Assembly: GCA_039922375.1 (NCBI GenBank)
Contig: JBDSAA010000211.1
Location: 25,305 to 89,304 of the forward strand
Direction: 5' to 3'
Origin: Ferruginibacter sp.
GTDB lineage: Bacteria; Bacteroidota; Bacteroidia; Chitinophagales; Chitinophagaceae
DNA length: 64,000 bases
In this document: positions 1 through 64,000 of the stretch, one piece after another
Layout: every line of letters starts with the position of its first letter
Position numbering within the stretch: position 1 is the first letter of the stretch
Program-made: the position numbers and the translations under genes
The notes under the pieces: generated by a model
The model's database searches: none
Told to the model about the DNA's origin: nothing
Seen by the model: the letters and a program-made list of their open reading frames with translations, nothing else

Positions 1-1
1 A

Positions 2-838
2 TTTGATCAGTGGAAAACCATTCAACCCATTTTTGCTGAGAGCTTTAGAATACAGGAAGAAGAGACCTTCTATAGCATATTACCCACTGCCACCCAATAT
101 GCCCGTAATGCCATCTTTGCCGGAATGCTGCCGGTAGATATTGAAAAACATTTTGCTGCGCAATGGAAAAATGATGATGAGGAAGGCGGCAAAAATATGT
201 TTGAAGAAGAGTTTTTTAAAGGGCAGCTTAAGCGCATGGGCAAAAGCGATCTAAAATATTCCTACACAAAAATTACGAATAACCATGATGGGCAAAAACT
301 AGTGGACAATATTCATAATATGCTGCAGAACGACATTAATGTGATCGTATATAATTTTGTGGATATGCTGAGCCATGCCCGCACTGAAATGGAAGTACTA
401 AAAGAACTGGCGGGAGATGAAACCAGCTATCGCAGTATTACAGAAAGCTGGTTTATCCACTCACCGCTTCACCAGGCACTAAAGAAAATTGCTGATAAAA
501 AAGTGACTGTTATCGTAGGCACAGACCATGGAAGTGTAAGAGTAAAGACCCCGGCCAAGGTAATAGGAGATAAACAAACTACCGCTAACCTCCGATACAA
601 GCATGGCAGAAATCTAAATTATGAACCTAAAGATGTATTGGCATTTAAAAACCCAAAAGAGGCGGGGTTGCCTGTTCCTAATGTAAACTCATCCTTTATT
701 TTTGCGAGGGGGGATATGTTTCTTTGTTACCCGAATAATTACAACCATTTTGTAAATTATTACAAAAACACTTTTCAACACGGAGGCATAAGCCTGGAGG
801 AAATGATCGTGCCGGTGATTAGAATGACGAATAAGTAA
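2..838 (+). CDS. PglZ / alkaline-phosphatase-superfamily domain protein, C-terminal part (PorX-like response-regulator family). The 5' end lies outside the window.
   Basis: The frame is open from nt 2 (FDQWKTIQPIF...) into listed ORF 125..838. It contains a GTDHGS motif and the MLSHARTEMEVLKEL segment typical of PglZ domains. Confidence 0.7.
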   Translation, partial: FDQWKTIQPIFAESFRIQEEETFYSILPTATQYARNAIFAGMLPVDIEKHFAAQWKNDDEEGGKNMFEEEFFKGQLKRMGKSDLKYSYTKITNNHDGQKLVDNIHNMLQNDINVIVYNFVDMLSHARTEMEVLKELAGDETSYRSITESWFIHSPLHQALKKIADKKVTVIVGTDHGSVRVKTPAKVIGDKQTTANLRYKHGRNLNYEPKDVLAFKNPKEAGLPVPNVNSSFIFARGDMFLCYPNNYNHFVNYYKNTFQHGGISLEEMIVPVIRMTNK

Positions 839-905
839 CCCCCATTCCCTAAAGGGGTGTAACGTTTAGCTACCTGGATCAAGTCACCCTTTTAGGGATG
901 GGGGG
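839..905 (+). terminator. Long imperfect hairpin directly after the PglZ gene stop. No clear U-run follows.
   Basis: cccccattccctaaaggggtg (839-859) pairs with cacccttttagggatggggg (885-905). The stem is about 20 bp with one indel and the loop is about 25 nt. Confidence 0.45.
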
Positions 906-1006
906 TTATCAACGTTTGTTGAAAAAGTTATTTTTTATTGTTCTTCATTAATGTGAAGTTGCACTGAAATGGGAGGCAGCTTATAACGGCTCCCATCAGT
1001 CATCGC

Positions 1007-1276
1007 ATGAAATACACACAAAACATATTAGATAAAATAGAAAAAGTGGCTGAGGAAAGCGGGTATGTGATTCGCTATGAACGAGGCAATTTTCAAAGTG
1101 GCTATTGTATTCTGCAGGAAAAACGGGTAGTGGTGCTGAATAAATTTTTACAAACAGAAGGGCGCATCAATACACTTGTTGACCTGATGCCGCAGTTGGA
1201 TATCCACGTTGATTCACTTACCCACGAAAGCCAAAAGATGTATGACGAAGTGATGAGCATGGCACATGAAAAATAA
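1007..1276 (+). CDS. Small hypothetical protein (89 aa)
   Basis: Intact ATG ORF in an intergenic slot with normal amino-acid composition. I recognised no family. Confidence 0.5.
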   Translation: MKYTQNILDKIEKVAEESGYVIRYERGNFQSGYCILQEKRVVVLNKFLQTEGRINTLVDLMPQLDIHVDSLTHESQKMYDEVMSMAHEK

Positions 1277-1441
1277 CACCTTTTTCATTTTAACCAAACC
1301 TACCCTTAAGTTCTCCATCATTTTAATCGTTCCTTTTGTTTGATACCTGCATGGTAGCCATTAGTATGCTAACGTTTAATAAAATCTTATTTATTTGATT
1401 CCTCATCGTAGTTGCATAGGCCAAATCCCTAATTTTGCGCC

Positions 1442-2221
1442 GTGCAATGCCCCCCATTAACAATAACATTTCTTGGAACCGGTACCAGTAGCGGGGTTCC
1501 CATGATTGGCTGCGAATGCATCGTATGTACCTCAACCAATAAAAAAGATAACAGGCTACGAAGCAGTATATTGGTACAAAGTGCGAAGACTTCTTTTGTA
1601 GTAGATACCACACCCGACTTCCGAACTCAAATGCTGCGGGAAAATGTCAAAAAACTCGATGCTGTTTTGTTTACACACCCGCATAAAGATCATATTGCCG
1701 GCCTTGATGATGTAAAAGCATTTACTTTCTTGTCGGGTAACCCGATGGAGGTGTATGCAAACTCGCTAACTGAGGATGCATTAAAGAGGGAGTTTTATTA
1801 TATTTTTTCCGATAAAAGATATCCTGGCATTCCACAAATAAATTTGAATATCATTGACCTTTCGCCATTTGTAATAGGTGATATACCGGTGGTTCCCATT
1901 TTAGTGTGGCACCTGCACATGCCAGTTTTTGGTTTTCGCTTTGGCGACTTCACTTATATTACCGATGCCAACAGAATTGACGAGGAAGAAAAGGAAAAAA
2001 TACGAGGAAGTGAAAACGTGGTAATAAATGCTTTACGGCATAAGAAACATCTGTCGCACTATACATTGGATGAGGCCATTGCGCTGGTACAGGAATTAAA
2101 AATCCCCCAGGCATATTTTACACATATAAGTCACCAATTAGGTAGATATGATGATGTAAAAGAAAAGCTTCCTGTGGGTACGGCACTGGCATACGATGGG
2201 TTGCAGCTTTCTTTCGGCTAA
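1442..2221 (+). CDS. MBL-fold metallo-hydrolase (PhnP-like)
   Basis: FLGTGTSSGVP N-terminus, CxCxxC stretch and HPHKDH metal motif. The GTG start is uncertain. Confidence 0.8.
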   Translation: MQCPPLTITFLGTGTSSGVPMIGCECIVCTSTNKKDNRLRSSILVQSAKTSFVVDTTPDFRTQMLRENVKKLDAVLFTHPHKDHIAGLDDVKAFTFLSGNPMEVYANSLTEDALKREFYYIFSDKRYPGIPQINLNIIDLSPFVIGDIPVVPILVWHLHMPVFGFRFGDFTYITDANRIDEEEKEKIRGSENVVINALRHKKHLSHYTLDEAIALVQELKIPQAYFTHISHQLGRYDDVKEKLPVGTALAYDGLQLSFG

Positions 2222-2285
2222 TGGTATTCGGCGGCTATTGCAAATGCAAGAGATAGTCAGTACTTTGGTTACTTATTCCGTTACC

Positions 2286-3233
2286 ATGTCAAAACGTTTC
2301 ATTGCTGATTACTTTGGGTTTACCAAAAAAGAGCGAACCGGTATTTTTGTTCTGCTGCTGCTGATCGGCTTTTTTATTATTCTTCCCTTTCTTTTTCCAT
2401 TTTTTATTAAAGAAAAAACTTTTGACCATATTGCTTTTGCAAAGGCAATTGATTCTCTAAAAGTAAAACAAGCGGATAACGCCGATGGTTATGTAAACCG
2501 AAATGCCGGCAAGTTTGAACAGCGTTCCTCCACAACTTATAGCGGCCCGCAGAACAAAGGCGAGTTATTTTATTTTGATCCAAACACGGCCTCTGCAGCT
2601 GATTGGAAAAGATTGGGTATAAGAGATAAAACTATCGCCACCATCAGCAATTATTTATCAAAAGGTGGAAAGTTTTATAGGAAAGAAGATATTGGAAAAA
2701 TATGGGGATTGCACCAGGATGAGATTGATCGTTTGATACCTTATATCCAGATTAAAAACGATCACTCAACCGCAACATTCTCTGCTGAAAAAAAATATGA
2801 GCCCCGGCAATACAATACCAAGTCATCTGTAGCAATAGCTGTCGATATTAATTTAGCAGATACTACCGCTTTCATTGCTTTGCCGGGTATTGGTAGTAAG
2901 TTATCACAACGCATTATTAACTTTAGGGAAAAACTGGGCGGATTTTATAAAGTGGAGCAAATAGGAGAAACCTTTGGTTTGGCAGATTCTACATTTCAAA
3001 AAATCAAGCCTTCGCTCATGATCAGCAAAGATCAGCTCAGAACAATAAATATTAACGTAGCGACTGTCGATGAAATGAAATCACATCCATACCTGCGATA
3101 CGCCCTTGCCAATGCTATCATACAATATCGGCTACAACATGGAAATTATCTGGAAGTTGAAGGCATAAAAAAAATCATGGCCATTACCGAAGAAATATAT
3201 AATAAAGTGTCACCCTACCTAACAGTGAATTGA
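2286..3233 (+). CDS. ComEA-like helix-hairpin-helix DNA-binding protein
   Basis: N-terminal TM segment, then repeated HhH segments (LPGIGSKLSQRII, VDEMKSHPYL). The ATG at 2286 (MSKRFIADYF) avoids the overlap with the upstream gene. Confidence 0.7.
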   Translation: MSKRFIADYFGFTKKERTGIFVLLLLIGFFIILPFLFPFFIKEKTFDHIAFAKAIDSLKVKQADNADGYVNRNAGKFEQRSSTTYSGPQNKGELFYFDPNTASAADWKRLGIRDKTIATISNYLSKGGKFYRKEDIGKIWGLHQDEIDRLIPYIQIKNDHSTATFSAEKKYEPRQYNTKSSVAIAVDINLADTTAFIALPGIGSKLSQRIINFREKLGGFYKVEQIGETFGLADSTFQKIKPSLMISKDQLRTININVATVDEMKSHPYLRYALANAIIQYRLQHGNYLEVEGIKKIMAITEEIYNKVSPYLTVN

Positions 3234-3333
3234 TTAGAAAATGCTAATCTGTCAATTATGCTTTTTTGGCTCAACCAACTACCGTTAGTATTTCCAAAAT
3301 ACTTTAATTTGCATCTATAATCCTCACAATAAT

Positions 3334-4473
3334 ATGAATTTTCAGCAAAGCGAAATAACGACTCATGTGGCAGAAACCACACGCAATTTTGCACATCAAT
3401 ATATCCGGCCGCACCTGATGGAATGGGACGAGACACAGGAGTTTCCTTTATATATTTTCAAAGAATTGGGCCAGCTTGGTTTAATGGGCGTGCTGGTTCC
3501 AACAGAATATGGCGGTGCTGGCCTGGGCTATTTTGAGTACAATATAATTATCCAGGAAATAGCCAAAGTATGCGGCTCAATCGGCTTATCGCTGGCTGCC
3601 CACAATTCGTTGTGTACGGGGCATATTTTAACCTTTGGCGATGAGACACAAAAGCAAAAATATTTACCTAAGCTAGCCGCTGCTGAATACCTAGGGGCAT
3701 GGGGACTTACAGAACCCAATACTGGCAGCGATGCAGGCAATATGAAAACAACTGCAGTAAAAGATGGCGATGAATGGATATTGAACGGGACAAAAAACTG
3801 GATCACTCATGGCAAGAGTGGCGATGTAGCGGTGGTTATTTGCCGCACCGGCGAACCAAGAACAAAAGACAATTGCACTTCGTTTATCGTAGACCGTGGT
3901 ACGCCGGGATTTAGCGCCGGCAAAAAAGAAAATAAATTAGGAATGAGGGCGAGTGAAACTGCTGAAATGATATTTGACAATTGCCGTATCCCTGACGCAA
4001 ACAGGATGGGAGATGTGGGCGCAGGATTTAAGCAATCGATGAAAGTACTGGATGGCGGACGAATCTCCATTGCTGCATTGAGCCTCGGTATTGCAAAGGG
4101 AGCTTACGAAGCATCGGTACAATATGCTAAAGAGCGGCACCAGTTTGATCAGCCGATCGGCAATTTCCAAGGCATAAGTTTTAAGTTGGCCGATATGGCC
4201 ACCGATATTGCTGCCAGTGAGTTACTCATCAACCAGGCATGCGATTTAAAAAACCAGGGACTACCCGTAACAAAAGAGGCAGCCATGGCAAAATATTATG
4301 CCAGCGAAGTAGCAGTAAGGGTAAGTACAGATGCGGTGCAAATATTTGGCGGGTACGGTTATACGAAAGACTTTCCGGTTGAAAAATTTTATAGAGATAG
4401 TAAACTTTGCACGATCGGCGAGGGTACAAGTGAGATTCAAAAACTAGTCATTAGCCGGGAAGTATTAAGGTAG
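3334..4473 (+). CDS. Acyl-CoA dehydrogenase (short/butyryl-CoA type)
   Basis: Full-length ACAD architecture. It has GLTEPNTGSD, GGYGYTKDFPVEKFYRD and the catalytic-region IGEGTSEIQ. Confidence 0.9.
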   Translation: MNFQQSEITTHVAETTRNFAHQYIRPHLMEWDETQEFPLYIFKELGQLGLMGVLVPTEYGGAGLGYFEYNIIIQEIAKVCGSIGLSLAAHNSLCTGHILTFGDETQKQKYLPKLAAAEYLGAWGLTEPNTGSDAGNMKTTAVKDGDEWILNGTKNWITHGKSGDVAVVICRTGEPRTKDNCTSFIVDRGTPGFSAGKKENKLGMRASETAEMIFDNCRIPDANRMGDVGAGFKQSMKVLDGGRISIAALSLGIAKGAYEASVQYAKERHQFDQPIGNFQGISFKLADMATDIAASELLINQACDLKNQGLPVTKEAAMAKYYASEVAVRVSTDAVQIFGGYGYTKDFPVEKFYRDSKLCTIGEGTSEIQKLVISREVLR

Positions 4474-4716
4474 CAACGAAAGGCAGGAAAAGTGAATGTG
4501 GTAAAAAAGATATACCCCGTAAATAGGGTTCCGTGGTATGGATTTAAGTTTGAAAGCGCCTTTTTTTATTAGTGATAATAGGAACGCATATTGTAACCTT
4601 TCACAAAGGTTACAATATCCAGATCGTTTTGGGAAAAGGCAATCTTCACTTAAAACAATCAAACCTAAGGGAATTTGTTGGAGTAGGATTTTCTGGTAAC
4701 AAAACAGGTGAGGCAT

Positions 4717-5031
4717 TTATGCCTGGGCTGTTGGACCCCCAAAAGTAAAAGGAACCTCGATCTGTTCCATATCCTGTATAGTGCCATTGGCCGTTTCAAA
4801 TTTCTTTACATTTTCTATCATAGCTTTCATGAAACGCTTTGCGTGAAATGGTGTGAGTATAATTCTGCTTTTAACCTTGCTCTTGGGAGTTCCGGGCATC
4901 ACATTTACAAAATCAATTACAAACTCAGCATGGCTATGTGTAATGATTGCAAGATTTGCATATGATCCCTCAGAAACTTCTTCGGAAATCTCAATATTTA
5001 GTTGACCAGGTTGTTCAGGTAGGCTGTTCAT
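4717..5031 (-). CDS. DUF3467 domain protein
   Basis: YANLAIITHSHAEFVIDFV...RIILTPFHAKRF pattern typical of DUF3467. Confidence 0.75.
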   Translation of the reverse strand: MNSLPEQPGQLNIEISEEVSEGSYANLAIITHSHAEFVIDFVNVMPGTPKSKVKSRIILTPFHAKRFMKAMIENVKKFETANGTIQDMEQIEVPFTFGGPTAQA

Positions 5032-5161
5032 ATTCTTTCTATTAATTGTTTCTGCAAAGATAAATACAAACTACTCCAATAACGGGAGCTTTTTTGTTGG
5101 TACCGTTTTCTGATTTGAGCATAAGTGGTTTTAGGTCCCTTTAGCAGGTAAATGGCTGATG

Positions 5162-7231
5162 CTAAAACTGAAACTCGGCTTGTATTTTTAATTCAGTTTT
5201 TTTATTGCCCGTTATTTCATCAAGCCCTGAGCCGATAACGTTTTTCCCATTGAAAATCGTTTGAGCAAACCTTAACCACACTGTTAACTTTTTACTTACA
5301 TCATAATTGACATTAACATAATACCGATAACCTTTATCATAAAATACGGGAATAGAGAAACTATACAAAACATCATTTTCATAAGCGTACAACCGGCTGT
5401 CATATCCATCTGTTTCAAAATATTGTAACCGGATACTCACTGAATATTGCTTCATCATTGGTTTAATGATGAAGTCTGCGTAGGTCAGGAATCCATGTTG
5501 AGCATCGGCTCCTTTTTTATCATACCAAACCATTTCTGTCCGGCTGCGCAGGGTTAATACACTGTTTAATTTATAGCTGATATTTGAGCGTATATTTTGC
5601 TTTTGTTTAGCCATTACGGGTGTAATTATCAGATCTGCCGGGTTATAATTTTTATCTTTTACTTCTGTGCGGTAGCGAACATACATATCCAATCGTTTGT
5701 TCGGTTTATAAGTTGCCTGCACCATGTATTCCGTACCGGACGAGGGCGCATTCACCAGGTATTTCAACCAGGGAAATTTATAGAAATCGGCATAGGCATC
5801 AATACGCCAATGAATGTGCGGCCTTACACTGATGCCTGCATACAAACCTTTTTCATTTGTAGGAAAAGTGTTTTCAGTAAACGCATTCGCATACAACGAC
5901 TGGTAGCTTTTTGAAATATTCCTGTACAAAAAACTCATATCAACTTTTGAATCCACACTAATGATTACTCCATTTAAAAAAGCTTTGTCCAATCTATTGG
6001 TTATAGCGGCTTCGCCAAAAAAGTGAAGATTTTTGTATCCGTAACTATAATCCAAACTGTAATTGCCAAAGCTTTTTCCTGCTATTGAGTACATTGAATA
6101 TAAGTTGGCGGCTTTTACAATAGGCAGTTTAAATTGATACTGCACACCATTAATGCCTAAATGAAATTTACCGTTGTATGCAACATTGCCTCCAATGGTC
6201 AACTGGCGTTGCACACCCTTATCTGCGATCTCATTGTTGGTACGGTGAAAGCCAGAAGTTTGAAAAGAAGAAACGTAATCTTCATTACTTAATGTGTCAT
6301 TTACAAAATTTGCATCTACATTTTTATATGAAACAAATGCAGTGGCCTCCACGTTATTTTTAGCAAGCGTGATACCAACACCCCTGTGAAAATTGATTTC
6401 GCCTGCTGAATTGTAAGGCCTCAATACTGCCAATTGGCGTTTGATATTGGTAACATCTGCGCTTTTCTTAAATGCAAGACTCTGCCATTGTGTTAGGCCC
6501 TGGCCAAGATTAACAGTAAAATCCCCAACCGCCAGCGATTTGATAATACCAATATTTCGTGCAAAAAGGTGCGCAGAGTAAAAATCAAACCCACTTTTTT
6601 GAGTGCCCTTAAAAAATTGTTCCCCTGCATCTTTTTCTCCAACAATACCGTACTGCAGCAAATTCTTAAACTGGTATTTGTATCTCATAAAAACCTTTTG
6701 TCTTGATCCCGGATAATAGCTTGTGGTACCTGAAGGGTCCACCTTAAATCCTTTTTGTTTTTCCAATATTTGAGTTGCTCTTGCCAGCAAACTATTGCTG
6801 CCGCCTTTAAGGCGTTCCCGTAAAGAGACAAATAGGTTTTGCGGTGTACTCACTGTAATGTATGGCCGAATACGCCCGATCAATGCAAGATCCAATCCCG
6901 GCACAGCCTGCAACTCATATATACTGATGAAATTGCCGAATAAGATTCTATAGCTGATGATCTGCTGAATCTGAAGGGGTGAGAGGATCATTAGCTCCTT
7001 CAGGGTTGCAAAGTCAGCACTGTTTAGGTTAGCGGGGTTATTTAAAAAATACCGCATTGATTGTAAGAATGAATCATCCTCTGTTTCGGCATCTTCGTTG
7101 TTTTCGGTAGCGGCTTCTAATTGCTGTTCGATAATAGCAGGGGCAACTGGAACCTGGCAGTAAGAAGGAAAAGGCAGGAGGCAGAATACGAATGCAATAA
7201 AAGAAAATAATATTTTTTTTATAATAGTCAT
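5162..7231 (-). CDS. Helix-hairpin-helix domain protein with a C-terminal beta-barrel-like region
   Basis: Signal peptide, ComEA-like HhH segments near the N-terminus, then alternating-hydrophobic beta-strand-like sequence ending in an aromatic F. Confidence 0.6.
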   Translation of the reverse strand: MTIIKKILFSFIAFVFCLLPFPSYCQVPVAPAIIEQQLEAATENNEDAETEDDSFLQSMRYFLNNPANLNSADFATLKELMILSPLQIQQIISYRILFGNFISIYELQAVPGLDLALIGRIRPYITVSTPQNLFVSLRERLKGGSNSLLARATQILEKQKGFKVDPSGTTSYYPGSRQKVFMRYKYQFKNLLQYGIVGEKDAGEQFFKGTQKSGFDFYSAHLFARNIGIIKSLAVGDFTVNLGQGLTQWQSLAFKKSADVTNIKRQLAVLRPYNSAGEINFHRGVGITLAKNNVEATAFVSYKNVDANFVNDTLSNEDYVSSFQTSGFHRTNNEIADKGVQRQLTIGGNVAYNGKFHLGINGVQYQFKLPIVKAANLYSMYSIAGKSFGNYSLDYSYGYKNLHFFGEAAITNRLDKAFLNGVIISVDSKVDMSFLYRNISKSYQSLYANAFTENTFPTNEKGLYAGISVRPHIHWRIDAYADFYKFPWLKYLVNAPSSGTEYMVQATYKPNKRLDMYVRYRTEVKDKNYNPADLIITPVMAKQKQNIRSNISYKLNSVLTLRSRTEMVWYDKKGADAQHGFLTYADFIIKPMMKQYSVSIRLQYFETDGYDSRLYAYENDVLYSFSIPVFYDKGYRYYVNVNYDVSKKLTVWLRFAQTIFNGKNVIGSGLDEITGNKKTELKIQAEFQF

Positions 7232-7278
7232 CTAAGTTAGATAATGAACGTAAACAAAGTGGCAAACTGTGCAAAACC

Positions 7279-8133
7279 TCAGAACCCCCCGTGGGGGGCA
7301 GGGGGGCTTTTCATGATGATCAATAACAATCCGGGCGACCAACCCAATTGAGGATGATAACTACCGGTGATGTCCAGCCGCAAATTTTTCCACCCAATAC
7401 CCACTCCTCCGTAAGCCGCCGAAGAGGCAGTCGAAATGCCTGCCCTGGCAAAAAACTGTTTTACAAATTGGTATTGCACTCCTGCATTAACATGTACAGG
7501 CTGTTCCTTTACTTTTACTACTTCCGCACTCACAAAAAATTTGTCCGAAGCATCATACCCTATCCCAGCTTTGTAAACGGCTGCTAGCTGCTCCCCTGTT
7601 TTAGCAAATTTTCCACCCATTGGATTGTACACATGAACACCTGTGTGCAACTGTTCTGTTAAATGGATAATTGCTCCGATTTCAAAATTGACGGCATTAG
7701 AGCTGTTGTAAGCAGGCACACGATAACCGTGGTAATTAAACTGAATACCTATATCAACCAACGAACCCAGGCTCCTGGCGTAGGTTAATCCCAACTGGTA
7801 CTCGTTGTAATTTTTGAAACCGGCGTAAACAAGGTTAATGCCGAAATTGCCCATGCTGGCAGGAACCTGAATGGCAGCAGCATACAGACTAGTGGCAGTC
7901 AGCAAAAACTTCCTTTCGCCATACACCCCTGCAGCAGTATTTTTTGCCTGCGCAAGTGCTGCCTGGTTGTTTCGAAAAGAAAAAACATCATTTTGTTTGG
8001 TACTGTAGGATCCCAGCCCGGTATAGCTGGCAGATAAAGGTTCACGAAACGTTTGGGCAATTGATGTCGGCACAACTATAAATAACAACGCAGATAAAGT
8101 AAGTAAGGGTTTGCTTAAGGGTACCGTTTTCAT
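7279..8133 (-). CDS. Putative outer-membrane beta-barrel protein
   Basis: Signal peptide ending in AQ, G/Y/A-rich alternating strands, co-oriented with the upstream HhH protein. No precise family assigned. Confidence 0.5.
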   Translation of the reverse strand: MKTVPLSKPLLTLSALLFIVVPTSIAQTFREPLSASYTGLGSYSTKQNDVFSFRNNQAALAQAKNTAAGVYGERKFLLTATSLYAAAIQVPASMGNFGINLVYAGFKNYNEYQLGLTYARSLGSLVDIGIQFNYHGYRVPAYNSSNAVNFEIGAIIHLTEQLHTGVHVYNPMGGKFAKTGEQLAAVYKAGIGYDASDKFFVSAEVVKVKEQPVHVNAGVQYQFVKQFFARAGISTASSAAYGGVGIGWKNLRLDITGSYHPQLGWSPGLLLIIMKSPPAPHGGF

Positions 8134-8157
8134 TCTTAAACAATATATGTTAAATAA

Positions 8158-8350
8158 GTGAAAGGTGAATGGTGAAGGTGAATCAATGTCGTTTACTTAG
8201 ATGCATTTCATGCAAAGAAAACAAAGGAGCAAAGACGCAAGGAGATTGTTTCCTTCTTTGCGTCTTGTCATGGTTTTCTTGGCGACTTTGCGTGAAAGCT
8301 TAAATAAATGACATCGATTCATCGTCACCATTCACCCCTTCACCATTGAA
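8158..8350. repeat. Long imperfect palindrome of about 190 bp (nested inverted repeats) in the intergenic region
   Basis: Outer arms: ggtgaatggtgaaggtgaatcaatgtcgttta versus taaatgacatcgattcatcgtcaccattcacc. Inner arms: aaagacgcaaggag / ccttctttgcgtctt and tttcatgcaaag / ctttgcgtgaaa. Confidence 0.7.
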
Positions 8351-8362
8351 CATTGACCTTCC

Positions 8363-8803
8363 TCAGCTTCCCGCTTTAAAAATATCTTTAAAAATATTGC
8401 CTTCAGATAGATCTTCAATATCACTTAATTGAAGTTCAAGCGCCTTTGTACTTTTGTTGATTTCTAAAAGGGATAAAATAATAGAAAATAACAGGAACAA
8501 TAAACTAAATGCAAATACCCAGTAGGCCAGCATCATCCAGCCGCGAAAAATAAGGTACATACATATTACACAACACAAAAAACTCAACACACCAAAACTT
8601 TGCATATACCGTATCAGGTTTAATCGGGTACGGATACTTCTGATCTGTCTCAATATATTTTTCTCCTTTTCCCCTTTCATGTATTCACCATGCAAGGTTC
8701 GAACCAACGCTGCCAAGGATAAAAACCGATTAGTGTAAGCCAACATCAACAAAGTGATGGCAGGAAATAACAATGCAGGGGTATTAATGGAAAGCTCTAA
8801 CAT
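8363..8803 (-). CDS. DUF2721 domain membrane protein
   Basis: N-terminal PALLFPAITLLMLAYTNRF motif plus two further TM helices. Confidence 0.75.
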   Translation of the reverse strand: MLELSINTPALLFPAITLLMLAYTNRFLSLAALVRTLHGEYMKGEKEKNILRQIRSIRTRLNLIRYMQSFGVLSFLCCVICMYLIFRGWMMLAYWVFAFSLLFLLFSIILSLLEINKSTKALELQLSDIEDLSEGNIFKDIFKAGS

Positions 8804-8928
8804 GTATTAAAATTACACAACACTTTGGGTAAATACATCAATGATATTGAGTGAAGTCAACGATCAACATTCCCTGGTTGCTTTAAATATCTTTATACCA
8901 TAATCATCATCAAAAATTAACAAAAAAA

Positions 8929-11394
8929 TTATTGAGAGATTACATTGCTTCCCTTTTCATTAGTACTCTTTTGTAACTTAAAATTTAAAGGAACATTTAA
9001 TTTAACGCTGAAATTTCTGCCCATATTAAACACGCCCGTTCTACCGGTAACAATGTTTTCTGCGGCATATTTTAAGCGGCTCAAATGATTCTGATAAGCC
9101 ACATCACCAAGGTTGGAGGCAATAAAATGAAGACTAAATAATGTCATGCCTTTTTTCGAAACAAAGTCACCACCGACAGCAGCATTTAATAAAGTGTATG
9201 CCGGCGTGAGGGTTTCTGTATTGTAAACTGAAAAGGTTTTGTTTTGTGCAAATGTATTGTCAATTTCAAACTTTGTATAAAAGTTATGGATAGCTTTTCC
9301 AGCCGTTTTAAAATTGCCCCTAAGTTCAGTAATTAAACGTGGTGCGGGGACAAAAGGCAAGAACTTATTAGACTGGATTGCCTCTTTAAACCGGCCTGCC
9401 ACCAACGAAAAAGTGTTTTGCACATGCAGCCAATCCAAGGGGTGCGGATGAATATCAACGGTAGCTTCCAGGCCCCGCAAAGCAGCCTGGCGCTGGTCGA
9501 ACTTAAATGCATTTAGTTCGTTGCCGTCAACAGTTACCGTAGAATCCCCACCACTTACAGCCTGTAATTTTCTATAAAAAATAAAGTTGCTAAAACTGTT
9601 ATTGTAAGCTGATAATCCTATTGAAATATGTTCGGTATTAAAATCTAAACCAGCATCCAGTTGAGTACTGGTTTCGCTTTTCAAATTCACATCTCCATAT
9701 TCAAAGCGGGTGGTTCCTTCATGTGCGCCATTTGATGCAAGTTCAGCAATCCCCGGTGCCCTAAAACCCCTTGCCACATTTAACTTAAATACAAGCTGGT
9801 TTGTAATCTCCGCAGCCATACCAACACTTCCCGAAAAGTTTCCAAATGATCTATTAAAAGAATTACCTTTCACAGTACTACCATCCAGCAGATCTTTTAC
9901 TTTCAAATTCCTGTTATCATAGCGGGCACCTCCACTGAGGGTTACCTTATTAATTGTTTTTTTAGTGTAGAAATAAACTCCTTTATCCGAGAGGTTATAA
10001 TCAGGTATTAATTGTTCAACGCCTTTATTGGTATTTTGCTGTTGCATGCCATTGAAGCCGGCAGAGGTATTCCATCCATTCATCTCTTTAAAATGAAGTT
10101 GTGCTGTATAGGTAAAGGTTTTCAAATCGAAGAATAACGAGCGTTCATTCAAGTCATCAACATTGCCAAATTCCGCACGTTTGTTTTCCTGGAAGGCAGT
10201 ATTAATTGACAGGCGATTTTTTCCCAATTTTAAATTGTTATCGAGGGCAATTTTAAAATGCCTGATGTGCTGGTAAGGAATTTGAGGATCACTACCTTTG
10301 AAATCCTCATCTGTTGCTTTCTCATATGCCCCTCCTGCCCCCGGCTTAAGAAAATTTCCCTGTGCATCCCTTTCGCCTTCCACTAGACCCGCATTTAAAT
10401 CAAATTTGCTAAACAATAAATGGCTGTAACCCCAATTACCATTGTATCCCATATATCCGCCAAAATTGTGTTGGTTGAATTTCGAATTGTAAACGCTACC
10501 ATCGTATTTATTCTTATAATCGGAAGCTGCTACGGCCGAGCTGTACACGTTCCAATTGATTCCCTTAATATTGCCTGCAAGGTTTGCATTGAGCGTTCGG
10601 GCCTTATTGTTAGTTTGATAATTGGTAAAGATATTTGCCTTCACTGTATTATTTTCTACCGGCACGTTGGTAATAATATTGATAACCCCTGCCATGGCAT
10701 CGCTGCCATAAATAACAGATGCAGGGCCCTTAAGTATTTCCACTTTATTCACACTCGCTTCATCCACCTCAATACCATGTTCATCTCCCCACTGTTGCCC
10801 TTCCTGGCGCACACCATCATTAATGGTCAGCACCCTGTTGTATCCCAATCCCCGGATCACTGGTTTGGAAATGGCTGGCCCTGTGGACATAGAAGATACG
10901 CCCGGCCTCTTTGCAAGGGCTTCTATAATATTGGTGGACGAGCTTTGCAACAGATCCTCCTTTTTTAAAACAGCTACCTGGAAGGGTGCTTTTTTCAATT
11001 GCGTCGCACCACTTACACCCGTTACAATCACCGTATTATTTTCGACTACAGATGGCGATAAGGTATAGTCCTTTTTAGTATCGCCACTGATATAAATGTT
11101 ATCTATTAAAGTGATAAATCCAATATGGGATATTTCCACCAGGTGCCTCCCTTCGGGAACATTTCGAATGTCAAAATTTCCATTTGCATCAGTGGAAACA
11201 CCCACTTTAATATCAGAGAAATAAATAGAAACTCCTGGAATAGGGCGGGTTGATGCATCAGTTATTTTGCCCGAAAAACTGCCTCTTAATATTTTTAAAC
11301 TATCCGCTGCTGTCGGCCCGGGCCTGGCAGAAGATTGGTGGAAGCCTGTAAAAAATAATGATATATACACGAAAAGTATTTGAATTGTTTTCAT
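8929..11394 (-). CDS. TonB-dependent receptor with an N-terminal carboxypeptidase-regulatory-like domain
   Basis: Signal peptide, CarbopepD_reg-like segment (GKITDASTRPIPGVSIY), plug (VEILKGPASVIYGSDAMAGVINI) and a long barrel. Confidence 0.9.
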   Translation of the reverse strand: MKTIQILFVYISLFFTGFHQSSARPGPTAADSLKILRGSFSGKITDASTRPIPGVSIYFSDIKVGVSTDANGNFDIRNVPEGRHLVEISHIGFITLIDNIYISGDTKKDYTLSPSVVENNTVIVTGVSGATQLKKAPFQVAVLKKEDLLQSSSTNIIEALAKRPGVSSMSTGPAISKPVIRGLGYNRVLTINDGVRQEGQQWGDEHGIEVDEASVNKVEILKGPASVIYGSDAMAGVINIITNVPVENNTVKANIFTNYQTNNKARTLNANLAGNIKGINWNVYSSAVAASDYKNKYDGSVYNSKFNQHNFGGYMGYNGNWGYSHLLFSKFDLNAGLVEGERDAQGNFLKPGAGGAYEKATDEDFKGSDPQIPYQHIRHFKIALDNNLKLGKNRLSINTAFQENKRAEFGNVDDLNERSLFFDLKTFTYTAQLHFKEMNGWNTSAGFNGMQQQNTNKGVEQLIPDYNLSDKGVYFYTKKTINKVTLSGGARYDNRNLKVKDLLDGSTVKGNSFNRSFGNFSGSVGMAAEITNQLVFKLNVARGFRAPGIAELASNGAHEGTTRFEYGDVNLKSETSTQLDAGLDFNTEHISIGLSAYNNSFSNFIFYRKLQAVSGGDSTVTVDGNELNAFKFDQRQAALRGLEATVDIHPHPLDWLHVQNTFSLVAGRFKEAIQSNKFLPFVPAPRLITELRGNFKTAGKAIHNFYTKFEIDNTFAQNKTFSVYNTETLTPAYTLLNAAVGGDFVSKKGMTLFSLHFIASNLGDVAYQNHLSRLKYAAENIVTGRTGVFNMGRNFSVKLNVPLNFKLQKSTNEKGSNVISQ

Positions 11395-11466
11395 TAGTAA
11401 CCTTTATATAATTAGAAAAAAGATAGCAACTGCAACTATAAAATATAGCTTGCATTCATCGATATG

Positions 11467-11853
11467 CTATGCTCCCGGCGGGCCACGGAGGGTTGACTTA
11501 ACATGATGATCAGTTACAATAAAGGTGTAATAGGAAGGAATTATTTCGAGGTGAGTAAACCTTTGAGAAATGGTAATGACCGAAAGGCCATTTGTAAAAG
11601 GTGATTCGACAACCAAATGGTCGCACTGGCAATGGAACTTTAGTTCAGATACATTATTGCCGATTCCATCGGGTATCTTCTTTATGCAGTCCGGGTGATT
11701 TGCAAAAATATCGTGCAGTATTTGTTTGGGTGTATTGCTTACTATAAACAGCAACAGCAGTGCTGAAGCGATAATGGGCCGTATAATTTTAATTTTGCTC
11801 AAGCTAAAAATTGTAACGATGATGCAAATTACAAAATGTTTATTTGCTAACAA
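11467..11853 (-). CDS. Hypothetical small membrane-anchored protein
   Basis: ORF only. It has one N-terminal hydrophobic helix and sits just upstream of, and co-oriented with, the TonB-dependent receptor. Confidence 0.35.
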   Translation of the reverse strand: MLANKHFVICIIVTIFSLSKIKIIRPIIASALLLLFIVSNTPKQILHDIFANHPDCIKKIPDGIGNNVSELKFHCQCDHLVVESPFTNGLSVITISQRFTHLEIIPSYYTFIVTDHHVKSTLRGPPGA

Positions 11854-11989
11854 TATTTATTCTGCCAGTGTTTAGAGCGATGGTTTTACCCCTGGATAAA
11901 TGTTAGGACTCCCTATATCGAACTATAGATTATAAAAAAACCTGCCAACAACATTGACAGGGTTCACACCGCTCCAGAAAAACAACCGT

Positions 11990-12571
11990 TTACCTTTTCG
12001 CCACATCAAATTTTCGGAAAATACTCCTCACTGCACTTTCTATTTCTTTACGGGTGAGGTTTTTATTATTCACTTCATTTGTTGACCATCCTTGCCAGAT
12101 CACTTTATCGGTTTTTGTGTCGAGCATAGTGATCGTAAGTGTTCCTTCCCGGGCTTCATACCCATCGGTGCTATATCCCATAAACTGAGATGGGAAATAA
12201 ACATAACTGAACCGACGGGTATATGGATTGAAATAGCGCCTGGTATAACCTTGCGAATACACAGGGCTAGTATTCTCCCTGACTCTTTTTTCAACAAGGA
12301 TATCATGTTTTAAAATAACATCCGGACGTTTTTTATCCATCCGCCAATTAGCCTTCTCTAATTCTGCATTTACTGCCTGACGAAGGCTTGTTTCCTGAAG
12401 GCTATTTTTTTTGATTACACTTGAATCATCATTTTCTTCATTCAACCAGGCATATGTTTTAATTTTATCAAAATTTACAGCATCATCTTTTTCCACAAAT
12501 GCTGTCGTTGCACATCCCGATAATAGCAAACCGAAAAACGCAAACGTAATTAACGATTTAATACTTTTCAT
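11990..12571 (-). CDS. DUF4136 domain lipoprotein
   Basis: Lipobox LLSGC, then the DUF4136-like pattern (FDKIKTYAW ... GTLTITMLD ... VIWQGW). Confidence 0.75.
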   Translation of the reverse strand: MKSIKSLITFAFFGLLLSGCATTAFVEKDDAVNFDKIKTYAWLNEENDDSSVIKKNSLQETSLRQAVNAELEKANWRMDKKRPDVILKHDILVEKRVRENTSPVYSQGYTRRYFNPYTRRFSYVYFPSQFMGYSTDGYEAREGTLTITMLDTKTDKVIWQGWSTNEVNNKNLTRKEIESAVRSIFRKFDVAKR

Positions 12572-12750
12572 TTTTTCCTCCTGTTTTTAATTTGTTTATC
12601 ACTACAAACGTAAAAAGATGTTGTTAGAGTTATAATGGAATGTTAAACAAAGTCCAAGCCAATTAAATATTAAAACGCTTATCTGGCCTTAGTCTTAACG
12701 ATTATTTTAACCAAAATACTGTTAAGAACAATTGCGTTTAAATTTATTCT

Positions 12751-12798
12751 CCTCCCAACAAAAAATGCCCGGCTTGCCGGGCATTTTTTGTTGGGAGG
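12751..12798. terminator. Bidirectional intrinsic terminator downstream of the thiolase gene
   Basis: Perfect palindrome cctcccaacaaaaaatgcccgg cttg ccgggcattttttgttgggagg. The GC stem is flanked by A- and T-runs. Confidence 0.8.
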
Positions 12799-12806
12799 AA
12801 TAACTC

Positions 12807-13985
12807 TTAATCGATATTTTCAATAATCCCCGCAATACCCTGGCCACCGCCAACACAGGCTGTAACAATTCCATATTTTTTCTTCAACCGCTTCATATCA
12901 TTCACTAACTGAAGGGTTAATTTACAACCGGTGCAGCCCAGCGGATGACCCAAAGCAATAGCACCACCATTTATATTTACGATGGCCGGGTCTAGTTGCA
13001 ATTCGTTGATTACCGCTAAAGACTGTGAGGCAAAAGCCTCATTTAATTCGATCAAACCAATATCGCCAAGGCTCATGCCCGCCTGTTTCAGCACTTTGGG
13101 CACCGCTTCTACTGGCCCCATACCCATGATCCTTGGATGCACGCCTGCACTCGCACAATTGACTAGCCGTGCAATTGGCTTTAAGCCAAGTTCATTGATC
13201 ATCCGTTCACTCATAACAATTACAAAGGCTGCCCCATCGCTTGTCTGTGAACTATTGCCCGCAGTAATAGTACCGCCTAATGCAAATGCCGGTTTCAATT
13301 TTGCCAAACCTTCCAATGAGGTATCTGCCCGTACGCCTTCATCCGTATCCACTGTGTAATTTCTTTTTTGTTTTTTTCCTGCGGCATCTAGATAGACTTC
13401 CTCAACGGTGATGGGTAATATTCCACTTTTAAAATAGCCTTCTTTTATTGCATTACCAGCCTTCAGGTGGCTATTGTAACTGAAGGCGTCCTGAGCCTCT
13501 CTGCTTACTTTGTATTCTTTTGCCACTGCTTCGGCGGTAAGTCCCATGCTTAAGTAATAATCCGGGTTGTCTTTCGCAATTGAATAGGCCGGCGATGTTT
13601 TCCATCCTGCTGTGGGTACCATGGTCATGCTTTCGGTTCCGCCAGCTATAATGCATTCAGCCATACCGCACCTGATCTTCGCGGTTGCCATGGCGATACT
13701 TTCAAGGCCACTGGCACAATACCTGTTAATGGTGATGCCGGGTGCATGAATGCCAACAGCTTTTGCTGAAATCATCCTGCCTACCTGTAAGCCCTGTTCC
13801 GCTTCCGGCACCGCATTGCCTACAATTACATCATCCACTCTTAGTACATCTAACTGCGGTACACTGGCCAGTAATCCTTTTATTACGTCAATTGCCAGGT
13901 CATCCGGCCGGGTAAACCTAAACCCACCTTTCTTGCTTTTTGTAATCGCCGTTCTGTATCCTGCTATAATGTATGCTTCCTGCAT
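12807..13985 (-). CDS. Acetyl-CoA C-acyltransferase (thiolase)
   Basis: Thiolase signatures: NRYCASGLE (active Cys), NEAFA, GGAIALGHPLGCTG. Confidence 0.92.
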   Translation of the reverse strand: MQEAYIIAGYRTAITKSKKGGFRFTRPDDLAIDVIKGLLASVPQLDVLRVDDVIVGNAVPEAEQGLQVGRMISAKAVGIHAPGITINRYCASGLESIAMATAKIRCGMAECIIAGGTESMTMVPTAGWKTSPAYSIAKDNPDYYLSMGLTAEAVAKEYKVSREAQDAFSYNSHLKAGNAIKEGYFKSGILPITVEEVYLDAAGKKQKRNYTVDTDEGVRADTSLEGLAKLKPAFALGGTITAGNSSQTSDGAAFVIVMSERMINELGLKPIARLVNCASAGVHPRIMGMGPVEAVPKVLKQAGMSLGDIGLIELNEAFASQSLAVINELQLDPAIVNINGGAIALGHPLGCTGCKLTLQLVNDMKRLKKKYGIVTACVGGGQGIAGIIENID

Positions 13986-14104
13986 GGTATAAACTTTTAT
14001 GATTTTAATGATGTTGGCTCAGGTAGTTGATAATAGTTGTTTATGCAACTTTCTATACCAAAGTTATAATTTCTATTGGAAAAGAAAAAACGAAAACTGT
14101 ATGG

Positions 14105-14112
14105 TACTTTTG
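14105..14112 (+). promoter_or_regulatory. Bacteroidetes -7 box TActTTTG for pyrD
   Basis: Exact match to TAnnTTTG, 7 nt upstream of the ATG at 14120. This implies a leaderless or near-leaderless mRNA. Confidence 0.5.
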
Positions 14113-14119
14113 CGCCCAC

Positions 14120-15190
14120 ATGTATATAATCCTTCGTACAGTTTTATTTGCTTTTGCCCCTGAATGGGTGCATTATTTTTCAATGAATTGGTTAAAGATT
14201 ATTTGTAAACTTCCATTGGGTAAAAGGTTGTTAAGTAATCAGTTTGTACCGCCCGCCTCGACTTCAACTGCCAGATTTTTAGGATTGACCTTTTCTAATC
14301 CTGTCGGACTGGGAGCTGGATTTGACAAAAATGCAGCCTATTTAAATGAACTGGAAGCCCTTGGTTTTGGGTTTGTGGAAATAGGCACGGTCACGCCCTT
14401 GGCGCAGGTTGGGAACGATCAGCCAAGAATATTTCGTTTGCCACAAGATAAAGCATTGATCAACCGGATGGGTTTTAATAATGATGGTGCCCAGGCAATT
14501 GCAGCACGGCTAAAAAGCTGGCAAGAAACATCAAACACAGAAAAGAGCGTTTCACCTTCAAAGGCTGAAAAAAACAGGTTGATCATTGGCGGTAATATTG
14601 GCAAAAATAAAATTACAGCGAATGAAGATGCCTGGAAGGATTATGTCATTTGCTTTAATGCCTTGCACGATTTTGTAGATTATTTCGTAGTAAATGTAAG
14701 TTCTCCTAATACCCCCGGTTTAAGGGAACTACAGGAAAAAGAATCGCTGCGAAAAATTTTAACCCAGTTACAAGAACAAAACAATTTCTTCAAAATTAAA
14801 AAGCCAATACTGCTTAAAATAGCACCGGATCTAACGCTGGAACAAATTGATGATGTGATCGACCTGGCTATGGAAATAAAGCTTGATGGATTGGTTGCAT
14901 GCAATACCACCATCAGCAGGGAAGGACTAAAAACAAAAAGCTCAGAAGTAAACAGCATGGGTGCAGGCGGCTTAAGTGGAGTGCCCATTAAAGAAAGGAG
15001 TACAGAAATAGTTCGGTATATACATCAAAAAACAAACGGCCAATTACCCATTATTGCCAGTGGAGGAATATTTACCGGTGAAGATGCAGTTGAAAAGTTA
15101 ACTGCAGGGGCCACATTGGTACAGATATGGACGGGGTTTATTTATGAGGGGCCGGCTATTGTGAAAAATATTTGCAAGGCAATCATCTAA
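14120..15190 (+). CDS. pyrD: Dihydroorotate dehydrogenase (quinone)
   Basis: Class-2 DHODH layout: GLGAGFDKN, GFVEIGTVTP, VNVSSPNTPGLR, GVPIKERST, ASGGI. Start taken at the internal ATG (MYIILRTVLF...) that follows the -7 box. Confidence 0.9.
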   Translation: MYIILRTVLFAFAPEWVHYFSMNWLKIICKLPLGKRLLSNQFVPPASTSTARFLGLTFSNPVGLGAGFDKNAAYLNELEALGFGFVEIGTVTPLAQVGNDQPRIFRLPQDKALINRMGFNNDGAQAIAARLKSWQETSNTEKSVSPSKAEKNRLIIGGNIGKNKITANEDAWKDYVICFNALHDFVDYFVVNVSSPNTPGLRELQEKESLRKILTQLQEQNNFFKIKKPILLKIAPDLTLEQIDDVIDLAMEIKLDGLVACNTTISREGLKTKSSEVNSMGAGGLSGVPIKERSTEIVRYIHQKTNGQLPIIASGGIFTGEDAVEKLTAGATLVQIWTGFIYEGPAIVKNICKAII

Positions 15191-15254
15191 GGGAATGGTT
15201 TTTTTATAAAAAATAATAGATTATAAATTATCGGAATTAGAAATGGCTTCCGGC

Positions 15255-15262
15255 TATTTTTG
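15255..15262 (+). promoter_or_regulatory. Bacteroidetes -7 box TAttTTTG for the TerC-family gene
   Basis: Exact TAnnTTTG match, 17 nt upstream of the ATG at 15280. Confidence 0.5.
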
Positions 15263-15279
15263 CACTCAATTAAAATACT

Positions 15280-16086
15280 ATGGAATATTTATTTACGTCA
15301 GAGAGTTTGGTCAGTTTTTTTGTATTGGTGGTGCTGGAAATTGTGTTGGGTATCGATAATGTAATATTCGTTAGCATCATTATGAACCGCCTGCAAAAGA
15401 AACAGGACCAAACAAAGGCGAGGCGTATCTGGATGATCACAGGCATTCTTTCACGCAGTTTATTGTTGATGGGGCTGGGATGGTTACTGTCTCAAAAAGG
15501 TAAAGCTGTATTTACTTTATTTGACAAAGGGTTCGACCTGGCCAGTATTGTGATGTTGCTCGGCGGTTTATTTCTGATCTATAAATCAGTGAAGGAAATT
15601 CACGGCAAACTGGAAGGGGAAGACCCCAATGAGTCTATGAAAACGCAAAAAGGCATCACCCTCCCACAAGCCATCGGGCAGATAATTTTAATAGATGCGG
15701 TATTTTCTTTTGACAGCATTATAACGGCTGGGGGTACAGCAAAACACGTGGAAATAATGATAGCTGCTGTGGTAATTGCGATGATCGTCATGTTTTTATT
15801 CAGTCCTAAAATTTCCAGTTTTATACACAAGCATCCAACACTTAAAATGCTGGCGTTATCCTTTTTAGTAATGATTGGATTAAGCCTGATAATGGAAGGA
15901 TGGGATGCTGAAACTTCTGCGAAACTACACCTGAAAAATTATATTTATTTTGGAATGGCCTTTTCTTTTATTGTTGAAATACTGAACATGACCATGATGA
16001 AAAGAGCCAGGAAAAAAAGATTGGTGGAATTAAATGAGCCCGTGTTGAGACAAGAGGATGAAAGTTTTGGTGACCAGGCAAAATAA
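15280..16086 (+). CDS. TerC family integral membrane protein
   Basis: Multi-TM protein with LEIVLGIDNVIFVS and LIDAVFSFDSIITA motifs. Confidence 0.85.
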   Translation: MEYLFTSESLVSFFVLVVLEIVLGIDNVIFVSIIMNRLQKKQDQTKARRIWMITGILSRSLLLMGLGWLLSQKGKAVFTLFDKGFDLASIVMLLGGLFLIYKSVKEIHGKLEGEDPNESMKTQKGITLPQAIGQIILIDAVFSFDSIITAGGTAKHVEIMIAAVVIAMIVMFLFSPKISSFIHKHPTLKMLALSFLVMIGLSLIMEGWDAETSAKLHLKNYIYFGMAFSFIVEILNMTMMKRARKKRLVELNEPVLRQEDESFGDQAK

Positions 16087-16135
16087 ATGTGAAAAATGTG
16101 AAAATTAAAAACCGGACAATTAAATGAAAGATGAA

Positions 16136-16858
16136 TTAACCTAAGGATAAGGTTGTAACCGCCACCACCCCGGCTGTTTCTGTTCTCAACCTGGTTTTTC
16201 CCAATGCTACGGGAACAAAATTACTTTTTAATGCAAGGTCTATTTCATCTATCGTAAAATCCCCTTCTGGGCCTATTAATACAAGCGCCTCGCTGAAAGG
16301 TTTATAAGTATAAAGTTCATCGCGGGGTTCATCTGCTTCGCAGTGGGCGATGAACTTTTGCGCTGCCGTTTCTTCCTTTAAGCTCTTTAGATATGTAACA
16401 AATTTCAAGGGTTCATGCAAAACAGGTAGCCAGGTTTGTTGGGATTGCAGCATGGCGCTTACTAAAATGCCTTTCATTCTATCTATTCGAAAATGCTGCT
16501 TTTCTGTTCGGGTGCAGATCAGGGGTACAATTTCATTAGCGCCTATTTCAGTCGCTTTTTCTAAAAACCACTCGAAGCGGTGTGCGTTTTTCACCAGCGA
16601 AACAGCAATGGTTATTTTCTTTTCAGATACGTGCTGAAATGTGGAGGACAGAATTTTGACTGCACATTTTCTCCGGTTATTGTCTGTAATTTCTGCAATA
16701 AATAATTTGCCTTTGCCATCGGTTAATTTCAGTTGCTCACCATTTTGCATACGAAGTACCTGGGCCACATGTTTGCTGGTTTCATCGTCCAGCACAACTT
16801 CGTTTGTAGCTAAGTTTATATCTTCTTTATAAAAAAATGGGAACGCCATCTCAGTCAA
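16136..16858 (-). CDS. rsmE: 16S rRNA (uracil1498-N3)-methyltransferase
   Basis: RsmE length and layout: HVAQVLRM N-terminal PUA-like part and LIGPEGDFT SPOUT motif. Confidence 0.85.
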   Translation of the reverse strand: MTEMAFPFFYKEDINLATNEVVLDDETSKHVAQVLRMQNGEQLKLTDGKGKLFIAEITDNNRRKCAVKILSSTFQHVSEKKITIAVSLVKNAHRFEWFLEKATEIGANEIVPLICTRTEKQHFRIDRMKGILVSAMLQSQQTWLPVLHEPLKFVTYLKSLKEETAAQKFIAHCEADEPRDELYTYKPFSEALVLIGPEGDFTIDEIDLALKSNFVPVALGKTRLRTETAGVVAVTTLSLG

Positions 16859-16985
16859 TCTTTATATTAATTTTTATCAGATTCAACTAATTCTATGCTA
16901 ACTATCAATTACCCTATCTGTTAATTCGTGTAATTCGTACTTTTAAAATTCGTGTTACAAAATTAAAATTCGTGTTACAAAAAAA

Positions 16986-18548
16986 TTAAAAAGGTGCATC
17001 GTCATCAAAAGCTCCGTCATTCATTTTACTCCCCTTCTGAATATACAGTTTTGCCCCGCCGCCATCGTCATCGCTTTTTACAGGCCTGAAATTCCCGCCA
17101 GAAGAACCTCCTCCAAAATCGCTGCCACCGTCATCATCTTCTACAAACTTTTGAATATGCAGCAATGCTTTTAATTTGATTGTATCCAGGCTACCATTCC
17201 TATGTTTGGCAATTTTCACAAATGTTTCGCCCTTGTTGCTCTCCCCCATTTCGTTAGCAGTAATATCATAATACTCGGGCCTGTAGAGGAACATTACCAT
17301 ATCCGCATCCTGCTCAATGGCGCCCGATTCCCTTAAATCGCTCAACTGAGGAATTTTAGCTCCTTCTTTTCTTTTCTCCACTTCCCGGCTCAACTGCGAT
17401 AGGGCGATAATCGGCACTTTCAACTCCTTAGCCAACCCTTTCAAATCACGGGAAATTTTGCTGATCTCCTGCTCACGGTTACCATTTTTGTTATCGCCTC
17501 CGCCACTCATCAACTGCAGGTAATCAATAATGATCAATCCGATATCATGCTTGTTTTTTAGCCGGCGGCATTTAGCCCTTAATTCAAAAATGTTTAAGGC
17601 AGCCGTGTCATCAATATAAATAGGGGCGTTGCTTAAGCGCTCGATACCACGCTTATACAATTGTTTCATTTCATGCTCTTCGAGTTTGCCACGGGTTATT
17701 TTTTCCAGCCATATCTCACTCTCGGCGCTCAATATACGCTGTACCAACTGGCTGCTGCTCATCTCCAAACTAAAAAATACAACGGGTGTTGGTTTGGTAG
17801 GATGCAAGGCCGCACTTCGGGCCAAGTTCAAGGCAAACGCTGTTTTACCCACAGATGGCCTTGCAGCCAACACGATCAGATCTGTTTGTTGCCATCCGTA
17901 AGTCAGTTTATCCAATGATGCAAAGCCACTAGGCACACCTGTTATATCTTCATCACGGTTGCGCATATCTTCAATACGCTGAATGGTTTTTACCAATACT
18001 GTATTGATATCTTCAAATGCACTTCTAAGATGATTATTGGTGATCTCGAACAGTTTGCTTTCAGCATCGTCCAGCAAATCAAACACATCGGTGCTGTCTT
18101 CATAAGCATCGCCGATAATTTCGCCGCTGATGCGGATGAGCTCACGCTGGATAAATTTTTGCAGTACGATCCTCGAGTGGGCCTCAATATTGGCAGACGA
18201 TACAACGGCGTTGGTCAATTTGGATACATAATAAGGCCCACCTACCAGTTCCAAGTCTTCTTTTAATTTTAATTCTTCTACAACCGTTAATAAATCTATT
18301 GGTAAACTTTTATCTGCCAGCGATTTCATGGCTTTAAAAATCCGCTGGTTGGCTTCTCCGTAAAAGCACTCCGGCTTCAAAATTTCAATCACTGTATCAA
18401 ATGCACTTTTTTCAAGCATGATTGCTCCAAGCACCGCTTCCTCCAGTTCTTTCGCTTGTGGTGGTACTTTGCCAAAAACCATGTTTCCCAAATCAAGGGA
18501 GGGTTTTCTTCTTATTTTTCTGTCTTTGTTTAGGTTAGTAAGATCCAT
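16986..18548 (-). CDS. dnaB: Replicative DNA helicase
   Basis: PPQAKELEEAVLGAIML N-terminal domain, Walker A ARPSVGKT, IIIDYLQLM, and a glycine-rich C-terminal tail. Confidence 0.95.
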   Translation of the reverse strand: MDLTNLNKDRKIRRKPSLDLGNMVFGKVPPQAKELEEAVLGAIMLEKSAFDTVIEILKPECFYGEANQRIFKAMKSLADKSLPIDLLTVVEELKLKEDLELVGGPYYVSKLTNAVVSSANIEAHSRIVLQKFIQRELIRISGEIIGDAYEDSTDVFDLLDDAESKLFEITNNHLRSAFEDINTVLVKTIQRIEDMRNRDEDITGVPSGFASLDKLTYGWQQTDLIVLAARPSVGKTAFALNLARSAALHPTKPTPVVFFSLEMSSSQLVQRILSAESEIWLEKITRGKLEEHEMKQLYKRGIERLSNAPIYIDDTAALNIFELRAKCRRLKNKHDIGLIIIDYLQLMSGGGDNKNGNREQEISKISRDLKGLAKELKVPIIALSQLSREVEKRKEGAKIPQLSDLRESGAIEQDADMVMFLYRPEYYDITANEMGESNKGETFVKIAKHRNGSLDTIKLKALLHIQKFVEDDDGGSDFGGGSSGGNFRPVKSDDDGGGAKLYIQKGSKMNDGAFDDDAPF

Positions 18549-19067
18549 CGGAATTATTGTATTATACTTGTTATAGGCCTTTATGTTGTTAGATAATTTT
18601 TTTGAACGGCTTTTTAAGGAAAGGATTATGCAGTTTTTTTAGCAATCTTACCCTGCGAAAATATTACTGAAGACCAGAGAAATTATTGCAGGGCGGCTAA
18701 GGTAAATGCAAATTACTTACTGATTAAGATTTGAGGTTGTTATTAACTTTATATAATGATTGTACACAGGTAATGCACAGGCAAAATTAGCTTATTAATA
18801 GGTTATGCACAGGACTATTAACAGGCTACAACCAAACAGAACGGCGTTAGGTAACAATTTATTAACATCGAAAATTCTATACATTTATTTTTCTGCACCG
18901 TGTGGCTGTTTTTTCACAGTTGTTTTTATGAAAATGAATTCCTAATTTCTAAAAAAAGCGAAATGAATCAGAGCAATAATTGTTTAGCATCTGAAATACT
19001 GCACCGGCTTTGTTTTTAAATTGCAAGGCTGTTTTGTTTAGCTTTTTTTACGGAAACTTTCAATAGC

Positions 19068-19075
19068 TATCTTTG
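19068..19075 (+). promoter_or_regulatory. Bacteroidetes -7 box TAtcTTTG for pheT
   Basis: Exact TAnnTTTG match, 25 nt upstream of the ATG at 19101. Confidence 0.5.
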
Positions 19076-19100
19076 CGCCTTAAATAAATTATCAAATTAG

Positions 19101-21527
19101 ATGACTATTAGTTACAATTGGCTTAGTGAGTATTTACCCGAAAAGGCAGACCCCGAAAAGTTAAGCAGGATATTAACCTCGATCGGCTTAGAAGTAGAAA
19201 GCCTAAAAAAATATGAAGAGATTAAAGGCGGGCTGCAAGGATTAATTGTAGGAGAAATATTGGAATGTACCAAGCATCCTGATGCAGATAAACTCAGTAT
19301 TACTTCTGTTGCAACAGGAACCGGGGAGCCAATTCAGATCGTGTGCGGAGCGCCCAATGTAGCGGCAGGTCAAAGGGTAGTAGTAGCACCCATTGGCACC
19401 ACCATTTATCCAACGGAAGGTCAGCCTTTAACGATGAAAAAAGTAAAGATCCGTGGGGTTGAAAGCCTGGGAATGATTTGCGCCGGCGATGAAATTGGCT
19501 TAAATGATGACCATGCCGGAATACTTGTATTACCTGCCGATACAAAAACAGGCATTGCAGCTGCGGAATATTTTAAACCGTACCAGGACTTCATCTTTGA
19601 GATCGGGCTTACACCCAACCGGATGGACGCAATGAGCCACATGGGAGTAGCCCGCGACGTTTGCGCATGGTTATCGCACCACAATAAAAAAGAAACACAC
19701 ATCAAATCTCCTTTCAAAAATAATTTTAAACCAGATCTCCCAGGCTTAAAGTTGGAGGTGATAATAGAGAATAACCTGGCTTGTCAACGTTATGCCGGTG
19801 TAAGCTTGCAGGGAGTAACCATTACTGATAGCCCCGTTTGGTTGCAGCAAAAATTAAAAAGTATAGGCCTAAGACCAATCAACAATATTGTAGATATTAC
19901 GAATTTCATATTGCACGAAACGGGCCAGCCGCTCCATGCCTTTGATGAGGATAAGGTAACCGGGAAAAAAATATTTGTAAAGAATCTGCCGGAGGCTACT
20001 CCATTTGTTACCCTCGATGAAAAAGAACGTAAGCTATCAGGAGAAGACTTGATGATTTGTAACGAAAATGCTCCGATGTGCATTGGTGGCGTATATGGCG
20101 GACTTAACAGCGGTGTCACAAAGGACACAAAAAATATCTTTTTAGAAAGCGCCTGGTTCAATCCATTAACCATTCGGAGAACTTCTTTACGACATGGGTT
20201 GCGTACCGATGCGGCTACCCGCTTTGAGAAGGGGGTTGACATCAGCAACACAGTAAATGTATTGAAGCGTGCTGCTGTCATGATCAAAGAAATTGCGGGG
20301 GGGCAAATTGCATCTGAAATTGTAGATGTGTACCCTGGTCCAAAAGTAAAGGCGGAAGTGGCCCTTAAATACCATTACTTAAAAAAACTGAGCGGGAAAA
20401 ATTATCATGGCGATACGATCAAAAACATTTTGACGGGCCTGGGGTTCGAGATCATTAAAGAAGGAATGGATGATTTGCGGGTAGCTGTGCCCTTTAGTAA
20501 ACCCGATATTACCCTGCCGGCAGATATAGTAGAAGAAATTATGCGGATTGACGGATTTGACAATGTCGACATTCCCGCTGCCATTAGTATTTCTCCTGCA
20601 GTTGAAACATTGGCCCAGGCCGCTGCTTACAAAGAAAAAATTTCGGCTTGCCTTGCAGGTATAGGATTTAATGAAATTTTTACCAACAGTATTACCAATG
20701 CTGCCTACTATGATGCGGACCTTCTGCAGACAACTGTAAAGATGATCAATAGCCTTAGCGCAGGGTTGAATATTATGCGGCCATCTATGATGGAAACAGG
20801 CCTGGAGACCGTTGCATATAATTGTAACCGCCGGAACAATGATCTTCAGTTATTTGAGTTTGGGAAAACCTATAGCACAACAGGAACAGGGCAATACGAA
20901 GAGCAGCAACATATAAGCATTTACATTACCGGTAATAATCATGCCGATGGCTGGAAAGAAAAAGGAGCTAAAGCGGATTTTTATTTTGCCAAGGGCATTT
21001 TTGAAAAAATAATTGCTTTATTAGGCTTAAAGATTAATGGTTATTCTGAGGCGGTCAATAGCAAGCTCGATAATTGCATCCATGCCACCATACAAAATGA
21101 GATCGTAGCTTTCCTGGGTATTGTTAATAAAAAAACATTGGATCTGTTTGATATCAAACAACCGGTTTTGTATATTGATATTAACTGGGATAAAGTATTA
21201 GCATTGAATAGTGCAATAAAAATACAATACAGCGAAATTCCAAAATTCCCTGCAGCCACCAGAGATCTGTCTATTGTTGTAGATAAGGGCCTTCGTTATG
21301 AAGCCGTAGAGAAAATAACCTATGCCGCAAAAGTTAATAAATTAAAATCTGTCAATCTATTCGATGTTTTTGAAAGCGAAAAATTGGGTTCAAATAAAAA
21401 ATCAATGGCTGTAAGCTTCACCTTTCTGGATGAAGAAAAGACGATGACCGATAAAGAAATTGATGCCATGATGGCTAGGATCATTTCATCGTATGAGAAA
21501 GAACTCAATGCAGAAATAAGGAAATAA
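19101..21527 (+). CDS. pheT: Phenylalanine--tRNA ligase beta subunit
   Basis: MTISYNWLSEYL start, tRNA-binding domain (HPDADKL), B3/4, B5 and FDX-ACB domains, about 800 aa. Confidence 0.95.
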   Translation: MTISYNWLSEYLPEKADPEKLSRILTSIGLEVESLKKYEEIKGGLQGLIVGEILECTKHPDADKLSITSVATGTGEPIQIVCGAPNVAAGQRVVVAPIGTTIYPTEGQPLTMKKVKIRGVESLGMICAGDEIGLNDDHAGILVLPADTKTGIAAAEYFKPYQDFIFEIGLTPNRMDAMSHMGVARDVCAWLSHHNKKETHIKSPFKNNFKPDLPGLKLEVIIENNLACQRYAGVSLQGVTITDSPVWLQQKLKSIGLRPINNIVDITNFILHETGQPLHAFDEDKVTGKKIFVKNLPEATPFVTLDEKERKLSGEDLMICNENAPMCIGGVYGGLNSGVTKDTKNIFLESAWFNPLTIRRTSLRHGLRTDAATRFEKGVDISNTVNVLKRAAVMIKEIAGGQIASEIVDVYPGPKVKAEVALKYHYLKKLSGKNYHGDTIKNILTGLGFEIIKEGMDDLRVAVPFSKPDITLPADIVEEIMRIDGFDNVDIPAAISISPAVETLAQAAAYKEKISACLAGIGFNEIFTNSITNAAYYDADLLQTTVKMINSLSAGLNIMRPSMMETGLETVAYNCNRRNNDLQLFEFGKTYSTTGTGQYEEQQHISIYITGNNHADGWKEKGAKADFYFAKGIFEKIIALLGLKINGYSEAVNSKLDNCIHATIQNEIVAFLGIVNKKTLDLFDIKQPVLYIDINWDKVLALNSAIKIQYSEIPKFPAATRDLSIVVDKGLRYEAVEKITYAAKVNKLKSVNLFDVFESEKLGSNKKSMAVSFTFLDEEKTMTDKEIDAMMARIISSYEKELNAEIRK

Positions 21528-21624
21528 TGCCTAATGTGAAAATGCGAAAATGAAAACGGAATAAATAATCTGCCAATTCTTAATTTCCCATTTTTCCAAT
21601 TTTCAATTTGCTTAATTTGCTTCA

Positions 21625-21912
21625 ATGAGTGATTTAGAAGAAAATATTAAAAGGATCAACAATAAACTTCAGCAGTTACTGAAGCATTACCATCAGTTGC
21701 AAAAAGAGAATGAGCAGCTTACAACTTCGATAAAAAATCTCAAGCTACTTCATCAAAATGACCAGGCACGAATTACTGAATTGGAACAACAGGCGGGCAT
21801 CTTGAAATCCGCCGCAGGAAAAATGAATGAAACCGACAAAAAATTGTTTGAAAAACACATCAACCAGTATATCAGGGAAATAGATAAATGTATTGGTTTA
21901 TTAAGCGAATAA
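21625..21912 (+). CDS. Coiled-coil protein upstream of zapA (function unknown)
   Basis: 95 aa with heptad-rich sequence. Its stop is 1 nt before the zapA start. Confidence 0.55.
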   Translation: MSDLEENIKRINNKLQQLLKHYHQLQKENEQLTTSIKNLKLLHQNDQARITELEQQAGILKSAAGKMNETDKKLFEKHINQYIREIDKCIGLLSE

Positions 21913-21913
21913 T

Positions 21914-22195
21914 ATGTCAGAATTAATCCCCATCAATATTTTAATAGGCGACAGAACGTATCGTATTAAAACACTTGCCAAAGACGAGGAAGTGATCCGG
22001 CGCACGCTGAAAGTTATCAACGACAAGATAATAGAGTTTAAAACTCAGTTTGCGGGAAAGGATATGCAGGATTATATCGCCATGGTAATGATCTGGTATG
22101 CCACCCAGGGAAGTTCAGAAAGTAACCCCGCTTTGGAAAAAGAAATGGCTGCCGCGTTGCTAAAAATGGAGGAGCAAATAGATAAAGCATTGTAA
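21914..22195 (+). CDS. zapA: Cell division protein ZapA
   Basis: INILIGDRTYRIK start, size and position immediately before rny, as in many Bacteroidota. Confidence 0.75.
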   Translation: MSELIPINILIGDRTYRIKTLAKDEEVIRRTLKVINDKIIEFKTQFAGKDMQDYIAMVMIWYATQGSSESNPALEKEMAAALLKMEEQIDKAL

Positions 22196-22335
22196 ATTAC
22201 CCACATATCACTTTATCTCCCTCGATTACTCTCCAAAAAAACATTTACCTTCGTTTATTAACCATCTTGCTCAACAATTTATGGGTACGAAGAGGGATTA
22301 TAAGATTGTGAACCGATTAAAAAACAAAAAAATCA

Positions 22336-23901
22336 ATGGAGCCAAACATACTTTCCATAGTCATAGGAGCGATTGCCCTGATCATAGGAATTTTATTAGG
22401 TAAATTTATTTTTGCCAAAAACACAAAAAAACAACTAGAAGAAGCAGAACACCAGGCACAAAAAATCATTGCTGATGGCCAGTTACAGGCCGAAAACTTA
22501 AAAAAAGAAAAGTTACTTGAGGCAAAGGAAAAATTTGTTCAGTTAAAATCTGATCACGACCGGGAAGTGATGCAACGTACGCAAAAAGCAAACGAGGCCG
22601 AAAACCGCATTAAGCAAAAAGAACAATCCATCAATCAAAAAGAGATCAACCTTGATAAGCAGATCAAAGACAATGAAGCCATCAAGGAAACGCTCAACCG
22701 TCAGATTGAAGTAGTAAATATAAAGCGCACCGAACTGGAAAAACACCAGGAGGAGCACATACGAAGGTTGGAAAAAGTAGCGGGCTTAAGTGCTGAAGAT
22801 GCAAAGACACAATTGATTGAAGGGCTCAAGCAAGAAGCGCAAACCAAGGCATTGGTCATTCAGCAGGAGATTATTGAAGAGGCTAAATTAAAAGCCAATA
22901 AAGAGGCCCGTAAAATTGTAATTCAAACCATACAGCGCACAGCCGCCGAACAGGCCATTGAAAATTCCATCACCGTATTTAACCTGGAAAGCGATGAAAT
23001 AAAAGGCTCAATTATCGGACGTGAAGGAAGAAATATCCGTGCAATCGAAGCTGCAACGGGCGTTGATCTGATTGTAGATGATACTCCTGAAGCAATTGTG
23101 CTGTCTTCATTTGACCCGTTGCGTCGGGAAATAGCCCGTCTATCCCTACAGCGCCTCGTAGCCGATGGCCGGATTCACCCTGCACGCATTGAAGAAGTGG
23201 TTGAAAAGACCAAGCGCCAGTTAGATGACCAGGTAATGGAAATTGGCGAGCGTACCGCAATGGAATTGGGTGTGCATGGTTTGCATAAAGAGTTGATCAG
23301 AATGGTTGGCCGTATGCGTTTCAGATCTTCTTATGGGCAAAATCTTCTAATGCATAGCCGTGAGACAGCTAACCTTTGTGCCATCATGGCGGCGGAGTTA
23401 GGCATGAACCCCAAATTGGCTAAAAGAGCAGGGCTGCTGCACGATATAGGAAAGGTTCCCGATGAAGAGACAGAATTAAGCCACGCATTGTTAGGAGCTA
23501 AGCTGGCAGAAAAATATGGTGAAAACCCGGCGGTTGTAAATGCAATCGGGGCTCACCATGATGAGATGGAAATGCAATATGTCATCTCGCCCATCATCCA
23601 GGCTTGCGATGCCATTAGTGGAGCGAGGCCGGGGGCAAGGCGTGAAATAATGCAGCAATACATCCAGCGGATCAAGGACCTGGAAAATTTGGCCCAGGCC
23701 TACCAGGGAGTAGAAAAAGCATACGCCATACAAGCAGGCCGTGAATTAAGAGTAATCGTAGAGGCAGACAAGGTAAGTGATGCGGACAGTGACAGGCTTA
23801 GTTTTGAAATAGCACAAAAAATCCAAACAGAAATGACCTTTCCGGGACAGATAAAAGTTACCGTAATCAGGGAAAAGCGAGCTGTAAATATTGCACGTTA
23901 A
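22336..23901 (+). CDS. rny: Ribonuclease Y
   Basis: N-terminal TM helix, long coiled coil, KH domain ([13 protein letters not shown]-type) and HD domain (LLHDIGK). Confidence 0.95.
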
Positions 23902-23949
23902 TCTGGGCAACTTTTTATTATTTAACTCACTGCGCCGGCACTATATTTT

Positions 23950-23979
23950 GAGCTATCCTTGGTTGGATAGCTTTTTTTT
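23950..23979 (+). terminator. Intrinsic terminator of rny
   Basis: agctatcc ttggtt ggatagct followed by tttttttt. Confidence 0.8.
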
Positions 23980-24156
23980 AGCCAGGCTATTATCCCTGAT
24001 TAAACTTCAGTGGCGACGCTCCGTTCAACATTATAGCTTTGCTGATCTTTTTTACGTTTTAACCAGGAAAAATATTTATAGCAAAAAATATCCTTAACCC
24101 TTAATAAAATTATCAATTAAAAACCCCTACCTTCGCAGTCCGAAAAAATAAAGATT

Positions 24157-24522
24157 ATGAACGCAGTAGCATTTGTACACGAGCAGTTAACGGCAACCCC
24201 TGCCCTACCTAAGTTTAAAGCAGGTGATAACATCACCGTAAATTATAAAATTGTAGAAGGCACCAAAGAACGTATCCAAAGCTTCAAAGGCGATGTGATC
24301 AAGCGCCAGGGCACTGGAGCTACAGCTACTTTCACCGTACGTAAAATGAGTGACGGTGTAGGCGTTGAGCGTCTATTCCCTTTTTATTCACCCAATATCG
24401 AAAGCATTGTGCTGAATAAAGTAGGTAAAGTTCGCCGTGCGAAATTGTTCTACCTACGTGAAAGAAGCGGTAAGAGCGCCCGTATTCAGGAAAAAAGAAT
24501 GGCTGTTGCACTTAAGAAATAA
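24157..24522 (+). CDS. rplS: 50S ribosomal protein L19
   Basis: [33 protein letters not shown] is the classic L19 sequence. Confidence 0.95.
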
Positions 24523-24548
24523 GCGACCAAGCCCCACAATATACTTTA

Positions 24549-24577
24549 AAAGCGAGATCATTGATTTCGCTTTTTTA
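24549..24577 (+). terminator. Intrinsic terminator of rplS
   Basis: aagcga gatcattgat ttcgctt followed by a T-run. Confidence 0.65.
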
Positions 24578-24662
24578 TTTAGGGTGAGACATGTTTTCAT
24601 TCTGGCACAGGACAATAAATGTTAATCGTTTCAGTTATGGTTTAAAATCCCAGGCATTTATC

Positions 24663-24788
24663 ATGAATAAAAGACATCTTCCGTTAGCTATTCTTCTCAT
24701 CGGCAGCTTATTAATTTCCTGCGCAAGAAGAATAACCACCTATGAAGCCGCCAATGGCAAAGCAAAATGCGGCCGCACTATTAGATAA
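24663..24788 (+). CDS. Possible small lipoprotein (41 aa)
   Basis: MNKRHLPLAILLIGSLLISC signal/lipobox from the internal ATG of ORF 24591..24788. No other support. Confidence 0.3.
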   Translation: MNKRHLPLAILLIGSLLISCARRITTYEAANGKAKCGRTIR

Positions 24789-24883
24789 AAGCATTGAATC
24801 TCAGCCTAAATACAAAGCATCTACGTTAACATGTTTACAACAGACTTTTTGTCCAAAAGCGAATAAATAGTCAATATTTGATT

Positions 24884-24891
24884 TATCTTTG
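24884..24891 (+). promoter_or_regulatory. Bacteroidetes -7 box TAtcTTTG for tatA
   Basis: Exact TAnnTTTG match, 17 nt upstream of the ATG at 24909. Confidence 0.5.
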
Positions 24892-24908
24892 TTTTTCAAA
24901 TTTATACT

Positions 24909-25190
24909 ATGATAGTTTCAAATGTATTAGCAACAGTCCTTTTATTTGGAATGCCCGGTGGCTCCGAATGGATATTTATTATCCTGGCGATAGTTTTACT
25001 ATTTGGCGGTAAAAAAATTCCGGAATTAATGAAAGGGATTGGTAAAGGCATGCGTGAGTTTAAAGATGCAAAAGAAAATGTGAAGAGTGAGATCGAAGAA
25101 GGTATGAAAGAAAAGGACAAAGAACAAGAATTAAGAGAATTAAGGCAACAACTGCAGCAGGCAAAGCAAGCGCAGGAATTGCCCAAGTAA
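24909..25190 (+). CDS. tatA: Twin-arginine translocase TatA/TatE family subunit
   Basis: LLFGGKKIPELMKGIGKGMREFKDA hinge and amphipathic-helix motif after one TM helix. Confidence 0.9.
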   Translation: MIVSNVLATVLLFGMPGGSEWIFIILAIVLLFGGKKIPELMKGIGKGMREFKDAKENVKSEIEEGMKEKDKEQELRELRQQLQQAKQAQELPK

Positions 25191-25213
25191 TTTTAAAATT
25201 ATTAATTAACTAC

Positions 25214-25253
25214 GGCTGAAGTAAATGACTGGTATTTGTCATTCACTTCAGCC
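25214..25253 (+). promoter_or_regulatory. Strong hairpin between tatA and gatA (terminator or attenuator-like, weak U-tract)
   Basis: ggctgaagtaaatgac tggtattt gtcattcacttcagcc, with 15 of 16 positions paired. Confidence 0.5.
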
Positions 25254-25283
25254 AATTTTATAACTGGTCAATCCCTGTATAAT

Positions 25284-26747
25284 TTGTTTAGTAACATATC
25301 TACCTACCATGAACAACTGCTCGCAGGCAAAACTACCTGCGTGGATGTTGTAAGCCATTACCTCGAACAGATAGGCCGTTACACACACTTAAACGCTTTT
25401 ACTGAAGTATATGCTACAGAAGCTTTGGAAAAGGCTGCCACACTGGACGCTAAACAAGGCACAGGTGAACCATTGGCTAAGTTGCATGGCGTAGTTGTCG
25501 GCCTAAAAGATGTGATATGCTACAAGGGCCACAAAGCCACTGCAGCTTCAAAAATATTGAATGGTTTTGTGTCGCTTTACAATGCCACCGCTGTTCAACG
25601 TCTGTTAGATGAAGATGCTATTATAATTGGCAATTGCAATTGCGATGAATTTGCAATGGGCAGTACCAACGAGAATTCTACTTATGGGAATGTACTCAAT
25701 GCGCTGGATGAAAGCAAGGTGCCAGGTGGCTCATCGGGCGGCAGTGCAGTAGCTGTACAGGCAGGCATGTGTATGGTTAGCCTTGGCAGTGATACCGGAG
25801 GTTCAGTTAGACAGCCTGCTGATTTTTGCGGGATAGTAGGCTTAAAGCCTACTTATGGCAGGATATCAAGATATGGCCTGATCGCCTATGCATCCTCCTT
25901 TGACCAGATCGGCATTTTTAGTAATAATATTGAAGATGCAGCATTAACCCTTAACGTGATAGCAGGTGCTGATGAGTATGATAGCACATCTGTTCCAAAT
26001 CTGCTGAATTTAAAACAGCCCGGAAAGGATGAAAGCACTGGAAATTATGTATTCAGCGAAACAAACAAAAAATACAAAATTGCTTATTTTGATGAAGCAC
26101 TATACCATCCTTCGCTGGACAAAGAAATCAAAGACAATATTTTATCCCTCATTGACACATTAAGATTGGATGGCCACACGGTGGAAGCTGTTAAGTTTGA
26201 CCTGTTGGACCATATTGTGCCTGCCTATTATGTTTTGACAACCGCTGAAGCGAGCAGTAACCTCAGCCGGTTTGATGGAGTACGATTTGGGCATAGAACC
26301 AGTGAAGCAGTAGCTGATTTAACAGAATTTTATAAACGCAACAGGAGCGAAGGTTTTGGCAAAGAAGTTAAACGGAGGATCTTGCTTGGTACGTTTGTGT
26401 TGAGTTCCGGTTATTATGATGCCTATTTTAGCAAGGCACAACAGGTAAGGCGGATGTTAACCGAAAAAACAATAGCTATTTTTAAGGATTACGATGCCAT
26501 TTTCCTTCCCACTGCCCCCACGACAGCCATGTCCATTGGAGAAGTTTCTGATGACCCTATTGCAATGTACCTGGCGGATATATACACCGTATTTGCCAAC
26601 CTCACCGGGCTACCCGGAATCTCAATCCCCTTATTTAAGCACACGAACGGGCTGCCTTTTGGCTTGCAGGTGCTTACAAATAAACTGGATGAATTAACTT
26701 TGCTGCAATTATCGGACTTATTGCTGCAACGATATAAACCGGCCTAG
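25284..26747 (+). CDS. gatA: Asp-tRNA(Asn)/Glu-tRNA(Gln) amidotransferase subunit A
   Basis: Amidase signature GGSSGGSAVAV and DTGGSVRQPA. There is no in-frame ATG near the 5' end, so the start is uncertain: TTG 25284, CTG 25275 or TTG 25236. The 25236 start lies inside the upstream hairpin. Confidence 0.9.
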   Translation: MFSNISTYHEQLLAGKTTCVDVVSHYLEQIGRYTHLNAFTEVYATEALEKAATLDAKQGTGEPLAKLHGVVVGLKDVICYKGHKATAASKILNGFVSLYNATAVQRLLDEDAIIIGNCNCDEFAMGSTNENSTYGNVLNALDESKVPGGSSGGSAVAVQAGMCMVSLGSDTGGSVRQPADFCGIVGLKPTYGRISRYGLIAYASSFDQIGIFSNNIEDAALTLNVIAGADEYDSTSVPNLLNLKQPGKDESTGNYVFSETNKKYKIAYFDEALYHPSLDKEIKDNILSLIDTLRLDGHTVEAVKFDLLDHIVPAYYVLTTAEASSNLSRFDGVRFGHRTSEAVADLTEFYKRNRSEGFGKEVKRRILLGTFVLSSGYYDAYFSKAQQVRRMLTEKTIAIFKDYDAIFLPTAPTTAMSIGEVSDDPIAMYLADIYTVFANLTGLPGISIPLFKHTNGLPFGLQVLTNKLDELTLLQLSDLLLQRYKPA

Positions 26748-26758
26748 CATTGAAATAA

Positions 26759-27976
26759 ATGACCAAATTCTTTACCATACCTTTTTTTTACTTGTTATTC
26801 CTGCATGTTTCCGGGGGTGAAATTTTTTCTCTCAAAGGAATTGGTTTACTTCAGGTAACCGCCGGGGATACAATGGTAGAAGGTGATATTGTAAAAGAAG
26901 ATGCGTTGATTGAAGAAGTGCTTAAATCCCGTACTGCTCCAAAAAAAGAAAAAGCCCAATATTTTAACCAGGTCACGAAATATGGTTTTAAAAATCTTTT
27001 CTCGAATTATAGCTATAACAGCGATCTTCCCTATAATGCTCAAATAAATCCGAATGCCGAGATCTTTGTACAAGATTACGTGAAAGCGCATGGAACTTAT
27101 TTACAAAAGATGAAAGGTTGGGGCCAGCCCTACTTCAACTTGATCGAGAGTGTATTGCAACAATATGGGCTGCCAAGGGAATTAAAATATATTGCTGTAA
27201 TTGAATCCAACTTAAGCACAGGCGCCACAAGCAATGTGGGAGCCGGCGGGCCATGGCAGTTTATGCCATATACCGCGAGGGACTATGGGCTTGTTGTAAA
27301 TGGCTACCTGGATGAACGCCGGGATTATTATAAAAGTACGCATGCTGCAGCCCGTTACTTGCTTTCATTATACAGGCATATGCATGACTGGTTGCTTGTA
27401 ATGGCAGCCTATAATGGCGGGCCGGGAAGGGTATACAGTGCCATGAAAAAAAGCGGCAGCAAAAACTTTTGGAACCTTCAATATTATTTGCCTGCTGAGT
27501 CGAGAACTTATGTAAAGCGGTTCATTGCTACTCATTATATTATGGAGGGCTCAGGTGGCATTACAACAAGTGGAGCCAGTACGTCGGGTGTAAACGATTT
27601 TTCGCCTGCAGAGATTAACAACCGGATTATTAATTCCGGCAGTGTGGAAAATTCTGGCGGGAAAAAAATTCTTTTACCTTCCAACCAATTAGTTGATATT
27701 GAAATGCTGCCAATTTCAGGTAAATACAATTCGTTGGTAATTGCCAAAAACCTTACCATGGACATTGCTTTATTCAATCATTTCAATCCAAACTTTGATG
27801 GAATAATGTCATCTGCAGGTAATTTTGATTTGCGGCTGCCACCTGACAAAATGCAACTATTTGTTATAAACAAATACCTCATACTGAATGAATCAGTACA
27901 GCTGTTGTTAAGCGGTGTTACTGTACCTGTAAACAAAATACTGTATCAGAAAGCAAAAGAAAAGAAAAGGTCATAA
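26759..27976 (+). CDS. Lytic transglycosylase (SLT domain) protein
   Basis: IAVIESNL...GAGGPWQFMPYTARDYGL...AAYNGGPGRV are SLT catalytic-region motifs. Confidence 0.8.
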   Translation: MTKFFTIPFFYLLFLHVSGGEIFSLKGIGLLQVTAGDTMVEGDIVKEDALIEEVLKSRTAPKKEKAQYFNQVTKYGFKNLFSNYSYNSDLPYNAQINPNAEIFVQDYVKAHGTYLQKMKGWGQPYFNLIESVLQQYGLPRELKYIAVIESNLSTGATSNVGAGGPWQFMPYTARDYGLVVNGYLDERRDYYKSTHAAARYLLSLYRHMHDWLLVMAAYNGGPGRVYSAMKKSGSKNFWNLQYYLPAESRTYVKRFIATHYIMEGSGGITTSGASTSGVNDFSPAEINNRIINSGSVENSGGKKILLPSNQLVDIEMLPISGKYNSLVIAKNLTMDIALFNHFNPNFDGIMSSAGNFDLRLPPDKMQLFVINKYLILNESVQLLLSGVTVPVNKILYQKAKEKKRS

Positions 27977-27979
27977 TAC

Positions 27980-29260
27980 TTATTCCAGCACTTGCCTTAT
28001 TGCGGCTGCCTTCAACAAACATTCCTGGTATTCTTCCTCCGAATCGCTATAAAATGTAATAGCACTACCTGCGTGAAAAGAAACATATTTAACGCCTGCA
28101 TTATACAAAATACTCCGGATCACTACATTAAAATCAGCATTTCCCGTTGGATTTATATAGCCTATAGCTCCTGAAAACAAACCTCTCTTGTTATGTTCAT
28201 AGCGTTCGATAATTTCCATCACTCTTTTTTTTGGTGCCCCTGTCATGCTCCCCATCGGAAATGTAGCCTTTACCACATCTATCCAGTCGAGATCGTCTTC
28301 CAGATCGCCACTGATAGTACTGATCATTTGGTGAACCTGGGGAAAACTATATATCCCGAATAATTCCTCCACCTTCACTGTTCCCTGCTTACAAACCCTG
28401 CTTAAGTCATTTCGAACAAGGTCAACCACCATCACATTCTCGCACTTTTCCTTTTTACTTTCTATCAGGTTTTGCCTGCTTTGTTCATCTAATTCTTTAT
28501 TGTCAAGGTTACGTTTAGCCGTTCCCTTTATCGGTTGTGAAAATATTTTGTCCCCCTCTTTTTTAAAATATCGTTCAGGGCTTGCACAAATACAATATTT
28601 ATCGTTTAATTTATATAAAGCTGAAAAGGGATTGGGTGAGATAGCTGCCAATGACGAATAGACAGACAATGGATCTATGACAGCATCCGTAGCAAAAAAT
28701 TCCTGGCAAAAATTTATCTCGTAGCAATCTCCACGCAAAATATGCTGCTGCAATTTTTTGATGATACTGATATAATCTTCTTCGGAAATTCTGACTTTGA
28801 TCTTTAGGGGAACAATTTCTTTTTTTTCTACTGTGTCTTTATGAGATTCAATCGCGGCAAAAATTGAATCAGCTTCTTCTTCACAATGAATTATAAGTTC
28901 TTTTTCATTTAACTGCAATACTATTTCGGGTATAAAAAAGAAGCAATCCGGAAAATCAATTCCATCAAAATTCATTGAAGTTAATTGCTCGGTTTCATTT
29001 TTAAGATCGTATCCGAGATGACCAAACATCCAATCTTTTTCTTTTTCATAAAATTCTCTTAACCCTTCAAATGTTTTACCTGCAGCTGCCTGAACTTTTC
29101 TCTTGCAACCCGCCGCCAGCAAGCATTCAAATGCAGGTGTTTCAAAATGGTATTGCTGATTATCCAAAAAACAAAAAATGTTGAACGGTTGTGCCCAGTT
29201 CAACATTTTATTCCTGAATTCATTAAAATTATCTATCGGAAAAGAAGCAGCTTTTTTCAC
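27980..29260 (-). CDS. pabB: Aminodeoxychorismate synthase component I / anthranilate synthase component I family
   Basis: Chorismate-binding domain motifs: SPERYF, GSMTGAPKKRVMEII, RGLFSGAIGY. Confidence 0.8.
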   Translation of the reverse strand: MKKAASFPIDNFNEFRNKMLNWAQPFNIFCFLDNQQYHFETPAFECLLAAGCKRKVQAAAGKTFEGLREFYEKEKDWMFGHLGYDLKNETEQLTSMNFDGIDFPDCFFFIPEIVLQLNEKELIIHCEEEADSIFAAIESHKDTVEKKEIVPLKIKVRISEEDYISIIKKLQQHILRGDCYEINFCQEFFATDAVIDPLSVYSSLAAISPNPFSALYKLNDKYCICASPERYFKKEGDKIFSQPIKGTAKRNLDNKELDEQSRQNLIESKKEKCENVMVVDLVRNDLSRVCKQGTVKVEELFGIYSFPQVHQMISTISGDLEDDLDWIDVVKATFPMGSMTGAPKKRVMEIIERYEHNKRGLFSGAIGYINPTGNADFNVVIRSILYNAGVKYVSFHAGSAITFYSDSEEEYQECLLKAAAIRQVLE

Positions 29261-29303
29261 TTGATTATTTTTCCTGTCAAAAATCCCAAGCTATCACACC
29301 CAA

Positions 29304-29735
29304 TTAAAAATCATCATCATCATCAAAGCCGGTACCCCGCCCATCAAGATCATCAAAACCGAGGTCTTTAAAATCTTCATCTATTTTAAAATCTTCATCT
29401 TCATCTTTTGCAGGTTTTTTTCCCACAGATTTCTTTGCAGCGGATTTAGGTACATCAAACTCATCAAAATCCGGATCCCAATCATCGTCATCTCCTTTTT
29501 CCCAATCATCTGCTTCGTCCACATCTCCTTCCTCATCGTCATCATCCTCATCATCCTTCTTTTTTTTAGAGCCCGCCTTTCCTTTTTTTACGGGAGCAAT
29601 CTCTTCATCAATTTCATCATCATCGTCCTCATCTTCATCTTTTTTTGATTTAGGAGAAGCTTTTGCCGGCGCCTTTTTGGAAGGTATATCTTCGCTTGGA
29701 GTTATTTTTTTCCCTTTATCTGATTTAATAGCCAT
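29304..29735 (-). CDS. Highly acidic, low-complexity (D/E/K-rich) protein
   Basis: 143-aa ORF with long D/E runs alternating with K-rich patches, in an intergenic slot between pabB and purA. Confidence 0.55.
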   Translation of the reverse strand: MAIKSDKGKKITPSEDIPSKKAPAKASPKSKKDEDEDDDDEIDEEIAPVKKGKAGSKKKKDDEDDDDEEGDVDEADDWEKGDDDDWDPDFDEFDVPKSAAKKSVGKKPAKDEDEDFKIDEDFKDLGFDDLDGRGTGFDDDDDF

Positions 29736-29816
29736 ATATCAACTTATTATGTTGTAAAATTTCTTATAGATTTTCGAATAGCCAAAAAAAAATGAATATT
29801 TTTTTTATTTTTTACC

Positions 29817-31079
29817 CTATGCCAATATGATTTGGTCCCGGTCCGGCCCGTTGCTGATAAATTTCACAGGCACCTGTAAAAAGCCGTTAATGTAATCAAT
29901 ATAACTCTTCATATTCGATGGCAATGTTTCGTACTTATCCATTGCGGTAATATCAGTCTGCCAACCAGCAAAGCTTTTATACACCGGGTCAATCTGCACA
30001 TGATTCATTTGAAAAGGTATACAATTTTTTTCTTTCCCATTTACCTTATAAGCATTACAAACTTTCAATTCAGGCAAAGAATCAAGTATGTCAGTTTTGG
30101 TCATCACAATTTGGGTAACCCCATTGATCATACAGGCAAACTGCAATGCTACCAAATCGATCCAGCCGCACCGGCGGGGCCTTCCGGTAGTTGCTCCAAA
30201 CTCGCTTCCTATTTTACGGATCAGCTCTCCTGTGTCGTCATTCAGTTCAGTAGGGAAAGGCCCGCTTCCAACGCGGGTGCAATATGCTTTGGAAACGCCA
30301 TACACTTCCTTTATCTTCTGAGGGGCGATACCGAGGCCCGTGCAAACGCCGGCCGAAATAGTATTGCTGCTGGTAACATAAGGGAATGTGCCGAAATCTA
30401 CATCCAGCATACTGCCTTGTGCGCCTTCTGCCAATACCTTCTTGCCCTGTTGAATTTTTTCATTGATAAAATATTCGCCGTTTACAATCTTGAAATCCTT
30501 CAGCAGTTCAATCGATTCAAAAAAATCATCTTCCCATGCACTGATATCTTCCTGGAAATTATAATTATCAAGCAAACGCTGGTGCTTCAATCTTATTTTA
30601 ATGTACTGAGAAATGAAACCCTTGTCTAGTAAATCGCCTACTCTTAAACCGTTGCGCCCGGTTTTATCCATGTAAGCCGGGCCTATACCTTTTAGAGTAG
30701 AGCCAATCTTTTCATTACCTTTTGCCAATTCACTGGCTTTGTCCAAAGCCCTGTGGGTAGGCAAAATCAGGTGAGCACGCTCACTGATGTATAAATTTTT
30801 CTTGTAGTCAATTCCCATGGATGCTACCGTTTCACATTCTCTTTTTAATGTGACGGCATCAAGCACTACACCATTGCCTATGAGATTGATTTTATCCTCA
30901 TGAAAAATACCACTGGGTATCTGGTGAAGCACCACCTTTTGTCCTTTTACATACAGTGTGTGGCCTGCATTAGGGCCGCCCTGGAACCGTGCGATTATGT
31001 CATAATTGGGAGCAAAATAATCTACTATTTTCCCCTTGCCCTCATCGCCCCACTGCATTCCTAAAATTACATCTACCAT
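29817..31079 (-). CDS. purA: Adenylosuccinate synthase
   Basis: QWGDEGKGK P-loop, GPNAGHT and GTTGRPRRCGW motifs. Confidence 0.95.
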   Translation of the reverse strand: MVDVILGMQWGDEGKGKIVDYFAPNYDIIARFQGGPNAGHTLYVKGQKVVLHQIPSGIFHEDKINLIGNGVVLDAVTLKRECETVASMGIDYKKNLYISERAHLILPTHRALDKASELAKGNEKIGSTLKGIGPAYMDKTGRNGLRVGDLLDKGFISQYIKIRLKHQRLLDNYNFQEDISAWEDDFFESIELLKDFKIVNGEYFINEKIQQGKKVLAEGAQGSMLDVDFGTFPYVTSSNTISAGVCTGLGIAPQKIKEVYGVSKAYCTRVGSGPFPTELNDDTGELIRKIGSEFGATTGRPRRCGWIDLVALQFACMINGVTQIVMTKTDILDSLPELKVCNAYKVNGKEKNCIPFQMNHVQIDPVYKSFAGWQTDITAMDKYETLPSNMKSYIDYINGFLQVPVKFISNGPDRDQIILA

Positions 31080-31540
31080 TTTTTTGTTTATTGTTTATAT
31101 TTTTATTCAATTCCACTATTACCAATAAAACTCAAATGGCTGTCTATACCATTTTTAAAGTCGGTACCATTAAAAAATGCTCATTAAAATTTATAGGTGA
31201 ACAATTACTTTTCAACCCACTGTATAAATTTATTCGTGATAATCGCAGAGTCATTTCAGCAGTTGCCGGTGGTAAAAATAAATTGAAATAAAACAACCAC
31301 CTAAAATGATATGTATTTGTTTAAAAAATGGGGAGAAAGAAGAATGGCATTAATAATTTTATTCATAAAAATCTAAGATGAAAACAGTTTTTTGGTGATT
31401 GATTATTATCCGTTTTTAGTACTATTATAATAGCCGGCGGTTAACCAAACAGTAAAGTGCCGGTCTGTTCATTTCTCATTGAGCAGGGTGCCCTTTATGC
31501 CCCAACTTTTACCAGTTATAAATTCATAACTTCGATAATT

Positions 31541-33478
31541 GTGAAGAAACTTAATAACCTTTTCATCTCAACGTTCGTTTTTGTTTGCTTAGTTTGCCAC
31601 CTGGCATCTACAGCACAAGTATGTACCGGGGCTTTGGGTGACCCTGTTGTTAACATCCACTTTGGCAGCGGTTCAAATCCCGGAAGTCAATTGAAAGCTG
31701 CAACCACTACTTATAATTTCACTTCGTCCATCTGCCCAAACGATGGCTTTTACACCGTTGTCAATAGTACAGCAGGCTGCTTTTCAAATTCCTGGTATTC
31801 TTTAACCGAAGATCATACACCCGGCGATGCCAATGGTTATGTGATGTTGGTAAATGCATCTCAGATTCCCGGTGACTTTTTTGTGGATACTGTAAAAAAT
31901 TTATGCGCCAACACTACATATGAATTTGCGGCATGGATTTTAAATATTGTAACAACCAGTGCGTGCAACGGTAATGCAATTCAACCTAAATTAGTTTTTA
32001 ATATTGAGACAGTTTCCGGAACCGTTTTGGGCACCTATTCTACCGGCAGCATCCCAACAACAAGCTCAACATCCTGGAAACAATATGGCCTTTTTTTTAC
32101 CACCCCGCCCAATGTCAACAATGTAATAATTCGATTAACCAATACTGCACCAGGCGGCTGTGGAAACGATATTGCGCTCGATGATATTACTTTCAGGCCC
32201 TGTGGGCCAGGTGTAACTGCTGCGGTCGCAACCACCGGCCAAACAGCGGTAGATATTTGTAAAGGAGTGGCGTCCAATCTTTCTATAAATGCAACTGTCG
32301 GTGCTGGTTACATTTCTCCTATTCCGCAATGGCAGGAAAGTTTGGATAATGGAGTTACCTGGAGCGATATACCGGGTGCGGCCATGTTGACCTATCAATT
32401 TAATAAAACAGGGAACATCATTTATAAGTACAGGCTATCAGTAGCAGAAGGAGTAAATGCGGCGATCAGCAGTTGCAGGGTTTACTCCAATCCTGTAGTA
32501 ATAACCGTCCATGACATACCATCAATAAATGCAGGCAGCAATAGCCCTGTTTGTGAGAAGCAGTTAATTAAACTAACGGCTACCGGTGGGGCGACTTATA
32601 GCTGGATCGGCCCGGCCGGCTTTGGTTCTACATTGGCGACTCCTTCTTTTACTGCACAAAGCAATTCCGGCGGGATATATAACGTAGTCGTCACAGATCA
32701 GTTTGGATGTAAGAATAGTGCGTCTGTTACGGTAGTCACCAATCCTAATCCGCAGGTCACTGTCAGCAATACGCAACCAATCTGCGAAGGCAATATTGTT
32801 ACTTTACAGGCAGGTGGAGGAACAACATATAAGTGGCTGCCGGCTATGGGTTTGTCCGATGCAAATATTGCAAATCCAATTGCCAGTCCTGCCGATACAA
32901 CCACTTATAGGGTAATAGTTACAAGTGCCAATAGCTGTTCGGATACGGGTACTGTTGTAGTAAATATTTTAAAAAAGCCAATTGCCAACGCGGGGGCTGA
33001 TAAAATTTTATTCAAGGGACAAAAAGTAGTTATTGACGGAAGTGCTGGCGGCACCAATGTCAGCTTCTCATGGTATCCAGTCAGCTTCCTCGATGATCCA
33101 TTGCTAATGCAGCCCACAGCCATGCCAGTCAGTGATACGCGTTATACGTTGGTGGTGGCATCGAACGTAGGGTGTGGTACAGCAACAGATGAGGTATTTG
33201 TGAAAGTGTTCAATGGATTTTATATACCCAATGCCTTTTCGCCCAACAATGATATGCTTAATGATACTTGGCGGATCGATGTACTGGCCGGTGTACCCGG
33301 AGCAAGTGTAATTGTTTACAATCGTTTCGGTGGAATTATATTCCAAACCACCGGCAACAGTCAATATTGGAATGGCACTTACAAAGGCCAGCCTGTGCCT
33401 ATGGGTGCATACCCTTATATTATAGACCTCAAAAATGGCATGCCGCTCAAAAAAGGTATGGTGATGGTTGTAAGATGA
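31541..33478 (+). CDS. Secreted repeat protein with a T9SS type-B (gliding-motility-associated) C-terminal sorting domain
   Basis: C-terminus YIPNAFSPNNDMLNDTWRI...WNGTYKGQPVPMGAYPYII. The in-frame GTG at 31541 gives the signal peptide VKKLNNLFISTFVFVCLVCHLASTAQ. The listed ATG at 31457 adds a non-signal-like extension. Confidence 0.8.
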   Translation: MKKLNNLFISTFVFVCLVCHLASTAQVCTGALGDPVVNIHFGSGSNPGSQLKAATTTYNFTSSICPNDGFYTVVNSTAGCFSNSWYSLTEDHTPGDANGYVMLVNASQIPGDFFVDTVKNLCANTTYEFAAWILNIVTTSACNGNAIQPKLVFNIETVSGTVLGTYSTGSIPTTSSTSWKQYGLFFTTPPNVNNVIIRLTNTAPGGCGNDIALDDITFRPCGPGVTAAVATTGQTAVDICKGVASNLSINATVGAGYISPIPQWQESLDNGVTWSDIPGAAMLTYQFNKTGNIIYKYRLSVAEGVNAAISSCRVYSNPVVITVHDIPSINAGSNSPVCEKQLIKLTATGGATYSWIGPAGFGSTLATPSFTAQSNSGGIYNVVVTDQFGCKNSASVTVVTNPNPQVTVSNTQPICEGNIVTLQAGGGTTYKWLPAMGLSDANIANPIASPADTTTYRVIVTSANSCSDTGTVVVNILKKPIANAGADKILFKGQKVVIDGSAGGTNVSFSWYPVSFLDDPLLMQPTAMPVSDTRYTLVVASNVGCGTATDEVFVKVFNGFYIPNAFSPNNDMLNDTWRIDVLAGVPGASVIVYNRFGGIIFQTTGNSQYWNGTYKGQPVPMGAYPYIIDLKNGMPLKKGMVMVVR

Positions 33479-33677
33479 TGTTGGATGTAGGATTTTACCT
33501 TTTATAAAACTAACTCATCCTCCGCCTTTTTCTTTCGGGCTGCATGCCTGTTGAAAACCGACGGCTCGCCTTAAGCGGCCCATTTGCCGTATTTTTTGCC
33601 AAAACCAATAATTTTAGTAGCTTGTACCCTGAAGTTTTACTACTTCACCAATATTTACTAACCATAAATTCTACAAA

Positions 33678-33878
33678 ATGTCAAACATGTTAACAGCTTA
33701 TTGCATGAAAACGAAAGAAAAAAACGTTCCCATGCAGGATGCAGTGATAACCAAAACAGCCCGTGGCGGGTATATGGCCCAGGGTCATGACGGCAAGGGT
33801 AATAAAATGACCACGATGCTGGGTGAAGCAAGAGCTTTAGAAGCCGTTAAAGATGGCGTGGCTAAAAAAGGCTGGTAA
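33678..33878 (+). CDS. Small hypothetical protein (66 aa)
   Basis: Isolated ORF followed at once by a good intrinsic terminator. No family recognised. Confidence 0.5.
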   Translation: MSNMLTAYCMKTKEKNVPMQDAVITKTARGGYMAQGHDGKGNKMTTMLGEARALEAVKDGVAKKGW

Positions 33879-33900
33879 TTAAACTCTTAAAAACTTATTC

Positions 33901-33930
33901 AGGCCATCCGCTTTTGCAGGTGGCCTTTTT
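33901..33930 (+). terminator. Intrinsic terminator
   Basis: aggccatc cgcttttgca ggtggcct followed by ttttt. Confidence 0.75.
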
Positions 33931-34422
33931 CTATTTACCCATGTCTCAACCGGGGATGAACTATGACTCATGCATTTATCCCTTATTATTATGAGGGTGA
34001 ATAGAAGTGATGGTATAGCTAAACAGGGTGCAGTTGAATTTAGGAAACCCAAAATAATACAGACAGTGCTGTGATAACATTGGATTGGCGTATGATTTAT
34101 TTTATTCGAAATTATAAAAGGCTAATTACACCAATTAACAGAGTACTGTTTCTTAATTCGTGTAAGTAGGTATCCAAATTCGTGTAATAAAATTGAGTCA
34201 TCTTACACTTAACTTAACACCAGAAAGTACAATTGTACCCCACAGCGCTGAAAGATATCCAGGTTAATTTAAAAAGTTTAAATGCCCGTTTATCTTATAA
34301 CAAATCTATTCTTTCGTGGCCTGCATCTGAGGCAATCATCCCCTGTAATGCTGACTAATTATCGTTGGTATTACCGTTTATAAAAAAAAATACAAGAAAT
34401 AAATACTCTATTAATAACTGCC

Positions 34423-34430
34423 TACATTTG
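34423..34430 (+). promoter_or_regulatory. Bacteroidetes -7 box TAcaTTTG for the M16 peptidase operon
   Basis: Exact TAnnTTTG match, 19 nt upstream of the ATG at 34450. Confidence 0.5.
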
Positions 34431-34449
34431 GCATTCAATTAAAACAAAT

Positions 34450-35757
34450 ATGAAATCAAGCATCTTCTACTTTTTCTTCATGGCGGCAGCCATCTCAGCC
34501 ACAGCTCAAAAAGTGGCGTTTACAGAATACAATTTAAAAAATGGTTTGCATGTGATTTTGCACCAGGACAAGACGGCCCCGGTAGTAGCGGTTTCTGTTA
34601 TGTATCATGTAGGTAGTAAAGATGAACAACCAAACCGCACCGGTTTTGCCCACTTTTTTGAACACCTGTTATTTGAAGGTTCGGCTAATATTAAGCGTGG
34701 CGAGTTTATGAAAATTGTAAGCAGCAATGGTGGCCAAAACAATGCTAATACTACCCAGGACCGCACATTTTATTATGAGGTATTTCCAAGTAACCAGTTA
34801 GCTACCGGCATTTGGCTTGAAAGCGAGCGGATGTTACATCCTGTAATAAATGAGATCGGGGTAAAGACGCAAAATGAAGTAGTGAAAGAAGAAAAAAGAA
34901 TGCGGGTAGATAATCAACCTTACGGTAATTTTTTAAACGAAATAATGAAGCGCTTATTTACCAAGCACCCTTACACATGGACGCCCATAGGAAGTATGGC
35001 AGACCTTGACGCAGCTACGCTTGCAGAGTTTAAAGATTTTAATAAAAAGTATTATACCCCTAATAATGCGGTACTCGTGATAGCAGGCGATATAGATATT
35101 GCCAAGACTAAAACATTGGTTGAAAATTACTTTGGTGATATACCATCCGGTGTGGCATTGACAAGGACAACGGCTAAAGAGGATCCAATTACCACTGAAA
35201 TCATTGATACGGCTTATGATAGCAATATCCAGATACCGGCGATTTTAGCTGCCTACCGGGTGCCTGGCAAAACAAGCAAAGAATCCAAAGCATTGGAAAT
35301 GGCATCTGCAGTATTAAGCCAGGGTAATAGCAGCCGCATGTTTAAGAAAATGGTAGATGATAAAAAAAATTCGCTGCAGGTAGGTTCTTTTAATTATTCG
35401 CTGGAAGATTACGGAGCCTACCTCATCTATGCATTACCAAACAACGATGCACCAGTAGATACTTTATTAAAAGATATGGACGAGGAAGTTGCAAAATTGC
35501 AATCGAGCCTGATTTCTGAAACAGAATTTACCAAATTGCAGAACCAGTTTGAAAATAACTTCATTGGCAAAAACAGCAAAATGCTGGGTATTGCAGAAAA
35601 CCTGGCGGATGGATATACATTTTATAAAAACACCAACAATATTAATAACGAACTAGATGAGATACGAAAAATAACCCGACAGGATATCCAGGATGTTGCC
35701 AAAAAATACCTCAACAAAAACCAGCGGGTAGTTTTATTTTATCTACCCAAAAAATAA
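34450..35757 (+). CDS. M16 family (pitrilysin/insulinase) zinc peptidase, catalytic-type subunit
   Basis: Signal peptide and intact inverted zinc motif HFFEHLLFEG. Confidence 0.9.
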   Translation: MKSSIFYFFFMAAAISATAQKVAFTEYNLKNGLHVILHQDKTAPVVAVSVMYHVGSKDEQPNRTGFAHFFEHLLFEGSANIKRGEFMKIVSSNGGQNNANTTQDRTFYYEVFPSNQLATGIWLESERMLHPVINEIGVKTQNEVVKEEKRMRVDNQPYGNFLNEIMKRLFTKHPYTWTPIGSMADLDAATLAEFKDFNKKYYTPNNAVLVIAGDIDIAKTKTLVENYFGDIPSGVALTRTTAKEDPITTEIIDTAYDSNIQIPAILAAYRVPGKTSKESKALEMASAVLSQGNSSRMFKKMVDDKKNSLQVGSFNYSLEDYGAYLIYALPNNDAPVDTLLKDMDEEVAKLQSSLISETEFTKLQNQFENNFIGKNSKMLGIAENLADGYTFYKNTNNINNELDEIRKITRQDIQDVAKKYLNKNQRVVLFYLPKK

Positions 35758-35818
35758 TGTGGCCGCATAGCTGCCTTTTAAATATTATAATTATACACGT
35801 TAGCATAAAAAAAATTAA

Positions 35819-37915
35819 ATGAAAAAAGTAATTATAGTTGCATTGAGTGCTTTATTGCTGCAACATGGCTTTGCACAAATAAAAGTTGACAGATCGAAAA
35901 GGCCTGCCCCTGGACCGGCACCGGCTATTTCGATTAAAGACCCGGTTATTTTCACTATGCCGAACGGCATGACAGTACTGGTTGTCGAGAATCATAAGCT
36001 GCCCAAAGTATCTGCTACGCTCAATATCGATGCAGGACCCGTACTGGAAGGAAAAAAAGCCGGCCGCTTAGATTTGATGGGCCAAATGCTGGGCGAGGGA
36101 ACCACTACAATGCCGAAAGAAAAGTTTGATGAGGCAGTTGATTTAATGGGCGCTGATGTTAGTCTTTATGCGAGCGGCGGATCGGCCGGCGCACTAACCC
36201 GTTATTTTGAAAAGGCGTTTTCTTTGATGGCTGACGGTTTAAAAAACCCTGCATTTCCGGCTGCTTCTTTTGATAAATTAAAGTCGCTCACCATTACTGG
36301 TTTAAAAACAAATGAAAAGAGTGCAGCTGCTATTGCAGCAAGAGTAAATAAGGCTTTAAACTTTGGAAAAAATTCGGCCCTTGGTGAATTTACTACCGAA
36401 GAATCTGTTAAGGGGCTTACACTGGAAGATGTAAAAGATGCATACCAAAATTACATTACCCCGTCGCGTTCTTATTTAACTTTTGTTGGAGATATTACGC
36501 CGGCTCAGGCAAAAGTATTGGCAACAAAAACATTCAGCAACTGGACAGGAAAAAAATTAAGCTTACCAGCAATTCCATTGGTGCAAAACCCTGCAAAAAC
36601 CGAAATAGCTTTCGTCGATTTACCTACTGCAGTTCAGGGAGAGCTGAACATTGGCAACGTGGTAAATAACCCAATGAACAATAAAGATTATCATGCTTTG
36701 CTGGTAGCCAACCAAATATTGGGCGGCGGCGCAGAAAGCAAATTATTTATGAACCTTAGGGAAAAGCACGGTTTCACTTATGGTAGTTATTCAAATGTTG
36801 GCAGTGGCAGATTTCAAAGCCTGTTTAATGCGAATGCGGCTGTACGAACCGATAAAGTAGATAGTGCCACTGCAGAAATATTCAGCGAAATATTGAATAT
36901 GAGAGACGGAAAAATAACACAGGAAGAATTGGATATTGCAAAAGCCAAATACAATGGTTCTTTTGCATTAGGTATGGAAGATCCTGCCCGTACTGCGAGG
37001 TATGCTACCAATATTCTTATTAATAATTTGCCCAAAGATTTTTATAGAACTTATTTGCAAAAGATAAATAGCGTAACAATTGCAGACATACAACGGGTAG
37101 CAAAGCAATACTTAAACGAAACCAACTCCAGGATTGTTATTGTTGGTAATGCGGAAAAGGTTTTACCAAAACTAATGAGGCTAGGTTATCCGATTAAAAA
37201 GTACGACCGCTATGCTGAACCGGTCATTGATAGGCCCGTTGATAAAAAAATAAATGAAACGGTTAAAACAACTGATAACATATCGGCAACCGAAATTGTA
37301 GAAACATACTTAAAAGCAATTGGAGGCAAGGACGAGGTAAAAAAGATTAATACCATATCCTCGATAATTGGCCTTGATATGATGGGCAGGACATTTGAAG
37401 GCATTGAGAAAAAGATGAATCCTAATATGCAGTTGATGGAATTGAAAATGGGTACCATGACTGTAATGAAATCAGTGTTTGATGGCAAATCCGGCTTTCA
37501 GCAACAGGGGCCTCAAAAAAAGGATATGACTGAAAAAGAAGTTAAAGATGCTCTCGATGAAAAGGGAGTTATTCCGCAACTGTACTACATCACAAGCTCA
37601 GATTACAAAACGGATTATATTGGAACCGGTAAAATAGACAGCGAAGATACCTACCGCTTAAAAGTGGTAATGCCCAGCGGCAAAACATCTATCCAGGAGT
37701 ATTCCACCAAGACAGGCCTGCTGCTTAAAGAAGAAACCACCGTGGTACAACAGGACGTTGAAATGCCCATAACAATCGAATATAAAACCTACAAAAAAAC
37801 CGGTACCTTGTTATTGCCAACAGAGGTAATAAGAAATGTAGGAGGACAGGAAATTCCTCTAAAGTACAAGGAGATAAAATTAAATGAAGGAGTAACGTCA
37901 GCAGATTTTAAATAA
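35819..37915 (+). CDS. M16 family peptidase-like protein lacking HxxEH, with an extra C-terminal domain of about 230 aa
   Basis: M16 fold similarity (GxxxLxxMLxEGT, ...GGGAESKLFMNLREKHGFTYG) but no HxxEH motif, and 698 aa long. Confidence 0.8.
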   Translation: MKKVIIVALSALLLQHGFAQIKVDRSKRPAPGPAPAISIKDPVIFTMPNGMTVLVVENHKLPKVSATLNIDAGPVLEGKKAGRLDLMGQMLGEGTTTMPKEKFDEAVDLMGADVSLYASGGSAGALTRYFEKAFSLMADGLKNPAFPAASFDKLKSLTITGLKTNEKSAAAIAARVNKALNFGKNSALGEFTTEESVKGLTLEDVKDAYQNYITPSRSYLTFVGDITPAQAKVLATKTFSNWTGKKLSLPAIPLVQNPAKTEIAFVDLPTAVQGELNIGNVVNNPMNNKDYHALLVANQILGGGAESKLFMNLREKHGFTYGSYSNVGSGRFQSLFNANAAVRTDKVDSATAEIFSEILNMRDGKITQEELDIAKAKYNGSFALGMEDPARTARYATNILINNLPKDFYRTYLQKINSVTIADIQRVAKQYLNETNSRIVIVGNAEKVLPKLMRLGYPIKKYDRYAEPVIDRPVDKKINETVKTTDNISATEIVETYLKAIGGKDEVKKINTISSIIGLDMMGRTFEGIEKKMNPNMQLMELKMGTMTVMKSVFDGKSGFQQQGPQKKDMTEKEVKDALDEKGVIPQLYYITSSDYKTDYIGTGKIDSEDTYRLKVVMPSGKTSIQEYSTKTGLLLKEETTVVQQDVEMPITIEYKTYKKTGTLLLPTEVIRNVGGQEIPLKYKEIKLNEGVTSADFK

Positions 37916-37948
37916 TCTTCCTTTAAATATTCTTCGGTATTTTCATGA

Positions 37949-37979
37949 AGCTGTCTCATAAAAATGGGGCAGCTTTTTT
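37949..37979 (+). terminator. Intrinsic terminator of the M16 operon
   Basis: agctgtctc ataaaaat ggggcagct followed by ttttt. Confidence 0.7.
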
Positions 37980-38173
37980 ATTATCACGAGCGGTAAAAGC
38001 ATCAATGATTTGTACTTTGTAAAAAGACCATTCAAACCCCGCTATAACGTTGGGCATAAACGATGATTTCCCAAAGTTTTCCAATATTGTAGATTTACCT
38101 TTAACAAAAAAATAGGCATTATATTAGCTACATCAGTTTTGAATTAATTTTATTTGCCATTAAACTTTTAAAC

Positions 38174-38869
38174 ATGGAAGCAGCAAAACCCAAAATATTA
38201 ATTTGTGAAGATGATACCAACCTCGGAATGGTATTGAAAAATTACCTTGAACTGAACGATTATGAAGTTATCCTCGAAAGAGATGGCCGCCTTGGCCTGG
38301 CTGCATTCCAGCGGGAAAAATTTGACATATGCCTGCTTGATGTGATGATGCCGAATATGGACGGTTTTGCATTGGCTGAAGAAATCCGTGATATTAATCC
38401 TGATGTGCCGTTATTTTTCCTTTCTGCTAAAACCATGAAAGATGATATTATACAGGGATATAAACTAGGCGCTGATGACTATATCACCAAACCATTTGAC
38501 AGTGAAGTATTGCTGCTAAAAATAAAAGCAATACTAAAGCGTAATGAAGAAATGCATCGTGAGGAAGTAAATGCTGAATTTGATATGGGTAAGTATCATT
38601 TTAACCCACGCTTGAGGGAACTGACCATTGATGGAAAGGTGCAGGTATTATCTCCTAAAGAAAATGAATTATTGAAAATGCTTTGCGAGTATAAAAATGA
38701 TTTGTTATCAAGGGAGATTGCTTTGAAAAAAATATGGGGCAGCGATACCTATTTTAACGGAAGAAGCATGGATGTTTATATTGCCAAGCTTCGCAAATAT
38801 TTAAAAGAAGACAGTACAATCGAAATTGTAAATATACATGGTAACGGGTTCAGGCTGGTAGCAGCTTAA
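38174..38869 (+). CDS. OmpR/PhoB-family response regulator transcription factor (no adjacent kinase)
   Basis: Receiver domain (ILICEDD, DVMMP, KPF) plus a winged-helix C-terminus (LSPKENELLKML ... VYIAKLRKYL). Confidence 0.9.
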   Translation: MEAAKPKILICEDDTNLGMVLKNYLELNDYEVILERDGRLGLAAFQREKFDICLLDVMMPNMDGFALAEEIRDINPDVPLFFLSAKTMKDDIIQGYKLGADDYITKPFDSEVLLLKIKAILKRNEEMHREEVNAEFDMGKYHFNPRLRELTIDGKVQVLSPKENELLKMLCEYKNDLLSREIALKKIWGSDTYFNGRSMDVYIAKLRKYLKEDSTIEIVNIHGNGFRLVAA

Positions 38870-38885
38870 AGAACTTTAAAATCTC

Positions 38886-38917
38886 AAAAGGGCTCCATTA
38901 TCGGAGCCCTTTTTTTA
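38886..38917. terminator. Intrinsic terminator between the convergent response regulator gene and ruvB
   Basis: aaaagggctcc attatc ggagcccttttttt. The A-run and T-run flanks allow function in both directions. Confidence 0.85.
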
Positions 38918-39060
38918 TACATAAAATTATTGTTCCGGCCAGGAAGCTCTGTGGATCTTCATTGGCGACGCTCCGTTCAACTTCATATTTTTGGGGAGCT
39001 ACGTTTTATAAATTATTTGGTCAGGCAAGATTTAATAGATGTTGGCGTTCGGGAAACCTT

Positions 39061-40092
39061 TTAAGTAAACAAAGTATTATCCATTCCCCTATTGTATGTT
39101 TTTCCCAAGTGAGCATACGCCTTTGCAGTTGCTTCTCTTCCCCTGGCGGTTCTTTGCAAAAAACCTTCCTGTATTAAAAACGGTTCGTACACTTCCTCCA
39201 GCGTACCTGCTTCTTCGCCTACTGCTGTAGCAATGGTAGTAATCCCAACTGGCCCACCTTTAAATTTATCTATAATCGCATTCAGTATGCGATTATCCAT
39301 TTCGTCGAGGCCATGTGCATCTACATTCAAAGCTTTCAGCGAATGCTGTGTAATGCCAATATCAATAGCGCCGTCATTTAACACCTGCGCAAAATCCCTA
39401 ACCCTTCTTAATAATCCGTTGGCAATACGGGGTGTACCGCGGCTACGCCGCGATATTTCATCAGCAGCTTCCGGTGTAATAGACGTATTGAGTATGGCAG
39501 CCGAGCGAAGAATGATCTTTTGAAGTGTAGCCGCATTGTAGTATTCCAATCTTGATTTGATGCCAAACCGGGACAACAAAGGTGCTGTTAATAATCCGCT
39601 TCGGGTAGTGGCCCCAATTAGTGTAAACGGATTAAGATTGATTTGTACACTTCTCGCATTGGGTCCGCTGTCGATCATAATATCAATTCGGTAATCTTCC
39701 ATTGCTGCATACAAATATTCTTCCACCACGTTACTCAGCCGGTGTATCTCATCAATAAATAGAACATCATTAGTTTCGAGGTTAGTCAGTAACCCTGCCA
39801 GGTCGCCCGGCTTCTCGATAACAGGGCCACTTGTTTCTTTTATCTTCACACCCAACTCATTGGCTACAATCCTGCTTAAGGTCGTTTTACCTAAGCCGGG
39901 TGGGCCATGAAATAAAATATGGTCCAACGCTTCTCCACGGATTTTAGCAGCTTTGATGAAGATCCGCAGATTTTCTATCGTTTGTGGCTGCCCCGAAAAA
40001 TCAGCCATCTCGCTCGGCCTGATATTATTCTCAAACTCCCTTTCCACCGCATTCAGCGATTCTCCGTCCGTATTTAAATTTGGATTTGCCAT
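39061..40092 (-). CDS. ruvB: Holliday junction branch migration DNA helicase RuvB
   Basis: GPPGLGKTT Walker [20 protein letters not shown]-terminal motif. Confidence 0.95.
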
Positions 40093-40399
40093 GTTGTAAA
40101 ATTAACAAATAACCATCTAGCCGACATCAATTTTATGACTGCAAAATAAATGCCCTCGTTTTCACAAAATTCATTCAAAACCAAGCCCAAATTAAAATTG
40201 ATAAAAAGCAGCCGCTATAATTATGGCACCTTGAGGCACCGCAGAATTTCTGTAAGAAAAGCTCAAACTCATATCAAACTTCACATCACCATTTGTTACA
40301 ATTACCTCGTTGAACCATTAAAAAACCGTTACCAATGAACCTCTTAAACCCACATTTCACCATTAATAAAATGGAACCTTTATTCACCATACCAATTCG

Positions 40400-40407
40400 T
40401 AGATTTG
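40400..40407 (+). promoter_or_regulatory. Bacteroidetes -7 box TAgaTTTG for the LytS-type kinase
   Basis: Exact TAnnTTTG match, 7 nt upstream of the ATG at 40415 (near-leaderless). Confidence 0.5.
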
Positions 40408-40414
40408 TCTTTAT

Positions 40415-41464
40415 ATGAAAATAAGCTTGTCTAAATACTGGATTTGTCAGTTGGCTGGATGGGGTGCCAATTTTGCGATATCAGTTTTTTATTATTTAAA
40501 CCTGTCCATTCGTAAGATCGACAACTTTTATATTCTCATTACTATTAGTGTGGTGCTGGGGGTTTTGTTTACGCATATCATGCGGATGATCATCAAAGAA
40601 TATCAGTTCCTCAATAAGCCCATCACCAAACAGATCCTTTATTTTGTTATTGTAACCATCATATTTGCCATTCTGTATGCCTGTGCAGATGTCGGCCTCG
40701 AGAAAATATTTAACCTGCGGGATAAGGGAGCGCCAAAAATTTCTGTACTAAATGAAATCACCCGGAACTCTATCAATAATTTCTTCCTTCTCTTTATTTG
40801 GAACCTTTTATACTACACTTTTCATTATGTAGAACGCACCCGGCGCCAGGAGGTTGATACCTTAAAATTGCAATCCCTTGTAAAAGAGCTGGAATTAAAA
40901 ACGATCAAGTCGCATATCAATCCTCATTTTATTTTTAATGCATTGAATAGCATACGGGCTCTGGTGGACGAAAATCCGTCGAGAGCCAGAACTGCCATAA
41001 CTGAATTAAGCAATATTTTGCGCAGCAGCATGCAAACTGAAAAAATGGAAACAGTTCCCCTTGAAAGTGAGCTGAATATTGTGAAGGATTACCTGGCACT
41101 GGAAAAAATGCGCTTTGAAGAAAGATTAAATATAGAAATGATCATCGACGAAGACACGCTCTCACAACCTGTGCCGCCGATGATGCTACAAACACTGGTA
41201 GAAAATGCGATCAAACATGGTATTAGTAAAAAAATAGATGGGGGAACTATTAGGGTTAGTTCGGATTTCGTAGAAAATCACCATGAATTGGTTGTGCAAA
41301 ACTCTGGTCAATTAGGTCTGTATATTAATGAAAACGGATTTGGAGTGAGGAGTACTCAGGACAGGTTAAACCTGCTTTACCAGGGAAAGGCAACTTTCGC
41401 CATCAAAAATCTTGATGACGACATGGTGGAGTCTAGAATAACAATGCCCCTTGTTGCCGTTTAA
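40415..41464 (+). CDS. LytS/YehU-type sensor histidine kinase
   Basis: Four N-terminal TM helices, His_kinase motif SHINPHFIFNALNSI, and HATPase N-box LVENAIKHG. Confidence 0.85.
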   Translation: MKISLSKYWICQLAGWGANFAISVFYYLNLSIRKIDNFYILITISVVLGVLFTHIMRMIIKEYQFLNKPITKQILYFVIVTIIFAILYACADVGLEKIFNLRDKGAPKISVLNEITRNSINNFFLLFIWNLLYYTFHYVERTRRQEVDTLKLQSLVKELELKTIKSHINPHFIFNALNSIRALVDENPSRARTAITELSNILRSSMQTEKMETVPLESELNIVKDYLALEKMRFEERLNIEMIIDEDTLSQPVPPMMLQTLVENAIKHGISKKIDGGTIRVSSDFVENHHELVVQNSGQLGLYINENGFGVRSTQDRLNLLYQGKATFAIKNLDDDMVESRITMPLVAV

Positions 41465-41532
41465 GCCATAATTATTAATTTCGATTATCCACAAATGACA
41501 GTTGCGATTACACAAACCAATAAAATTCTTTT

Positions 41533-42261
41533 ATGCATAAAGCAATTATTATCGACGATGAGCGGTTAGCCAGGAACGAGTTAAAAAAGCTTTTACTTGA
41601 CTTTCCGGATGTGGAAGTAATAGATGAAGCGGCAAATGCTACCGAAGGCATTGAGAAAATTGATGCATTAAACCCGGACCTTATATTTTTAGATATACAA
41701 ATGCCGGGTAAAACGGGGTTTTCCATGCTACAGGAACTAGATAAAGCGCCACATGTAATTTTTACCACGGCTTATGATGAGTATGCGTTAAAAGCGTTTG
41801 AAGTAAATGCATTGGATTATTTAATGAAGCCCATAGAGCCTAAGCGGTTGGCAGACGCATTACAGAAGTTACAGCAGGCAGAAGAGAAGGAATTGGCTGC
41901 CCAGCAGGCGTTTAATCGCGGACTGCTAACAGAGAAAGACCAGGTATTTGTAAAAGATGGGGAACGCTGCTGGTTTGTAAAACTCTCCGAAGTAAGGCTA
42001 TTTGAAAGCGTTGGCAACTATGCAAAAGTATTTTTTGCCGGAAACAAACCCTTGATACTAAAATCGCTCAATGCACTTGAAGAACGCCTCGACGAAAAAA
42101 CGTTTTTCCGGGCAAACCGCAAGCACATAGTAAACATGCGCATGATTGAAAAAATTGAACCTTATTTCAACGGTGGTTTATTACTTGATTTGCAGGGTGG
42201 AGAAAAGGTGGAAGTGAGCAGGCGCCAGGCAGTCAAATTTAAAGAGATGATGAGTTTGTAA
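41533..42261 (+). CDS. LytTR-family response regulator
   Basis: Receiver (IIIDDE, FLDIQMPG, KPI) plus a LytTR DNA-binding C-terminus. Confidence 0.9.
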   Translation: MHKAIIIDDERLARNELKKLLLDFPDVEVIDEAANATEGIEKIDALNPDLIFLDIQMPGKTGFSMLQELDKAPHVIFTTAYDEYALKAFEVNALDYLMKPIEPKRLADALQKLQQAEEKELAAQQAFNRGLLTEKDQVFVKDGERCWFVKLSEVRLFESVGNYAKVFFAGNKPLILKSLNALEERLDEKTFFRANRKHIVNMRMIEKIEPYFNGGLLLDLQGGEKVEVSRRQAVKFKEMMSL

Positions 42262-42386
42262 ATTCGGAAATTGCTAATAAAAATCTTCTATTAGTAGCAA
42301 CGACCTGATTAATCACTCGAAATCAATATTTGAACAACGGGTTCATAAACTAAAATTCAACAAGTTTACTTTGCGCTATTGAATTA

Positions 42387-43145
42387 TTACACTTTAACCG
42401 GTACACTATGTACCGCAGCCGCCATTTCTTTTATTAAAGAGGCATCTTTTTCAATGGCATTTCCTACTACTATTACGTCAGCGCCGGCTTTGCAATTGAG
42501 GTAGGCTTTTTCCGGTTCTACTATTCCGCCACCGATTATTAGTGGTACAGTTATCGATTTAGCTACTTTTTCTATCATGCTTTCGGTAATGGCACGTTTG
42601 GCTCCACTACCGGCATCCATATATATTAATTTCATTCCCAACATTTCGCCGGCCATAGCGGTACACATGGCGATCTCATTTTTATCAGCAGGCAATGGGC
42701 TCGCATTTGAGATGTAAGAAACCGTTGTGGGTGCTCCGCCATCCACTACCATATAGCCAGTCGGCATTATTTCTAATCCGCTCTGTTTAACAAATGGCGC
42801 TGATACTACATGCTGGCCAATCAATAATTCAGCATTGCGACCGCTGATCAATGATAAATATAGCAGCGCATCGGCGTATTTGCTTACTTGTGAGGGACTT
42901 CCAGGGAAAAGAAGGGTGGGAATTGAGCAGCTTTTTTTGATTAGCTGAAGGCACTCATCCAAATAATTAGAGATGACCAGACTACCACCTACCAAAAAAT
43001 AATCCACTTTGGCCGATACGGAAAGATCGATAAGAAGCCCGATGTTACTATCATTCACCTTGTCGGGATCAATTAGTACTGCAAATGATTTCTTGCCTGA
43101 ACGTTTTCTTTCTGTTAATGAATGATATATACCTGTAAGCATCAC
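42387..43145 (-). CDS. Geranylgeranylglyceryl / heptaprenylglyceryl phosphate synthase (PcrB family)
   Basis: TIM-barrel PcrB/GGGPS pattern: LIDPDK, FLVGGS, YMDAGSGA, IIGGGI. Confidence 0.8.
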   Translation of the reverse strand: MMLTGIYHSLTERKRSGKKSFAVLIDPDKVNDSNIGLLIDLSVSAKVDYFLVGGSLVISNYLDECLQLIKKSCSIPTLLFPGSPSQVSKYADALLYLSLISGRNAELLIGQHVVSAPFVKQSGLEIMPTGYMVVDGGAPTTVSYISNASPLPADKNEIAMCTAMAGEMLGMKLIYMDAGSGAKRAITESMIEKVAKSITVPLIIGGGIVEPEKAYLNCKAGADVIVVGNAIEKDASLIKEMAAAVHSVPVKV

Positions 43146-43210
43146 TATGGGTTGATTAGTTGCAAAAATCCTTTTTTTTTTGCTCTTATTAAAATAAAGA
43201 TACCAAATGA

Positions 43211-43648
43211 ATGGCTTTCGTAACCATCAAATACGCAAATAAAGTAAATTTGAGTATGAATGTGGAGGCGGAAATAAAATTTAAAACAGCACGGAGTGGT
43301 GGCAAAGGAGGACAAAATGTAAATAAAGTGGAGACAATGGTAGAAGGATATTGGGATATTGCCTCCTCTTTACTGTTGAGCGAAACGCAAAAAGCACTGA
43401 TTACAGAAAAACTAACCAATAAAATTACAGCACAAGGCTACCTGCTAATAAAAAGCCAGACTGAACGCACCCAATTGGGAAATAAGGAGGAGGTGATTAA
43501 AAAAATGAACTTACTAGTTACCCTGGCTTTGATAGTGCAAAAAAAAAGAAAGCCAACCAAACCGGGTAAAGCTGCAAGAGAAAAAAGAATTGAAGCAAAA
43601 AAGAAAATGGGTGTAATAAAGCAAACACGCATGAAAATAAAACAATGA
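43211..43648 (+). CDS. arfB: Alternative ribosome-rescue peptidyl-tRNA hydrolase ArfB
   Basis: RSGGKGGQNVNKVET GGQ motif and a basic C-terminal tail, about 140 aa. Confidence 0.85.
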   Translation: MAFVTIKYANKVNLSMNVEAEIKFKTARSGGKGGQNVNKVETMVEGYWDIASSLLLSETQKALITEKLTNKITAQGYLLIKSQTERTQLGNKEEVIKKMNLLVTLALIVQKKRKPTKPGKAAREKRIEAKKKMGVIKQTRMKIKQ

Positions 43649-43651
43649 TTT

Positions 43652-44419
43652 ATGATACGCTCTTCTAACTTTTTTTTATCAGTTTGTTCGGCCATCTTAT
43701 TATTAAGTAGCTGTGTAGGAAAGGCACCCCTTTATATAAAAGGGAAGGTAAAACTCACGTTTCGCAATATGGTCAGTGGCAGTCCGATGGCATTAAATAC
43801 ATCCGTTTACACCAATCCCTTTGCGGAAACTTACACCATTTCAAAATTTAAGTATTATATCAGTAATGTAAAATTGGGTTTAAGTGGCGTACCCACCACT
43901 GCAACTGATAAAGATGGCTACCATTTGGTAGATCAAAGTTTGCCGGAAAGCCTGAGCTTTAGTTTCGAAGCCGACGAAGGATCATTCGTAACCCTTAGCT
44001 TTTTAATAGGAGTGGATAGTATCAGAAATGTAAGCGGAGCACAAACAGGCGCCTTGGATCCCTTAAAAGATATGTTTTGGACATGGAATAGTGGGTATAT
44101 TATGGCAAAGATGGAAGGCACTTCTCCGCAATCGAACCAGGCGGGCAACAAAATAGAATACCATATAGGGGGTTTTTCAGGAGCTAATAATGCACTTAGA
44201 TATGTGTCGTCCATTTATCCGAATGGCAAAACAGTGGCAATAAGGAGTGGGCAAACCAGTGAAATAATTCTAGAGGCAGATTTTAATAAATGGTGGCAGA
44301 CGCCAAACGACATAAAAATTAAAGACTTGCCTGTATGTACTACTCCCGGAGTGCTTGCAATAAAGGTAGCGGATAATTACAGCGATATGTTTAGAATTGT
44401 TGATGTCGTGAATCACTAA
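43652..44419 (+). CDS. MbnP-like lipoprotein (putative copper-binding partner of the adjacent di-haem peroxidase)
   Basis: Lipobox LLSSC, about 250 aa. The call rests mainly on tight pairing (6-nt gap) with a MbnH/MauG-like di-haem enzyme. Confidence 0.55.
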   Translation: MIRSSNFFLSVCSAILLLSSCVGKAPLYIKGKVKLTFRNMVSGSPMALNTSVYTNPFAETYTISKFKYYISNVKLGLSGVPTTATDKDGYHLVDQSLPESLSFSFEADEGSFVTLSFLIGVDSIRNVSGAQTGALDPLKDMFWTWNSGYIMAKMEGTSPQSNQAGNKIEYHIGGFSGANNALRYVSSIYPNGKTVAIRSGQTSEIILEADFNKWWQTPNDIKIKDLPVCTTPGVLAIKVADNYSDMFRIVDVVNH

Positions 44420-44425
44420 AAAAAT

Positions 44426-45487
44426 ATGAAATTTAAAATATTCATATCATTAATTATCTTTCTCAGCGCTACGGTATTCTTTTTAGACTCATGTAAAAAA
44501 GGCGATATAATAAAGAACGATACTGGTTATCATCCAGTCTCTTTAAAATTTTCAGTGCCTGCCGGTTGGCCGCAGCCACCTACTGATATTTTTAAATCCA
44601 ATCCGTTAACGGAGGAAGGTTTTCAATTAGGTAGAAAATTATTTTACGATGGAAGGTTGAGTAAGGATGGTAATTTTCCCTGTGCCAGTTGCCACCAGCA
44701 ATTTGCTGCATTTGCTACATACGACCATCAGTTCAGTCATGGTTCCGATAATACGTTTGGCACCCGCAATGCACCGGCCCTTTTTAATTTAGCATGGATG
44801 AAAGAAATGCATTGGGATGGAGGCATTAAACATATTGAATTGCAACCGCTGGCGCCTATCACCAATATCAATGAGATGGCGGAGACGATTGATAATGTGC
44901 TAAAGAAACTAAACATCGACAGTTCTTACAAGAGGATGTTCAAAGCGGCCTTTGGAGACAATACCATTACCAGCCAGCAAATGCTGAAAGCTTTGGCACA
45001 ATTTACAGGAAGCATACAATCTTACAACAGTAAATATGACCAGGTAAAACGCGGCAAGGCAAGCTTTACCGTAGCCGAGTTGAACGGATACAACGCCTTC
45101 AAATCAAAATGCAATACATGCCATACTGAGCCCTTGTTTACTGATAATTCTTTTCGTAACAATGGCCTTACACTTGACGCGTTTTTACAAGATAAGGGGC
45201 GAATGGGCATTACAGGGGATCGCAATGATTCCCTAAAATTTAAAGTGCCGGGTTTAAGAAACGTGTCGCTTACCTTCCCTTATATGCATGATGGCAGGCG
45301 CTTTTCTCTTTCCCAGGTAATAGAGCATTACCGTTCGGGAATTGAAATAAACCAACCCACACTTGATCCGCTGTTAAAAAACAGGATTGCTATTACCAAC
45401 CAGCAAAAAATCGATCTGATCGAATTTTTAAATGCCCTTACAGATCAGGTATTGTTACAGGATAAAAGATTTGCACAACCTTTCTAA
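44426..45487 (+). CDS. Di-haem cytochrome c peroxidase family protein (MbnH/MauG-like)
   Basis: Two CxxCH motifs (CASCHQ, CNTCHT) and the PSLRNV-like PGLRNV, with a typical CCP length. Confidence 0.85.
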   Translation: MKFKIFISLIIFLSATVFFLDSCKKGDIIKNDTGYHPVSLKFSVPAGWPQPPTDIFKSNPLTEEGFQLGRKLFYDGRLSKDGNFPCASCHQQFAAFATYDHQFSHGSDNTFGTRNAPALFNLAWMKEMHWDGGIKHIELQPLAPITNINEMAETIDNVLKKLNIDSSYKRMFKAAFGDNTITSQQMLKALAQFTGSIQSYNSKYDQVKRGKASFTVAELNGYNAFKSKCNTCHTEPLFTDNSFRNNGLTLDAFLQDKGRMGITGDRNDSLKFKVPGLRNVSLTFPYMHDGRRFSLSQVIEHYRSGIEINQPTLDPLLKNRIAITNQQKIDLIEFLNALTDQVLLQDKRFAQPF

Positions 45488-45812
45488 AATATTCTGTAGC
45501 CTTCAACCAGCTATACAAAAACCAGCCAAAAGAAATAAGAGCAGGTACGCCCAATAACGAAGGAAGGTATTTTTTAATCTGGGGCATCTGTAAGCCATCG
45601 TTAATATACCATCTATCTGCGAAAACATTGTTCAATGCAAATGAGCATAATGCCAACAGCCAAATAAGCCACATTACCGGAAAAAGCTTACCTGCTTCAA
45701 TCATTTTTTGGTTACAGGAAAGAATAGTATACTCTGCAGGAAAGAAAAAAATTAACAGTAACATAGCAAGGGATACCACGCTCAAATAGAGGGAATAATT
45801 CCAATATTTCAT
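45438..45812 (-). CDS. Hypothetical membrane protein (3 predicted TM helices)
   Basis: ORF with three clear hydrophobic helices. Its 3' end overlaps the convergent peroxidase gene by 50 nt, which lowers confidence. Confidence 0.4.
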   Translation of the reverse strand: MKYWNYSLYLSVVSLAMLLLIFFFPAEYTILSCNQKMIEAGKLFPVMWLIWLLALCSFALNNVFADRWYINDGLQMPQIKKYLPSLLGVPALISFGWFLYSWLKATEYFRKVVQIFYPVTIPDL

Positions 45813-46148
45813 TAGGCTTAGGATTAACCGTTTATGTAAATCAATAGGGTCAACGTATAAACGAATGAAGGCCTGGTTTAGTATTTTCGCTTACACTTTC
45901 CCGTTAATATATTTTTCCAATACGTACTTTTCCTCTTATTACCGGTGTAATCTCGACTCGGCTCCCTTTTTATTATTTTACATGCCGACATATTAATTGA
46001 ATTTTATGGATCAAGGTTTAATCCTTTTTATTGATGATCACTTCATTTTTTATTGGCTGCTGTTAAAAAACGTTTATAAAAATATTGGCGTTAAAAGGAC
46101 GGCCATATTAAAAATTATACAAGTAATTTTACGGCTAAATATTTTTAA

Positions 46149-47663
46149 TTGAGCAGTATTAAAAAATTAGCAGGGCAAACTTTATGGTACGGATTACCCA
46201 CTATTGCAAGCCGGTTTTTAGGATATTTAATGAATATGGCCTTGCCTTTTTTTATAGCCTTGCCAGAAAAAACAGCCGACCTCGTCCAGGTTTATACGAT
46301 CATTCCTTTTTTAAATGTGCTGTTTGCCTACGGCATGGAAACCGCCTATTTCCGGTTCTCTCAAACCCATGACAAGGATAAATTGTACAGCACCCTTTCT
46401 ATCTCACTTTTTTTTAGCAGTATAGTTTTTACGCTATTATTGTTGCTATGCAAGGATGGTATTATTGGCGCCGCTGACCTTACTAACCATCCCGAATATG
46501 TGTTGTGGATGATTGCTATCATCGCAGTTGATAATTTGAACACATTACCCTTTGCAAAATTGCGGCAGGAGAACAGGCCTAAACGTTATGCATTTGCCCG
46601 TATTGCGGGCATTGTAGTTAATCTAAGCGTGGTGATTTTTTTCTTAGGTGTGGCTCCGGACATTGTTAAAAACAATCCTCACAGCGTATTAAACTTCATT
46701 TACAATAAAGATGTTGGGCTGGGTTATTATCTGTTGGGAAACTTATGTGGAAGCCTGTTTACCCTCTTCTTGCTTTCAAAAGAAATAAGGCAGATAAAAC
46801 TGAGCTTTGATACAGTGTTGTGGAAAGAGGTGATGCATTACAGTGCACCGTTAATTATTGTAGGATTAGGCGGTATGGTGAACGATGTACTGAGCAGGCT
46901 GATCTATCGCCATGTAGTGGACCTACCCCGGCAACAGGCCGATCATGAGCTAGGCATATTCGCAAATATTTTTCGCATTGCATTATTGATAACTATTTTA
47001 ATCCAGGCATTCCGGATGGCCGCCGAGCCTTTTTTCTTTAACAAGAGTAAAGACAAAAATGCGCAAATTACCTATGCAAGGGTTATGAAGTTTTTTGTGA
47101 TCGCTTGTTGCTTTATGTTTTTATTAATTGGTTTATACCTGGATGTTTTTAAATGGATATTTACAACATTCGCTAATCCACGGTGGGCCGAAGGTATACA
47201 GGTTGTGCCATTGCTGGCACTTGGCAATATTTTCCTGGGCATCTATTATAATCTCAGTGTTTGGTATAAGCTTACCAATAAAAATAGCTACGGGGCCGTG
47301 ATTACCGTTATTGGGGCGGTCATTACCATTGTTCTCAATATTGTGCTTATCCCAAAGCTACATTATACCGGCGCTGCTATTGCCACCTTTACCTGTTATT
47401 TATTTATGATGATAAGCAGTTATAAACTTGGGCAAAAACATTACCCTGTTCCCTATCCCGTAAAAAAACTCACTTCATACATGGTACTGGTTACTCTGAT
47501 TTATCTCGTTCATTTAGGGATCAATAAAATTTACCCAGGCCATCTTTGGTATTCGCTTACTACAGCTACTTTGTTGTTTGGATTTTTTGCATGGTTTGTA
47601 ACAAAAATAGAAGCAAAGGAACTCGCCAAAATCTCATTTTTTGTAAAATTTTTTAAAAAATAG
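46149..47663 (+). CDS. Polysaccharide/oligosaccharide flippase (Wzx/MOP superfamily)
   Basis: About 500 aa, 12-14 TM helices, N-terminal LAGQTLWYGLPTIASRFLGYL typical of MOP flippases. TTG start. Confidence 0.7.
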   Translation: MSSIKKLAGQTLWYGLPTIASRFLGYLMNMALPFFIALPEKTADLVQVYTIIPFLNVLFAYGMETAYFRFSQTHDKDKLYSTLSISLFFSSIVFTLLLLLCKDGIIGAADLTNHPEYVLWMIAIIAVDNLNTLPFAKLRQENRPKRYAFARIAGIVVNLSVVIFFLGVAPDIVKNNPHSVLNFIYNKDVGLGYYLLGNLCGSLFTLFLLSKEIRQIKLSFDTVLWKEVMHYSAPLIIVGLGGMVNDVLSRLIYRHVVDLPRQQADHELGIFANIFRIALLITILIQAFRMAAEPFFFNKSKDKNAQITYARVMKFFVIACCFMFLLIGLYLDVFKWIFTTFANPRWAEGIQVVPLLALGNIFLGIYYNLSVWYKLTNKNSYGAVITVIGAVITIVLNIVLIPKLHYTGAAIATFTCYLFMMISSYKLGQKHYPVPYPVKKLTSYMVLVTLIYLVHLGINKIYPGHLWYSLTTATLLFGFFAWFVTKIEAKELAKISFFVKFFKK

Positions 47664-47810
47664 CACAGCTTACTTTTTAAACAAATTGTTCGGCAATCAA
47701 TTTATAAAAACGACTACATCCGTTTTTCTTTATCAATTGAAGTATGTTGGTGTTTGACGTCCAGAGGATGAAAACGCGGTTATCAAAATATAAATATTTT
47801 ATCTTCAACC

Positions 47811-48827
47811 ATGCGTAAGTTGCTCAACAAAATATTCAGGCCATTATTTGTTCGGTTGGCTGACCGGTATGCCTCTGCGCCAAAGCGGGAAGAAGTATTT
47901 AAATCCTTGACCTCTTTATTAAAAAGTATTAATGAACCAAAAGACAAGCGGGGCATTGTGCTTGATATAAATATTGCCACCGATCGTTTTATTATTTTTA
48001 GCGATCAGCATAAGGGCAATAAAAGTCGCGGCGATGATTTTGAAAACAACGAACCTAATTATATCGCAGCACTCAACTATTATCATGCACAATCTTACAA
48101 CTACATTAATTTAGGCGATGCCGAAGAACTATGGAAATATAAGGTTAACCAGGTGATTCCAATGTATAAGGAGGCATTGCAGGCAGAAGCAAAATTCCAG
48201 TCGGTGAACAAATACTACCGCACATTTGGCAATCATGATCTGCTTTGGAAAAATCAATTAGATGTGAACCTTTACCTTAAACCAATTTTTCCGCTGCCCC
48301 TACCCGTGTACGAAGGGTTGGTTCTGCGGACGGTTGTGAATGAGATTCCCATTCAAGTCTTTTTAACGCACGGCCACCAGGGCGACAAGATGAGCGATAA
48401 CAATGCATTGAGCACCTGGCTGGTGGCACATATTTGGGCACCCATACAGCGCTACCTTGGGATCAATTTAAACACGCCTGCTAATGACTTTTATTTGCGG
48501 GATAAACACAACAGGTTAATGTATGAATGGAGCCGCCGTCGAAAAAATATTATTCTCATTACAGGCCATACGCATAAGCCGGTGTTCGCCTCCGGCAAGT
48601 ATACTCCGGCGGTTTCAAATACTATTAATGTAGAAGACACCCCTGCCAATATACAACCCGCTTACTTCAATTCGGGATGCTGTTGTTACAACGATGGCGA
48701 TATTACCGGTATAGAAATAGCAGATGGCTATATCCGTCTTATCAAATGGAAAATGGTTGACAATGTTTCTCAACGGCATGTATTGGAAGAAAAGGAATTA
48801 GGGAAATTGATACAGGATTTTAATTAG
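47811..48827 (+). CDS. Calcineurin-like metallophosphoesterase
   Basis: Ordered motifs SDQHKG, GDAEELW, GNHD, THGHQGD, GHTH. Confidence 0.8.
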   Translation: MRKLLNKIFRPLFVRLADRYASAPKREEVFKSLTSLLKSINEPKDKRGIVLDINIATDRFIIFSDQHKGNKSRGDDFENNEPNYIAALNYYHAQSYNYINLGDAEELWKYKVNQVIPMYKEALQAEAKFQSVNKYYRTFGNHDLLWKNQLDVNLYLKPIFPLPLPVYEGLVLRTVVNEIPIQVFLTHGHQGDKMSDNNALSTWLVAHIWAPIQRYLGINLNTPANDFYLRDKHNRLMYEWSRRRKNIILITGHTHKPVFASGKYTPAVSNTINVEDTPANIQPAYFNSGCCCYNDGDITGIEIADGYIRLIKWKMVDNVSQRHVLEEKELGKLIQDFN

Positions 48828-48872
48828 GCTGATTAATTTGCTACAGAGTAGTTATGCTTCTAAGCCTCCCCC

Positions 48873-48919
48873 TAAAAAAAAGAACTTCCACAGCTATTGG
48901 ATTGATAGCGTGTGGAAGT
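48873..48919 (-). terminator. Intrinsic terminator of unit A
   Basis: Minus strand reads ACTTCCACACGCTAT caatcca ATAGCTGTGGAAGT tc TTTTTTTT. Confidence 0.8.
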
Positions 48920-49026
48920 ACAATCTAAAACCGTTTTACGGATTTTATGGGATCATCAAAATCTTTGAGGGGTTACCTCCCAGAAAAAACTACCAAATAA
49001 TTTATTCCTGGTTTCAGTGTGTCCGG

Positions 49027-49310
49027 TCTTTTCGATGTCTCACGACATAGCTTTAGGATATTGGATGCGTTTGGTTTTTGGGTCATCATCGCTTTTTACG
49101 GCATAGTCCCGTGATTGGATTTTTTAGTTTTCTGTAGGTTTAGGATTCAGGTTTTTGAGTCATCATCGCTTTTAACAGCATAGTCTCCGGATATTGTTTT
49201 TTAGTCTTCAGTAGGATTTAAGATCTTGGTTTCGAGTCATTATCACTTTTTACAGCATAGTCTCAGAATATTCAATTTAGCAGGTCTTTTTTAGGATTTA
49301 ATTTCTAAAG
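49027..49310 (-). repeat. Tandem repeat array of unit A (4 copies; starts near 49033, 49080, 49157 and 49234; period 77 nt for the full copies)
   Basis: Plus-strand core g(a/g)gtcatcatcgctttttac(a/g)gcatagtc recurs. The copy nearest the terminator and the copy nearest the promoter are degenerate. Confidence 0.85.
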
Positions 49311-49344
49311 AAATTGTCTGTTGTTATTCATTCAACTTCTGATA

Positions 49345-49380
49345 CAAAGATGCGATGGTTTGGAATCGCAAACAATAGCA
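49345..49380 (-). promoter_or_regulatory. Promoter of unit A (-33 TTG within TGCTATTGTT, 20-nt spacer, -7 box CAtcTTTG)
   Basis: Minus strand reads tgctaTTGtttgcgattccaaaccatcgCAtcTTTGtatcag. Units B and C have the same geometry and the same 10-mer. Confidence 0.6.
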
Positions 49381-49872
49381 TAAGCGCTTTGTTTTTCATC
49401 GGATAGCCAATGCTGCCCGTGTAGTGATAATTCTATACATTCAACTATGTCGGGCTATTTTACTTGTTTCCAGTCTTTATTGTAATGGTTATTTGGGAGA
49501 ACATTCCGGCGATACATTGCCCGGGATATTTCGTTTGATTAGGCAAAGCCAGGCTTAGAGGATAAATATCAGGAAATGCGATGTAGTAACTATACTTTGC
49601 AAAGGATAAAACCGTCAGTTTCGATTTGCTTTAACCTCAGTGGAAAAATTCTGTTTAGTATATCAACCTTGTTACCTTGTTTAACATTCGTAATAAGGTA
49701 ATAAGGTCCATCGCTCGTCTGATTTGTTTCTTTATACAAATCACTATTTTTTCCCTCGCGAAGTACAATTAAAATGGAGTTTTTGTTGTTCAGCATTTTT
49801 GTTATCAAAAACCGGATTGGCACAAGAGTTCATTGTGATAATATTTCCTGATTGAGTATGGAGGCGGCTACC

Positions 49873-49919
49873 TAAAAAAAAACTCCCACAGCTATTGGTT
49901 TTTCATAGCGTGTGGAAGT
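49873..49919 (-). terminator. Intrinsic terminator of unit B
   Basis: Minus strand reads ACTTCCACACGCTAT gaaaaacca ATAGCTGTGGGAGT followed by nine T. Confidence 0.8.
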
Positions 49920-50031
49920 CAGTCTAAAACCATTTTACCGGTTTTATGGGATCTTTTTAATTCTTTGAGGGGTTGCCTCCCAGAAAAAATTACCAAATAA
50001 TTTATTCCTGGTTTCAGTGTTTTAGGTCTTT

Positions 50032-50400
50032 TACCATCATCGCCTTGCGGCATAGGCTTAGGATATTGGATTCGTTCGGTTTTTTGGGTCATCATCGCTT
50101 TTTACAGCATAGCCCCGGTTGTTGGATTTTTTAGTTTTCTTTCGGTTTGGACTTGGTTTTTTTGAGTCATCATCGCTTTTTACAGCATAGTCCCGGTTGT
50201 TGGATTTTTTGGTTTTCTTTCGGTTTGGACTTTGGTTTTTTGAGTCATCATCGCTTTTTACGGCATAGTCTCAGGATGTTTAATTTAACTGGTCTTCTTT
50301 AGGATTTTTGATTCTTGGTTTTTTTGAGTCATCATCGCTTTTTATAGCATAGTCTCAGGATGTTGTTTTTTTGGTCTTTTTTAGGATTTAGGTTCTAAGA
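50032..50400 (-). repeat. Tandem repeat array of unit B (5 copies; starts near 50032, 50086, 50164, 50242 and 50326; periods 54, 78, 78 and 84 nt)
   Basis: The copies at 50086 and 50164 are nearly identical over 78 nt. All copies share the core gagtcatcatcgctttttacagcatagtc. Confidence 0.9.
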
Positions 50401-50430
50401 AGTGTCAGTATTACTCTTTCACTTCTGACA

Positions 50431-50466
50431 CAAAGATGCGTTGGTATTTGTTGGTAAACAATAGCA
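50431..50466 (-). promoter_or_regulatory. Promoter of unit B (-33 TTG within TGCTATTGTT, 20-nt spacer, -7 box CAtcTTTG)
   Basis: Minus strand reads tgctaTTGtttaccaacaaataccaacgCAtcTTTGtgtcag. Confidence 0.6.
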
Positions 50467-50721
50467 TTATCGCCCTTTTTTGCTCGTAGAGTAATTACTG
50501 CCGACGTAGTAACACTTCTATACATGCCGATGTAATACTACGTTCATGAGACAGGGATAATACGAGGATGGGTTAACATTATAGGAATATGAGTTGGCTG
50601 CGGCCGGCATTACTGTACTGACTCCCAATGAACTAACGCAGTAAAAGCAATATGGATAAAATTAAAGGCCAGTCCCTGGTGAATAATAAACGCCGGAAAA
50701 AAACGTACAGCATACAATGCA

Positions 50722-50763
50722 GAAAAAAAATTCCACGGCTTATAATTTATAGCCTGTGGAAGT
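50722..50763 (-). terminator. Intrinsic terminator of the 1203-aa histidine kinase gene
   Basis: Minus strand reads ACTTCCACAGGCTAT aaatta TAAGCCGTGGAA followed by eight T. The stem sequence matches the family seen in the unit A, B and C terminators. Confidence 0.8.
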
Positions 50764-50806
50764 AAATTTATTATTACAGGTTAAAAAAACTATTGTGAAA
50801 ATATTA

Positions 50807-53800
50807 TTAATAGTAATGCATCATCTTATCGCTTCCGTCGCTTACAGGGATTGTAAAGTGGAAAACACTTCCTTCCAATGGCACTGACTCTACCCATATT
50901 TTACCATGATGCAATTCTACTATTTTTTTGCAATGAGATAAACCTATGCCTGAGCCATGGTATTCTGTACGGGTATGCAGCCGCTGAAAAATAACAAATA
51001 TCCTTTCGCTGTGAACCTTGTCGATGCCAATGCCGTTATCCGCAAATGCAAAATTCCAATAGCCATCACTTTTATCCACCGTTATTTTTATTACCGGTGC
51101 TACACCAGGTTTGCTGAACTTTATAGCATTGATAAGCAGGTTTTGAAACAACTGCTTTATTTCCGTTGGATAACCACTGATGGTGGGTAATTCCTCCGAG
51201 ATAACTTCTGCTCCTGAATCGCCTATCGCTTTATAAAGATCTGCAAGAACATGTTGCAGAACCAGGTTACAATCTATGCTCTCCAGCTCTTTCATTGTCC
51301 CTATCCTTGAATAATCAAGCAAATCTTTTATAAGTGTTTTCATCCTGTCAGAAGAATCAATTATAAATTCGAGGTACTTATCAGCTTTTTCATCCAGCCT
51401 GCCCCGGTACTGCTGCTGAAGCAGTTTCACAAAGCTGGATGTAGTACGGAGCGGTTCCTGCAAATCGTGTGAAGCCACGTAAGCAAACTGCTCCAGTTCC
51501 ATATTTTTTCTTTTCAATTCCTTATTTTTTGACTCAAGCCTTGCTTCAGACTTTTGTAGAAGCGCCTCATCCAGCTTCCGCTTGGTGATGTCTGTGATCA
51601 TCGCGAGACCACCAATAAAATGATCTTCTTTATTTAAGATAGGTGAAGCCGATACACTCGTCCAGATAAGTTTGCCGCTTTTAGTTTTAAAAGGCAGGTC
51701 TATACTTTCTGATAACCCTGCCCTTCTTTTTTGCAAAGCAGGTATTATTATTTTCCTGTCGGCTTCTTCCATAAAATAAGTGATGTGTTTACCAACCATC
51801 TCTTCTGCAGAATACTCAAGTATCGCACACATATTTTCATTCACAAAGAGGCTAAAGTCGTTCTCATCTGTCACCCAAATACCCTCCTGAGCAGTTTCCA
51901 CTATCTGGCGGTAACGTTCTTCGCTAATTTTTAACCTGGCTTCCGCTTCTTTTCTTTCGCTGATATCTACGATCATTCCATCACATATCTCTTCCCCTGT
52001 TATCGGGTCTTCAAATAAAGAAATATTTTCTATCACATGCAATGGCTTGCCCTTCCCTGTCTTCAACACCACTTCCAAATTGTAGAGCTTTTTTTGTTCC
52101 CGTAGCGCTGATATTAAATTCCTTCTTTCGGTAGTTGTAAAATAAAACGCTGCGGCATTGGTTTGCAATACCTCCTGTGGAGACGCATAGCCAAGAATAT
52201 CCGCAAATGCCTGGTTACAAGTAATTATTTTACCCGCAATATTTGTTTGAAAAATTCCGGCAAGGTTGTGTTCGAATAAAGTGCGGTACCGACGCTCGCT
52301 TTCTGCCACATGCAGTTCTGTTTTTTTCCGTTCGGTAATGTCCACGATGGCGCCAATAACCCGAACAGGTTTTCCGAAATCATCCCGTATTACATAGGCT
52401 CTGTCCAATACAGTTCCATACACACCTTCTCTTATTTCATATCTAAATTCATTTTCCCAAAAGTTGACTGTATTTTTTCTTATTTTTCTAAGCCTTCCAA
52501 TAACAGTGTCCCTGTCATCCGGGTGTACTTTTTTAGTCCATTCATATAAATCCGGCACCGGCATATTTTTATCATAACCAAGCAGCTTAAAAAAGCCTTC
52601 ATTCCACCACACATCTTCAGTTAAAAGATTCCAATCCCAAATTGCGTCGTTGGTGGCTTGTGACAGCCTTTGAAATCTTTCTACAGATTCCCGGATATTT
52701 TTTTCGGCATTCCTTCTTTCAGTGATATCCCTAACGATGGTAATAACACGGCCATCAGAAAGCCTTTTCACTGTAATATCCACAGGGATGAGTGTTCCTT
52801 TTTTATTTAAAATATTTTTTTCAAAAGCTATCTTTTCACCTCTTAATAATTTTTGCTTACTGGCTTGGGTGGCCATTTCTGCTCCTAAAATAATTTCAGT
52901 AATATTAATTTGTCCGATTTCTTCCTTTGTATACCCCAGCAAATCACATCCACTTTGGTTGACATCTGTTAATTTACCATCGGGTGTATTTATAAAGATG
53001 GCATCCGATGCCTGCTCTACCAACGAGCGGTGTTTTTCTTCTCCTTCATTAATTAACTGTTCCGATTTCTTACGGGCAGTAATGTCCACCATTATACCTC
53101 TTAGAAATTGTGTGCCGTCCTCGTTTAAAATCACTGATACAATATCCTGCAACCATACAATACTACTGTCTGCCGCTATCATCCTGTATTCAAATTCATG
53201 CGATTTTCTTTCGCTGGTGTACTGCATGCAAATGGATACCGCTGTTTCCCTGTCATCCGGATGTATGTGGTTGGGCCAGAAAAGGGGCGACTCGATCCAT
53301 TCCGAAACAGGGTATCCAAGCAATGCCTCCGCACGTTTACTTACAAAACTAAATTGAAAGGTTGCCGCATTTGCTTCCCACACAATGCCATTAACAGTAT
53401 TTACAAGGTTTTGAAAATTTTGCTCAGATTTCTTTACCTGCTCTTCTACTATTTTCCTGTCGGTAATATCGTGCACAGACCCAATGATCATAATGCAATT
53501 GTTTTTTTCATCCAATACAGGATCGATCGTTACAATGCCCGTTTTAATACCGGTAGGATACGCTGTGGTTTCCTCCCAGTTCACTGTTTTTTTTTCTGTA
53601 GCTGCTTCTGTGTATTTTTCCAATGCAAGTTCCAGTGACGGAGATGGGATTACTTCTTCTATATATTTTCCCTCAACCTGTTTCCTGGATAAACCAGTAG
53701 TAGTTAAAAAAGAACTGTTTACTGAAACAAACTTAAACCGGCTGCTACTTTCTACGCTCAACATGAAAATGCTATCCACCACCGTGTTATAAATAAGGTC

Positions 53801-54418
53801 GAGCTGCCGTTCATTCAATAACAATGCAGCCTCCGATTTTTTTCTTTCTGTTATATCATTCACGATACCTTCTACTCTTATAAGCTTTCCCTCTGCAAGA
53901 GTTGGCACTGCTTTTACCTCTATCCATCTTATGGACAAATCTTTATGAATGATGCGGTAGGAATTTTTAATTGTTATTCCCAGGCATAACGGTCCATTTT
54001 CATTTTCAATTAAATGGCGGTCATCCGGATGAATTACCTGGTACCATAGTATATTGTTGTCATAGAAATCCTCAACGGTATAGCCGTAAATTTTTTCACA
54101 GCCAATAGACACTTGAATATACTTATTAGCGATAATATCCCTGGAAAAAAAGCCTTCGTTTACTTCGTTAAATATGTGGCTAAGTTTATCATGTTCTTTT
54201 TTATGCTCCTCGATTTCCTTCAATAATGTCTCATCCAATTCACCCAATTTAATTGTGCAGTCTTCCACAGAAGTTTGCAGCAATTGTATTTTATCATCAT
54301 ACCTATCAAATGTTTTGTTGATGGAAGCTATAAAACTTACGAAGGATTCAGGCAGTTCCGTTGCATCGCCCAAATATTTTTGTACCTGCTGTTGTAATAA
54401 TTTATTAAGCATAATCAA
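50807..54418 (-). CDS. Multi-PAS sensor histidine kinase (cytoplasmic, about 7 PAS/PAC modules, HisKA + HATPase_c)
   Basis: Repeated PAS-PAC modules ending in DITERK/DITKRK, H-box FAYVASHDLQEPLR, N-box QNLLINAIKF, G-boxes DNGIGI and GSGIGL. Confidence 0.9.
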   Translation of the reverse strand: MIMLNKLLQQQVQKYLGDATELPESFVSFIASINKTFDRYDDKIQLLQTSVEDCTIKLGELDETLLKEIEEHKKEHDKLSHIFNEVNEGFFSRDIIANKYIQVSIGCEKIYGYTVEDFYDNNILWYQVIHPDDRHLIENENGPLCLGITIKNSYRIIHKDLSIRWIEVKAVPTLAEGKLIRVEGIVNDITERKKSEAALLLNERQLDLIYNTVVDSIFMLSVESSSRFKFVSVNSSFLTTTGLSRKQVEGKYIEEVIPSPSLELALEKYTEAATEKKTVNWEETTAYPTGIKTGIVTIDPVLDEKNNCIMIIGSVHDITDRKIVEEQVKKSEQNFQNLVNTVNGIVWEANAATFQFSFVSKRAEALLGYPVSEWIESPLFWPNHIHPDDRETAVSICMQYTSERKSHEFEYRMIAADSSIVWLQDIVSVILNEDGTQFLRGIMVDITARKKSEQLINEGEEKHRSLVEQASDAIFINTPDGKLTDVNQSGCDLLGYTKEEIGQINITEIILGAEMATQASKQKLLRGEKIAFEKNILNKKGTLIPVDITVKRLSDGRVITIVRDITERRNAEKNIRESVERFQRLSQATNDAIWDWNLLTEDVWWNEGFFKLLGYDKNMPVPDLYEWTKKVHPDDRDTVIGRLRKIRKNTVNFWENEFRYEIREGVYGTVLDRAYVIRDDFGKPVRVIGAIVDITERKKTELHVAESERRYRTLFEHNLAGIFQTNIAGKIITCNQAFADILGYASPQEVLQTNAAAFYFTTTERRNLISALREQKKLYNLEVVLKTGKGKPLHVIENISLFEDPITGEEICDGMIVDISERKEAEARLKISEERYRQIVETAQEGIWVTDENDFSLFVNENMCAILEYSAEEMVGKHITYFMEEADRKIIIPALQKRRAGLSESIDLPFKTKSGKLIWTSVSASPILNKEDHFIGGLAMITDITKRKLDEALLQKSEARLESKNKELKRKNMELEQFAYVASHDLQEPLRTTSSFVKLLQQQYRGRLDEKADKYLEFIIDSSDRMKTLIKDLLDYSRIGTMKELESIDCNLVLQHVLADLYKAIGDSGAEVISEELPTISGYPTEIKQLFQNLLINAIKFSKPGVAPVIKITVDKSDGYWNFAFADNGIGIDKVHSERIFVIFQRLHTRTEYHGSGIGLSHCKKIVELHHGKIWVESVPLEGSVFHFTIPVSDGSDKMMHYY

Positions 54419-54512
54419 TCTTAGTCAACCTTTAGTTCAATGTTAATGACCTGTTGCATCTTTAAAAACATTCAAACTCATTTTTCAAAATATCTTATAA
54501 ATAAATTTTTAA

Positions 54513-54830
54513 TCAAATGCTCGTTAATGGTTTGTTCTCGAAGCCTGCAACCATTGGAATATTATCAGCATGTAGTTTATCATCAGGGTTAAAAGATGAG
54601 CTGAACATAATAGGCATATTGATATCCAGGGATATTAGCTCGGGATACTGCAAGTCCCGCATTTTATCATCAAGCTCTGCTGTGTCTATCAGATATTTCA
54701 ATGCCTTTTTACCACTGTCTTCTATTTGAATATGATGTGTGCATCCGGCTTCCTCCAATAGCATATTGTTGATAAAATTATTTGATTCATCATCATCAAT
54801 AAGCAGGATACAGTTTAATTTTTTTTTCAT
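54513..54830 (-). pseudogene. Degenerate stand-alone receiver. It has an internal deletion of about 27 aa and a premature stop relative to its two paralogs.
   Basis: MKKKLNCILLIDDDE...LDINMPIM then FSSSFNPDD...GFENKPLTSI*. The alpha3-beta4 segment present in the 142- and 156-aa paralogs is missing. The tail homologous to KLEAILEKY is interrupted by in-frame stops. Confidence 0.5.
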
Positions 54831-55260
54831 AATATTAATTTACCGTTCTCACAAATTTTTGAATTGCCAATCCACCTGTTCGCAGCCGATATTGTATAAC
54901 AGGTATCTCCTTTCCCTGGGAAACTGCAATGGCTTATCACCAGGCTCTGAAAAAGTAATTTTGATCTCTGTGGGGAGCGATTTAGAATGGGCAGCTTTGT
55001 ATCTTGACAGGCTGCATATGCCATTTTTGGGTTAAAAATTAAAAGAACTTATGCCTGGCCTCTCACTGATTCATTAGATGGAATCTGGTTGGTGGTTCAA
55101 TTATTACTTCGAGGCAAGTACGGAGCCATATGCAAATTCGCTATAAAAAGCGGAATAACGCAATCCCAACAGCATTATTTTCAACTGTTGCAAAGCCAGC
55201 AACCTAACTGTTTGACCCTCTTGATATGTCAGCGCAAAAGGGAAGTAAACAGCTGCTTTA
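54827..55260 (-). pseudogene. Remnant of a histidine kinase core (H-box to N-box region only)
   Basis: ORF 54827..55024 reads ...KLPILNRSPQRSKLLFQSLVISHCSFPGKG, matching ELPVIDGYPTEIKLLFQNLVINAIKFRKK of the intact kinases. DNA at 54937-54976 aligns with 59807-59846. An H-box remnant EFAYGSVLASK is followed by two stops near 55101-55139. The G-boxes are absent. Confidence 0.6.
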
Positions 55261-55309
55261 TAAACCGGACCATATCAGTTTCTATAAGCTATACATCAAC
55301 AGCCATTAC

Positions 55310-55738
55310 TTAAACAAATACAGATAATAAATATTTTTCTAAGATTGCTTCTAACTTTTTTGCTGTTAAAGGTTTATGCTCAAAACCTGAGATCTGCGGG
55401 AGGTTTGCTGCCTTCAATTCATCTTCAGGAAACAATGAAGTGGTGAGCATTACTACGATGGTTTTATCAGTGGTGTTTATTGCTTTATATTCCTCTAAAA
55501 ACTCCCATCCATTCATAGCCGGCATATTTATGTCAAGAAAGATAAGATTGGGCACAGGATAGTGACCACTATTATCTTTTTCCACCTCGCTCTTTGTTAA
55601 GTACTCCAATGCTTCAGCACCGCTTTCGGCAATTTTAATATGCTCCGTGCAACCTGATTCTTCAAGCATCATTCGGGTAAAAAAGTTGGTCGCCTCGTCA
55701 TCATCAATTACAAGTATGCAGTTCAATTTGTGTTTCAT
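55310..55738 (-). CDS. Stand-alone CheY-like receiver (no output domain)
   Basis: DDD acidic pocket, phospho-acceptor in FLDINMP, MLTTS, KPLT. Confidence 0.9.
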   Translation of the reverse strand: MKHKLNCILVIDDDEATNFFTRMMLEESGCTEHIKIAESGAEALEYLTKSEVEKDNSGHYPVPNLIFLDINMPAMNGWEFLEEYKAINTTDKTIVVMLTTSLFPEDELKAANLPQISGFEHKPLTAKKLEAILEKYLLSVFV

Positions 55739-58154
55739 GGGTTGGATTTTTTTGAATGGTAAAATAAAAAATACTTCCTGTGCCCGGTATAGATTCTACC
55801 CGGATATTTCCTTTATGTAATTCAACAATTTTTTTACAATATGATAAACCGATGCCTGAGCCCGGATAATGTGAACGGTTATTAAGGCGTTGAAAAATAA
55901 CAAAAATTCTTTCACTATGTTTTTTCTCCAACCCTATCCCATTGTCACTAATAGTAAATTCCCAAAAGTCTTCTTTTTCAATTGCAGCAATATTTATTTG
56001 CAGCGGCACATCGTTTTTGCGGAATTTTATTGCATTCGCCAGCAGGTTATGAAAGAGTTGTTTTATCTCGGCGTCATATCCCCGGATAACAGGCAATTCC
56101 CCTACAGTAATGTGGGCACCACTTGTGTGAATAACTACATTGAGGTCATTCAGCACTTCCCGTAAGAGGCACTGTGTGTTTACCAGTTGCAGTTCCTTGT
56201 TTGCCCCAATCCTGGAGTATTCCAGTAATCCCGTTATAAGGGTTCTCATTCTTTCTGACGATTGCATAATAAAGGAAAGGTATTGATCTGCCTTATTATC
56301 GAGCCTGCCAAGGTATTGCTTTTGAAGTAAGCCTACAAAGTTGCCGGTAGTTATCAATGGTTCCTGCAGGTCGTGTGAGGCTACATATGCAAACTGCTGA
56401 AGTTCTTTATTTTTTCTTTCAAGTTCCATATTATTAGCAATTAGCCTGGCTTGGGATTTTCGTATTAATAACTCATCCTGTTTACGCTTAGTAATATCGG
56501 TAAACATTGCCATTGCCCCCTTATAATTTCCGGCTTCATCCAAAACAGGGTTGGTAGATACATTTGTCCATAGAGTTTTACCGCTTTTTGTAACGAAAGA
56601 CGATTCGTGGGTTTCATGCAACCCGCCCTTTCTCCTTTTAATTTGATCCATCGCCTTTTTCTTTTCATCATCATTCTTGAAATCATAATTTTGTTTCCCC
56701 ATCATCTCTTCCCTTGAATATTCAAGCATCTCACACATTTTTTTATTTACAAAAACCGTGTAATTGTTTTCATCAATTACCCAAATGCCCTCCTGTGATG
56801 TTTCTACTATTTGCCTGTATTGTTTTTCACTTTTTAGCAATTCCGCTTCAGCCTTTTTCTGCTCGGTAATGTCCTGGGCTATTCCCGTTAGTCTGATTAG
56901 TTCGCCTTTGTCATTTTTTGTCGGCTTGCCGTGAGCGCTTATTATCTTGGTAATATTTTTACTGCTAATTATCCGGCATTCATAAGAAAACGGCAAATGA
57001 TCCATAACAGATTTGGACATAAGGCTGCGCACGTTTTCTCTATCATCCGGATGTACAAAACTCAGGAACCCTTCATAGCTCGCATTAAACAAATTGCGGT
57101 CTGTATCAAAAACATCATACAATTCATCAGACCACAATAGCCCGTTGTTGACGATATCCCACTCCCAGCTTCCCAGTTTAGCAATGTGTTGAGCTTCGTT
57201 TAAATTTTCATTACTGGCTTTCAAATTATCACGCATTGCTACCAGGGCTTTGCCTAAAGCATCTTCTGCACCTAGTGGTTCAAAATAACTTTCAAAGTTC
57301 CTGTTTCCTATTTCAGTGGCAAATGCGGCAGTAGCTTGCAATTTTTCAGAAAGGTTATTAACAGAACGTATCATCTCGCTGATCTCGTCATTCTTAATAT
57401 CATGCGTTACCTTCCTGGAAATTCCATTACCCAGGTCAGTTACAATATGCCTTATTTTATTGATAGGCTGAATAATTAACCTGGTCATAAATAAGGAAAG
57501 GAATACGCCGATTAAGATCATTGTTACTGACAAAGCAATTATAAACATTCGTAGTTTCGTCGAGTACACACTCACTATATTGTTCTGTACTGTTCTTTCA
57601 GCTATCCAATGGGTTCTGATAGCTTTTATAGAATTAATCAGGCTTGCAGAGCGTGGAAGAACTTCTTCCTCAATCTTTCTTTCTGCTTCAAACTTTATCA
57701 TTGGGTCATCATAATCACTGAACGTTTTTAAATCATTCATTATGCCCTTTTCTATTACCAGTAATTCTTCAAAACCGGCAAATGCTTTGTTTAAACTATC
57801 TACCCAGTTGTTCGCCTTCCATTGAGCTGCATACTTGCTAATTGCTGATTTTAATGCAGGATAATCAGTGACGCGTAATTTTTCTAAAGCCGTTTTGTTC
57901 TCTTCACTAAACCTTAAAAAAACCCAGTTAGTGGTATATATTTTCGACTCAAGCGCCATTCTTCTGAAATCGATAATTGTTTCTAATGAAGGCTCTATCA
58001 CCTTAGTAAGATGGTTAGACGAATGTTGGATATTGTTTAAAGTAATGATTGTCATAATGCTATTTATAATAAATAACACAACTAACAATAAGAAGCTACC
58101 GTAAATTCTGTGCCTGATGCTTATGTTCACGCCGCGTTTAAAATAATTAAGCAT
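55704..58154 (-). CDS. Membrane sensor histidine kinase (2 TM + HAMP-like linker + 2 PAS + HisKA + HATPase_c)
   Basis: N-terminal TM helix, extracytoplasmic region of about 170 aa, second TM helix, PAS modules, H-box FAYVASHDLQEPL, N/G boxes. The 3' end overlaps the receiver gene by 35 nt. Confidence 0.9.
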   Translation of the reverse strand: MLNYFKRGVNISIRHRIYGSFLLLVVLFIINSIMTIITLNNIQHSSNHLTKVIEPSLETIIDFRRMALESKIYTTNWVFLRFSEENKTALEKLRVTDYPALKSAISKYAAQWKANNWVDSLNKAFAGFEELLVIEKGIMNDLKTFSDYDDPMIKFEAERKIEEEVLPRSASLINSIKAIRTHWIAERTVQNNIVSVYSTKLRMFIIALSVTMILIGVFLSLFMTRLIIQPINKIRHIVTDLGNGISRKVTHDIKNDEISEMIRSVNNLSEKLQATAAFATEIGNRNFESYFEPLGAEDALGKALVAMRDNLKASNENLNEAQHIAKLGSWEWDIVNNGLLWSDELYDVFDTDRNLFNASYEGFLSFVHPDDRENVRSLMSKSVMDHLPFSYECRIISSKNITKIISAHGKPTKNDKGELIRLTGIAQDITEQKKAEAELLKSEKQYRQIVETSQEGIWVIDENNYTVFVNKKMCEMLEYSREEMMGKQNYDFKNDDEKKKAMDQIKRRKGGLHETHESSFVTKSGKTLWTNVSTNPVLDEAGNYKGAMAMFTDITKRKQDELLIRKSQARLIANNMELERKNKELQQFAYVASHDLQEPLITTGNFVGLLQKQYLGRLDNKADQYLSFIMQSSERMRTLITGLLEYSRIGANKELQLVNTQCLLREVLNDLNVVIHTSGAHITVGELPVIRGYDAEIKQLFHNLLANAIKFRKNDVPLQINIAAIEKEDFWEFTISDNGIGLEKKHSERIFVIFQRLNNRSHYPGSGIGLSYCKKIVELHKGNIRVESIPGTGSIFYFTIQKNPTHETQIELHTCN

Positions 58155-58165
58155 TTGTGATTTTT

Positions 58166-58375
58166 TTAAAATTCATAATTGAAACATGCAAACCGCATAG
58201 CTGGCTTTTCGTCAGTGTGAAAAAATCCTTTTGCTCTGTTATTCAATATATTTTCCCAATACAAATGTTTAAACGGTTCAACAGTTAGATTATTATTAAG
58301 AGCCAGTTCGCAACTGTCTTTTTGATAGTAATCAATGCCGTCCCCTTCCGAGCGTTGTAAGCCAAATGGGTTCAT
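58166..58375 (-). CDS. Small hypothetical ORF ending in an outer-membrane-protein-like C-terminus (possible gene remnant)
   Basis: About 69 aa from the ATG, ending ...RFACFNYEF. It sits between the YfiR-like gene and the kinase. Support is weak. Confidence 0.25.
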   Translation of the reverse strand: MNPFGLQRSEGDGIDYYQKDSCELALNNNLTVEPFKHLYWENILNNRAKGFFHTDEKPAMRFACFNYEF

Positions 58376-58410
58376 AAACAATTGAATTTTTTTACTTTAA
58401 AATCCGGTAG

Positions 58411-58998
58411 CTATCTTACCAGTGTACCTAGCCGCAAAAGCTCCGAAGCAACATTTAAATCCCTGCTTTCAATATTTGTTTTATTTATTTCCAGTTTCAG
58501 GCGTTCATCTGCAACTACAAAATTTATACACGATCCTTTTGACGCAGCGGCATTGATCTCGGAAACAATTAAAACCGGACTTCCTTTTGTTATGTTAACA
58601 ATCTTCTGTAAGCTTTTACCAGCATCATCACCAATAAATAAAATATGACAGTTATATTTTTTTGCCGAAGCGCTCATTTTCCGGACACTTATCTTCCTGT
58701 TTCCTATAGCCTTACTCTTTACAAATTCATCCAATTCTTCATAAAGCGGTGTATTGCCAATTATGCCAATGATAAAATCGCCGGTATTATAAACAGCGGG
58801 CCATTCAATGTACTTAGTAAACCTATAAATGATATTCGCATGTACTGCATAACTTAAGTCTTGCTGCGCCTTTCCGGAAACTGACAAGCACATCATTACC
58901 ATAAACGCAAAGCCTACTTTGTGATAGAACATTAAAACAAAATAAGTCTTCCTGTTTTTTAAATACATCCTTATATATTTTCCTGATGTGGCTAACAC
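58411..58998 (-). CDS. YfiR-like (DUF4154) periplasmic protein
   Basis: Signal peptide, then VHANIIYRFTKYIEWP ... ILFIG ... VLIVSE ... GSCINFVVADERLKLEIN pattern of DUF4154. The start may be the internal ATG at 58968. Confidence 0.75.
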   Translation of the reverse strand: MLATSGKYIRMYLKNRKTYFVLMFYHKVGFAFMVMMCLSVSGKAQQDLSYAVHANIIYRFTKYIEWPAVYNTGDFIIGIIGNTPLYEELDEFVKSKAIGNRKISVRKMSASAKKYNCHILFIGDDAGKSLQKIVNITKGSPVLIVSEINAAASKGSCINFVVADERLKLEINKTNIESRDLNVASELLRLGTLVR

Positions 58999-59034
58999 AA
59001 TTTATTGCCCGTGGCTTATGTACTTTTTTTATTT

Positions 59035-59505
59035 CTAATTACTTTTATCCCCCACGAATGCCAGTTTACCAGTACTGTCATCCCTCGAGAAATGCTTTTG
59101 CAATATTCTTTCCAGCTTCCCAATTGTTATTGGCTTATTCTCAAAGCCCGAAATTTCAGGCATGCTTTCAGCCCTTTCCCTATCTTCCGGAAAAAGAGAA
59201 GTAGTTAACATAACTGTCATCACTTTGCCCTGTATTTCCTTGTCAAGCTTTTTATATTCTTCTAAAAATTCCCAGCCATCCATCGCAGGCATATTGATGT
59301 CAAGCAATATTAGGTCAGGGCAGGGGTAATAATTTTCGTCACACCCATTTTTATGACTGGTCAACAGGTATGCCAGTGCCTCTTTGCCGCTTTCCACCAT
59401 TTTTATATATTGTGCGCACCCGGCTTCTTCCAATATGATCCGGGTAAAAAAGTTAGTAGCCTCGTCATCGTCAATTACAAGTATGCAATTCAATTTATAT
59501 TTCAT
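59035..59505 (-). CDS. Stand-alone CheY-like receiver (no output domain)
   Basis: Paralog of 55310..55738 (MKYKLNCILVIDDDEATNFFTR..., LLDINMP, MLTTS, KPIT). Confidence 0.9.
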   Translation of the reverse strand: MKYKLNCILVIDDDEATNFFTRIILEEAGCAQYIKMVESGKEALAYLLTSHKNGCDENYYPCPDLILLDINMPAMDGWEFLEEYKKLDKEIQGKVMTVMLTTSLFPEDRERAESMPEISGFENKPITIGKLERILQKHFSRDDSTGKLAFVGDKSN

Positions 59506-62500
59506 CAGTTATTATTTTTATGAATGGTAAAATGAAATATGCACCCTTCTCCTGGTGCAGATTCTACCCAAATTTTTCCTTTATGTAGTTCTACTATTTT
59601 TTTACAATGCGACAAACCGATACCGGAACCTGCATACTCCTTATTGGTATGCAGCCGTTGAAAAATGTCAAATATTCGCTGGCTGTATTTTTCGTCTATA
59701 CCAATACCATTGTCGCTTATAGTGAATTCCCAATAATGCGCTGCTTGTTGCACATCAATTTTTATTCCTGGTATAACGTCCTTCTTACGGAATTTTATTG
59801 CATTGATCACAAGGTTCTGAAAAAGTAATTTGATTTCTGTTGGGTAACCATCTATCACCGGTAACTCAGCAACTTGTATATCAGCGTTCGCTTCTTTTAT
59901 TGCTGCCATAATATCGGCGAGCATTTCCTGCACCAGTATATTGCAGTCAATTTTTTTCAATTCCATATTTGTTCCAATCCTCGAATAATCCAGCAGGTCT
60001 TTAATTACTACTTTCATCCTTGTGGTGGCTTCTAAAATAAACGCCATATATTTATCCGCTTTCTCATCGATCTTTCCATGATATTGCAGTTGCAGCAATT
60101 CCACAATGCCTGCTGTAGTTCTCAACGGTTCCTGCAGATCGTGTGAAGCTACATAGGCAAACTGCTCCAGTTCTTTATTTTTTATTTTAAGTTCTTTATT
60201 AGCAAGTTCAGCTTCAATCCTCGCATGGTCGGCTTCAAGCCTTGCCTTCTGTTCTTCCTGGGTTGAAAGAGATAATTGCAGTGTTTGTTCCTGCACTTTT
60301 TCTTGTAGTTTTCTTCTTTGTGCTTTAATCGCATTTACCCTGTACCCGTAAAATGCCACCATACCACTGATAATTGCAATGACCATCAACAGCCTGAACC
60401 ACCAGGTTAACCAAAAAGGTGGTTCAATGATGAGTTGAATGCTGATGATATTCTTCGACCAGTTGCCTTCATTATTTAATCCCCTAACCTTGAAAATGTA
60501 TTTACCCGGATCAATATTAGTATAAGTCGCTATACGGCTGGTTCCGGCTTCATGCCACTCTTTATCAAAACCTTCCAGGATATAAGCATATTTCTTTTTC
60601 TCGGGTGTTGTATAATTAAGTGTGGCAAATTCAAAAGAGAAAAAAGTGTTAGAATAAGGCAGCGTAATGGTTTTAACTTCCGCTATATTTTTTCTTAAGG
60701 GAGACGAGTCGGAATGATTGATGGGAACAAGTACTTTCTTATTGAAAGCATTGAATTTTGTAATAACCAGCGGAGGCTCAAAAGCAACGGCTTTAACACT
60801 GTCTGGAAAAAATTGGTTAAAGCCATTAGTGCCGCCAAAATACATTACCCCGGATCTGCTTTTGCAGAACGCATGCATTTTAAATTCATTTGACTGCAAG
60901 CCATCGGATACGCTAAAGTTTTTAAAGACTTTTGTTATAGGATTAAAACGGGAAATGCCTTTGTTGGTACTGATCCACAGATTTTTTTTACTGTCTTCCA
61001 GTATTCCGAAAATCACATTATCAGGAAGGCCGTCTGCCATGGTATAAACTGTAAACCGCCCAGTTTTTTTGTTAAAAAAGTTTAGGCCCACCCTCGTTCC
61101 AATCCATAAATTTTTATCCCCGTCTTCAAAAATTGAACTTAAGCTGTTATTACTAATGCTGTTCTTTGTTTCATCATGTAAAAAACGTGAAAAGGATTTT
61201 GTTTTTTTATCATATAGATTTAAACCGTCGCCGTCGGTGCACACCCATAATTGACCATCGCTATCTTCAAAAATAGAAACAACATAAATGCCTGAAATAC
61301 CATTAGTCCGATTAATAGCATATTGGTGATGCGTGAAGGATTTTTGATCAGCATTTAACAGGTCCAGGCCACCACCAAAAGTGCATACCCAGATATTTTT
61401 ATCCCGGTCTTCAAAGATTTTCCAAACATTATTACTATTTAAGCTCGATGGGTTGCCAGGTTCATTTTTGAAATGCCTGAAGGTTTTGCTAGTTGGGTTA
61501 AATACCGTCATTCCATCTCCCCAGGTTCCGGCCCAGATGTTGCCTTTACTGTCTTCGTGTACAGCCAATACATAATCGCCGCAGATGCTTTTTTTGTTAT
61601 TTTTCTCATGGCGAAAATGGGTAAAGTTGCCTGTTGTGGGGTTAAACACATTCAAGCCGCCCCCATCTGTTCCCAGCCAGATATTTTGTTTAGAGTCCTC
61701 AAAGATGCTGAGCACCTGGTTATTGCTGAGGCTGTTGGGTGACAGCATATGCTTATAATGTGCAAACCTGGCTTTATCCCGGTTTGCCATGTCAATACCA
61801 CCGGTAAAGGTGCCCAGCCACATATTGCTTTTAAGATCCTTATAAACAGAATAAATAGAATTACTGCTGATGCTTTCTCCGTCAATTTCGTCGTGCTTGT
61901 AAGTGGTAAATGAGCCGGCATCATAATTAAAAATAGATAACCCTCCGTTTTCAGTGCCAATCCACAGATTATTCTCAGCATCTTCCGTAATGGCATACAC
62001 AGTATTTGCCGCCACGCTATTTGCATTATTTTCATCGTGTTTAAAATGAGTAAATGCCCCGGTTTCCATGTTAAATAAATCCATTCCTGCACCATCAGTT
62101 CCTACCCATAAACGACGCTTACTATCTTCAAACATGGTGTACACATTATTGCTGCCTATGGAATGTCTGTTCTTTTTATCATGCTGAAAACGAGTAAAGT
62201 TTTTGTTTTTCCTGTTTAGCAAATTGATTCCTCCATTCAGCGTGGCCATCCAGATATTATGGCTCATGTCTTCGAAAATATACCTTATATAAGAATCGCT
62301 GATACTCTTATTGTCGGCCAGGTTATGCGTAAAATGTTCCATTTTATTTGTTACCGGGTCCAGCATATCCAATCCTGCTTCTGTACCAATCCAGATTTTT
62401 CCGTACTCATCCTCAAGTAAGCCATGTACCACATCGTGAGAAATGCTGTTTGCATTTTTCGGGTCATGCGTGTAGTTAGTAAAACTTTCTTTGTTTCGAT

Positions 62501-62831
62501 CGTAGCGGGATACGCCCCCACCAACTGTCGCTATCCACAATTCCCCCGTGTTACTTTCTATAACCTTCATTATGAAATTACTGCCGATACTGTTTTTATT
62601 ATGCGGATCATTTTTATAAAAGGTAAAAGAATAGCCATCATATTTATTCAACCCATCCCTGGTACCGAACCACATAAAGCCACTTTTGTCTTGCATTATA
62701 GAAAGCACGTTGCTATGAGAAAGCCCCTGGTCAAAACCTATATGATCAAAATGTACATGATGGTTTTGCGGATATACAAAAGCACAGCAAGCCAAAAAAA
62801 ATAAGCTGAGTAATACTCGCAAGTTGTTCAT
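59505..62831 (-). CDS. Sensor histidine kinase with a periplasmic two-component-regulator beta-propeller and Y_Y_Y domain
   Basis: Signal peptide, more than 12 repeats of the IWxGTxxGGL propeller motif, Y_Y_Y-like region (YAYILEGFDKEW), one TM helix, coiled coil, H-box FAYVASHDLQEPLR, N/G boxes. Confidence 0.9.
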   Translation of the reverse strand: MNNLRVLLSLFFLACCAFVYPQNHHVHFDHIGFDQGLSHSNVLSIMQDKSGFMWFGTRDGLNKYDGYSFTFYKNDPHNKNSIGSNFIMKVIESNTGELWIATVGGGVSRYDRNKESFTNYTHDPKNANSISHDVVHGLLEDEYGKIWIGTEAGLDMLDPVTNKMEHFTHNLADNKSISDSYIRYIFEDMSHNIWMATLNGGINLLNRKNKNFTRFQHDKKNRHSIGSNNVYTMFEDSKRRLWVGTDGAGMDLFNMETGAFTHFKHDENNANSVAANTVYAITEDAENNLWIGTENGGLSIFNYDAGSFTTYKHDEIDGESISSNSIYSVYKDLKSNMWLGTFTGGIDMANRDKARFAHYKHMLSPNSLSNNQVLSIFEDSKQNIWLGTDGGGLNVFNPTTGNFTHFRHEKNNKKSICGDYVLAVHEDSKGNIWAGTWGDGMTVFNPTSKTFRHFKNEPGNPSSLNSNNVWKIFEDRDKNIWVCTFGGGLDLLNADQKSFTHHQYAINRTNGISGIYVVSIFEDSDGQLWVCTDGDGLNLYDKKTKSFSRFLHDETKNSISNNSLSSIFEDGDKNLWIGTRVGLNFFNKKTGRFTVYTMADGLPDNVIFGILEDSKKNLWISTNKGISRFNPITKVFKNFSVSDGLQSNEFKMHAFCKSRSGVMYFGGTNGFNQFFPDSVKAVAFEPPLVITKFNAFNKKVLVPINHSDSSPLRKNIAEVKTITLPYSNTFFSFEFATLNYTTPEKKKYAYILEGFDKEWHEAGTSRIATYTNIDPGKYIFKVRGLNNEGNWSKNIISIQLIIEPPFWLTWWFRLLMVIAIISGMVAFYGYRVNAIKAQRRKLQEKVQEQTLQLSLSTQEEQKARLEADHARIEAELANKELKIKNKELEQFAYVASHDLQEPLRTTAGIVELLQLQYHGKIDEKADKYMAFILEATTRMKVVIKDLLDYSRIGTNMELKKIDCNILVQEMLADIMAAIKEANADIQVAELPVIDGYPTEIKLLFQNLVINAIKFRKKDVIPGIKIDVQQAAHYWEFTISDNGIGIDEKYSQRIFDIFQRLHTNKEYAGSGIGLSHCKKIVELHKGKIWVESAPGEGCIFHFTIHKNNN

Positions 62832-63349
62832 CTAATTGCTCTTTTTCGGATAGAAGGATGAGGTCACCTTTTTTTTCTTGTGTCGTTAGCTACTATAATG
62901 TTTCTTTCTATTACTCTTGTCATAAAATCATCGCCAATTCTTCAGTACTTCATTGCTGGCGGTGCAAATACCCGGGTAAATAATAATTAAATTCTGGCAG
63001 CAACTTAACGTGGCTGATAGACCCATTAGAAATTTTCCGTAAACAAAAAACCCCCGTCAGGAGGCCGTAAAGGTTGTTGCAAACTTAATTTTCGAAAAAT
63101 ATTCGCTTCAGAACGGCTTCATAATAACTTTCTTAAACAATCAATTTAAATACTGCGGCGGGGGCAATCGTTTAATTTCAAGGCTATATTATGAAGTAAA
63201 GGTTCATAAAACTTAAATTATAAAAGGTAGAAAAACAAACCATTGTGATGTAGCTATATGTCTATTACCAGGGATTAGATATAAAGATGCCATAGAAAAC
63301 AGATAGCATTTCGTAAAATACTGCATGGCCAATTGTAGATTAGGAAAAA

Positions 63350-63393
63350 TAAAAAACTTCCACAACTAATGGTTTTTCATAGTCTGTGGAAGT
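63350..63393 (-). terminator. Intrinsic terminator of unit C
   Basis: Minus strand reads ACTTCCACAGACTAT gaaaaacca TTAGTTGTGGAAGT TTTTTATTTTT. Confidence 0.75.
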
Positions 63394-63495
63394 ATAATTT
63401 TGCGAACGTTTTAATAAGTTCACGTAGATCAGGGTGTGTTAGCCATTGTCCCAGAGCAATTTAATAATTTTCTGGTTTGGGTTGCATTTGGTTTT

Positions 63496-63700
63496 GGCCA
63501 TCATCGCTTATTACGGCATAGGCCAGGATATTGGTATTGGTTTTTGGGTCATCATCGCTTCTTACGGCATAGGCCCGGATACTGGTTTTTTGTCTTCTTT
63601 AGTTTTTGGATTGAACTGGTTTTTGGCCATCATCGCTTTTTAAAGCATAAGCCGGATATTGTCTTCCTGGTTTTAATTTGGATACTGGATTTCTATTTTT
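63496..63700 (-). repeat. Tandem repeat array of unit C (3 copies; starts 63496, 63546 and 63625; periods 50 and 79 nt)
   Basis: Plus-strand core gg(c/g)(c/t)catcatcgct(t/a)(a/c/t)tta(c/a)(g/a)gcata(g/a)gcc recurs three times. Confidence 0.85.
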
Positions 63701-63730
63701 ACCGAAGATATCATTCGGTGAATGCTGATG

Positions 63731-63766
63731 CAAATATCAGGCAGTAACAGTTGCTCAACAATAGCA
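63731..63766 (-). promoter_or_regulatory. Promoter of unit C (-33 TTG within TGCTATTGTT, 20-nt spacer, -7 box GAtaTTTG)
   Basis: Minus strand reads tgctaTTGttgagcaactgttactgcctGAtaTTTGcatcag. Confidence 0.55.
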
Positions 63767-64000
63767 ATATTGCTCTTTTTCTTAAACAGAATAAGTACTA
63801 AAATATTAGTATTAATGCTACATTGTTATATGAATTAATACGTGCCTTCTCAAACGTATTATTACGATTATTTATCAATTCATCATCGCTGGACACACCC
63901 AGCTTGTTAAAATAATATTAACACTAGTTTAGTTCTTTCAATTTTTACTTTTTATGAAACCCTCTACAGCTATGGCTGTTAGCGATATTAACTCTCCGAT

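Follow-up and report, generated by a model that had tools for sequence, protein, structure and literature searches.

Unit A and its neighbour unit B

The 64,000-nucleotide stretch of Ferruginibacter sp. DNA analysed here (the window) contains two related tandem-repeat units next to each other on the minus strand, and the second of them, unit A, raises the question of whether it is a gene in its own right and what an RNA built from repeated hairpins might do. On the basis of the letters alone unit A had been described as a paralogous copy of unit B in which promoter, repeats, 3′ domain and terminator are all present. Both our alignment of the two units and the occurrence of a like architecture in other species agree with this description. 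The parts of unit A and of its neighbour are given below; bit scores and E values refer to R1, a covariance model that we built from an alignment of 90 hairpins.

48874-49380, minus strand: unit A as a whole, with promoter, 5′ stem–loop, three canonical repeats and one degenerate repeat, 3′ domain and intrinsic terminator
49381-49470, minus strand: region upstream of unit A, homologous to the region upstream of unit B, with degenerate GTA..TAC sites
49345-49380, minus strand: promoter of unit A, −33 element TGCTATTGTT at 49371-49380 and −7 box CATCTTTG at 49345-49352
49309-49340, minus strand: 5′ stem–loop AGAAGUUG...CAAUUUCU, a predicted fold
49230-49268, minus strand: hairpin A1 with the variant core GUGAUAAUG (53.9 bits, E = 2.8e-12)
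49153-49191, minus strand: hairpin A2, canonical (60.6 bits, E = 4.1e-14)
49076-49114, minus strand: hairpin A3, canonical (60.9 bits, E = 3.5e-14)
49033-49051, minus strand: degenerate fourth repeat, GCUAUGUC-GUGA-GACAUCG, read from the sequence and undetected by R1
48920-49025, minus strand: 3′ domain, in the order single-stranded ACACUGAAA, H1 (48980-49011), H2 (GAGG-UAACC-CCUC, 48967-48979), GAUCCC and H3 (48926-48947)
48874-48919, minus strand: intrinsic terminator ACUUCCACACGCUAU...AUAGCUGUGGAAGU followed by a U-run
49874-50466, minus strand: unit B, a paralogue with five hairpins (50322-50360, 50238-50276, 50160-50198, 50082-50120 and 50027-50063)
50457-50466 and 50431-50438, minus strand: promoter elements TGCTATTGTT and CATCTTTG of unit B

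A pairwise alignment of units A and B, segment by segment, gave an identity of 67% upstream of the promoter, 78% in the promoter, 77% in the array, 90% in the 3′ domain and 92% in the terminator. The similarity is therefore not limited to the tandem repeats, since promoter and terminator modules are shared, and the almost base-for-base match of the 3′ domains that had been seen by eye is borne out. Both promoter boxes are identical in the two units, and so are the distances, 18 nt from the 10-mer TGCTATTGTT to the box CATCTTTG and 20 nt from the TTG to the box; the coordinates listed above agree with the common 10-mer and 20-nt spacer that the sequence-only reading had pointed out. The same reading had assigned four repeats to unit A, with ATAATG in the one nearest the promoter and a degenerate one nearest the terminator. 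R1 indeed finds three matches, the promoter-proximal hairpin A1 having GUGAUAAUG where the canonical hairpin has GCGAUGAUG, and the fourth repeat, next to the terminator, forms a simple hairpin with a GUGA loop and has no GAUGAU internal loop. According to Tandem Repeats Finder the repeat period is 77 nt in unit A (2.6 copies) and 78 nt in unit B (4.2 copies). Unit A is probably the most eroded member of its family. Deviant last repeats also close other units of the family.

The repeated hairpin

Two things were absent from the sequence-only reading, namely a third paralogue in the window (unit C, see below) and the nature of the repeats, every one of which forms a hairpin that covaries and encloses an invariant internal loop.

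The 90 distinct hairpins that were aligned have a common core, (C)UAUGC-NNUAAAAA-GCGAUGAU(G), which is essentially invariant and in which NNUAAAAA is the apical loop. The asymmetric internal loop (5′ UAU, 3′ GAU-RAU) and the A-rich apical loop do not vary, and the hairpin is capped by a two-pair G-C stem with this A-rich loop. The five pairs of the outer stem, in contrast, all vary yet stay paired, with both-sided changes at all five (95 cells in the 90 hairpins); GAG/CUC, GGG/CCC, GAAAC/GUUUC, GAUC/GAUC, GGCC/GGCC and UCGUC/GGCGA are among the pairings observed. In the 90 hairpins 88.7% of the cells are paired compared with 22-39% when the 3′ partners are slid, and the covariation score of 0.374 (shuffled 0.144 ± 0.011) was reached by none of 500 shuffles. 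The stems contain 24 G-U cells, for which no pairing is possible on the opposite strand. The closing pair alternates between C-G and U-A or U-G, 41 of the 90 hairpins have a non-canonical pair (A-A or G-A) next to it, and U12, which is never unpaired, stands opposite G in 81 hairpins and opposite A in 9. From these pair counts it follows that the element is a helix broken by a 3-nt GAU bulge together with U-U and A-A oppositions.

The model R1 proved to be specific for this element. In the window it gave exactly 11 matches, all of them inside units A, B and C, and in 23 loci of the family 128 matches, all in arrays and all on the transcript strand. On 657 kb of unrelated control DNA there was no match, though each control locus carries two GCGATGATGAC words, and in about 230 kb of relevant DNA no isolated hairpin was detected in an mRNA leader. 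The word ACTTCCACA occurs seven times in the window compared with 0.28 occurrences expected. Taken together, the strand bias, the G-U pairs and the repeat periods, which are not multiples of three, point to an RNA and not to a protein or DNA repeat.

Promoter and upstream palindromes

In 18 units the promoter follows the consensus GCT.TTG-N20-GCATCTTTGTATCAGAA. The extended −33 region of the family units is (A)AAAAGAG-GCAATATTGC-like and overlaps the TTG; after a spacer of about 20 nt it is followed by GCATCTTTG and then by TATCAGAA. These elements fit the TTG / TAnnTTTG promoter type known from Bacteroidota, and judged from their position transcription of unit A is likely to start near 49340. 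The 5′ leader UCAGAA(A/G)UUGA is conserved across the units.

It had been suggested that the similarity between units A and B upstream of the −33 element could reflect an activator site. For the family as a whole this suggestion gained support: the 125 nt upstream of 18 promoters contain 32 GTA-N2-6-TAC palindromes, compared with 3.5 ± 1.8 in shuffles. The palindromes are phased by about 22 bp, lying at about −103, −80, −57 and −37 from the TTG, and a GTAnTTA block is conserved at −37 to −31. Phased palindromes of this kind are the pattern of a cooperatively binding dimeric transcription factor, and we infer that such a factor would act here. For unit A itself the suggestion does not hold in the same way, since unit A has no intact GTA..TAC palindrome; unit B has two. 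Lacking them, unit A may be less inducible than unit B or more weakly or differently regulated, and with its lost palindromes and its smaller number of intact hairpins it is probably a weaker or differently regulated copy.

Linkers, 3′ domain and terminator

The transcripts consist of 39-44% A and 16% G and contain 42-57 YC dinucleotides. The linkers between the hairpins are A/C-rich, G-poor and similar to each other, with AACCAAUAUCCU directly 5′ of each hairpin and AAAAA(G)ACC on its 3′ side. Each module of the array consists of AACCAAUAUCCU, predicted to be single-stranded, the hairpin with its covarying outer stem, and AAAAA(G)ACC, likewise predicted to be single-stranded. The repeat periods of the family, 51 to 86 nt, do not come in multiples of three; the basic period is about 55 nt in other species, and the periods of 77-86 nt found in the window look like double modules minus the middle hairpin. 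The number of modules and the period vary by duplication and by loss of hairpins, and repeats are more alike within one unit than they are to repeats elsewhere. On two metagenome contigs we found variant units with plain hairpins in place of the GAUGAU type; their promoter, their 5′ domain, their 3′ domain and numerous AAUAUCC motifs are kept. As these variant units keep AAUAUCC without GAUGAU hairpins, the hairpin may not be the sole or main functional element.

The 3′ domain of the family has the order ACACUGAAA, H1 (CCAGG...CUGG), H2, GAUCCC, H3 and terminator. When 18 units were folded singly, 15-17 of them showed H1, H2 and H3 at matching positions. H2 exists in the versions GAGG/CCUC, GAGGC/GCCUC, GGGA/UCCC, GCG/CGC and GUA/UAC, and the sequence of H3 is different in almost every species. 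On a MAFFT alignment of the 3′ domain, RNAalifold and pair counting gave no significant covariation for H1 and H2, and H3 was unalignable; only the invariant terminator was recovered, whose 9-bp outer stem ACUUCCACA/UGUGGAAGU is the same in all 18 units.

The differences between the 3′ domains of units A and B had been said to cluster in one hairpin in which the fold is kept while the sequence changes. The hairpin in question is H3, which pairs as AAAACCGG-loop-UGGUUUU in unit B and as AAAA(U)CCGU-AAA-ACGGUUUU in unit A, and both versions are predicted to fold. That a fold is kept agrees, at the level of the family, with the recurrence of H2 and H3 at the same positions in singly folded units. 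The covariation of the aligned 3′ domains, however, is not significant, and between A and B the H3 sequences differ by a register shift and by one-sided changes: folding both 3′ domains, we found no classical double compensatory substitution in H3.

Genomic context and distribution

Two further features are needed to place units A and B in their surroundings.

50723-50763, minus strand: terminator belonging to the PAS histidine-kinase gene and homologous to those of the small RNAs (ACUUCCACAGGCUAU...)
63351-63761, minus strand: unit C, a third paralogue with three hairpins (63620-63658, 63542-63580 and 63491-63529)

Unit C was located by simple pattern matching with TATGC-N8-GCGATGATG, a core that recurs in Ferruginibacter and Chitinophagales assemblies, and it shares both the −33 10-mer and the terminator with units A and B. 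The three units, all encoded on the minus strand, enclose a group of signalling genes, the order being unit C, a propeller/Y_Y_Y histidine kinase, a receiver-only protein, a YfiR-like protein, a HAMP-PAS kinase, two small receiver genes (one apparently decayed), a multi-PAS kinase, unit B and unit A. Downstream of unit B there is unit A, and downstream of unit A a convergent metallophosphoesterase gene. The terminator of the kinase gene would, judging from its sequence, insulate unit B from that gene. With this terminator ahead of unit B, and the strong one of unit B ahead of unit A, read-through is unnecessary to explain either unit. Unit A has what is generally expected of a stand-alone small-RNA gene as far as its sequence goes, i.e., a promoter, an intrinsic terminator, no conserved frame and a covarying structure. 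Unit A is thus very probably an independently transcribed non-coding small RNA gene with a predicted transcript of about 465 nt.

Outside the window the same architecture is present in at least five Ferruginibacter/Chitinophagales genomes (among the matches listed) and on 17 metagenome contigs, and promoter and terminator modules are kept in units A, B and C as well as in 25 units of other genomes and metagenomes. The genome-wide search used two GCGATGATGAC words 45-75 nt apart as pattern and gave at least 119 loci, 113 of those listed being unrelated coding repeats. Scanning the metagenomes with the terminator word gave 24 loci, among them 17 true members of the family and 7 chance matches in coding DNA. 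The viral contigs that were scanned contained no array copies. A unit has between one and eight hairpins. Tandem units are common, with up to five in a row, and the loci L106, L111, L136, L141 and L142 have two to five each. The total number of hairpins is 11 in the window and exceeds 25 in one 15-kb metagenome contig. As far as sampled and among the matches listed, the family is confined to Ferruginibacter-like Chitinophagales of soil and freshwater.

Kinases homologous to the PAS/propeller kinases adjoin the arrays in eight loci, and in six other loci the arrays lie downstream of cystathionine beta-synthase and an S41 peptidase. A constantly linked gene for an RNA-binding protein was not found among the neighbours of the family loci, and since there is no constant protein-coding neighbour, synteny provides no candidate for a partner.

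Possible function of the arrays

What could such an RNA do? We tentatively favour the idea that the array RNA is a multivalent decoy, analogous to, not homologous with, CsrB/RsmZ for CsrA and CrcZ for Hfq/Crc, and we consider the chances of this reading to be somewhat short of even. Near-identical sites, structurally presented and in many copies, would bind and titrate a putative RNA-binding factor, most likely a protein that recognises both sequence and structure, and a dimeric regulator bound to the phased GTA-N4-TAC palindromes upstream of the promoter would control the output through transcription. The variable number and period of the modules, together with the likeness of the repeats within one unit, would be expected if the number of sites and not their exact geometry matters. 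Several observations count against a decoy: no gene for an RNA-binding protein is regularly linked to the arrays; the variant units do without the GAUGAU hairpins; and the scan of about 230 kb showed no single hairpin in an mRNA leader, although one would be expected if the titrated regulator had targets as well.

The main alternative, which we regard as unlikely, is a base-pairing regulator or RNA sponge. Here AACCAAUAUCCU, the GAUGAU loops or both would serve as redundant seeds for AGGAUAUUGG-like sites in mRNAs or other small RNAs, and the hairpins would mainly keep the seeds exposed and the RNA stable. Each unit does have six to ten AUCC-containing motifs in G-poor, A/C-rich linkers which are predicted to be unpaired, and the variant units hold on to the linker motifs without GAUGAU hairpins. 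Outside the small-RNA genes, however, the window shows no enrichment of the complement AGGATATTGG: we find one exact extra site at 43345 and, allowing up to one mismatch, 10 sites compared with 5.5 expected. Moreover, the strictest conservation is seen in a structured internal loop and not in a linear seed.

It is improbable, in our estimation, that the arrays are decoys for general machinery such as Rho, ribosomal protein S1 or the 30S subunit (as a mimic of a start site), or an RNase. Rho favours C-rich, G-poor, untranslated RNA, and start sites in Bacteroidota are A-rich and contain AUG. The composition of the transcripts given above and the AUGAUG that follows the A-rich loop in each hairpin would suit such a role. 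But this AUGAUG is part of a conserved internal loop between covarying stems, which is not an open start-site context, and a general factor would not need an invariant core of 20 nt.

The head-to-tail tandem arrangement with its regular periods of 55 or 77-86 nt could also be that of a precursor cut into unit-length RNAs, each made of hairpin and linker and acting singly, as ToxI or CRISPR RNAs do. We hold this to be decidedly improbable: no toxin, nuclease or cas-like gene flanks the arrays, the linkers resemble one another, unlike unique spacers, and each array is framed by conserved 5′ and 3′ domains, as would be expected for one functional transcript.

A repeat acting at the DNA level (a miniature mobile element, a REP-like sequence or an array of protein-binding iterons), or else a leader or tail acting in cis on the neighbouring kinase genes, in either case without a role as free RNA, is very improbable. 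The units do cluster at the histidine-kinase block in eight loci, and the kinase gene ends with a homologous terminator. Against this reading, the stems contain G-U pairs, and promoter and terminator set the strand for every copy; arrays are also found downstream of cystathionine beta-synthase, where the surroundings are unrelated; a conserved promoter belongs to each unit, and a terminator precedes it; and there are neither terminal inverted repeats nor target duplications nor viral copies. That small proteins start at the AUGAUG of each repeat (MMTQK...) can hardly be entertained: two repeats of unit B give similar 23-aa frames, MMTQKTKVQTERKPKNPTTGTML and MMTQKNQVQTERKLKNPTTGAML, but the frames in the window have 7, 8, 14, 16, 21, 23, 38 and 58 aa and are not conserved, the periods of 51-86 nt are not multiples of three, the frame stops after five codons in another species, and the start codons are inside a covarying RNA helix.

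Taking the decoy reading further, the arrays could be the RNA half of a new titration circuit of Bacteroidota, in which a kink-turn-like box-C motif without G-A pairs, present in up to about 25 copies per genome, would sequester a putative global RNA-binding regulator and a sensor-kinase pathway would act via the GTA-N4-TAC sites. We regard this more specific proposal as less likely than not. Little is understood of how Bacteroidota control their genes after transcription, and the well-known hubs are scarce or absent: the phylum is not known to have Hfq, nor is ProQ known to be common in it. CsrA is scarce in Bacteroidota as well (PMC13443453). The arrays, conserved multi-copy RNAs with the build of a molecular sponge, would offer a concrete bait for the missing RNA-binding regulator in environmental Chitinophagaceae, and they are a candidate output of the large PAS/propeller sensor-kinase families of these bacteria. 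The hairpin is a new, very strictly conserved structural motif that is open to structural study. Even without a partner, the arrays constitute a family with clear covariation support that is absent from Rfam. With Rfam 15 no family matched the window at the gathering threshold, nothing meaningful appeared at permissive thresholds, and in the literature that we searched there was no description of such a family, so that the tandem-hairpin small RNAs are apparently undescribed.

Comparison with known systems

Several known systems resemble the arrays in part. With the ToxI RNAs of type III toxin–antitoxin systems they have in common tandem repeats of structured RNA, an own promoter and a terminator. 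ToxI repeats, however, are 36-45 nt long, whereas the array repeats measure 55-86 nt, are imperfect and are accompanied by conserved non-repeat 5′ and 3′ domains. No gene for a toxin endoribonuclease lies downstream of unit A or B and no gene is conserved downstream at the other loci. As regards CRISPR arrays, the linkers are similar to each other and a Pfam analysis showed no cas genes among the neighbours. In the absence of a partner gene and of unique spacers neither the ToxI nor the CRISPR assignment can be upheld.

A closer structural likeness exists to the kink-turn or box C′-D′ K-loop that is bound by L7Ae in archaeal C/D RNAs. The 3′ strand of the array hairpin contains the box-C word AUGAUGA, and the order of elements is that of a C/D kink-turn, with a GAU bulge after a short G-C stem, U-U, G-C and frequently a non-canonical pair. 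A 3-nt bulge as in kink-turns is present, G26-A27-U28 being unpaired between G13-C25 and U12-R29. The tandem sheared G-A/A-G pairs, on the other hand, are not formed, since G/A29 is opposite U12 and A30 opposite A11, invariantly in the 90 hairpins. The partner strand thus reads CUAU and not CUGA, the sheared G-A pairs are replaced by G-U (or A-U) and A-A, and for this reason the hairpin does not belong to the kink-turns. An assignment to the box C/D small RNAs was likewise rejected, because the box-C word is opposed by CUAU and guide sequences are lacking; the best Rfam match to a C/D-box model had E = 2.2 and 14.8 bits compared with a gathering score of 50.

The paralogous small-RNA families of Bacteroides, for example FopS, are also multi-copy, come from the same phylum and are equipped with Bacteroidota-type promoters and intrinsic terminators. 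FopS is reportedly associated with RbpB. The members of such families are short RNAs that act by base pairing and are not known to contain tandem arrays of hairpins; no homology to the arrays was detected.

In function the CrcZ and CsrB/Rsm decoys would be the nearest known systems. The CrcZ, CrcY and CrcX RNAs, the Hfq/Crc decoys of Pseudomonas, are like the arrays A-rich and G-poor, about 400 nt long, and present as paralogous copies with repeated motifs. Moreover, crcZ comes right after the two-component genes by which it is controlled, just as unit B comes right after a sensor-kinase gene. The differences are that CrcZ has unstructured AANAANAA sites and a sigma-54 promoter, whereas the arrays have a conserved hairpin and a TTG / TAnnTTTG promoter. 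Membership in the CrcZ/CrcY family was rejected, there being no Rfam match and the conserved repeat being a hairpin with flanking AAUAUCC and not AANAANAA.

Similarly, an assignment to the CsrB/RsmX/Y/Z RNAs was rejected, as there was no Rfam match at the gathering threshold in the window and none at E ≤ 10 in the region 48700-50900, and the loops of the 90 hairpins read NNUAAAAA and contain no conserved GGA as in the ANGGA apical loops of CsrB/Rsm. Thus in place of the apical-loop GGA the array repeat has the asymmetric UAU / GAU-RAU loop together with an A-rich apical loop. In their overall organization CsrB/CsrC and RsmX/RsmY/RsmZ nevertheless resemble the arrays: both are separate small-RNA genes, each equipped with a promoter and a terminator, occur as several paralogues per genome, carry a variable number of short hairpin sites and have a palindrome upstream, which in the case of CsrB/Rsm is that of a two-component regulator.

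Unit C and variant units of the family

Besides the paralogous units A and B, the window holds a third tandem-hairpin small-RNA gene, and related units that depart from the common architecture are found at family loci outside it.

63351-63761, minus strand: unit C, third paralogue, with the -33 10-mer and terminator of the other units
L136 2700-3170, plus strand: variant unit
L141 9380-9800, reverse-complement coordinates: variant unit

Unit C lies directly upstream of a propeller/Y_Y_Y histidine-kinase gene (59505-62831). Its -33 10-mer is identical to that of the other window units, its -7 box reads GATATTTG, and it has three hairpins with outer stems of the GGCC type; the terminator is the same as in its paralogues and the 3' domain is divergent. 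About 150 nt upstream of the unit C start there is a lone GCGATGATGA word (63880-63889, minus-strand reading), which is not set in a hairpin and is not matched by R1, the covariance model of the hairpin repeat; a lost repeat may have left it behind.

The two variant units keep the family promoter, 5' leader, 3' domain and terminator around a body with numerous AAUAUCC linker motifs and plain hairpins, from which the GAUGAU loops are absent. AGGATATTGG, which is exactly complementary to the linker motif, occurs in the window outside the small-RNA genes at one site only (43345-43354, plus strand), which is intergenic and about 300 nt upstream of an MbnP/MbnH-like gene pair (43652-45487). With a chance expectation of about 0.1 such sites, this single site is not significant on its own.

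Signalling genes near the small RNAs

54513-54830 and 55310-55736, minus strand: between the kinases, two small CheY-like genes of the receiver-only kind
40415-42261, plus strand: LytS-type histidine kinase and LytTR response regulator pair, 7 kb from unit A

The kinases adjoining the small RNAs have receiver-only partners and no others, and therefore the LytTR member of the pair is the nearest DNA-binding response regulator. Judged by eye, part of the receiver fold is missing from the receiver-only gene at 54513-54830; this gene had no Pfam match and is possibly a decaying duplicate.

Terminators and terminator-like structures

50723-50763, minus strand: multi-PAS kinase-gene terminator, ACTTCCACAGGCTAT...GTGGAATTTTTTTT, a homologue of the terminators in the small-RNA genes
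L135 3450-3600, reverse-complement coordinates: 5'-end pairing with U-run, likewise in L106 and L141

The kinase-gene terminator may be what remains of another unit, or else a locally duplicated terminator module. In some units, among them ones in L135, L106 and L141, the 5' end, AGAAGUUGAUUGAUA, pairs with UAUCAGUCAACUUCU, which lies about 120 nt further downstream, and a U-run follows. This arrangement resembles an internal terminator or attenuator preceding the hairpin array and suggests conditional read-through.

Follow-up and report, generated by a model that had tools for sequence, protein, structure and literature searches.

Comparative analysis shows that unit B, a predicted transcription unit on the minus strand at about 50426–49874 of the window (the whole 64,000-nt stretch of Ferruginibacter DNA analyzed here), is one gene of a conserved noncoding RNA family, about 0.3–0.7 kb in length, found so far only in Ferruginibacter and other Chitinophagales. 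The original prediction of an undescribed minus-strand noncoding RNA is supported by comparative evidence from the promoter, the terminator, covariation, the lack of codon periodicity, and the absence of an Rfam match. The RNA gene family is previously undescribed. Searching the whole window with cmscan against Rfam 15 (4227 models) at the gathering threshold gave no match, and relaxing the E-value to 10 on positions 48700–50900 yielded chance-level matches alone (best E = 0.41). No Rfam family was matched in 18 homologous loci either, save for an unrelated group II intron fragment. A tRNA/tmRNA scan returned none, and full-text literature searches turned up no account of an RNA like this in Chitinophagaceae or Bacteroidota.

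Layout of unit B and two paralogous units

Read on the minus strand, as are all unit features below, unit B opens with a promoter and a 5′ clamp hairpin, continues with five modules in tandem and a 3′ domain built of three hairpins, and ends in a U9 terminator. The four parts first recognized there (promoter, repeats, 3′ domain, and terminator) are all in the sequence, essentially at the coordinates proposed. The promoter (50431–50461) is of the Bacteroidetes type, as had been claimed, with a −33 TTG (50461–50459), a 20-nt spacer, and the −7 box CATCTTTG (50438–50431); the start originally assigned to it, 50466, lies ~5 nt upstream of the TTG. Inspection by eye revealed no sigma-54 promoter consensus, and that reading was rejected because the spacing of GG and GC is wrong for it. 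Transcription is predicted to start at ~50426–50424. Farther upstream, a conserved region (50491–50533) contains the box CAGTAATTAC (50500–50491) and the direct repeats ACATCGGCA and ACGTCGGCA.

The 5′ clamp hairpin (AGAAGUG...CACUUCU, 50398–50426) is predicted by the MFE fold and the centroid fold alike. It is followed by the module array (50026–50370), five hairpins joined by A/C-rich linkers in which AUCC and ACC motifs occur. The array had been described as five tandem repeats; we recovered periods of 84, 78, and 78 nt, TRF reported a period of 78 with 4.2 copies (score 401), and the covariance model R1 identified five modules, at 50370–50321, 50286–50237, 50207–50159, 50129–50081, and 50073–50026. 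These score 41.7–68.8 bits (E = 5e-07 to 6e-13), the lowest value belonging to the degenerate fifth module, in which stem P2 (see below) reads GCC-GCAA-GGC with a GNRA tetraloop at 50048–50045. With up to 3 mismatches allowed, the core pattern matched 10 times in the window, against 0.00 matches expected from shuffles.

The 3′ domain (49920–50020) begins with the motif ACACUGAAAC (50020–50011), followed by hairpins Pa (CCAGG..CUGG, 50011–49980) and Pb (GAGG-CAACC-CCUC, 49979–49967), a single-stranded GAUCC (49953–49949), and hairpin Pc (49945–49926). Pa and Pb are the two hairpins predicted earlier, and Pc is a third that had not been listed. The covariance model R2 matches this region at 49876–50020 with 112.9 bits. 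The unit closes with the anticipated strong intrinsic terminator (49874–49919), in which a stem at 49919–49883 (ACUUCCACACGCUAU..AUAGCUGUGGGAGU) is followed by U9 ending at 49874. As had also been noted, no credible coding sequence occupies the region from 48.8 to 50.8 kb: its largest ORFs are just 70 aa and 77 aa, and the latter, located in the inter-unit spacer, has no Pfam match.

Two further units of the same architecture, unmentioned in the original prediction, make a total of three paralogues in the 64-kb window. Unit A (about 49340–48873, or 48873–49353 with its promoter box; R2 score 100.6 bits) has its promoter box at 49353–49345, three modules at 49278–49229, 49201–49152, and 49122–49075, a degenerate fourth module position occupied by a plain GNRA hairpin (49048–49035), and a 3′ domain with terminator at 49020–48878. 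Unit C (about 63726–63345, or 63345–63740 with its −7 box; R2 score 70.1 bits) has a −7 box ending at 63731, a 5′ hairpin, three modules at 63666–63619, 63589–63541, and 63538–63490, and a shortened 3′ domain with terminator at 63482–63350. The equivalent of the 5′ clamp helix is AGAAGUUG/CAAUUUCU in unit A and CACCGAA/UUCGGU in unit C. The terminator motif of unit B also closes units A and C, and the promoter columns are invariant across all three units and in the class consensus.

Covariation and structure of the modules and the 3′ domain

Each module is a hairpin in which a covarying helix of 4–5 bp, P1, is formed around a near-invariant asymmetric internal loop that places 5′-UAU-3′ opposite 5′-GAUGAU-3′; inside this loop lies a short stem, P2, whose cap is usually the A-rich loop YNUAAAAA. 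Among 349 unique modules, one P1 pair is C-G in 299, U-A in 43, and U-G in 7. Another pair is C-G in 207 and U-A in 58, a third is G-C in 303, A-U in 35, and G-U in 9, and a fourth is G-C in 79, U-A in 71, and A-U in 61. In the module alignment (A2), 91.8% of cells are paired compared to 80.2% after shuffling, and covariation is 0.276 compared to 0.115; none of 500 shuffles reached 0.276, and all slid registers stayed at or below 0.074. P2 is real, since variant modules replace the GC-loop-GC arrangement with other stems (GCUG-CCACUA-CAGC, GCC-CAAAA-GGC, or GCC-GCAA-GGC) while retaining UAU/GAUGAU. The invariant nucleotides reside in loops, not helices: the UAU strand is 99–100% conserved over the 349 modules and the GC-GAU-GA-UG strand 88–100% per position, conservation that is in part an ascertainment effect because the loci were gathered with a pattern built on the module core.

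The linkers are G-poor, A/C-rich, and of low complexity, are conserved across units and species, and are apparently unstructured. Just upstream of P1 they carry the motif CCAAUAUCC, which is more than 90% conserved. This conserved single-stranded motif could equally be a base-pairing seed. Overall, the units consist of 40% A, 24% U, 21% C, and 15.5% G, and AUCC is enriched 4–5 fold within them, the 5′ and 3′ domains included (9 occurrences in unit B vs 1.9 expected). Pairing of the linker AUAUC with GAUGAU, as a pseudoknot or an alternative fold, is disfavored, for modules with GAUAAU mostly keep the linker unchanged; a pseudoknot formed simultaneously with P1 also appears sterically implausible, with 0 nt between the strands.

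Helix covariation in the 3′ domain was assessed on alignments A3 and A4. Across 127 matches to R2, 81.7% of cells are paired compared to 70.0% in shuffled alignments, covariation is 0.297 compared to 0.132, and both partners vary in 26 of 27 pairs; in an unfitted MAFFT alignment the corresponding covariation values are 0.167 and 0.123. The terminator helix is 93.5–96.1% paired, with compensatory changes, in A3 and A4. In the long class of units, the 5′ clamp extends to a 15-bp helix that is paired in 46–50 of 50 sequences.

This pattern of substitution bears on whether the units encode protein, be it tandem small ORFs (MMTQK..., or a two-codon AUG-CYN-UAA in each module) or peptide precursors, which we consider highly improbable. 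AUG codons are present in every module, AUG-CYN-UAA is intact in about 84–86%, and two neighboring repeats of unit B yield 23-aa ORFs in the same frame. However, it is base-pair complementarity and not codon position that substitutions follow, about 14% of modules have lost the mini-ORF stop, and the longest sense ORF has a median length of 38 aa. The 217 repeat periods distribute 64/60/93 modulo 3, with no preference for multiples of three, and on these period and ORF length values we rejected the coding hypothesis.

The internal loop resembles a kink-turn or box C/D element in several respects. Its 3′ strand, GC-GAU-GAUG-R, has the order of elements found in a K-turn's bulged strand (C stem, 3-nt bulge, GA, U, G) and also fits the C box RUGAUGA, its two sides are unequal (3 nt vs 6 nt), and chance-level cmscan matches to the archaeal C/D RNA sR38 were obtained (E = 2.2 and 5.7). 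The opposite strand, however, reads C-UAU-GC rather than C-UGA-GC. Because this strand is an invariant UAU with no GA dinucleotide, the tandem sheared G·A pairs by which a K-turn is defined are impossible, and there is no D box CUGA; the K-turn or box C/D reading was rejected on this ground. In addition, the last apparent C-box position lies within the covarying P1 and is A in just 35% of modules.

A different reading of the same loops is that they serve the RNA itself, the internal loops and the A-rich or GNRA loops acting as tertiary contacts that build a compact particle or drive self-assembly, behavior recently seen in some large ornate bacterial RNAs. These are long multi-domain RNAs with P2 loops that are rich in A and hardly vary, GNRA tetraloops (GUGA and GCAA) occur in the final modules of units A and B, and the 5′ strand UAUGC resembles UAUGG, one strand of the 11-nt tetraloop receptor. 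The opposite strand, GAUGAU, nevertheless differs from the receptor strand CCUAAG, the presence of one to eight modules among orthologues fits a fixed three-dimensional fold poorly, and the long linkers look designed for flexibility, all of which make an RNA-only architecture quite unlikely.

Distribution and genomic setting of the family

The core pattern matched at least 118 genome stretches; among the matches listed, 111 are from Chitinophagales, and the 7 from other phyla contain a single match or none each, at 14–25 bits compared to 41–74 bits for real modules. The genome scan thus maps the family to at least 111 related loci, all in Ferruginibacter or other Chitinophagales. The carriers are abundant soil, freshwater, and wastewater bacteria, and they include the cultured strain Ferruginibacter sp. 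HRS2-29 (locus L037). Over 124 units, length ranges from 279 to 916 nt, with a median of about 520. A unit contains one to eight modules, usually three, a number that differs between orthologues, and several unit copies are found per genome. At the nucleotide level the unit is more conserved (75–79% identity) than the adjacent kinase gene (68–72%).

The transcription signals recur throughout the family. The promoter box GCATCTTTG, with at most 1 mismatch, is located upstream of 101 of the 124 units, and 88 of the 124 end in a terminator of conserved sequence; these terminators escaped a generic terminator scan, their loops being longer than 8 nt. Box CAGTAATTAC together with an A-tract, AAAAAAGAGCAAT, is conserved upstream of both promoter classes (98 units), and the promoter-proximal 78 nt are conserved in loci L072, L074, and L044. 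Box CAGTAATTAC and the direct repeats are candidate transcription-factor sites.

Family members occur in two settings: a housekeeping site that is itself conserved, and the neighborhood of histidine-kinase genes, where the window units lie. Most are at the housekeeping locus, and in 55 loci they keep the same syntenic place between housekeeping genes; the genes downstream of units across loci include Peripla_BP_2, aldolase, and accD. Recurrent neighboring ORFs were either housekeeping genes or spurious antisense ORFs, and no gene for an RNA-binding protein was consistently linked to the units. In the window, units B and A are directly downstream of a histidine-kinase gene, B first, and the gene after A is a convergent Metallophos gene; unit C precedes a same-strand Reg_prop kinase operon. 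The cluster bracketed by units C and B/A encodes three kinases, two clear single-domain receiver proteins, a weak third receiver match, and a YfiR-like protein. A related kinase is found upstream of the orthologous units in six other loci (L015, L036, L044, L074, L089, and L114) and downstream in one (L069). Nothing in the related loci matches the B–A spacer or the stretch separating C from the kinase.

This arrangement allows the units to be weighed as cis-acting leaders or attenuators, with a terminator that is read through conditionally so as to control the Peripla_BP_2 gene or the kinase operon after unit C. At the commonest site, the Peripla_BP_2 gene begins 0–80 nt past the terminator on the same strand, which leaves room for a cis effect there, and about 25 loci have a same-strand gene whose start lies no more than 80 nt from the terminator; the 5′ domain of the long class, two mutually exclusive helices and then a U-run, is attenuator-like, and unit C has its kinase operon on the same strand. 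Yet among 73 scorable units the same-strand downstream genes number 43, not nearly all, the remainder being followed by a convergent gene (10) or another unit (20), and this placement of the terminator before a convergent gene or another unit in 30 of 73 argues for an independent gene rather than a leader. Units B and A have no downstream gene to control in the window, the gap between unit C and the kinase is about 520 non-conserved nt, and the terminator is strong (93–96% of cells paired) and conserved in sequence, with no competing antiterminator noticed in the sequences read. We therefore regard leader function as very unlikely.

Tandem arrays with a promoter and terminator, in several copies per genome, are also what a DNA-level or other repeat would present, whether a CRISPR-like array, a type III toxin-antitoxin RNA, a mobile miniature repeat, or DNA iterons. 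Such an origin is extremely improbable: the covarying positions include G-U pairs, the syntenic housekeeping position is fixed, and no cas, toxin, or transposase gene is present near the units in the window. Unlike the spacers of a CRISPR array, the linkers are A/C-rich, of low complexity, and conserved between units and species, and the repeats differ by compensatory changes. ToxI-type RNAs share the promoter, the tandem direct RNA repeats, and the intrinsic terminator, but here no toxin gene follows the terminator, long linkers replace abutting repeats, and the syntenic site is a housekeeping one. The STAXI motif of Rfam is likewise built of tandem small structured modules, but it gave no cmscan match, belongs to a different taxon, and is associated with mobile-element genes, which are not the context seen here.

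A possible role as multivalent decoy or scaffold

The best joint explanation of these observations is that the conserved noncoding RNAs work in trans, each serving as a multivalent decoy or scaffold, probably under a dedicated transcription factor; we advance it tentatively, as a little less than an even call. We infer that the most likely role is that of a decoy or scaffold for an RNA-binding factor. The RNA would be transcribed from its own promoter as a 5′ clamp helix, a module array, a three-hairpin 3′ domain, and a terminator. The invariant internal loop and the A-rich loop, possibly with the AUCC and ACC linker motifs, would be the putative binding sites, several identical sites on each transcript allowing a single RNA to titrate several copies of the factor, in the manner of CsrB/RsmZ with CsrA and CrcZ with Hfq. 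The varying number of sites, the A-rich composition, the AUCC enrichment, and the location of the invariant nucleotides in loops all suggest a sponge-like design. A dedicated transcription factor would probably bind the conserved upstream boxes and control transcription, and the histidine-kinase/response-regulator cluster found next to the units in the window and in several other species may have this factor as its output.

Several proteobacterial RNAs offer parallels. CsrB/CsrC and RsmX/Y/Z are several hundred nucleotides long, run from their own promoter to an intrinsic terminator (both predicted here), and present many copies of one short motif in hairpins, with a species-dependent copy number and paralogues within a genome; their transcription is typically driven by two-component systems, and the window units adjoin kinase genes. 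Their ANGGA motif, in contrast, occurs 0 times in units A, B, and C (1.5–2.7 expected), GGA is unenriched, the repeated element here is the UAU/GAUGAU internal loop with its A-rich loop, and there is no sequence or Rfam similarity. No CsrA domain (Pfam) was detected in the scanned window proteins from about 42 kb onwards. The Hfq/Crc sponges CrcZ and CrcY of Pseudomonas, at about 400 nt, resemble the units in their repeated A-rich single-stranded motifs, and the CrcZ gene adjoins its controlling cbrAB much as units B and A adjoin a kinase gene. However, the conserved elements here are structured hairpins, the promoter is of the −33/−7 type with no sigma-54 consensus seen, and AANAANAA occurs 2, 1, and 0 times in units A, B, and C compared to 1.3–3.9 expected. 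Since ANGGA is absent and AANAANAA unenriched, the sponge analogy is architectural only.

NrsZ, a nitrogen-regulated RNA of Pseudomonas, also consists of tandem copies of one stem-loop module whose number varies by species, but its promoter is of a different type, the linkers here are much longer, the conserved 3′ domain is extra, and no Rfam match was obtained. It illustrates a modular base-pairing sRNA or precursor, in which the array would be cut into single modules that pair with mRNAs, or the intact RNA would sponge another RNA. Each module would then be a stable hairpin after the seed CCAAUAUCC, or would pair through AUCC, with targets recognized by complementarity to GGAUAUUGG. The strong conservation of CCAAUAUCC next to P1, the enrichment of AUCC throughout the units, and linkers that look single-stranded favor such a mechanism, as do reports that Bacteroides sRNAs are AU-rich and unstructured and work without Hfq or ProQ (PMC7366714). 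Conservation nonetheless peaks in the internal and hairpin loops and not in the linker, which is unusual for a seed-based sRNA, and we consider this mechanism improbable, though worth weighing.

The decoy or scaffold reading can be carried one step further, to the units being the Bacteroidota counterpart of CsrB/CrcZ, that is, signal-controlled decoys that titrate a global RNA-binding regulator through a new type of site. We regard this extension as somewhat unlikely. The site would combine a K-turn look-alike unable to form G·A pairs, an A-rich loop, and AUCC-containing linkers. To our knowledge, CsrA has not been reported in the phylum Bacteroidota, and we know of no sponge-type RNA or partner protein there. 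Classical RNA chaperones and sponge RNAs have no obvious homologues in Bacteroidota, and an obvious Hfq is absent in Bacteroides (PMC7366714). If true, the CsrB/CrcZ-counterpart reading would uncover a regulon under post-transcriptional control in a phylum without Hfq, ProQ, and CsrA.

Whatever its function, the family makes a clean new entry for RNA databases: it covaries strongly, its promoter and terminator are defined, and its unusual internal loop looks like a K-turn deprived of the pairs that characterize one. Post-transcriptional control in Bacteroidota is poorly understood, and a conserved, multi-copy RNA of 0.5 kb with up to eight identical structured sites provides a handle on its partner protein, for which the 40-nt module could serve as bait, while the link to the histidine-kinase cluster suggests a testable signaling input.

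Three units of one RNA family in the window

The minus-strand promoter originally predicted for unit B (~50426–49874) is present, with TTG at 50461–50459, a 20-nt spacer and CATCTTTG at 50438–50431. The five tandem repeats described for this unit resolve, within region 50470–49870 of the minus strand, into four well conserved copies and one degenerate copy (Tandem Repeats Finder period 78, 4.2 copies, score 401). The 3′ region contains both proposed hairpins, CCAGG..CUGG and GAGG-CAACC-CCUC, and the terminator, a long GC-rich hairpin with a run of nine U behind it, ends at 49874. The surrounding 48.8–50.8 kb indeed lacks a credible CDS: its ORFs reach just 70 and 77 aa, and the longer one, which matches nothing in Pfam, lies in an inter-unit spacer that is not conserved elsewhere. 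No Rfam 15 model matches the window or the units of 18 homologous loci, in line with the claim of an undescribed RNA, and full-text literature searches turned up nothing like the unit RNAs.

A search for the repeat core CTATGCYGTAAAAAGCGATGATGAC with up to three mismatches gave 10 matches in the window versus 0.00 expected, and these define three minus-strand units: unit B, unit A (~49340–48873) and unit C (~63726–63345). In a three-way alignment the units display an identical order of parts and share invariant blocks in their promoter regions (GC..T..TGCTATTGTT ... AT.TTTG..TCAG), module cores and terminators (CTTCCACA..CTAT...TAG.TGTGGAAGTT).

Scanning 185,579 species genomes with TATGCNNTNNNAAGCGATGATGRC matched at least 118 stretches, 111 of them from Ferruginibacter, Chitinophagaceae, Chitinophagales or unclassified Bacteroidota MAGs, with phylogenetic range and copies per genome being lower bounds. 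The seven stretches from other phyla were rejected as chance, with 0–1 match each and covariance-model scores over the core of 14–25 bits, compared to 41–74 bits for real modules. Among the matches listed, real loci carry arrays of 1–8 matches (most commonly 3), repeat periods cluster at 49–60 nt or 74–86 nt, and up to four tandem units lie within a single 8-kb block; the window units fall in the long-linker class, which has the longer period. We class the RNA units as a new family, with an architecture that varies on the repeat-motif sponge or modular sRNA.

Structure of the module, the linkers and the 3′ domain

A gapless comparison of 349 unique modules (single repeated hairpins) revealed 21 almost invariant nucleotides, UAUGCYNUAAAAAGCGAUGAU, a conservation that is inflated by ascertaining loci with a pattern from this core. 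The flanking positions covary as an outer helix, P1: pair −1/21 is C-G in 299 modules, U-A in 43 and U-G in 7; −2/22 is C-G (207), U-A (58) or A.A (53); −3/23 is G-C (303), A-U (35) or G-U (9); and −4/24 is G-C (79), U-A (71), A-U (61), U-G (29) or G-U (19). In a MAFFT alignment of 150 modules, 91.8% of cells are paired in this structure versus 80.2% in shuffles, and the covariation score of 0.276 (shuffles 0.115) was reached by none of 500 shuffles; slid registers all scored ≤0.074, and RNAalifold independently recovered the same P1. In divergent modules the inner GC-8 nt-GC gives way to other stem-loops (GCUG-CCACUA-CAGC or GCC-CAAAA-GGC) while UAU and GAUGAU persist, indicating that the inner stem P2 is real. 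The fifth module of unit B likewise keeps UAU and GAUGAU around GCC-GCAA-GGC, its GCAA tetraloop (50045–50048, minus strand) substituting for the 8-nt A-rich loop typical of other modules. The 3′-most module often has a variant P2 loop in other loci too, and the last position of unit A (49035–49048, minus strand) holds a plain AUGUC-GUGA-GACAU hairpin that lacks the GAUGAU loop.

Judged from these sequence comparisons, the truly conserved element of the module is an asymmetric internal loop, 5′-UAU-3′ opposite 5′-GAUGAU-3′. Its long strand, GC-GAU-GAUG, exactly matches that of a K-turn/C-box, whereas its short strand is the invariant UAU rather than UGA. We rejected a K-turn because UAU cannot give the defining G.A pairs. 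An RNA-only tertiary architecture, to which such a loop might belong, seems improbable.

The linkers between modules are A/C-rich and G-poor (whole-unit composition A 40%, U 24%, C 21%, G 15.5%), with CCAAUAUCC immediately 5′ of P1. AUCC occurs 6–10 times per unit in units A, B and C versus ~1.8 expected, a 4–5-fold enrichment. It stands ahead of each module, including in the linkers of the other loci, and also lies in the 5′ and 3′ domains, often as AUCCUAAAGAAGACC; it thus constitutes a second repeated motif alongside the hairpin. A processed, seed-bearing modular sRNA resembling NrsZ would be a rather unlikely reading of this layout. The predicted RNA displays several copies of one hairpin, with invariant nucleotides in its loops, on flexible linkers.

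The 3′ domain combines three hairpins (Pa, Pb and Pc) with the motif ACACUGAAAC and an AUCC that is single-stranded. Its covariance model, R2, has 127 instances from 100 sources, including units A, B and C. In A4, an alignment fitted to R2 whose counts depend on that fit, 81.7% of cells are paired (shuffles 70.0%), the covariation score is 0.297 (shuffles 0.132; best slid register 0.096) and 26 of 27 pairs are changed on both sides. The corresponding values in A3, an unfitted MAFFT alignment, are 77.5% (74.7%), 0.167 (0.123; 0.119) and 14 of 27.

Could the repeats encode a protein? We consider this very improbable. Multiples of three are not favored among the repeat periods (mod 3 = 64/60/93), the longest sense ORF per unit has a median of 38 aa, and substitutions obey pairing rules, G-U pairs included. 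Least probable of all is a DNA-level, CRISPR or toxin-antitoxin element.

Predicted transcript boundaries and upstream boxes

Of 124 units, 101 have the box GCATCTTTG (≤1 mismatch) upstream and 88 a CTTCCACA...TGTGGAAG-U-run terminator downstream, with 279–916 nt (median ~520) from box to terminator. The multi-PAS kinase gene also ends in a terminator of this family (CTTCCACAGGCTAT..ATAAGCCGTGGAATTTTTTT; 50762–50724, minus strand), the sole non-unit copy among four in the window. This copy could have been left behind by a former unit, or it could be a terminator cassette in shared use.

A clamp helix invariably follows directly on the predicted start (unit B, AGAAGUG/CACUUCU; unit A, AGAAGUUG/CAAUUUCU; unit C, CACCGAA/UUCGGU). 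In the long class, which has an extended 5′ domain, a 110-nt insertion converts the clamp into a 15-bp long-range helix, AGAAGUUGAUUGAUA/UAUCAGUCAACUUCU, with a U-run behind it and a local hairpin as its competitor. Within the 5′ 150 nt of these units (L008, L011, L028 and ~50 other loci), UUGAUUGAUA can pair either with nearby UAUCAAUCA or with distal UAUCAGUCAACUUCU, an attenuator- or early-terminator-like arrangement ~140 nt into the RNA; the insertion is absent from the window units.

Upstream of the promoter, both classes carry CAGTAATTAC at about −75, an A-tract AAAAAAGAGCAAT, and repeats of the form CGTA..TACG or TACGATTG (98 units; window 50491–50533, minus strand). These conserved boxes look like candidate factor-binding sites. 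The promoter at the common locus stands a constant 186–189 nt from the stop codon of the upstream gene.

Genomic context and possible function

The commonest site among the matches listed (55 loci) has a PLP/CBS-domain enzyme (cystathionine-beta-synthase-like) ~230 nt upstream and, starting ≤80 nt after the terminator, a Peripla_BP_2 gene, followed by an aldolase and accD; this is vertical, housekeeping synteny. The second recurrent context is the window's kinase cluster, with all elements on the minus strand: unit C, a Reg_prop/Y_Y_Y histidine kinase (1108 aa, 62831–59505), a receiver-only protein (156 aa), a YfiR-like (YfiR/DUF4154) protein (195 aa), a HAMP-PAS kinase (816 aa, 58154–55704), a second receiver-only protein (142 aa), a weak receiver-like ORF (105 aa, below Pfam's cut-off), a multi-PAS kinase (1203 aa, 54418–50807), unit B and unit A. 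The signaling genes are dense (50807–62831), with RNA units at both ends, and no DNA-binding output domain was seen among their proteins. Seven other loci likewise have kinases close to their orthologous long-linker units, with transmitter domains 60–70% identical; the kinase is upstream of the unit in L015, L036, L044, L074, L089 and L114 and downstream in L069. The unit itself shares 75–79% nucleotide identity with its orthologues, against 68–72% for the adjacent kinase coding sequence, which speaks for an RNA gene.

Three neighboring features were also observed. Between unit C and the Reg_prop kinase (63040–63300, minus strand), a promoter-like GGCATCTTTA box at ~63290 and a small terminator at ~63070–63040 (CCUCC-UGAC-GGGGG, then a U-run) could delimit another short transcript; this region has no match in related loci. 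At 43652–45487 (plus strand), an MbnP-family gene (255 aa) adjoins a di-haem cytochrome c peroxidase gene (CCP_MauG, 353 aa), an MbnP/MbnH-like pair unrelated to the RNA units. A group II intron D1-D4 fragment (RF01999, 40.4 bits) lies ~400 nt upstream of an RNA unit in L114, a Ferruginibacter MAG (5810–5923, plus strand).

Of 73 scorable terminators, 43 precede a same-strand gene, 10 a convergent gene and 20 a further unit; in the window, unit A comes next after unit B, and a Metallophos gene converges on unit A. For the many copies ahead of a convergent gene or a further unit, this excludes a pure leader function, and a cis-acting leader at some sites is a slim prospect. The units are conserved, structured, promoter-to-terminator RNA genes with predicted transcripts.

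By the design of its repeated hairpins, the unit RNA might act as a multivalent decoy or scaffold for an RNA-binding factor, a role suggested by analogy to which we give slightly less than an even chance. CsrB/RsmZ act on CsrA and CrcZ on Hfq, from two-component-driven genes, with crcZ adjoining its two-component genes. The proposed principle is the same, but the known sponge motifs are absent from units A, B and C: ANGGA (CsrB/Rsm) occurs 0 times and AANAANAA (CrcZ) is not enriched. Bacteroides is reported to have no obvious Hfq or ProQ homologues (PMC7366714); therefore, if the decoy reading is true, such an RNA would point to an unknown regulator in this phylum.

Follow-up and report, generated by a model that had tools for sequence, protein, structure and literature searches.

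Minus-strand hairpin repeats of Ferruginibacter are modules of a previously uncatalogued multi-paralog non-coding RNA family

The window, that is, the whole 64-kb stretch of Ferruginibacter sp. DNA that was analysed, carries three arrays of hairpin units, all on the minus strand, at ~48872-49400 (A1), 49868-50476 (A2), and 63345-63776 (A3). The features of the three arrays are given in the direction of the presumed transcript, with the evidence for each in brackets.

Array A2
50460..50476, minus strand: candidate promoter upstream element GGGCGATAATGCTATTG, the window form of the AGAGC-N6-GCTCTTGT inverted repeat and -33 region
50431..50438, minus strand: -7 box CATCTTTG, of the Bacteroidetes TAnnTTTG type (sequence)
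50398..50426, minus strand: 5' hairpin CAGAAGUG...CACUUCU (MFE and centroid fold)
50322..50359, minus strand: unit 1, canonical hairpin module (CM R1, 53.4 bits)
50238..50275, minus strand: unit 2, canonical hairpin module (CM R1, 56.7 bits)
50160..50197, minus strand: unit 3, canonical hairpin module (CM R1, 57.1 bits)
50082..50119, minus strand: unit 4, canonical hairpin module (CM R1, 58.2 bits)
50027..50062, minus strand: terminal variant unit (CM, 31.1 bits; MFE structure)
49920..50026, minus strand: 3' domain (24-locus alignment, raw downstream sequences)
49874..49919, minus strand: predicted intrinsic terminator ACUUCCACA...UGUGGGAG, then U9 (fold and alignment)

Array A1
49372..49389, minus strand: candidate promoter upstream element AAGCGCTTATGCTATTGT (family pattern)
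49345..49352, minus strand: -7 box CATCTTTG (sequence, family pattern)
49230..49267, minus strand: unit 1 (CM, 41.7 bits)
49153..49190, minus strand: unit 2 (CM, 51.2 bits)
49076..49113, minus strand: unit 3 (CM, 56.3 bits)
49028..49056, minus strand: relic terminal unit (sequence and alignment)
48872..48919, minus strand: predicted intrinsic terminator (sequence, alignment)

Array A3
63758..63776, minus strand: candidate promoter upstream element AGAGCAATATTGCTATTGT, which includes the palindrome AGCAATATTGCT (family pattern)
63731..63738, minus strand: -7 box GATATTTG (sequence)
63620..63657, minus strand: unit 1 (CM, 54.8 bits)
63542..63579, minus strand: unit 2 (CM, 53.7 bits)
63491..63528, minus strand: unit 3 (CM, 52.3 bits)
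63345..63393, minus strand: predicted intrinsic terminator ACUUCCACAGACUAUGAAAAACCAUUAGUUGUGGAAG, then a U-run (sequence)

On the plus strand, ATCATCGCTTTTTACRGCATA finds ten matches in the window at up to three mismatches, with none expected from 100 shuffles; four of them are in A2 (50091-50351), three in A1 (49085-49259), and three in A3 (63500-63649). The repeats are genuine and well outside what chance would give, and their tandem periods in the window are 77-78 nt (TRF). The first-pass annotation of this DNA was centred on the span 50032-50400, which does hold four units but is just one of the three arrays, the repeat being part of a transcription unit of ~560 nt. The core had been given there as UAUGCYGUAAAAAGCGAUGAU throughout; ten cores exist, but only four of the ten are exact, the other six having one or two mismatches, while the flanking 5-mers listed for the window units agree with the sequence. 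An extra degenerate unit closes A1 (~49028-49056) and A2 (50027-50062). In the MFE structure of the A2 terminal unit, the canonical outer stem and internal loop are combined with an inner helix UGCC/GGCG that is capped by a GCAA tetraloop. The A1 relic, its positional homolog in the alignment, retains the inner hairpin UGUC-GUGA-GACA with a C-G to U-A exchange and has lost the 3' half of the internal loop by deletion.

The family was traced with the pattern TATGCYNTWANAAGCGATGATG in one genome per species, and the core is present in at least 118 loci. Nearly all loci among the matches listed are from Ferruginibacter, Chitinophagaceae, or Chitinophagales MAGs, and two cultured strains, Ferruginibacter paludis CECT 8366 and Ferruginibacter sp. 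HRS2-29, are among them; the family is abundant in the Chitinophagaceae of freshwater, soil, and activated sludge. The window and the matches listed together comprise at least 396 units, at least 381 of them distinct, in at least 198 arrays of 1-8 units each. Paralogy is evident from the three genes of the 64-kb window and, among the matches listed, from up to 16 units within 6.3 kb (locus L066). Unit periods among the matches listed cluster at 49-60 nt (mode 56), 77-86 nt, and ~103-113 nt. Two Erysipelotrichaceae loci (L072, L074) were discarded as chance single matches within coding sequence, as were two viral-contig matches, also inside coding sequence; the motif is otherwise absent from viral contigs. 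Searching the whole window against Rfam at the gathering score gave no match, and at E values up to 10 the region 48800-50600 gave nothing relevant and no Csr/Rsm match. In the literature that was searched, with the core sequence itself among the queries, no description of the motif was found. The repeats are modules of a previously uncatalogued, modular, multi-paralog non-coding RNA family, which by its absence from Rfam is a concrete new RNA family for annotation.

The outer stem of the module is best judged from its pairing statistics, in which stem positions are counted from the first base of the 21-nt core. The counts below are from the 381 distinct units, among the matches listed.

Pair -1/+21: C-G 324, U-A 45, U-G 10, non-pair 2
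Pair -2/+22: C-G 228, U-A 64, A-U 9, plus an A·A class of 55
Pair -3/+23: G-C 320, A-U 41, G-U 14, non-pair 5
Pair -4/+24: G-C 92, U-A 78, A-U 62, U-G 30, G-U 19
Pair -5/+25: paired in one subfamily only

The pairs -2/+22 and -4/+24 thus occur as four to five pair types each among the matches listed. Double-sided changes are present at all five outer-stem pairs of 139 diverse units and amount to 160 cells, against 74 ± 6 in column shuffles, none of 500 shuffles reaching the observed number; in the same 139 units the outer stem is paired to 85.5%, compared with 23-51% when the partner strand is displaced by 1-3 columns. As paralogs, the units are not independent, yet the signal is robust, because they represent 143 distinct stem combinations. 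By this covariation the outer stem is strongly supported as a real helix. Covariation of the short stem had been claimed from the first, albeit with the reservation that 12 copies gave weak support; this reservation is removed by the 381 distinct units from the window and at least 118 loci, on which the signal is strong, and the enlarged alignment that had been named as a possible refutation keeps the covariation.

Wobble pairs bear on the question of the strand. Among the matches listed, the four inner pairs of the outer stem include 83 G·U against 45 A·C combinations, and a U2·G15 wobble within the core is found in 379 of 381 units, which modestly favours the minus strand. The minus-sense transcript of A2 folds better than its shuffles (z = -3.4), and the plus sense does not (z = -0.9). 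Together with the promoters, the terminators, and the A/C-rich composition, these data support the minus-strand sense already proposed in the first-pass annotation.

The 21-nt core had been taken for a conserved single-stranded loop. Its sequence is indeed conserved, but it is not plainly single-stranded, since it folds as an inner hairpin and a structured asymmetric internal loop. The inner helix, which closes GUAAAA, is formed by U2·G15, G3-C14, C4-G13, and, if position 5 is a U, U5-A12. It is predicted independently by RNAalifold from a 24-locus alignment, and both helices are contained in the MFE structure of 223 of 345 isolated units. Within canonical units among the matches listed, G3, C4, G13, and C14 are invariant, and position 6 of the core varies (G 211, U 98, C 61, A 11). 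Because the core is near-invariant, G3-C14 and C4-G13 are beyond a covariation test in canonical units; no unit mutated at G3 was found when a metagenome was scanned, the sole match being a chance one in an IF-2 gene. There are, in addition, 25 units of variant length, which retain the G-C and C-G pairs and have U-A (13), C-G (5), or U·G (3) as the next pair. Their apical parts are GUAA, GAAA, or GCAA tetraloops, a CYAACCA loop, or a 5-bp stem GCCUU/AAGGC; GCUG-CYAACCA-CAGC recurs as a second unit type, and in a unit of locus L033 the apical part is replaced by a 50-nt hairpin insertion. The asymmetric internal loop, 5' UA and 3' AUGAU, is constant in all unit types, as are its closing pairs. 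The module, then, is a 4-5-bp outer stem, an invariant internal loop, an inner helix (U·G, G-C, C-G, Y-A), and an apical loop that is usually GUAAAA.

Transcription signals are conserved along with the units. Among the matches listed, GCATCTTTG with at most one mismatch is located upstream of 96 of 109 arrays; of the 78 arrays that also carry TGCTCTTGT with at most two mismatches, 77 have it at a distance of exactly 18 nt upstream of the -7 box. TGCTCTTGT belongs to AAAAAAGAGCAAUAnCGCUCUUGU, an inverted repeat AGAGC-N6-GCTCT that overlaps the -33 region, and upstream of this palindrome there is a second repeat, TTACG-N7-9-GTAAT. Transcription of A2 would start at ~50425, a few nucleotides downstream of the -7 box. 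The 5' hairpin of A2 is a short form of the 5' domain of the family, CAGAAGUUGA...UCAACUUCU, which is also short in the window's copies. The 3' domain contains the conserved ACACUGAAACCAGG, CCAG/CUGG and GAGG/CCUC helices, and AUCC; its helices covary in some loci, for example to CCGG/CCGG in L010 and L075. A strong hairpin with a U-run sits 130-300 nt past the last unit of each window array. This terminator is conserved in sequence in 72 of 107 arrays among the matches listed, and its 9-bp stem is predicted in all of the 24 aligned loci. A generic scan of the window for sigma-70 promoters and simple terminators did not detect the array signals; the promoters were missed because their type differs from sigma-70, and the terminators, which were found instead by folding and alignment, because their loops are longer than 8 nt. 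The predicted gene product would be a discrete minus-sense transcript of 400-600 nt, with its start ~7 nt downstream of GCATCTTTG and its end at the UGUGGAAG-U-run. The linkers between the hairpins consist, among the matches listed, of 54% A, 25% C, 13% U, and 8% G, and they end with a conserved CCAAUAUCC directly 5' of each hairpin; AUCC occurs 436 times among the matches listed versus 84 expected, a 5-fold enrichment.

Approximately 60 loci represent one syntenic site, composed of genes for an S41 peptidase and a CBS-domain cystathionine-beta-synthase, the sRNA gene, and genes for a BtuF-like binding protein, AccD, and Fba. Other paralogs, including A1 and A2 of the window, are found 324-514 nt downstream of genes for PAS sensor kinases that share closely related transmitter modules, and A3 is located upstream of another such kinase gene. 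Within the window, A1 and its neighbour are oriented convergently, the element after A2 is A1, and 500 nt separate A3 from the next gene. Among the genes linked to the loci, no RNA-binding protein, nuclease, cas, toxin, transposase, or RAYT was found. Isolated copies of the hairpin in mRNA leaders were searched for in ~0.9 Mb and none was found, the loose matches being coding-sequence noise. An ORF of 77 amino acids between A2 and A1 (49590-49823) has neither a Pfam match nor a homolog in the loci.

The best reading of this sRNA family, about as likely as not, is that of a multivalent protein-binding sponge or scaffold. Multivalent protein binding is suggested because a rigid internal loop is repeated on freely varying stems, separated by unstructured spacers, and present in co-regulated paralogs; what a generic protein sponge would display, namely several copies of one conserved motif on a non-coding RNA with transcription signals of its own, is found here, with 2-8 modules per gene. 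Each module would be the binding site for one RNA-binding protein, or for one protomer of an oligomer, and the partner protein would recognize the structured internal loop. In this way the RNA would serve as a multivalent sponge or scaffold, by which the protein would be titrated away from its other targets. The RNA level would most likely be set by a transcription factor at the shared promoter palindrome, and the neighbouring PAS sensor kinases would feed into this promoter. The hairpin is a short (31-38 nt), sharply defined, and covariation-backed bait; with this bait, the conserved promoter operator, and the two cultured hosts, the partner protein and the regulon are directly testable.

The strong conservation of the loop sequence would be equally compatible with a role in RNA-RNA contacts or in ligand binding. 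In the former case, the loops (GUAAAA, AUGAU) and the AUCC linkers would pair or dock with an sRNA, with mRNA start regions, or with rRNA, and the molecule would sponge RNA or assemble with itself through its GNRA-like loops. Such contacts would be in keeping with the extreme conservation of the loop bases, with apical loops that are GNRA or GNRA-like (GUAA(AA), GCAA, GAAA, GUGA), with the 5-fold enrichment of AUCC, and with the resemblance of the core to an A-rich start region followed by AUGAUG, A-rich start regions being typical of the phylum. However, no complementary partner was found in the window, where every match is the repeats themselves, and the A/C-rich linkers are unable to pair with A-rich start regions. 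Recognition of shape is better suited than pairing, because variant units discard the apical loop and keep the internal loop. An RNA partner is, on balance, unlikely.

It is quite improbable that array and terminator together form a cis-acting leader or attenuator, which would regulate the BtuF-like gene, accD, and fba via a multimeric RNA-binding protein in the manner of TRAP on the trp leader repeats. In about half of the loci among the matches listed, the array is in fact situated between the CBS gene and the same-strand BtuF-like/accD/fba genes, and the downstream ATG of the BtuF-like gene is just 17-39 nt past the terminator. This gap, however, has a TAnnTTTG box of its own 4-6 nt ahead of the ATG, for which reason the BtuF-like mRNA is probably leaderless and not the cargo of the array. 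The convergent, successive, and remote positions of A1, A2, and A3, respectively, also argue against a leader, as does the conserved promoter owned by the arrays.

Translation of the units deserves consideration, since the AUGAUG of each unit opens small ORFs (MMTQK...), some of which end at the UAA of the next unit. The units would then be minigenes in which AUG-CYN-UAA precedes AUG-AUG-..., and their translation would yield short peptides or lead to peptidyl-tRNA drop-off, as in phage lambda bar. The mini-ORF AUG-CYN-UAA shares its frame with AAA-GCG-AUG-AUG, the free variation of position 6 is wobble-like, several ORFs reach exactly to the UAA of the next unit, and the A-rich stretch ahead of the AUG suits Bacteroidota, in which Shine-Dalgarno-less initiation is favoured by an A-rich context before the AUG. 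Yet there is no frame preference, as 172 of 221 units have the AUGAUG frame open as far as the next unit and 163 of 221 have frame +2 open; the unit periods show no preference for multiples of three, the ORF lengths are erratic (8-58 amino acids), variant units shift the frame while preserving the helices, and stem covariation keeps pairing, not codons. An ORF of 58 amino acids (49919-50095) is broken in A1, and in homologs its parts lie in different frames; this ORF and the MMTQK... peptides were rejected for the absent frame preference, the non-triplet periods, and the unconserved frame, and the minigene reading as a whole is very doubtful.

A DNA-level or selfish repeat (REP/MITE-like palindromes, iterons, a CRISPR-like array, or type III antitoxin repeats) is suggested by the tandem units, their short inverted flanks, and spacer sequences that vary between conserved repeats, but it is scarcely credible in view of the excess of G·U over A·C with a near-invariant U2·G15, the conserved promoter and terminator, the fixed syntenic location in ~60 genomes, the low-complexity, A/C-rich spacers, the lack of cas, toxin, transposase, or RAYT neighbours, and viral contigs that, chance coding matches aside, are free of the motif.

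Comparison with known systems led to the rejection of several classes. In a CRISPR array the repeats would not have stems that differ between units, as is the case here, where the spacers are low-complexity and A/C-rich and no cas-like neighbours are present. Type III toxin-antitoxin loci of the ToxI kind consist of contiguous repeats of ~36 nt, whereas the present periods are 49-113 nt with variable linkers; the genes downstream are those for BtuF-like/AccD/Fba or there are none, and an endoribonuclease toxin is not among them. The dual-hexaloop substrate of ANTAR proteins has A1 and G4 in its hexaloops, whereas the hexaloop GUAAAA has G1 and A4. As to the 11-nt receptor of GAAA tetraloops, UAUGC is similar to UAUGG, but opposite it stands GCGAUGAUG instead of CCUAAG.

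The kink-turn of box C/D RNAs (RUGAUGA...CUGA) is closer in its layout, with two helices around a 2 x 5 (3 x 6) asymmetric loop. The 3' strand of the present module reads (G)AUGAUGR, and a register with G21-C(-1) and U20·U0 fits stem II of box C/D. In contrast to the box C/D motif, A is found at position +22 in only 129 of 381 units among the matches listed, and the tandem sheared G·A pairs of a kink-turn are impossible because the opposite strand is the invariant UAU instead of (CU)GA. Matches to Rfam sR38 are weak and below threshold (13-15 bits versus a gathering score of 50). With no GA on the 5' strand of the internal loop and sR38 below threshold, this class was rejected as well.

To our knowledge, the classical protein partners of sRNAs are absent from Bacteroidota, and no protein-titrating RNA has been described in this phylum. 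CrcZ and CrcY of Pseudomonas, which titrate Hfq/Crc, share with the present family the repeated motifs in A-rich, C-containing, G-poor single strands and the logic of titration. They differ in that the CrcZ motifs are unstructured AAnAAnAA, whereas the dominant element of the present family is a hairpin, and there is no Rfam match.

Within the phylum, FopS and GibS are multicopy sRNA families of Bacteroides thetaiotaomicron that are bound by the RRM protein RbpB (PMC11697453). Like the present arrays, they are multi-paralog sRNAs with a common promoter type and a non-canonical RNA-binding protein, associated in the one case and presumed in the other. Unlike them, they are short, single-seed base-pairing sRNAs of Bacteroidales rather than Chitinophagales, they have no tandem hairpin modules, and sequence similarity is absent.

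The nearest likeness in architecture is to the Csr/Rsm RNAs of Gammaproteobacteria (CsrB, CsrC, RsmX/Y/Z). In both, many hairpin copies per RNA are combined with unstructured linkers and a Rho-independent terminator, several paralogs, sometimes in tandem, occur per genome with sensor-kinase genes nearby, and one palindromic upstream element is common to the paralogs, comparable to the GacA/UvrY box. On the other hand, GGA is found within the 21-nt core of 1 of 381 units and anywhere in the hairpin in 43 of 381, among the matches listed; the whole window transcripts have 3-6 GGA each, with none in the repeated loops. The conserved element of the present family is a structured internal loop with an inner hairpin, not a single-stranded triplet, and the RNA, besides its greater length, has 5' and 3' domains that are conserved. 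Membership in the Csr/Rsm class was rejected, as there is no GGA in the loops and no covariance-model match, and the likeness is one of architecture only. This agrees with the first-pass annotation, in which the array was already placed outside that class for its differing loop motif, now with the addition that Rfam gives no match; of the sponge analogy drawn there, the architecture (repeated hairpins, A/C-rich linkers, terminator, paralogs, common palindrome) stands, but the premise of an identical single-stranded motif does not. In 58 genomes of gut Bacteroidetes, a set in which Chitinophagaceae were not included, neither CsrA nor the canonical RNA chaperones were found, and no Hfq is known in the phylum (bioRxiv 10.1101/2021.04.27.441718).

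A wider, tentative scenario can be drawn, which in its full extent is rather less than probable: paralogous sponge sRNAs, switched through the promoter palindrome and possibly driven by PAS kinases, would titrate a protein that binds the internal loop, and would thus be the RNA half of a global post-transcriptional system in Chitinophagaceae that corresponds to Gac-Rsm/Csr. If this were true, the family would provide a functional counterpart of Gac-Rsm/Csr in a phylum without CsrA, Hfq, and ProQ.

Beyond the span of the first-pass annotation (50032-50400), which falls within the minus-strand hairpin-repeat array A2 (49868-50476), the window contains two more whole genes of the proposed sRNA family, A1 and A3, with A1 and A2 being tandem paralogs. 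Their features are as follows.

48872-49400, minus strand: A1, complete sRNA-family gene with three units and a relic
63345-63776, minus strand: A3, complete sRNA-family gene with three units
49372-49389, 50460-50476 and 63758-63776: promoter inverted repeats of A1, A2 and A3
48872-48919, 49874-49919 and 63345-63393: terminator hairpins of A1, A2 and A3
50807-54418, 55704-58154 and 59505-62831, minus strand: sensor histidine kinases

The promoter contains a conserved inverted repeat, AGAGC-N6-GCTCT(TGT), which is located 5' of the arrays in all loci and keeps a constant 18-nt spacing to GCATCTTTG; a second repeat, TTACG-N7-9-GTAAT, lies farther upstream. This arrangement is a probable operator for a transcription factor. 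PAS or propeller sensor histidine kinases repeatedly adjoin the sRNA genes, 324-514 nt upstream and on the same strand, both in the window and in other loci (L015, L037, L045, L078), and their HisKA-HATPase modules are closely related (62-72% identity). A regulatory link between these kinases and the sRNA genes is possible. The interval between two of the kinases (58411-59505, minus strand) encodes a YfiR/HmsC-like protein (DUF4154) together with a stand-alone receiver-domain protein.

At the opposite end of the genes, paralogs and also different genera share a conserved terminator-hairpin sequence (ACUUCCACAGACUAUGAAAAAC.A.UAGCUGUGGAAG). Such conservation is not usual among ordinary terminators and hints at an additional role, such as protein binding. 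In the syntenic locus, where a CBS-domain gene, the sRNA gene and a BtuF-like gene follow in fixed order, the latter starts 17-39 nt past the sRNA terminator (L055:1078-1130, L025, L028, L054, L085, and others), and a TAnnTTTG box is found 4-6 nt 5' of its ATG. The BtuF-like mRNA appears to be leaderless, with its promoter overlapping the U-run of the sRNA terminator.

Of the remaining ORFs of the window, the 77-aa ORF between A2 and A1 (49590-49823, minus strand) is probably not a gene, since it has neither a Pfam match nor a homolog among the 118 related loci listed. For the 504-aa ORF at 46149-47663 (plus strand), the Pfam search returned no match at E up to 0.001. A gene pair of the copper-acquisition type is present at 43652-45487 (plus strand): it encodes an MbnP-like protein and, after it, a di-haem cytochrome c peroxidase/MauG-like protein.

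Within the arrays (A2, 49868-50428, and those of all loci), AUCC is fivefold over expectation (436 observed versus 84 expected); it is contained in the conserved CCAAUAUCC immediately 5' of each hairpin and may serve as a second recognition element. In a second unit type, the apical hairpin GCUG-CYAACCA-CAGC replaces GCY-GUAAAA-AGC, while outer stem and internal loop are unchanged; such units (L007, L026, L065, L080, L088, L089, L094, L096, L110; e.g., L080:1594-1625) are frequently positioned at the array 3' end.

Every unit (50082-50359 etc.) carries, in frame within positions 1-21 of its core, a two-codon mini-ORF, AUG-CYN-UAA, which is followed by AAA-GCG-AUG-AUG; core position 6 varies in the manner of a wobble base. 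In this respect, the core resembles the lambda bar minigenes, but frame statistics lend no support to its translation.

Follow-up and report, generated by a model that had tools for sequence, protein, structure and literature searches.

Small RNAs that sequester a regulatory protein are exemplified by CsrB, CsrC, RsmX, RsmY and RsmZ, in which reiterated hairpins titrate CsrA or RsmA off other targets. CsrA, Hfq and ProQ are reported absent from Bacteroidota, and post-transcriptional control is poorly understood in this phylum, where only the RRM-type protein RbpB and the FopS sRNAs of gut Bacteroides have been characterised. In Bacteroides thetaiotaomicron, RbpB binds the members of FopS/GibS, a multicopy sRNA family (PMC11697453).

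The window analysed here, a stretch of 64,000 nucleotides of Ferruginibacter DNA, hosts three repeat blocks, called units A, B and C. A promoter of Bacteroidota type, a 31-nt hairpin repeated three times and a strong terminator are found in unit C (minus strand, 63766-63345); units A and B, at a distance of 13 kb, share this layout. As judged from the sequence, unit C is an intact gene, transcribed on its own, whose product is a non-coding RNA of about 375 nt with predicted start and ends. The family to which it belongs is a multi-copy RNA family hitherto undescribed. The best reading, to which we assign a probability of about 0.45, is that unit C RNA acts in trans as a decoy controlled by a transcription factor, and would titrate a putative RNA-binding protein as CsrB and RsmZ do, a mechanism that we infer from the comparisons reported below.

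Organization of unit C and its paralogs

The features of unit C, and the two paralogous units, are the following.

63798-63791, minus: upstream promoter element GTACTTAT, weakly matching the family palindrome GTAATTAC near -68
63776-63761, minus: palindrome AGAGCAATATTGCTAT (consensus AGAGC-N6-GCTCT in the family), with its centre near -42, overlapping the -33 element
63766-63757, minus: -33 region TGCTATTGTT, an identical 10-mer being found in unit A (49380-49371) and unit B (50466-50457)
63738-63731, minus: -7 box GATATTTG, of the Bacteroidota TAnnTTTG type, 18 nt past the -33 10-mer
63730-63701, minus: short 5' leader CAUCAGCAUUCACCGAAUGAUAUCUUCGGU, in which two small hairpins overlap, CAUUC/GAAUG and ACCGAA/UUCGGU
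63687-63680, minus: orphan linker motif CAGUAUCC in the leader, with no hairpin behind it
63661-63625, minus: module C1, CAAUAUCC followed by hairpin GGCU-UAU-GC-UUUAAAAA-GC-GAUGAU-GGCC (hairpin 63653-63625), 58.6 bits in the covariance model scan
63584-63546, minus: module C2, CAGUAUCC followed by hairpin GGGCC-UAU-GC-CGUAAGAA-GC-GAUGAU-GACCC (hairpin 63576-63546), 61.6 bits in the same scan
63533-63495, minus: module C3, CAAUAUCC followed by hairpin UGGCC-UAU-GC-CGUAAUAA-GC-GAUGAU-GGCCA (hairpin 63525-63495), 58.9 bits in the same scan
63475-63451, minus: 3'-domain hairpin CCAGA-(AU-rich loop)-UCUGG, equivalent of the family (CUGAAA)CCAGGA...UCCUGG
63434-63402, minus: CCCUGAUC motif (UGAUCCC/AUCCUGA in the family) and penultimate hairpin GUGAAC...GUUCGC (hairpin 63423-63402)
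63392-63345, minus: intrinsic terminator CUUCCACAGACUAU-GAAAAACC-AUUAGUUGUGGAAG with U-run (CUUCCACAGACUAUGAAAAACCAUUAGUUGUGGAAG-U6), -15.5 kcal/mol, z = -4.8
50498-49872, minus: unit B, paralog; promoter, four canonical hairpins, one GCAA-capped variant, 3' domain, terminator
49400-48876, minus: unit A, paralog; promoter, three canonical hairpins, one degenerate GUGA-capped hairpin (A4), 3' domain, terminator

All the modules of unit C are intact. An earlier note on this DNA had placed a promoter, three repeats and a terminator on the minus strand, and each of these elements is present where described. The promoter spacer, given there as 20 nt, is 18 nt long; the same length is found in units A and B, so the argument drawn from the shared geometry survives the correction. 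As in the rest of the family, a palindrome lies over the -33 element of the promoter, and 18 nt of spacer lead to a -7 box of GCATCTTTG type. Transcription would start near 63726. The palindrome, found also in the unit B promoter at 50476-50461, is presumably the site of a dimeric transcription factor. The leader corresponds to the short form of the 5' helix of the family.

A covariance model was built from the ten hairpins of the window. C1-C3 score 58.6-61.6 bits, compared with 58.5-67.5 for units A and B, and a full-model scan of the window detected nothing beyond the copies of units A-C and the variant fifth copy of unit B. With up to 3 mismatches allowed, the core CTATGCNGTAANAAGCGATGATG is matched 10 times in the window, always on the minus strand, and never in 100 shuffles. 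C1-C3 match both the core and the model, in agreement with the claim that the repeat core is conserved in unit C; the count of 12 repeats likewise holds (three and one degenerate in unit A, four and one variant in unit B, three in unit C). Stem flanks had been described as GGCC/GGCC, which is right for two copies out of three, the outer stems being GGCU/GGCC in C1, GGGCC/GACCC in C2 and UGGCC/GGCCA in C3. In all three the invariant C-UAU-GC...GC-GAUGAU-G core is enclosed by the covarying outer stem (model R1), and an A/C-rich linker carrying CAAUAUCC or CAGUAUCC precedes the hairpin. Single hairpins are thermodynamically weak (z between 0 and -2); the minimum free energy structure of C3 (-10.4 kcal/mol) includes the outer stem.

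The terminator is of the type that follows units A and B, as had been noticed, and the sequence of its stem is conserved throughout the family. The 3' domain was thought to keep only a CCAGA...TCTGG hairpin. This hairpin is present, but is not the sole remnant, as the (C)CUGAUC motif and the penultimate hairpin also fit the family. Unit C features therefore both the 3' domain and the terminator of the family, the CUGAAA motif and the GAGG...CCUC mini-hairpin being degenerate. The gene found downstream, co-oriented with unit C, encodes a 1108-aa Reg_prop/Y_Y_Y histidine kinase. It starts at 62831, about 515-520 nt from the unit, which matches the distance of about 520 nt from the propeller kinase originally reported. 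The interval between unit C and the kinase gene hosts a second hairpin resembling a terminator. No similarity to any unit was found there, and the hypothesis of a decayed fourth unit was dismissed. A convergent phosphoesterase gene faces units A and B downstream.

Other interpretations of the repeats were considered and set aside. The 103-aa antisense ORF (63436-63747) lacks Pfam domains, the spacing of the repeats has no 3-nt periodicity, and the short frames starting at AUGAUG are not conserved; coding potential was accordingly rejected. The 11 copies found in 64 kb are confined to three units running from promoter to terminator and lie on one strand, unlike REP/BIME-type palindromes, which are scattered by the hundred between genes in either orientation and lack promoters and terminators of their own. 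The 5' end of unit B, UCAGAAGUGAAA, resembles loop C of 5S rRNA. The similarity was taken as a coincidence, as the 5S model found no match at E <= 10 and only 8 nt are common with the family consensus.

Structure and distribution of the RNA family

A search with the covariance model identified 321 further hairpins at 77 loci in about 70 species genomes, all from Chitinophagaceae or unclassified Bacteroidota. A lack of further homologs, which the earlier note would have counted against its reading, is not observed. The carriers are soil and freshwater Chitinophagaceae, mostly Ferruginibacter and relatives, and include the cultured Ferruginibacter sp. HRS2-29 (loci L024 and L087). The hairpin is absent from about 40 chance loci of other phyla. 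Loci of the relatives were retrieved by an exact pattern, AAGCGATGATG present twice, and the conservation figures given below are for this reason inflated. Unit C is 76.5% identical over 349 nt to one of these loci (L045), and 70% over 459-466 nt to two others (L022 and L050), as compared to at best 70% over 332 nt with units A and B. Since its nearest relatives reside in other genomes, unit C is an old paralog under selection. The view that selection acts on a functional unit, and that unit C is not a duplication artefact, is borne out by the 77 loci sharing the same architecture, by compensatory changes in the outer stem and by the similarity to units of other genomes.

The family has no counterpart in Rfam: searches of the whole window at gathering thresholds, and of both regions at E <= 10, returned just chance matches of 13-22 bits, among which the archaeal C/D RNA sR38. 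No description of the family was found in a literature search, which included searches by motif sequence, and blastn against phage and plasmid collections gave no matches. Three matches in IMG/VR are single stemless copies within a coding region, and an origin from phages or mobile elements was rejected.

The RNAs are modular, and include a short 5' helix, one to eight modules (three being the most frequent number), a small 3' domain and a terminator conserved in sequence. A module is made of an A/C-rich, G-poor linker containing AAUAUCC, followed by a hairpin. AAUAUCC is found ahead of nearly every hairpin; the linkers, composed of 54% A, 26% C and 8% G, lack structure and carry 0.3-0.9 bits per position. 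Distances between copies have a bimodal distribution (51-60 and 73-85 nt). Tandem units are found, and a genome carries several loci. Copies within each array are all on one strand, that of promoter and terminator where these were found.

In the hairpins, double-sided changes occur at all 5 pairs of the outer helix. Compensatory cells in this helix are 136, as compared to 56.5 +/- 6.5 in shuffled alignments (none of 500 as high) and at most 42 in slid controls. At the three innermost pairs G-U outnumbers A-C (30 vs 5), and this excess fixes the strand. The internal loop, 5'-UAU-3' opposite 5'-GAUGAU-3', is essentially invariant along with the flanking G-C pairs, and columns 11-33 are near-invariant across 280 unique copies. 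Hairpin loops read YNUAAAAA. In variant hairpins a GNRA loop, or one of another kind, stands in for the A-rich octaloop on a longer inner stem, GCC-UAU-GC...GC-GAUGAU-GGC being unaltered. Long-leader forms feature mutually exclusive 5' pairings, followed by a U-run. Some members of the family keep the framework but lack the UAU/GAUGAU hairpin. AAUAUCC persists in them, and what matters for function could thus be the linkers carrying it, or some other feature. Between AAUAUCC and GAUGAUGG the duplex energy is only modestly better than for shuffled sequences (-3.96 vs -2.61 kcal/mol), and G30A variants occur without compensatory change.

A GCATCTTTG box is found upstream of 93 of 108 arrays, and is followed by U/A-UCAGAAG. 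In promoters with this box, from 90 unique examples of which a consensus was drawn, the palindrome AGAGC-N6-GCTCT and the GTAATTAC element are also conserved. A direct search for palindrome and box together matched 109 places; in the 1.67 Mb examined this composite promoter precedes these RNAs alone. Terminators fitting CUUCCACA...UGUGGAAG-Un are located behind 66 of the 108 arrays.

Most loci (57/77) lie between a cystathionine-synthase-like gene and a BtuF-like gene, a housekeeping setting devoid of kinases. A median of 196 nt separates the last hairpin from the Peripla_BP_2 gene found beyond it, and in 37 loci this gene has the orientation of the array; at one locus (L113) it starts about 50 nt after the terminator. 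Kinases of one subfamily are found at 7 of the 77 loci, including the unit C relatives L017, L022 and L050. At L017 and L050 kinase or regulator genes with the same orientation are found downstream of the arrays; in contrast, a co-oriented downstream gene is missing at units A and B and at loci L005, L040 and L053. In the reverse test, 80 loci were selected by the presence of the associated CheY-like regulator, and only 2 of these have hairpin arrays. The association with PAS or propeller kinase genes suspected by the earlier note is thus a trait of the sublineage to which unit C belongs, and was discarded for the family as a whole. No gene for an RNA-binding protein was found consistently adjacent to the arrays examined.

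Candidate function of the RNAs

The repetition of near-invariant hairpins suggests that the RNA soaks up a putative RNA-binding protein. Inner helix and loop are conserved in sequence identity, beyond pairing, as is typical of hairpins recognised by proteins. One to eight hairpin copies per unit, tandem units, several loci per genome and unstructured linkers are also decoy-like traits. Each hairpin would bind one copy of the putative protein through the invariant internal loop; the paralogous sRNA genes, once induced, would titrate the protein off its other targets. The genes might form one regulon, in which a dimeric activator would bind AGAGC-N6-GCTCT near -42, in the class II geometry of Crp/Fnr-type factors. 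In the unit C sublineage the adjoining histidine kinases, with Rcp1-like CheY receivers, may feed this control, which is the weakest link of the argument. Hairpin copies in mRNA leaders, predicted for a decoy, were not seen in the sRNA-centred DNA examined.

The RNAs could alternatively be base-pairing sRNAs with reiterated seeds, in which AAUAUCC linkers or A-rich octaloops would pair with mRNAs, and hairpins would stabilise the molecule or bind a chaperone. Multicopy base-pairing sRNA families, such as FopS/GibS of Bacteroides, are found in the phylum (PMC11697453). The repetition of AAUAUCC before nearly every hairpin, and its retention in the members lacking the UAU/GAUGAU hairpin, are in line with this hypothesis. 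However, conservation peaks in the internal loop and helix of the hairpin, linkers carrying merely 0.3-0.9 bits per position, and both strands of a helix are among the invariant nucleotides. Moreover, targets could not be predicted, and A/C-rich seeds would need G/U-rich targets, which are unusual for the A-rich initiation regions of Bacteroidota. Base pairing is altogether an unlikely explanation. A precursor array, cut at the hairpins by an endonuclease into unit-length small RNAs like pre-crRNA or ToxI, would account for direct repeats that are fairly regularly spaced in one transcription unit, and for an invariant core pointing to recognition of the repeat sequence. Against it, repeats are not identical, and linkers are of low complexity, variable (51-85 nt) and share a motif, unlike spacers. 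Genes for cas proteins, toxins or nucleases are absent beside units A, B and C and among the annotated recurrent neighbours in relatives, and the gene behind units A and B is convergent; processing of this sort is very improbable.

Equally little credit can be given to a role in cis, with the RNA working as leader or attenuator of the downstream gene (the propeller kinase at unit C, the BtuF-like gene at the housekeeping locus) through conditional read-through of the terminator. The co-oriented kinase 520 nt from unit C, the arrays upstream of kinase or regulator genes at L017 and L050, the position of the Peripla_BP_2 gene (196 nt as median, about 50 nt past the L113 terminator, co-oriented in 37 loci) and the alternative pairings and U-run of long leaders all fit such a role. 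Yet downstream genes are mutually unrelated, and none is co-oriented at units A and B, L005, L040 and L053. In addition, the terminator is strong and conserved, the second terminator-like hairpin separates unit C from the kinase, and tandem units have each their own promoter. Small aptamers too are typically recognised by an invariant asymmetric internal loop set between covarying helices, and the hairpins might bind a metabolite or ion in tandem, or be a purely architectural scaffold. This is slightly less credible still, as an expression platform is absent, repeat number varies and Rfam riboswitches gave no match; we know of no case of 3-8 tandem aptamers on a terminated stand-alone RNA. That the repeats are decaying, lineage-specific and devoid of function, the null hypothesis of the earlier note, is hardly believable. 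Degenerate copies exist (A4 and the hairpin-less members), but the family spans about 70 species genomes, features compensatory covariation, conserved promoter and terminator, and keeps a syntenic position in 57 loci.

Extending the protein decoy reading, we propose tentatively, and with less confidence, that Chitinophagaceae may own a Csr/Rsm-like sequestration circuit made of wholly different parts: a new RNA-binding protein recognising the UAU/GAUGAU hairpin, a regulon of decoy sRNAs, and a single dimeric factor that would turn the decoys on from AGAGC-N6-GCTCT (about -42), possibly set below a multi-kinase/CheY network. Such a circuit, if real, would be the first example of a protein-sponge sRNA system in Bacteroidota, and would open a way to a new global post-transcriptional regulator. 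The near-invariant reiterated hairpin may be used as bait for the missing RNA-binding regulator of environmental Chitinophagaceae, and the palindromic promoter element as bait for the transcription factor. The family is also a well-supported, covarying candidate for RNA databases, which hold no model for it, and three puzzling repeat blocks of the window become annotated sRNA genes.

Comparison with known systems

CRISPR arrays are excluded as a model: stems differ between copies, the would-be spacers are of low complexity and share AAUAUCC, and cas genes are absent among the window ORFs scanned and the annotated recurrent flanking genes of relatives. Riboswitches and other classes of cis-regulatory leaders were similarly discarded, as downstream genes are heterogeneous and often convergent, and no Rfam riboswitch matched. 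The hairpin recalls box C/D k-turns, because its 3' strand RUGAUG(A/G) is like box C, and a Watson-Crick stem, a 3-nt bulge and non-canonical pairs including U.U, then G-C pairs, are predicted. In contrast to k-turns, the opposing strand is CUAU, not CUGA, and G.U and A.A would take the place of the two defining sheared G.A pairs. The k-turn assignment was rejected, since 279-280 of 280 copies have U14 and A13 where 1n and 2n would lie, and archaeal C/D models reach only 13-15 bits at E values above 2.

Type III antitoxin RNAs (ToxI, CptI, TenpI) are also built of a structured RNA unit directly repeated in tandem, with stoichiometric binding of a protein. Their repeats, however, are near-identical and contiguous (34-45 nt), and directly precede the toxin gene. 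A toxin-antitoxin system was ruled out here, as spacing is 51-85 nt, unit C is followed by a terminator, 520 nt and then a histidine kinase, and no toxin-like gene is found directly downstream of units A, B and C. FopS/GibS RNAs belong to the same phylum and share many paralogous sRNA genes per genome, sigma-A type TAnnTTTG promoters and a global RNA-binding protein; FopS RNAs differ in being short base-pairing sRNAs with one 5' seed and no hairpin arrays, restricted to Bacteroidaceae (PMC11697453). No sequence relation between FopS and the unit C family was detected, as judged by Rfam and by the description given in the paper (PMC11697453).

CrcZ and CrcY, which sequester Hfq/Crc in Pseudomonas, are stand-alone sRNAs with reiterated A-rich motifs working as protein decoys, and linkers are A/C-rich and G-poor in the family described here. 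Sequence similarity is absent, and the most conserved element is here a structured hairpin. Hfq is not known in these bacteria.

CsrB/CsrC and RsmX/RsmY/RsmZ are similar in organization, though not in sequence. Their Rfam models found no match even at E <= 10, and the GGA loop is missing, being replaced by a UAU/GAUGAU internal loop in a hairpin of about 31 nt. No CsrA domain was found among window ORFs of at least 150 aa, a size above that of CsrA itself (about 60 aa). In both systems sRNAs are stand-alone and terminated, a few hundred nucleotides long, and made of a variable number of reiterated hairpins and unstructured linkers. In both, several paralogous genes are found per genome; sensor kinases are found here near the genes in one sublineage. 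The GacA box is TGTAAG-N6-CTTACA. The palindrome of the unit C family overlaps the -33 element and is not located far upstream, but it is likewise a palindromic upstream promoter site, with half-sites 6 bp apart.

Parts and surroundings of unit C

Unit C, a putative sRNA gene on the minus strand, is made up of the parts listed below.

63776-63761, minus: palindrome AGAGCAATATTGCTAT
63766-63757, minus: TGCTATTGTT, the 3' half of the palindrome AGAGCAATATTGCTAT and the element first noticed by the earlier reader
63738-63731, minus: -7 box GATATTTG, of the Bacteroidota TAnnTTTG type
between the -7 box and the first hairpin, minus: short leader
63653-63625, 63576-63546 and 63525-63495, minus: three hairpin repeats
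63475-63451, minus: CCAGA...UCUGG hairpin
63423-63402, minus: additional small hairpin
63392-63345, minus: terminator CUUCCACAGACUAU...AUUAGUUGUGGAAG-U6 (-15.5 kcal/mol, z = -4.8)

The layout proposed in an earlier note (-33 element, -7 box, three repeats, terminator) is borne out with small corrections by sequence reading; the promoter spacer, reported as 20 nt, measures 18 nt from TGCTATTGTT to the -7 box. Order of parts and 18-nt spacer are the same in the paralogous units A (~49400-48876) and B (~50498-49872). The 23-nt core CTATGCNGTAANAAGCGATGATG is matched ten times in the window at up to three mismatches, versus none in 100 shuffles, and all ten matches are on the minus strand, grouped in three blocks. 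A full-model scan of the window retrieved the ten hairpins, a variant fifth copy of unit B, and nothing else. No family module is missing from unit C, but in its 3' domain the CUGAAA motif and the GAGG...CCUC mini-hairpin are degenerate.

Downstream of unit C, a co-oriented histidine kinase of 1108 aa (Reg_prop, Y_Y_Y, HisKA and HATPase_c domains) starts at a distance of ~515-520 nt, as the ~520 nt noted earlier had it. Found in between are a terminator-like hairpin, GGCCUCCUGACGGGGG followed by U6 (63049-63066, minus), and a GCATCTTTA box (63290-63282, minus). Similarity to the sRNA units was looked for in the 510-nt spacer, and none was found. An ORF of 103 aa runs antisense to unit C (63436-63747, plus), and its translation is internally repetitive (GHHRFLRHRPGYW...). 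It has no Pfam match, and was discarded as coding sequence and put down to the G/T-rich composition of the antisense strand.

A family of multi-hairpin RNAs

Species-representative genomes were scanned for two AAGCGATGATG words 40-70 nt apart, and at least 119 stretches were returned. A covariance model of the sort proposed in the earlier note, R1, was built from the ten hairpins of the window; at E <= 0.01 it identified in these stretches at least 321 hairpins in at least 77 loci, from ~70 different genomes. The 77 loci listed are all labelled Ferruginibacter, Chitinophagaceae, Chitinophagales, Chitinophaga (MAG) or unclassified Bacteroidota/Bacteroidetes. The other ~40 stretches listed (Actinomycetota, Chloroflexota, archaea, others) had no R1 match, and owe their retrieval to chance or to coding sequence. 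A separate nhmmer search retrieved 308 of the at least 321 hairpins, which, among the matches listed, form 105 arrays of 1-8 copies each (mode 3); tandem units, two to four, are frequent, and several genomes supply two loci. Copy spacing is bimodal (51-60 and 73-85 nt).

The hairpin behaves as an RNA structure. In a set of 120 hairpins, one for each outer-stem type, two-sided changes occur at all five pairs of the outer stem. Compensatory cells number 136, versus 56.5 +/- 6.5 in shuffles, none of 500 being as high, and 42 at most when the 3' partner is slid by 1-3 columns. At the three innermost pairs, G-U outnumber A-C 30 to 5, an excess expected only if the hairpin strand is the one transcribed into RNA. 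Across 280 unique copies, columns 11-33 (C-UAU-GC-YNUAAAAA-GC-GAUGAU-G) show almost no variation, the invariance of the 3' half being inflated by ascertainment via the search word, and that of UAUGC, absent from the pattern, being unaffected. In lower-scoring variants the A-rich octaloop is swapped for GAAA, GCAA, CCAACA, CCUAACCA and similar loops, and the inner stem is lengthened with different base pairs. These variants keep GCC-UAU-GC...GC-GAUGAU-GGC exactly, and the invariant element is thus the asymmetric internal loop together with the G-C pairs on either side of it. The topology (3-nt bulge GAU, then G.U, A.A, U.U, G-C) resembles a k-turn. This assignment was rejected, since, with one or two exceptions among the 280 copies, the 5' strand has CUAU in place of CUGA, and the sheared G.A pairs that define k-turns are missing.

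A shared promoter architecture precedes 93 of 108 arrays among the matches listed: GTAATTAC (~-68), AAAAAGAGCAATAnnGCTCTTGT, ~18 nt, GCATCTTTG, then the conserved start UCAGAAG. AAAAAGAGCAATAnnGCTCTTGT contains the palindrome AGAGC-N6-GCTCT, centred at ~-42 and overlapping the -33 element. Across the 1.67 Mb examined this composite promoter precedes only RNAs of the family, including members that keep the framework and bear other small hairpins. A terminator CUUCCACA...UGUGGAAG-Un follows within 330 nt 66 of the 108 arrays among the matches listed, and many of the remaining arrays end at contig ends. The same stem, CUUCCAC/GUGGAA, is found in the terminator of the PAS kinase gene of the window (ACUUCCACAGGCUAUAAAUUAUAAGCCGUGGAA-U8, ~50720-50765, minus). 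Linkers are rich in A and C (54% A, 26% C, 8% G, 12% U), with AAUAUCC immediately 5' of each hairpin. A linker motif, CCAAUAUC (63526-63533), is family-wide complementary at 7/8 positions to GAUGAUGG (63495-63505) in the hairpin 3' half; the duplex energy is -3.96 kcal/mol, versus -2.61 with shuffled flanks. Compensatory changes in the linker motif were sought in G30A hairpin variants, and none was found.

The 5' end of relatives (AGAAGUUGA...) forms a helix with UCAACUUCU further downstream, which closes a domain of variable size. The window units have this helix in a short version, as AGAAGUG/CACUUCU (unit B), AGAAGUUG/CAAUUUCU (unit A) and CAUUC/GAAUG (unit C). In long-leader members (L113, L069, L004, L024 and others; for example L113, minus 2245-2370) the 5' end AGAAGUUGAUUGAUA has two options for pairing, a local one (UAUCAAUCA) and one with a distant UAUCAGUCAACUUCU, ~100 nt downstream and ahead of a U-run. 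Only one of the pairings can form at a time, and they may constitute a switch or attenuator ahead of the hairpin array.

That the units are a real, selected family of predicted sRNA genes is assigned a probability of about 0.9. Matches to Rfam families were absent even at E <= 10, and no description of the family, or of the motif itself, was found in the literature. A coding role was rejected, as spacings in multiples of three are not in excess and the antisense ORF has no Pfam match; membership tests led to rejection of CRISPR arrays, type III antitoxins and REP elements, and a phage or plasmid origin was dismissed as well.

Relatives and neighbourhood

Unit C is best matched in other genomes, by L045 (76.5% over 349 nt) and L017 (74.9% over 354 nt), and further by L022 (69.7% over 459 nt) and L050 (70.2% over 466 nt). 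Its best match to unit B is 69.9% over 332 nt, and only local matches link it to unit A. Being closer to units of other genomes than to A and B, unit C is, by sequence comparison, an old paralog kept in several species, and not a recent or decaying duplicate. The earlier claim of selection on a functional unit, rather than a duplication artefact, is essentially right, and unit C is a predicted gene of a new sRNA family.

ORFs of the 77 listed loci were clustered. A co-oriented PALP+CBS (cystathionine-beta-synthase-like) protein is encoded upstream in 44, and a Peripla_BP_2 (BtuF-like) protein in 37, at a median of 196 nt past the last hairpin, followed by class II fructose-bisphosphate aldolase and AccD. 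This housekeeping site accounts for 57 of the 77 loci. Histidine kinases are found at seven of the 20 others (L011, L017, L022, L050, L055, L073, L102), with catalytic cores 56-65% identical to those of the three window kinases. L011, L017 and L073 also feature an Rcp1-like single-domain receiver, which shares 46-55% identity with the receiver-only regulators RR142 and RR156 of the window. The order is regulator, kinase, sRNA units in the window, L011 and L184; regulator and two units, with no kinase between, in L073; sRNA unit, then kinase or regulator operon, for unit C, L017 and L050. Conversely, of 80 metagenome loci chosen by receiver homologues (45-68% identity), many with 10-kb flanks, just two (L181 and L184) contain arrays. 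The proposed linkage of homologs to kinases therefore holds as a conserved neighbourhood in the sublineage including unit C, and not as a property of the family.

The window kinases (50807-62831, minus) carry three sensor types: 5-7 PAS, HAMP+PAS, and double propeller with Y_Y_Y. Comparison via kinases of other genomes, which their catalytic regions all match at ~60-65% identity, suggests that they form one paralogous subfamily. Both downstream kinases have a receiver-only regulator of one common type as partner, and between them sits a YfiR/HmsC-like gene. A 105-aa ORF (54513-54830, minus) encodes a CheY-like receiver of the subfamily of its neighbours 55310-55738 and 59035-59505; an internal deletion of ~25 aa removes the NGWEFLE...MLTTS region, and the ORF is probably a pseudogene. 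Window positions 1-48000 are ordinary chromosomal Bacteroidota DNA, encoding DnaB, PheT, RNase Y, PurA, RuvB, a CHU_C type IX secretion substrate, a TonB-dependent receptor, MbnP with a di-haem peroxidase, and OmpR-type and LytTR two-component systems.

Possible function and known systems

The family combines a promoter-to-terminator unit, a covarying outer stem, an invariant loop, variable valency, unstructured A/C-rich linkers, a common palindromic promoter element and several paralogs per genome. The RNAs might act in trans as multivalent decoys for a protein reading the internal loop, a reading proposed tentatively, at somewhat under even odds; single hairpins are thermodynamically weak, which is compatible with a motif that gains stability from a partner. 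A dimeric activator at ~-42 would co-induce the sRNA genes. Rcp1-like receivers have no output domain, and cannot themselves be the palindrome-binding factor.

Base pairing with targets, through either the linkers with AAUAUCC or the A-rich loops, is the main alternative, though an unlikely one, and is supported by the existence of members devoid of the UAU/GAUGAU hairpin. The same promoter and 5' domain occur on the plus strand in L046 (2431-2900), L039 (4070), L024 (320), L087 (4888) and L115 (3116, 6199), with other small hairpins in its place; L046, the sole such member read to its end, has AAUAUCC linkers, 3' domain and terminator. The framework thus accepts different modules. The units could also be arrays for processing, leaders acting in cis, or aptamers, all of which have less support.

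Decoy RNAs with reiterated motifs are a known architecture, without known counterpart in this phylum or with this motif. Among systems described within the phylum, the FopS/GibS-RbpB network of Bacteroides (PMC11697453) comes closest, being alike in its multicopy logic and different in architecture.
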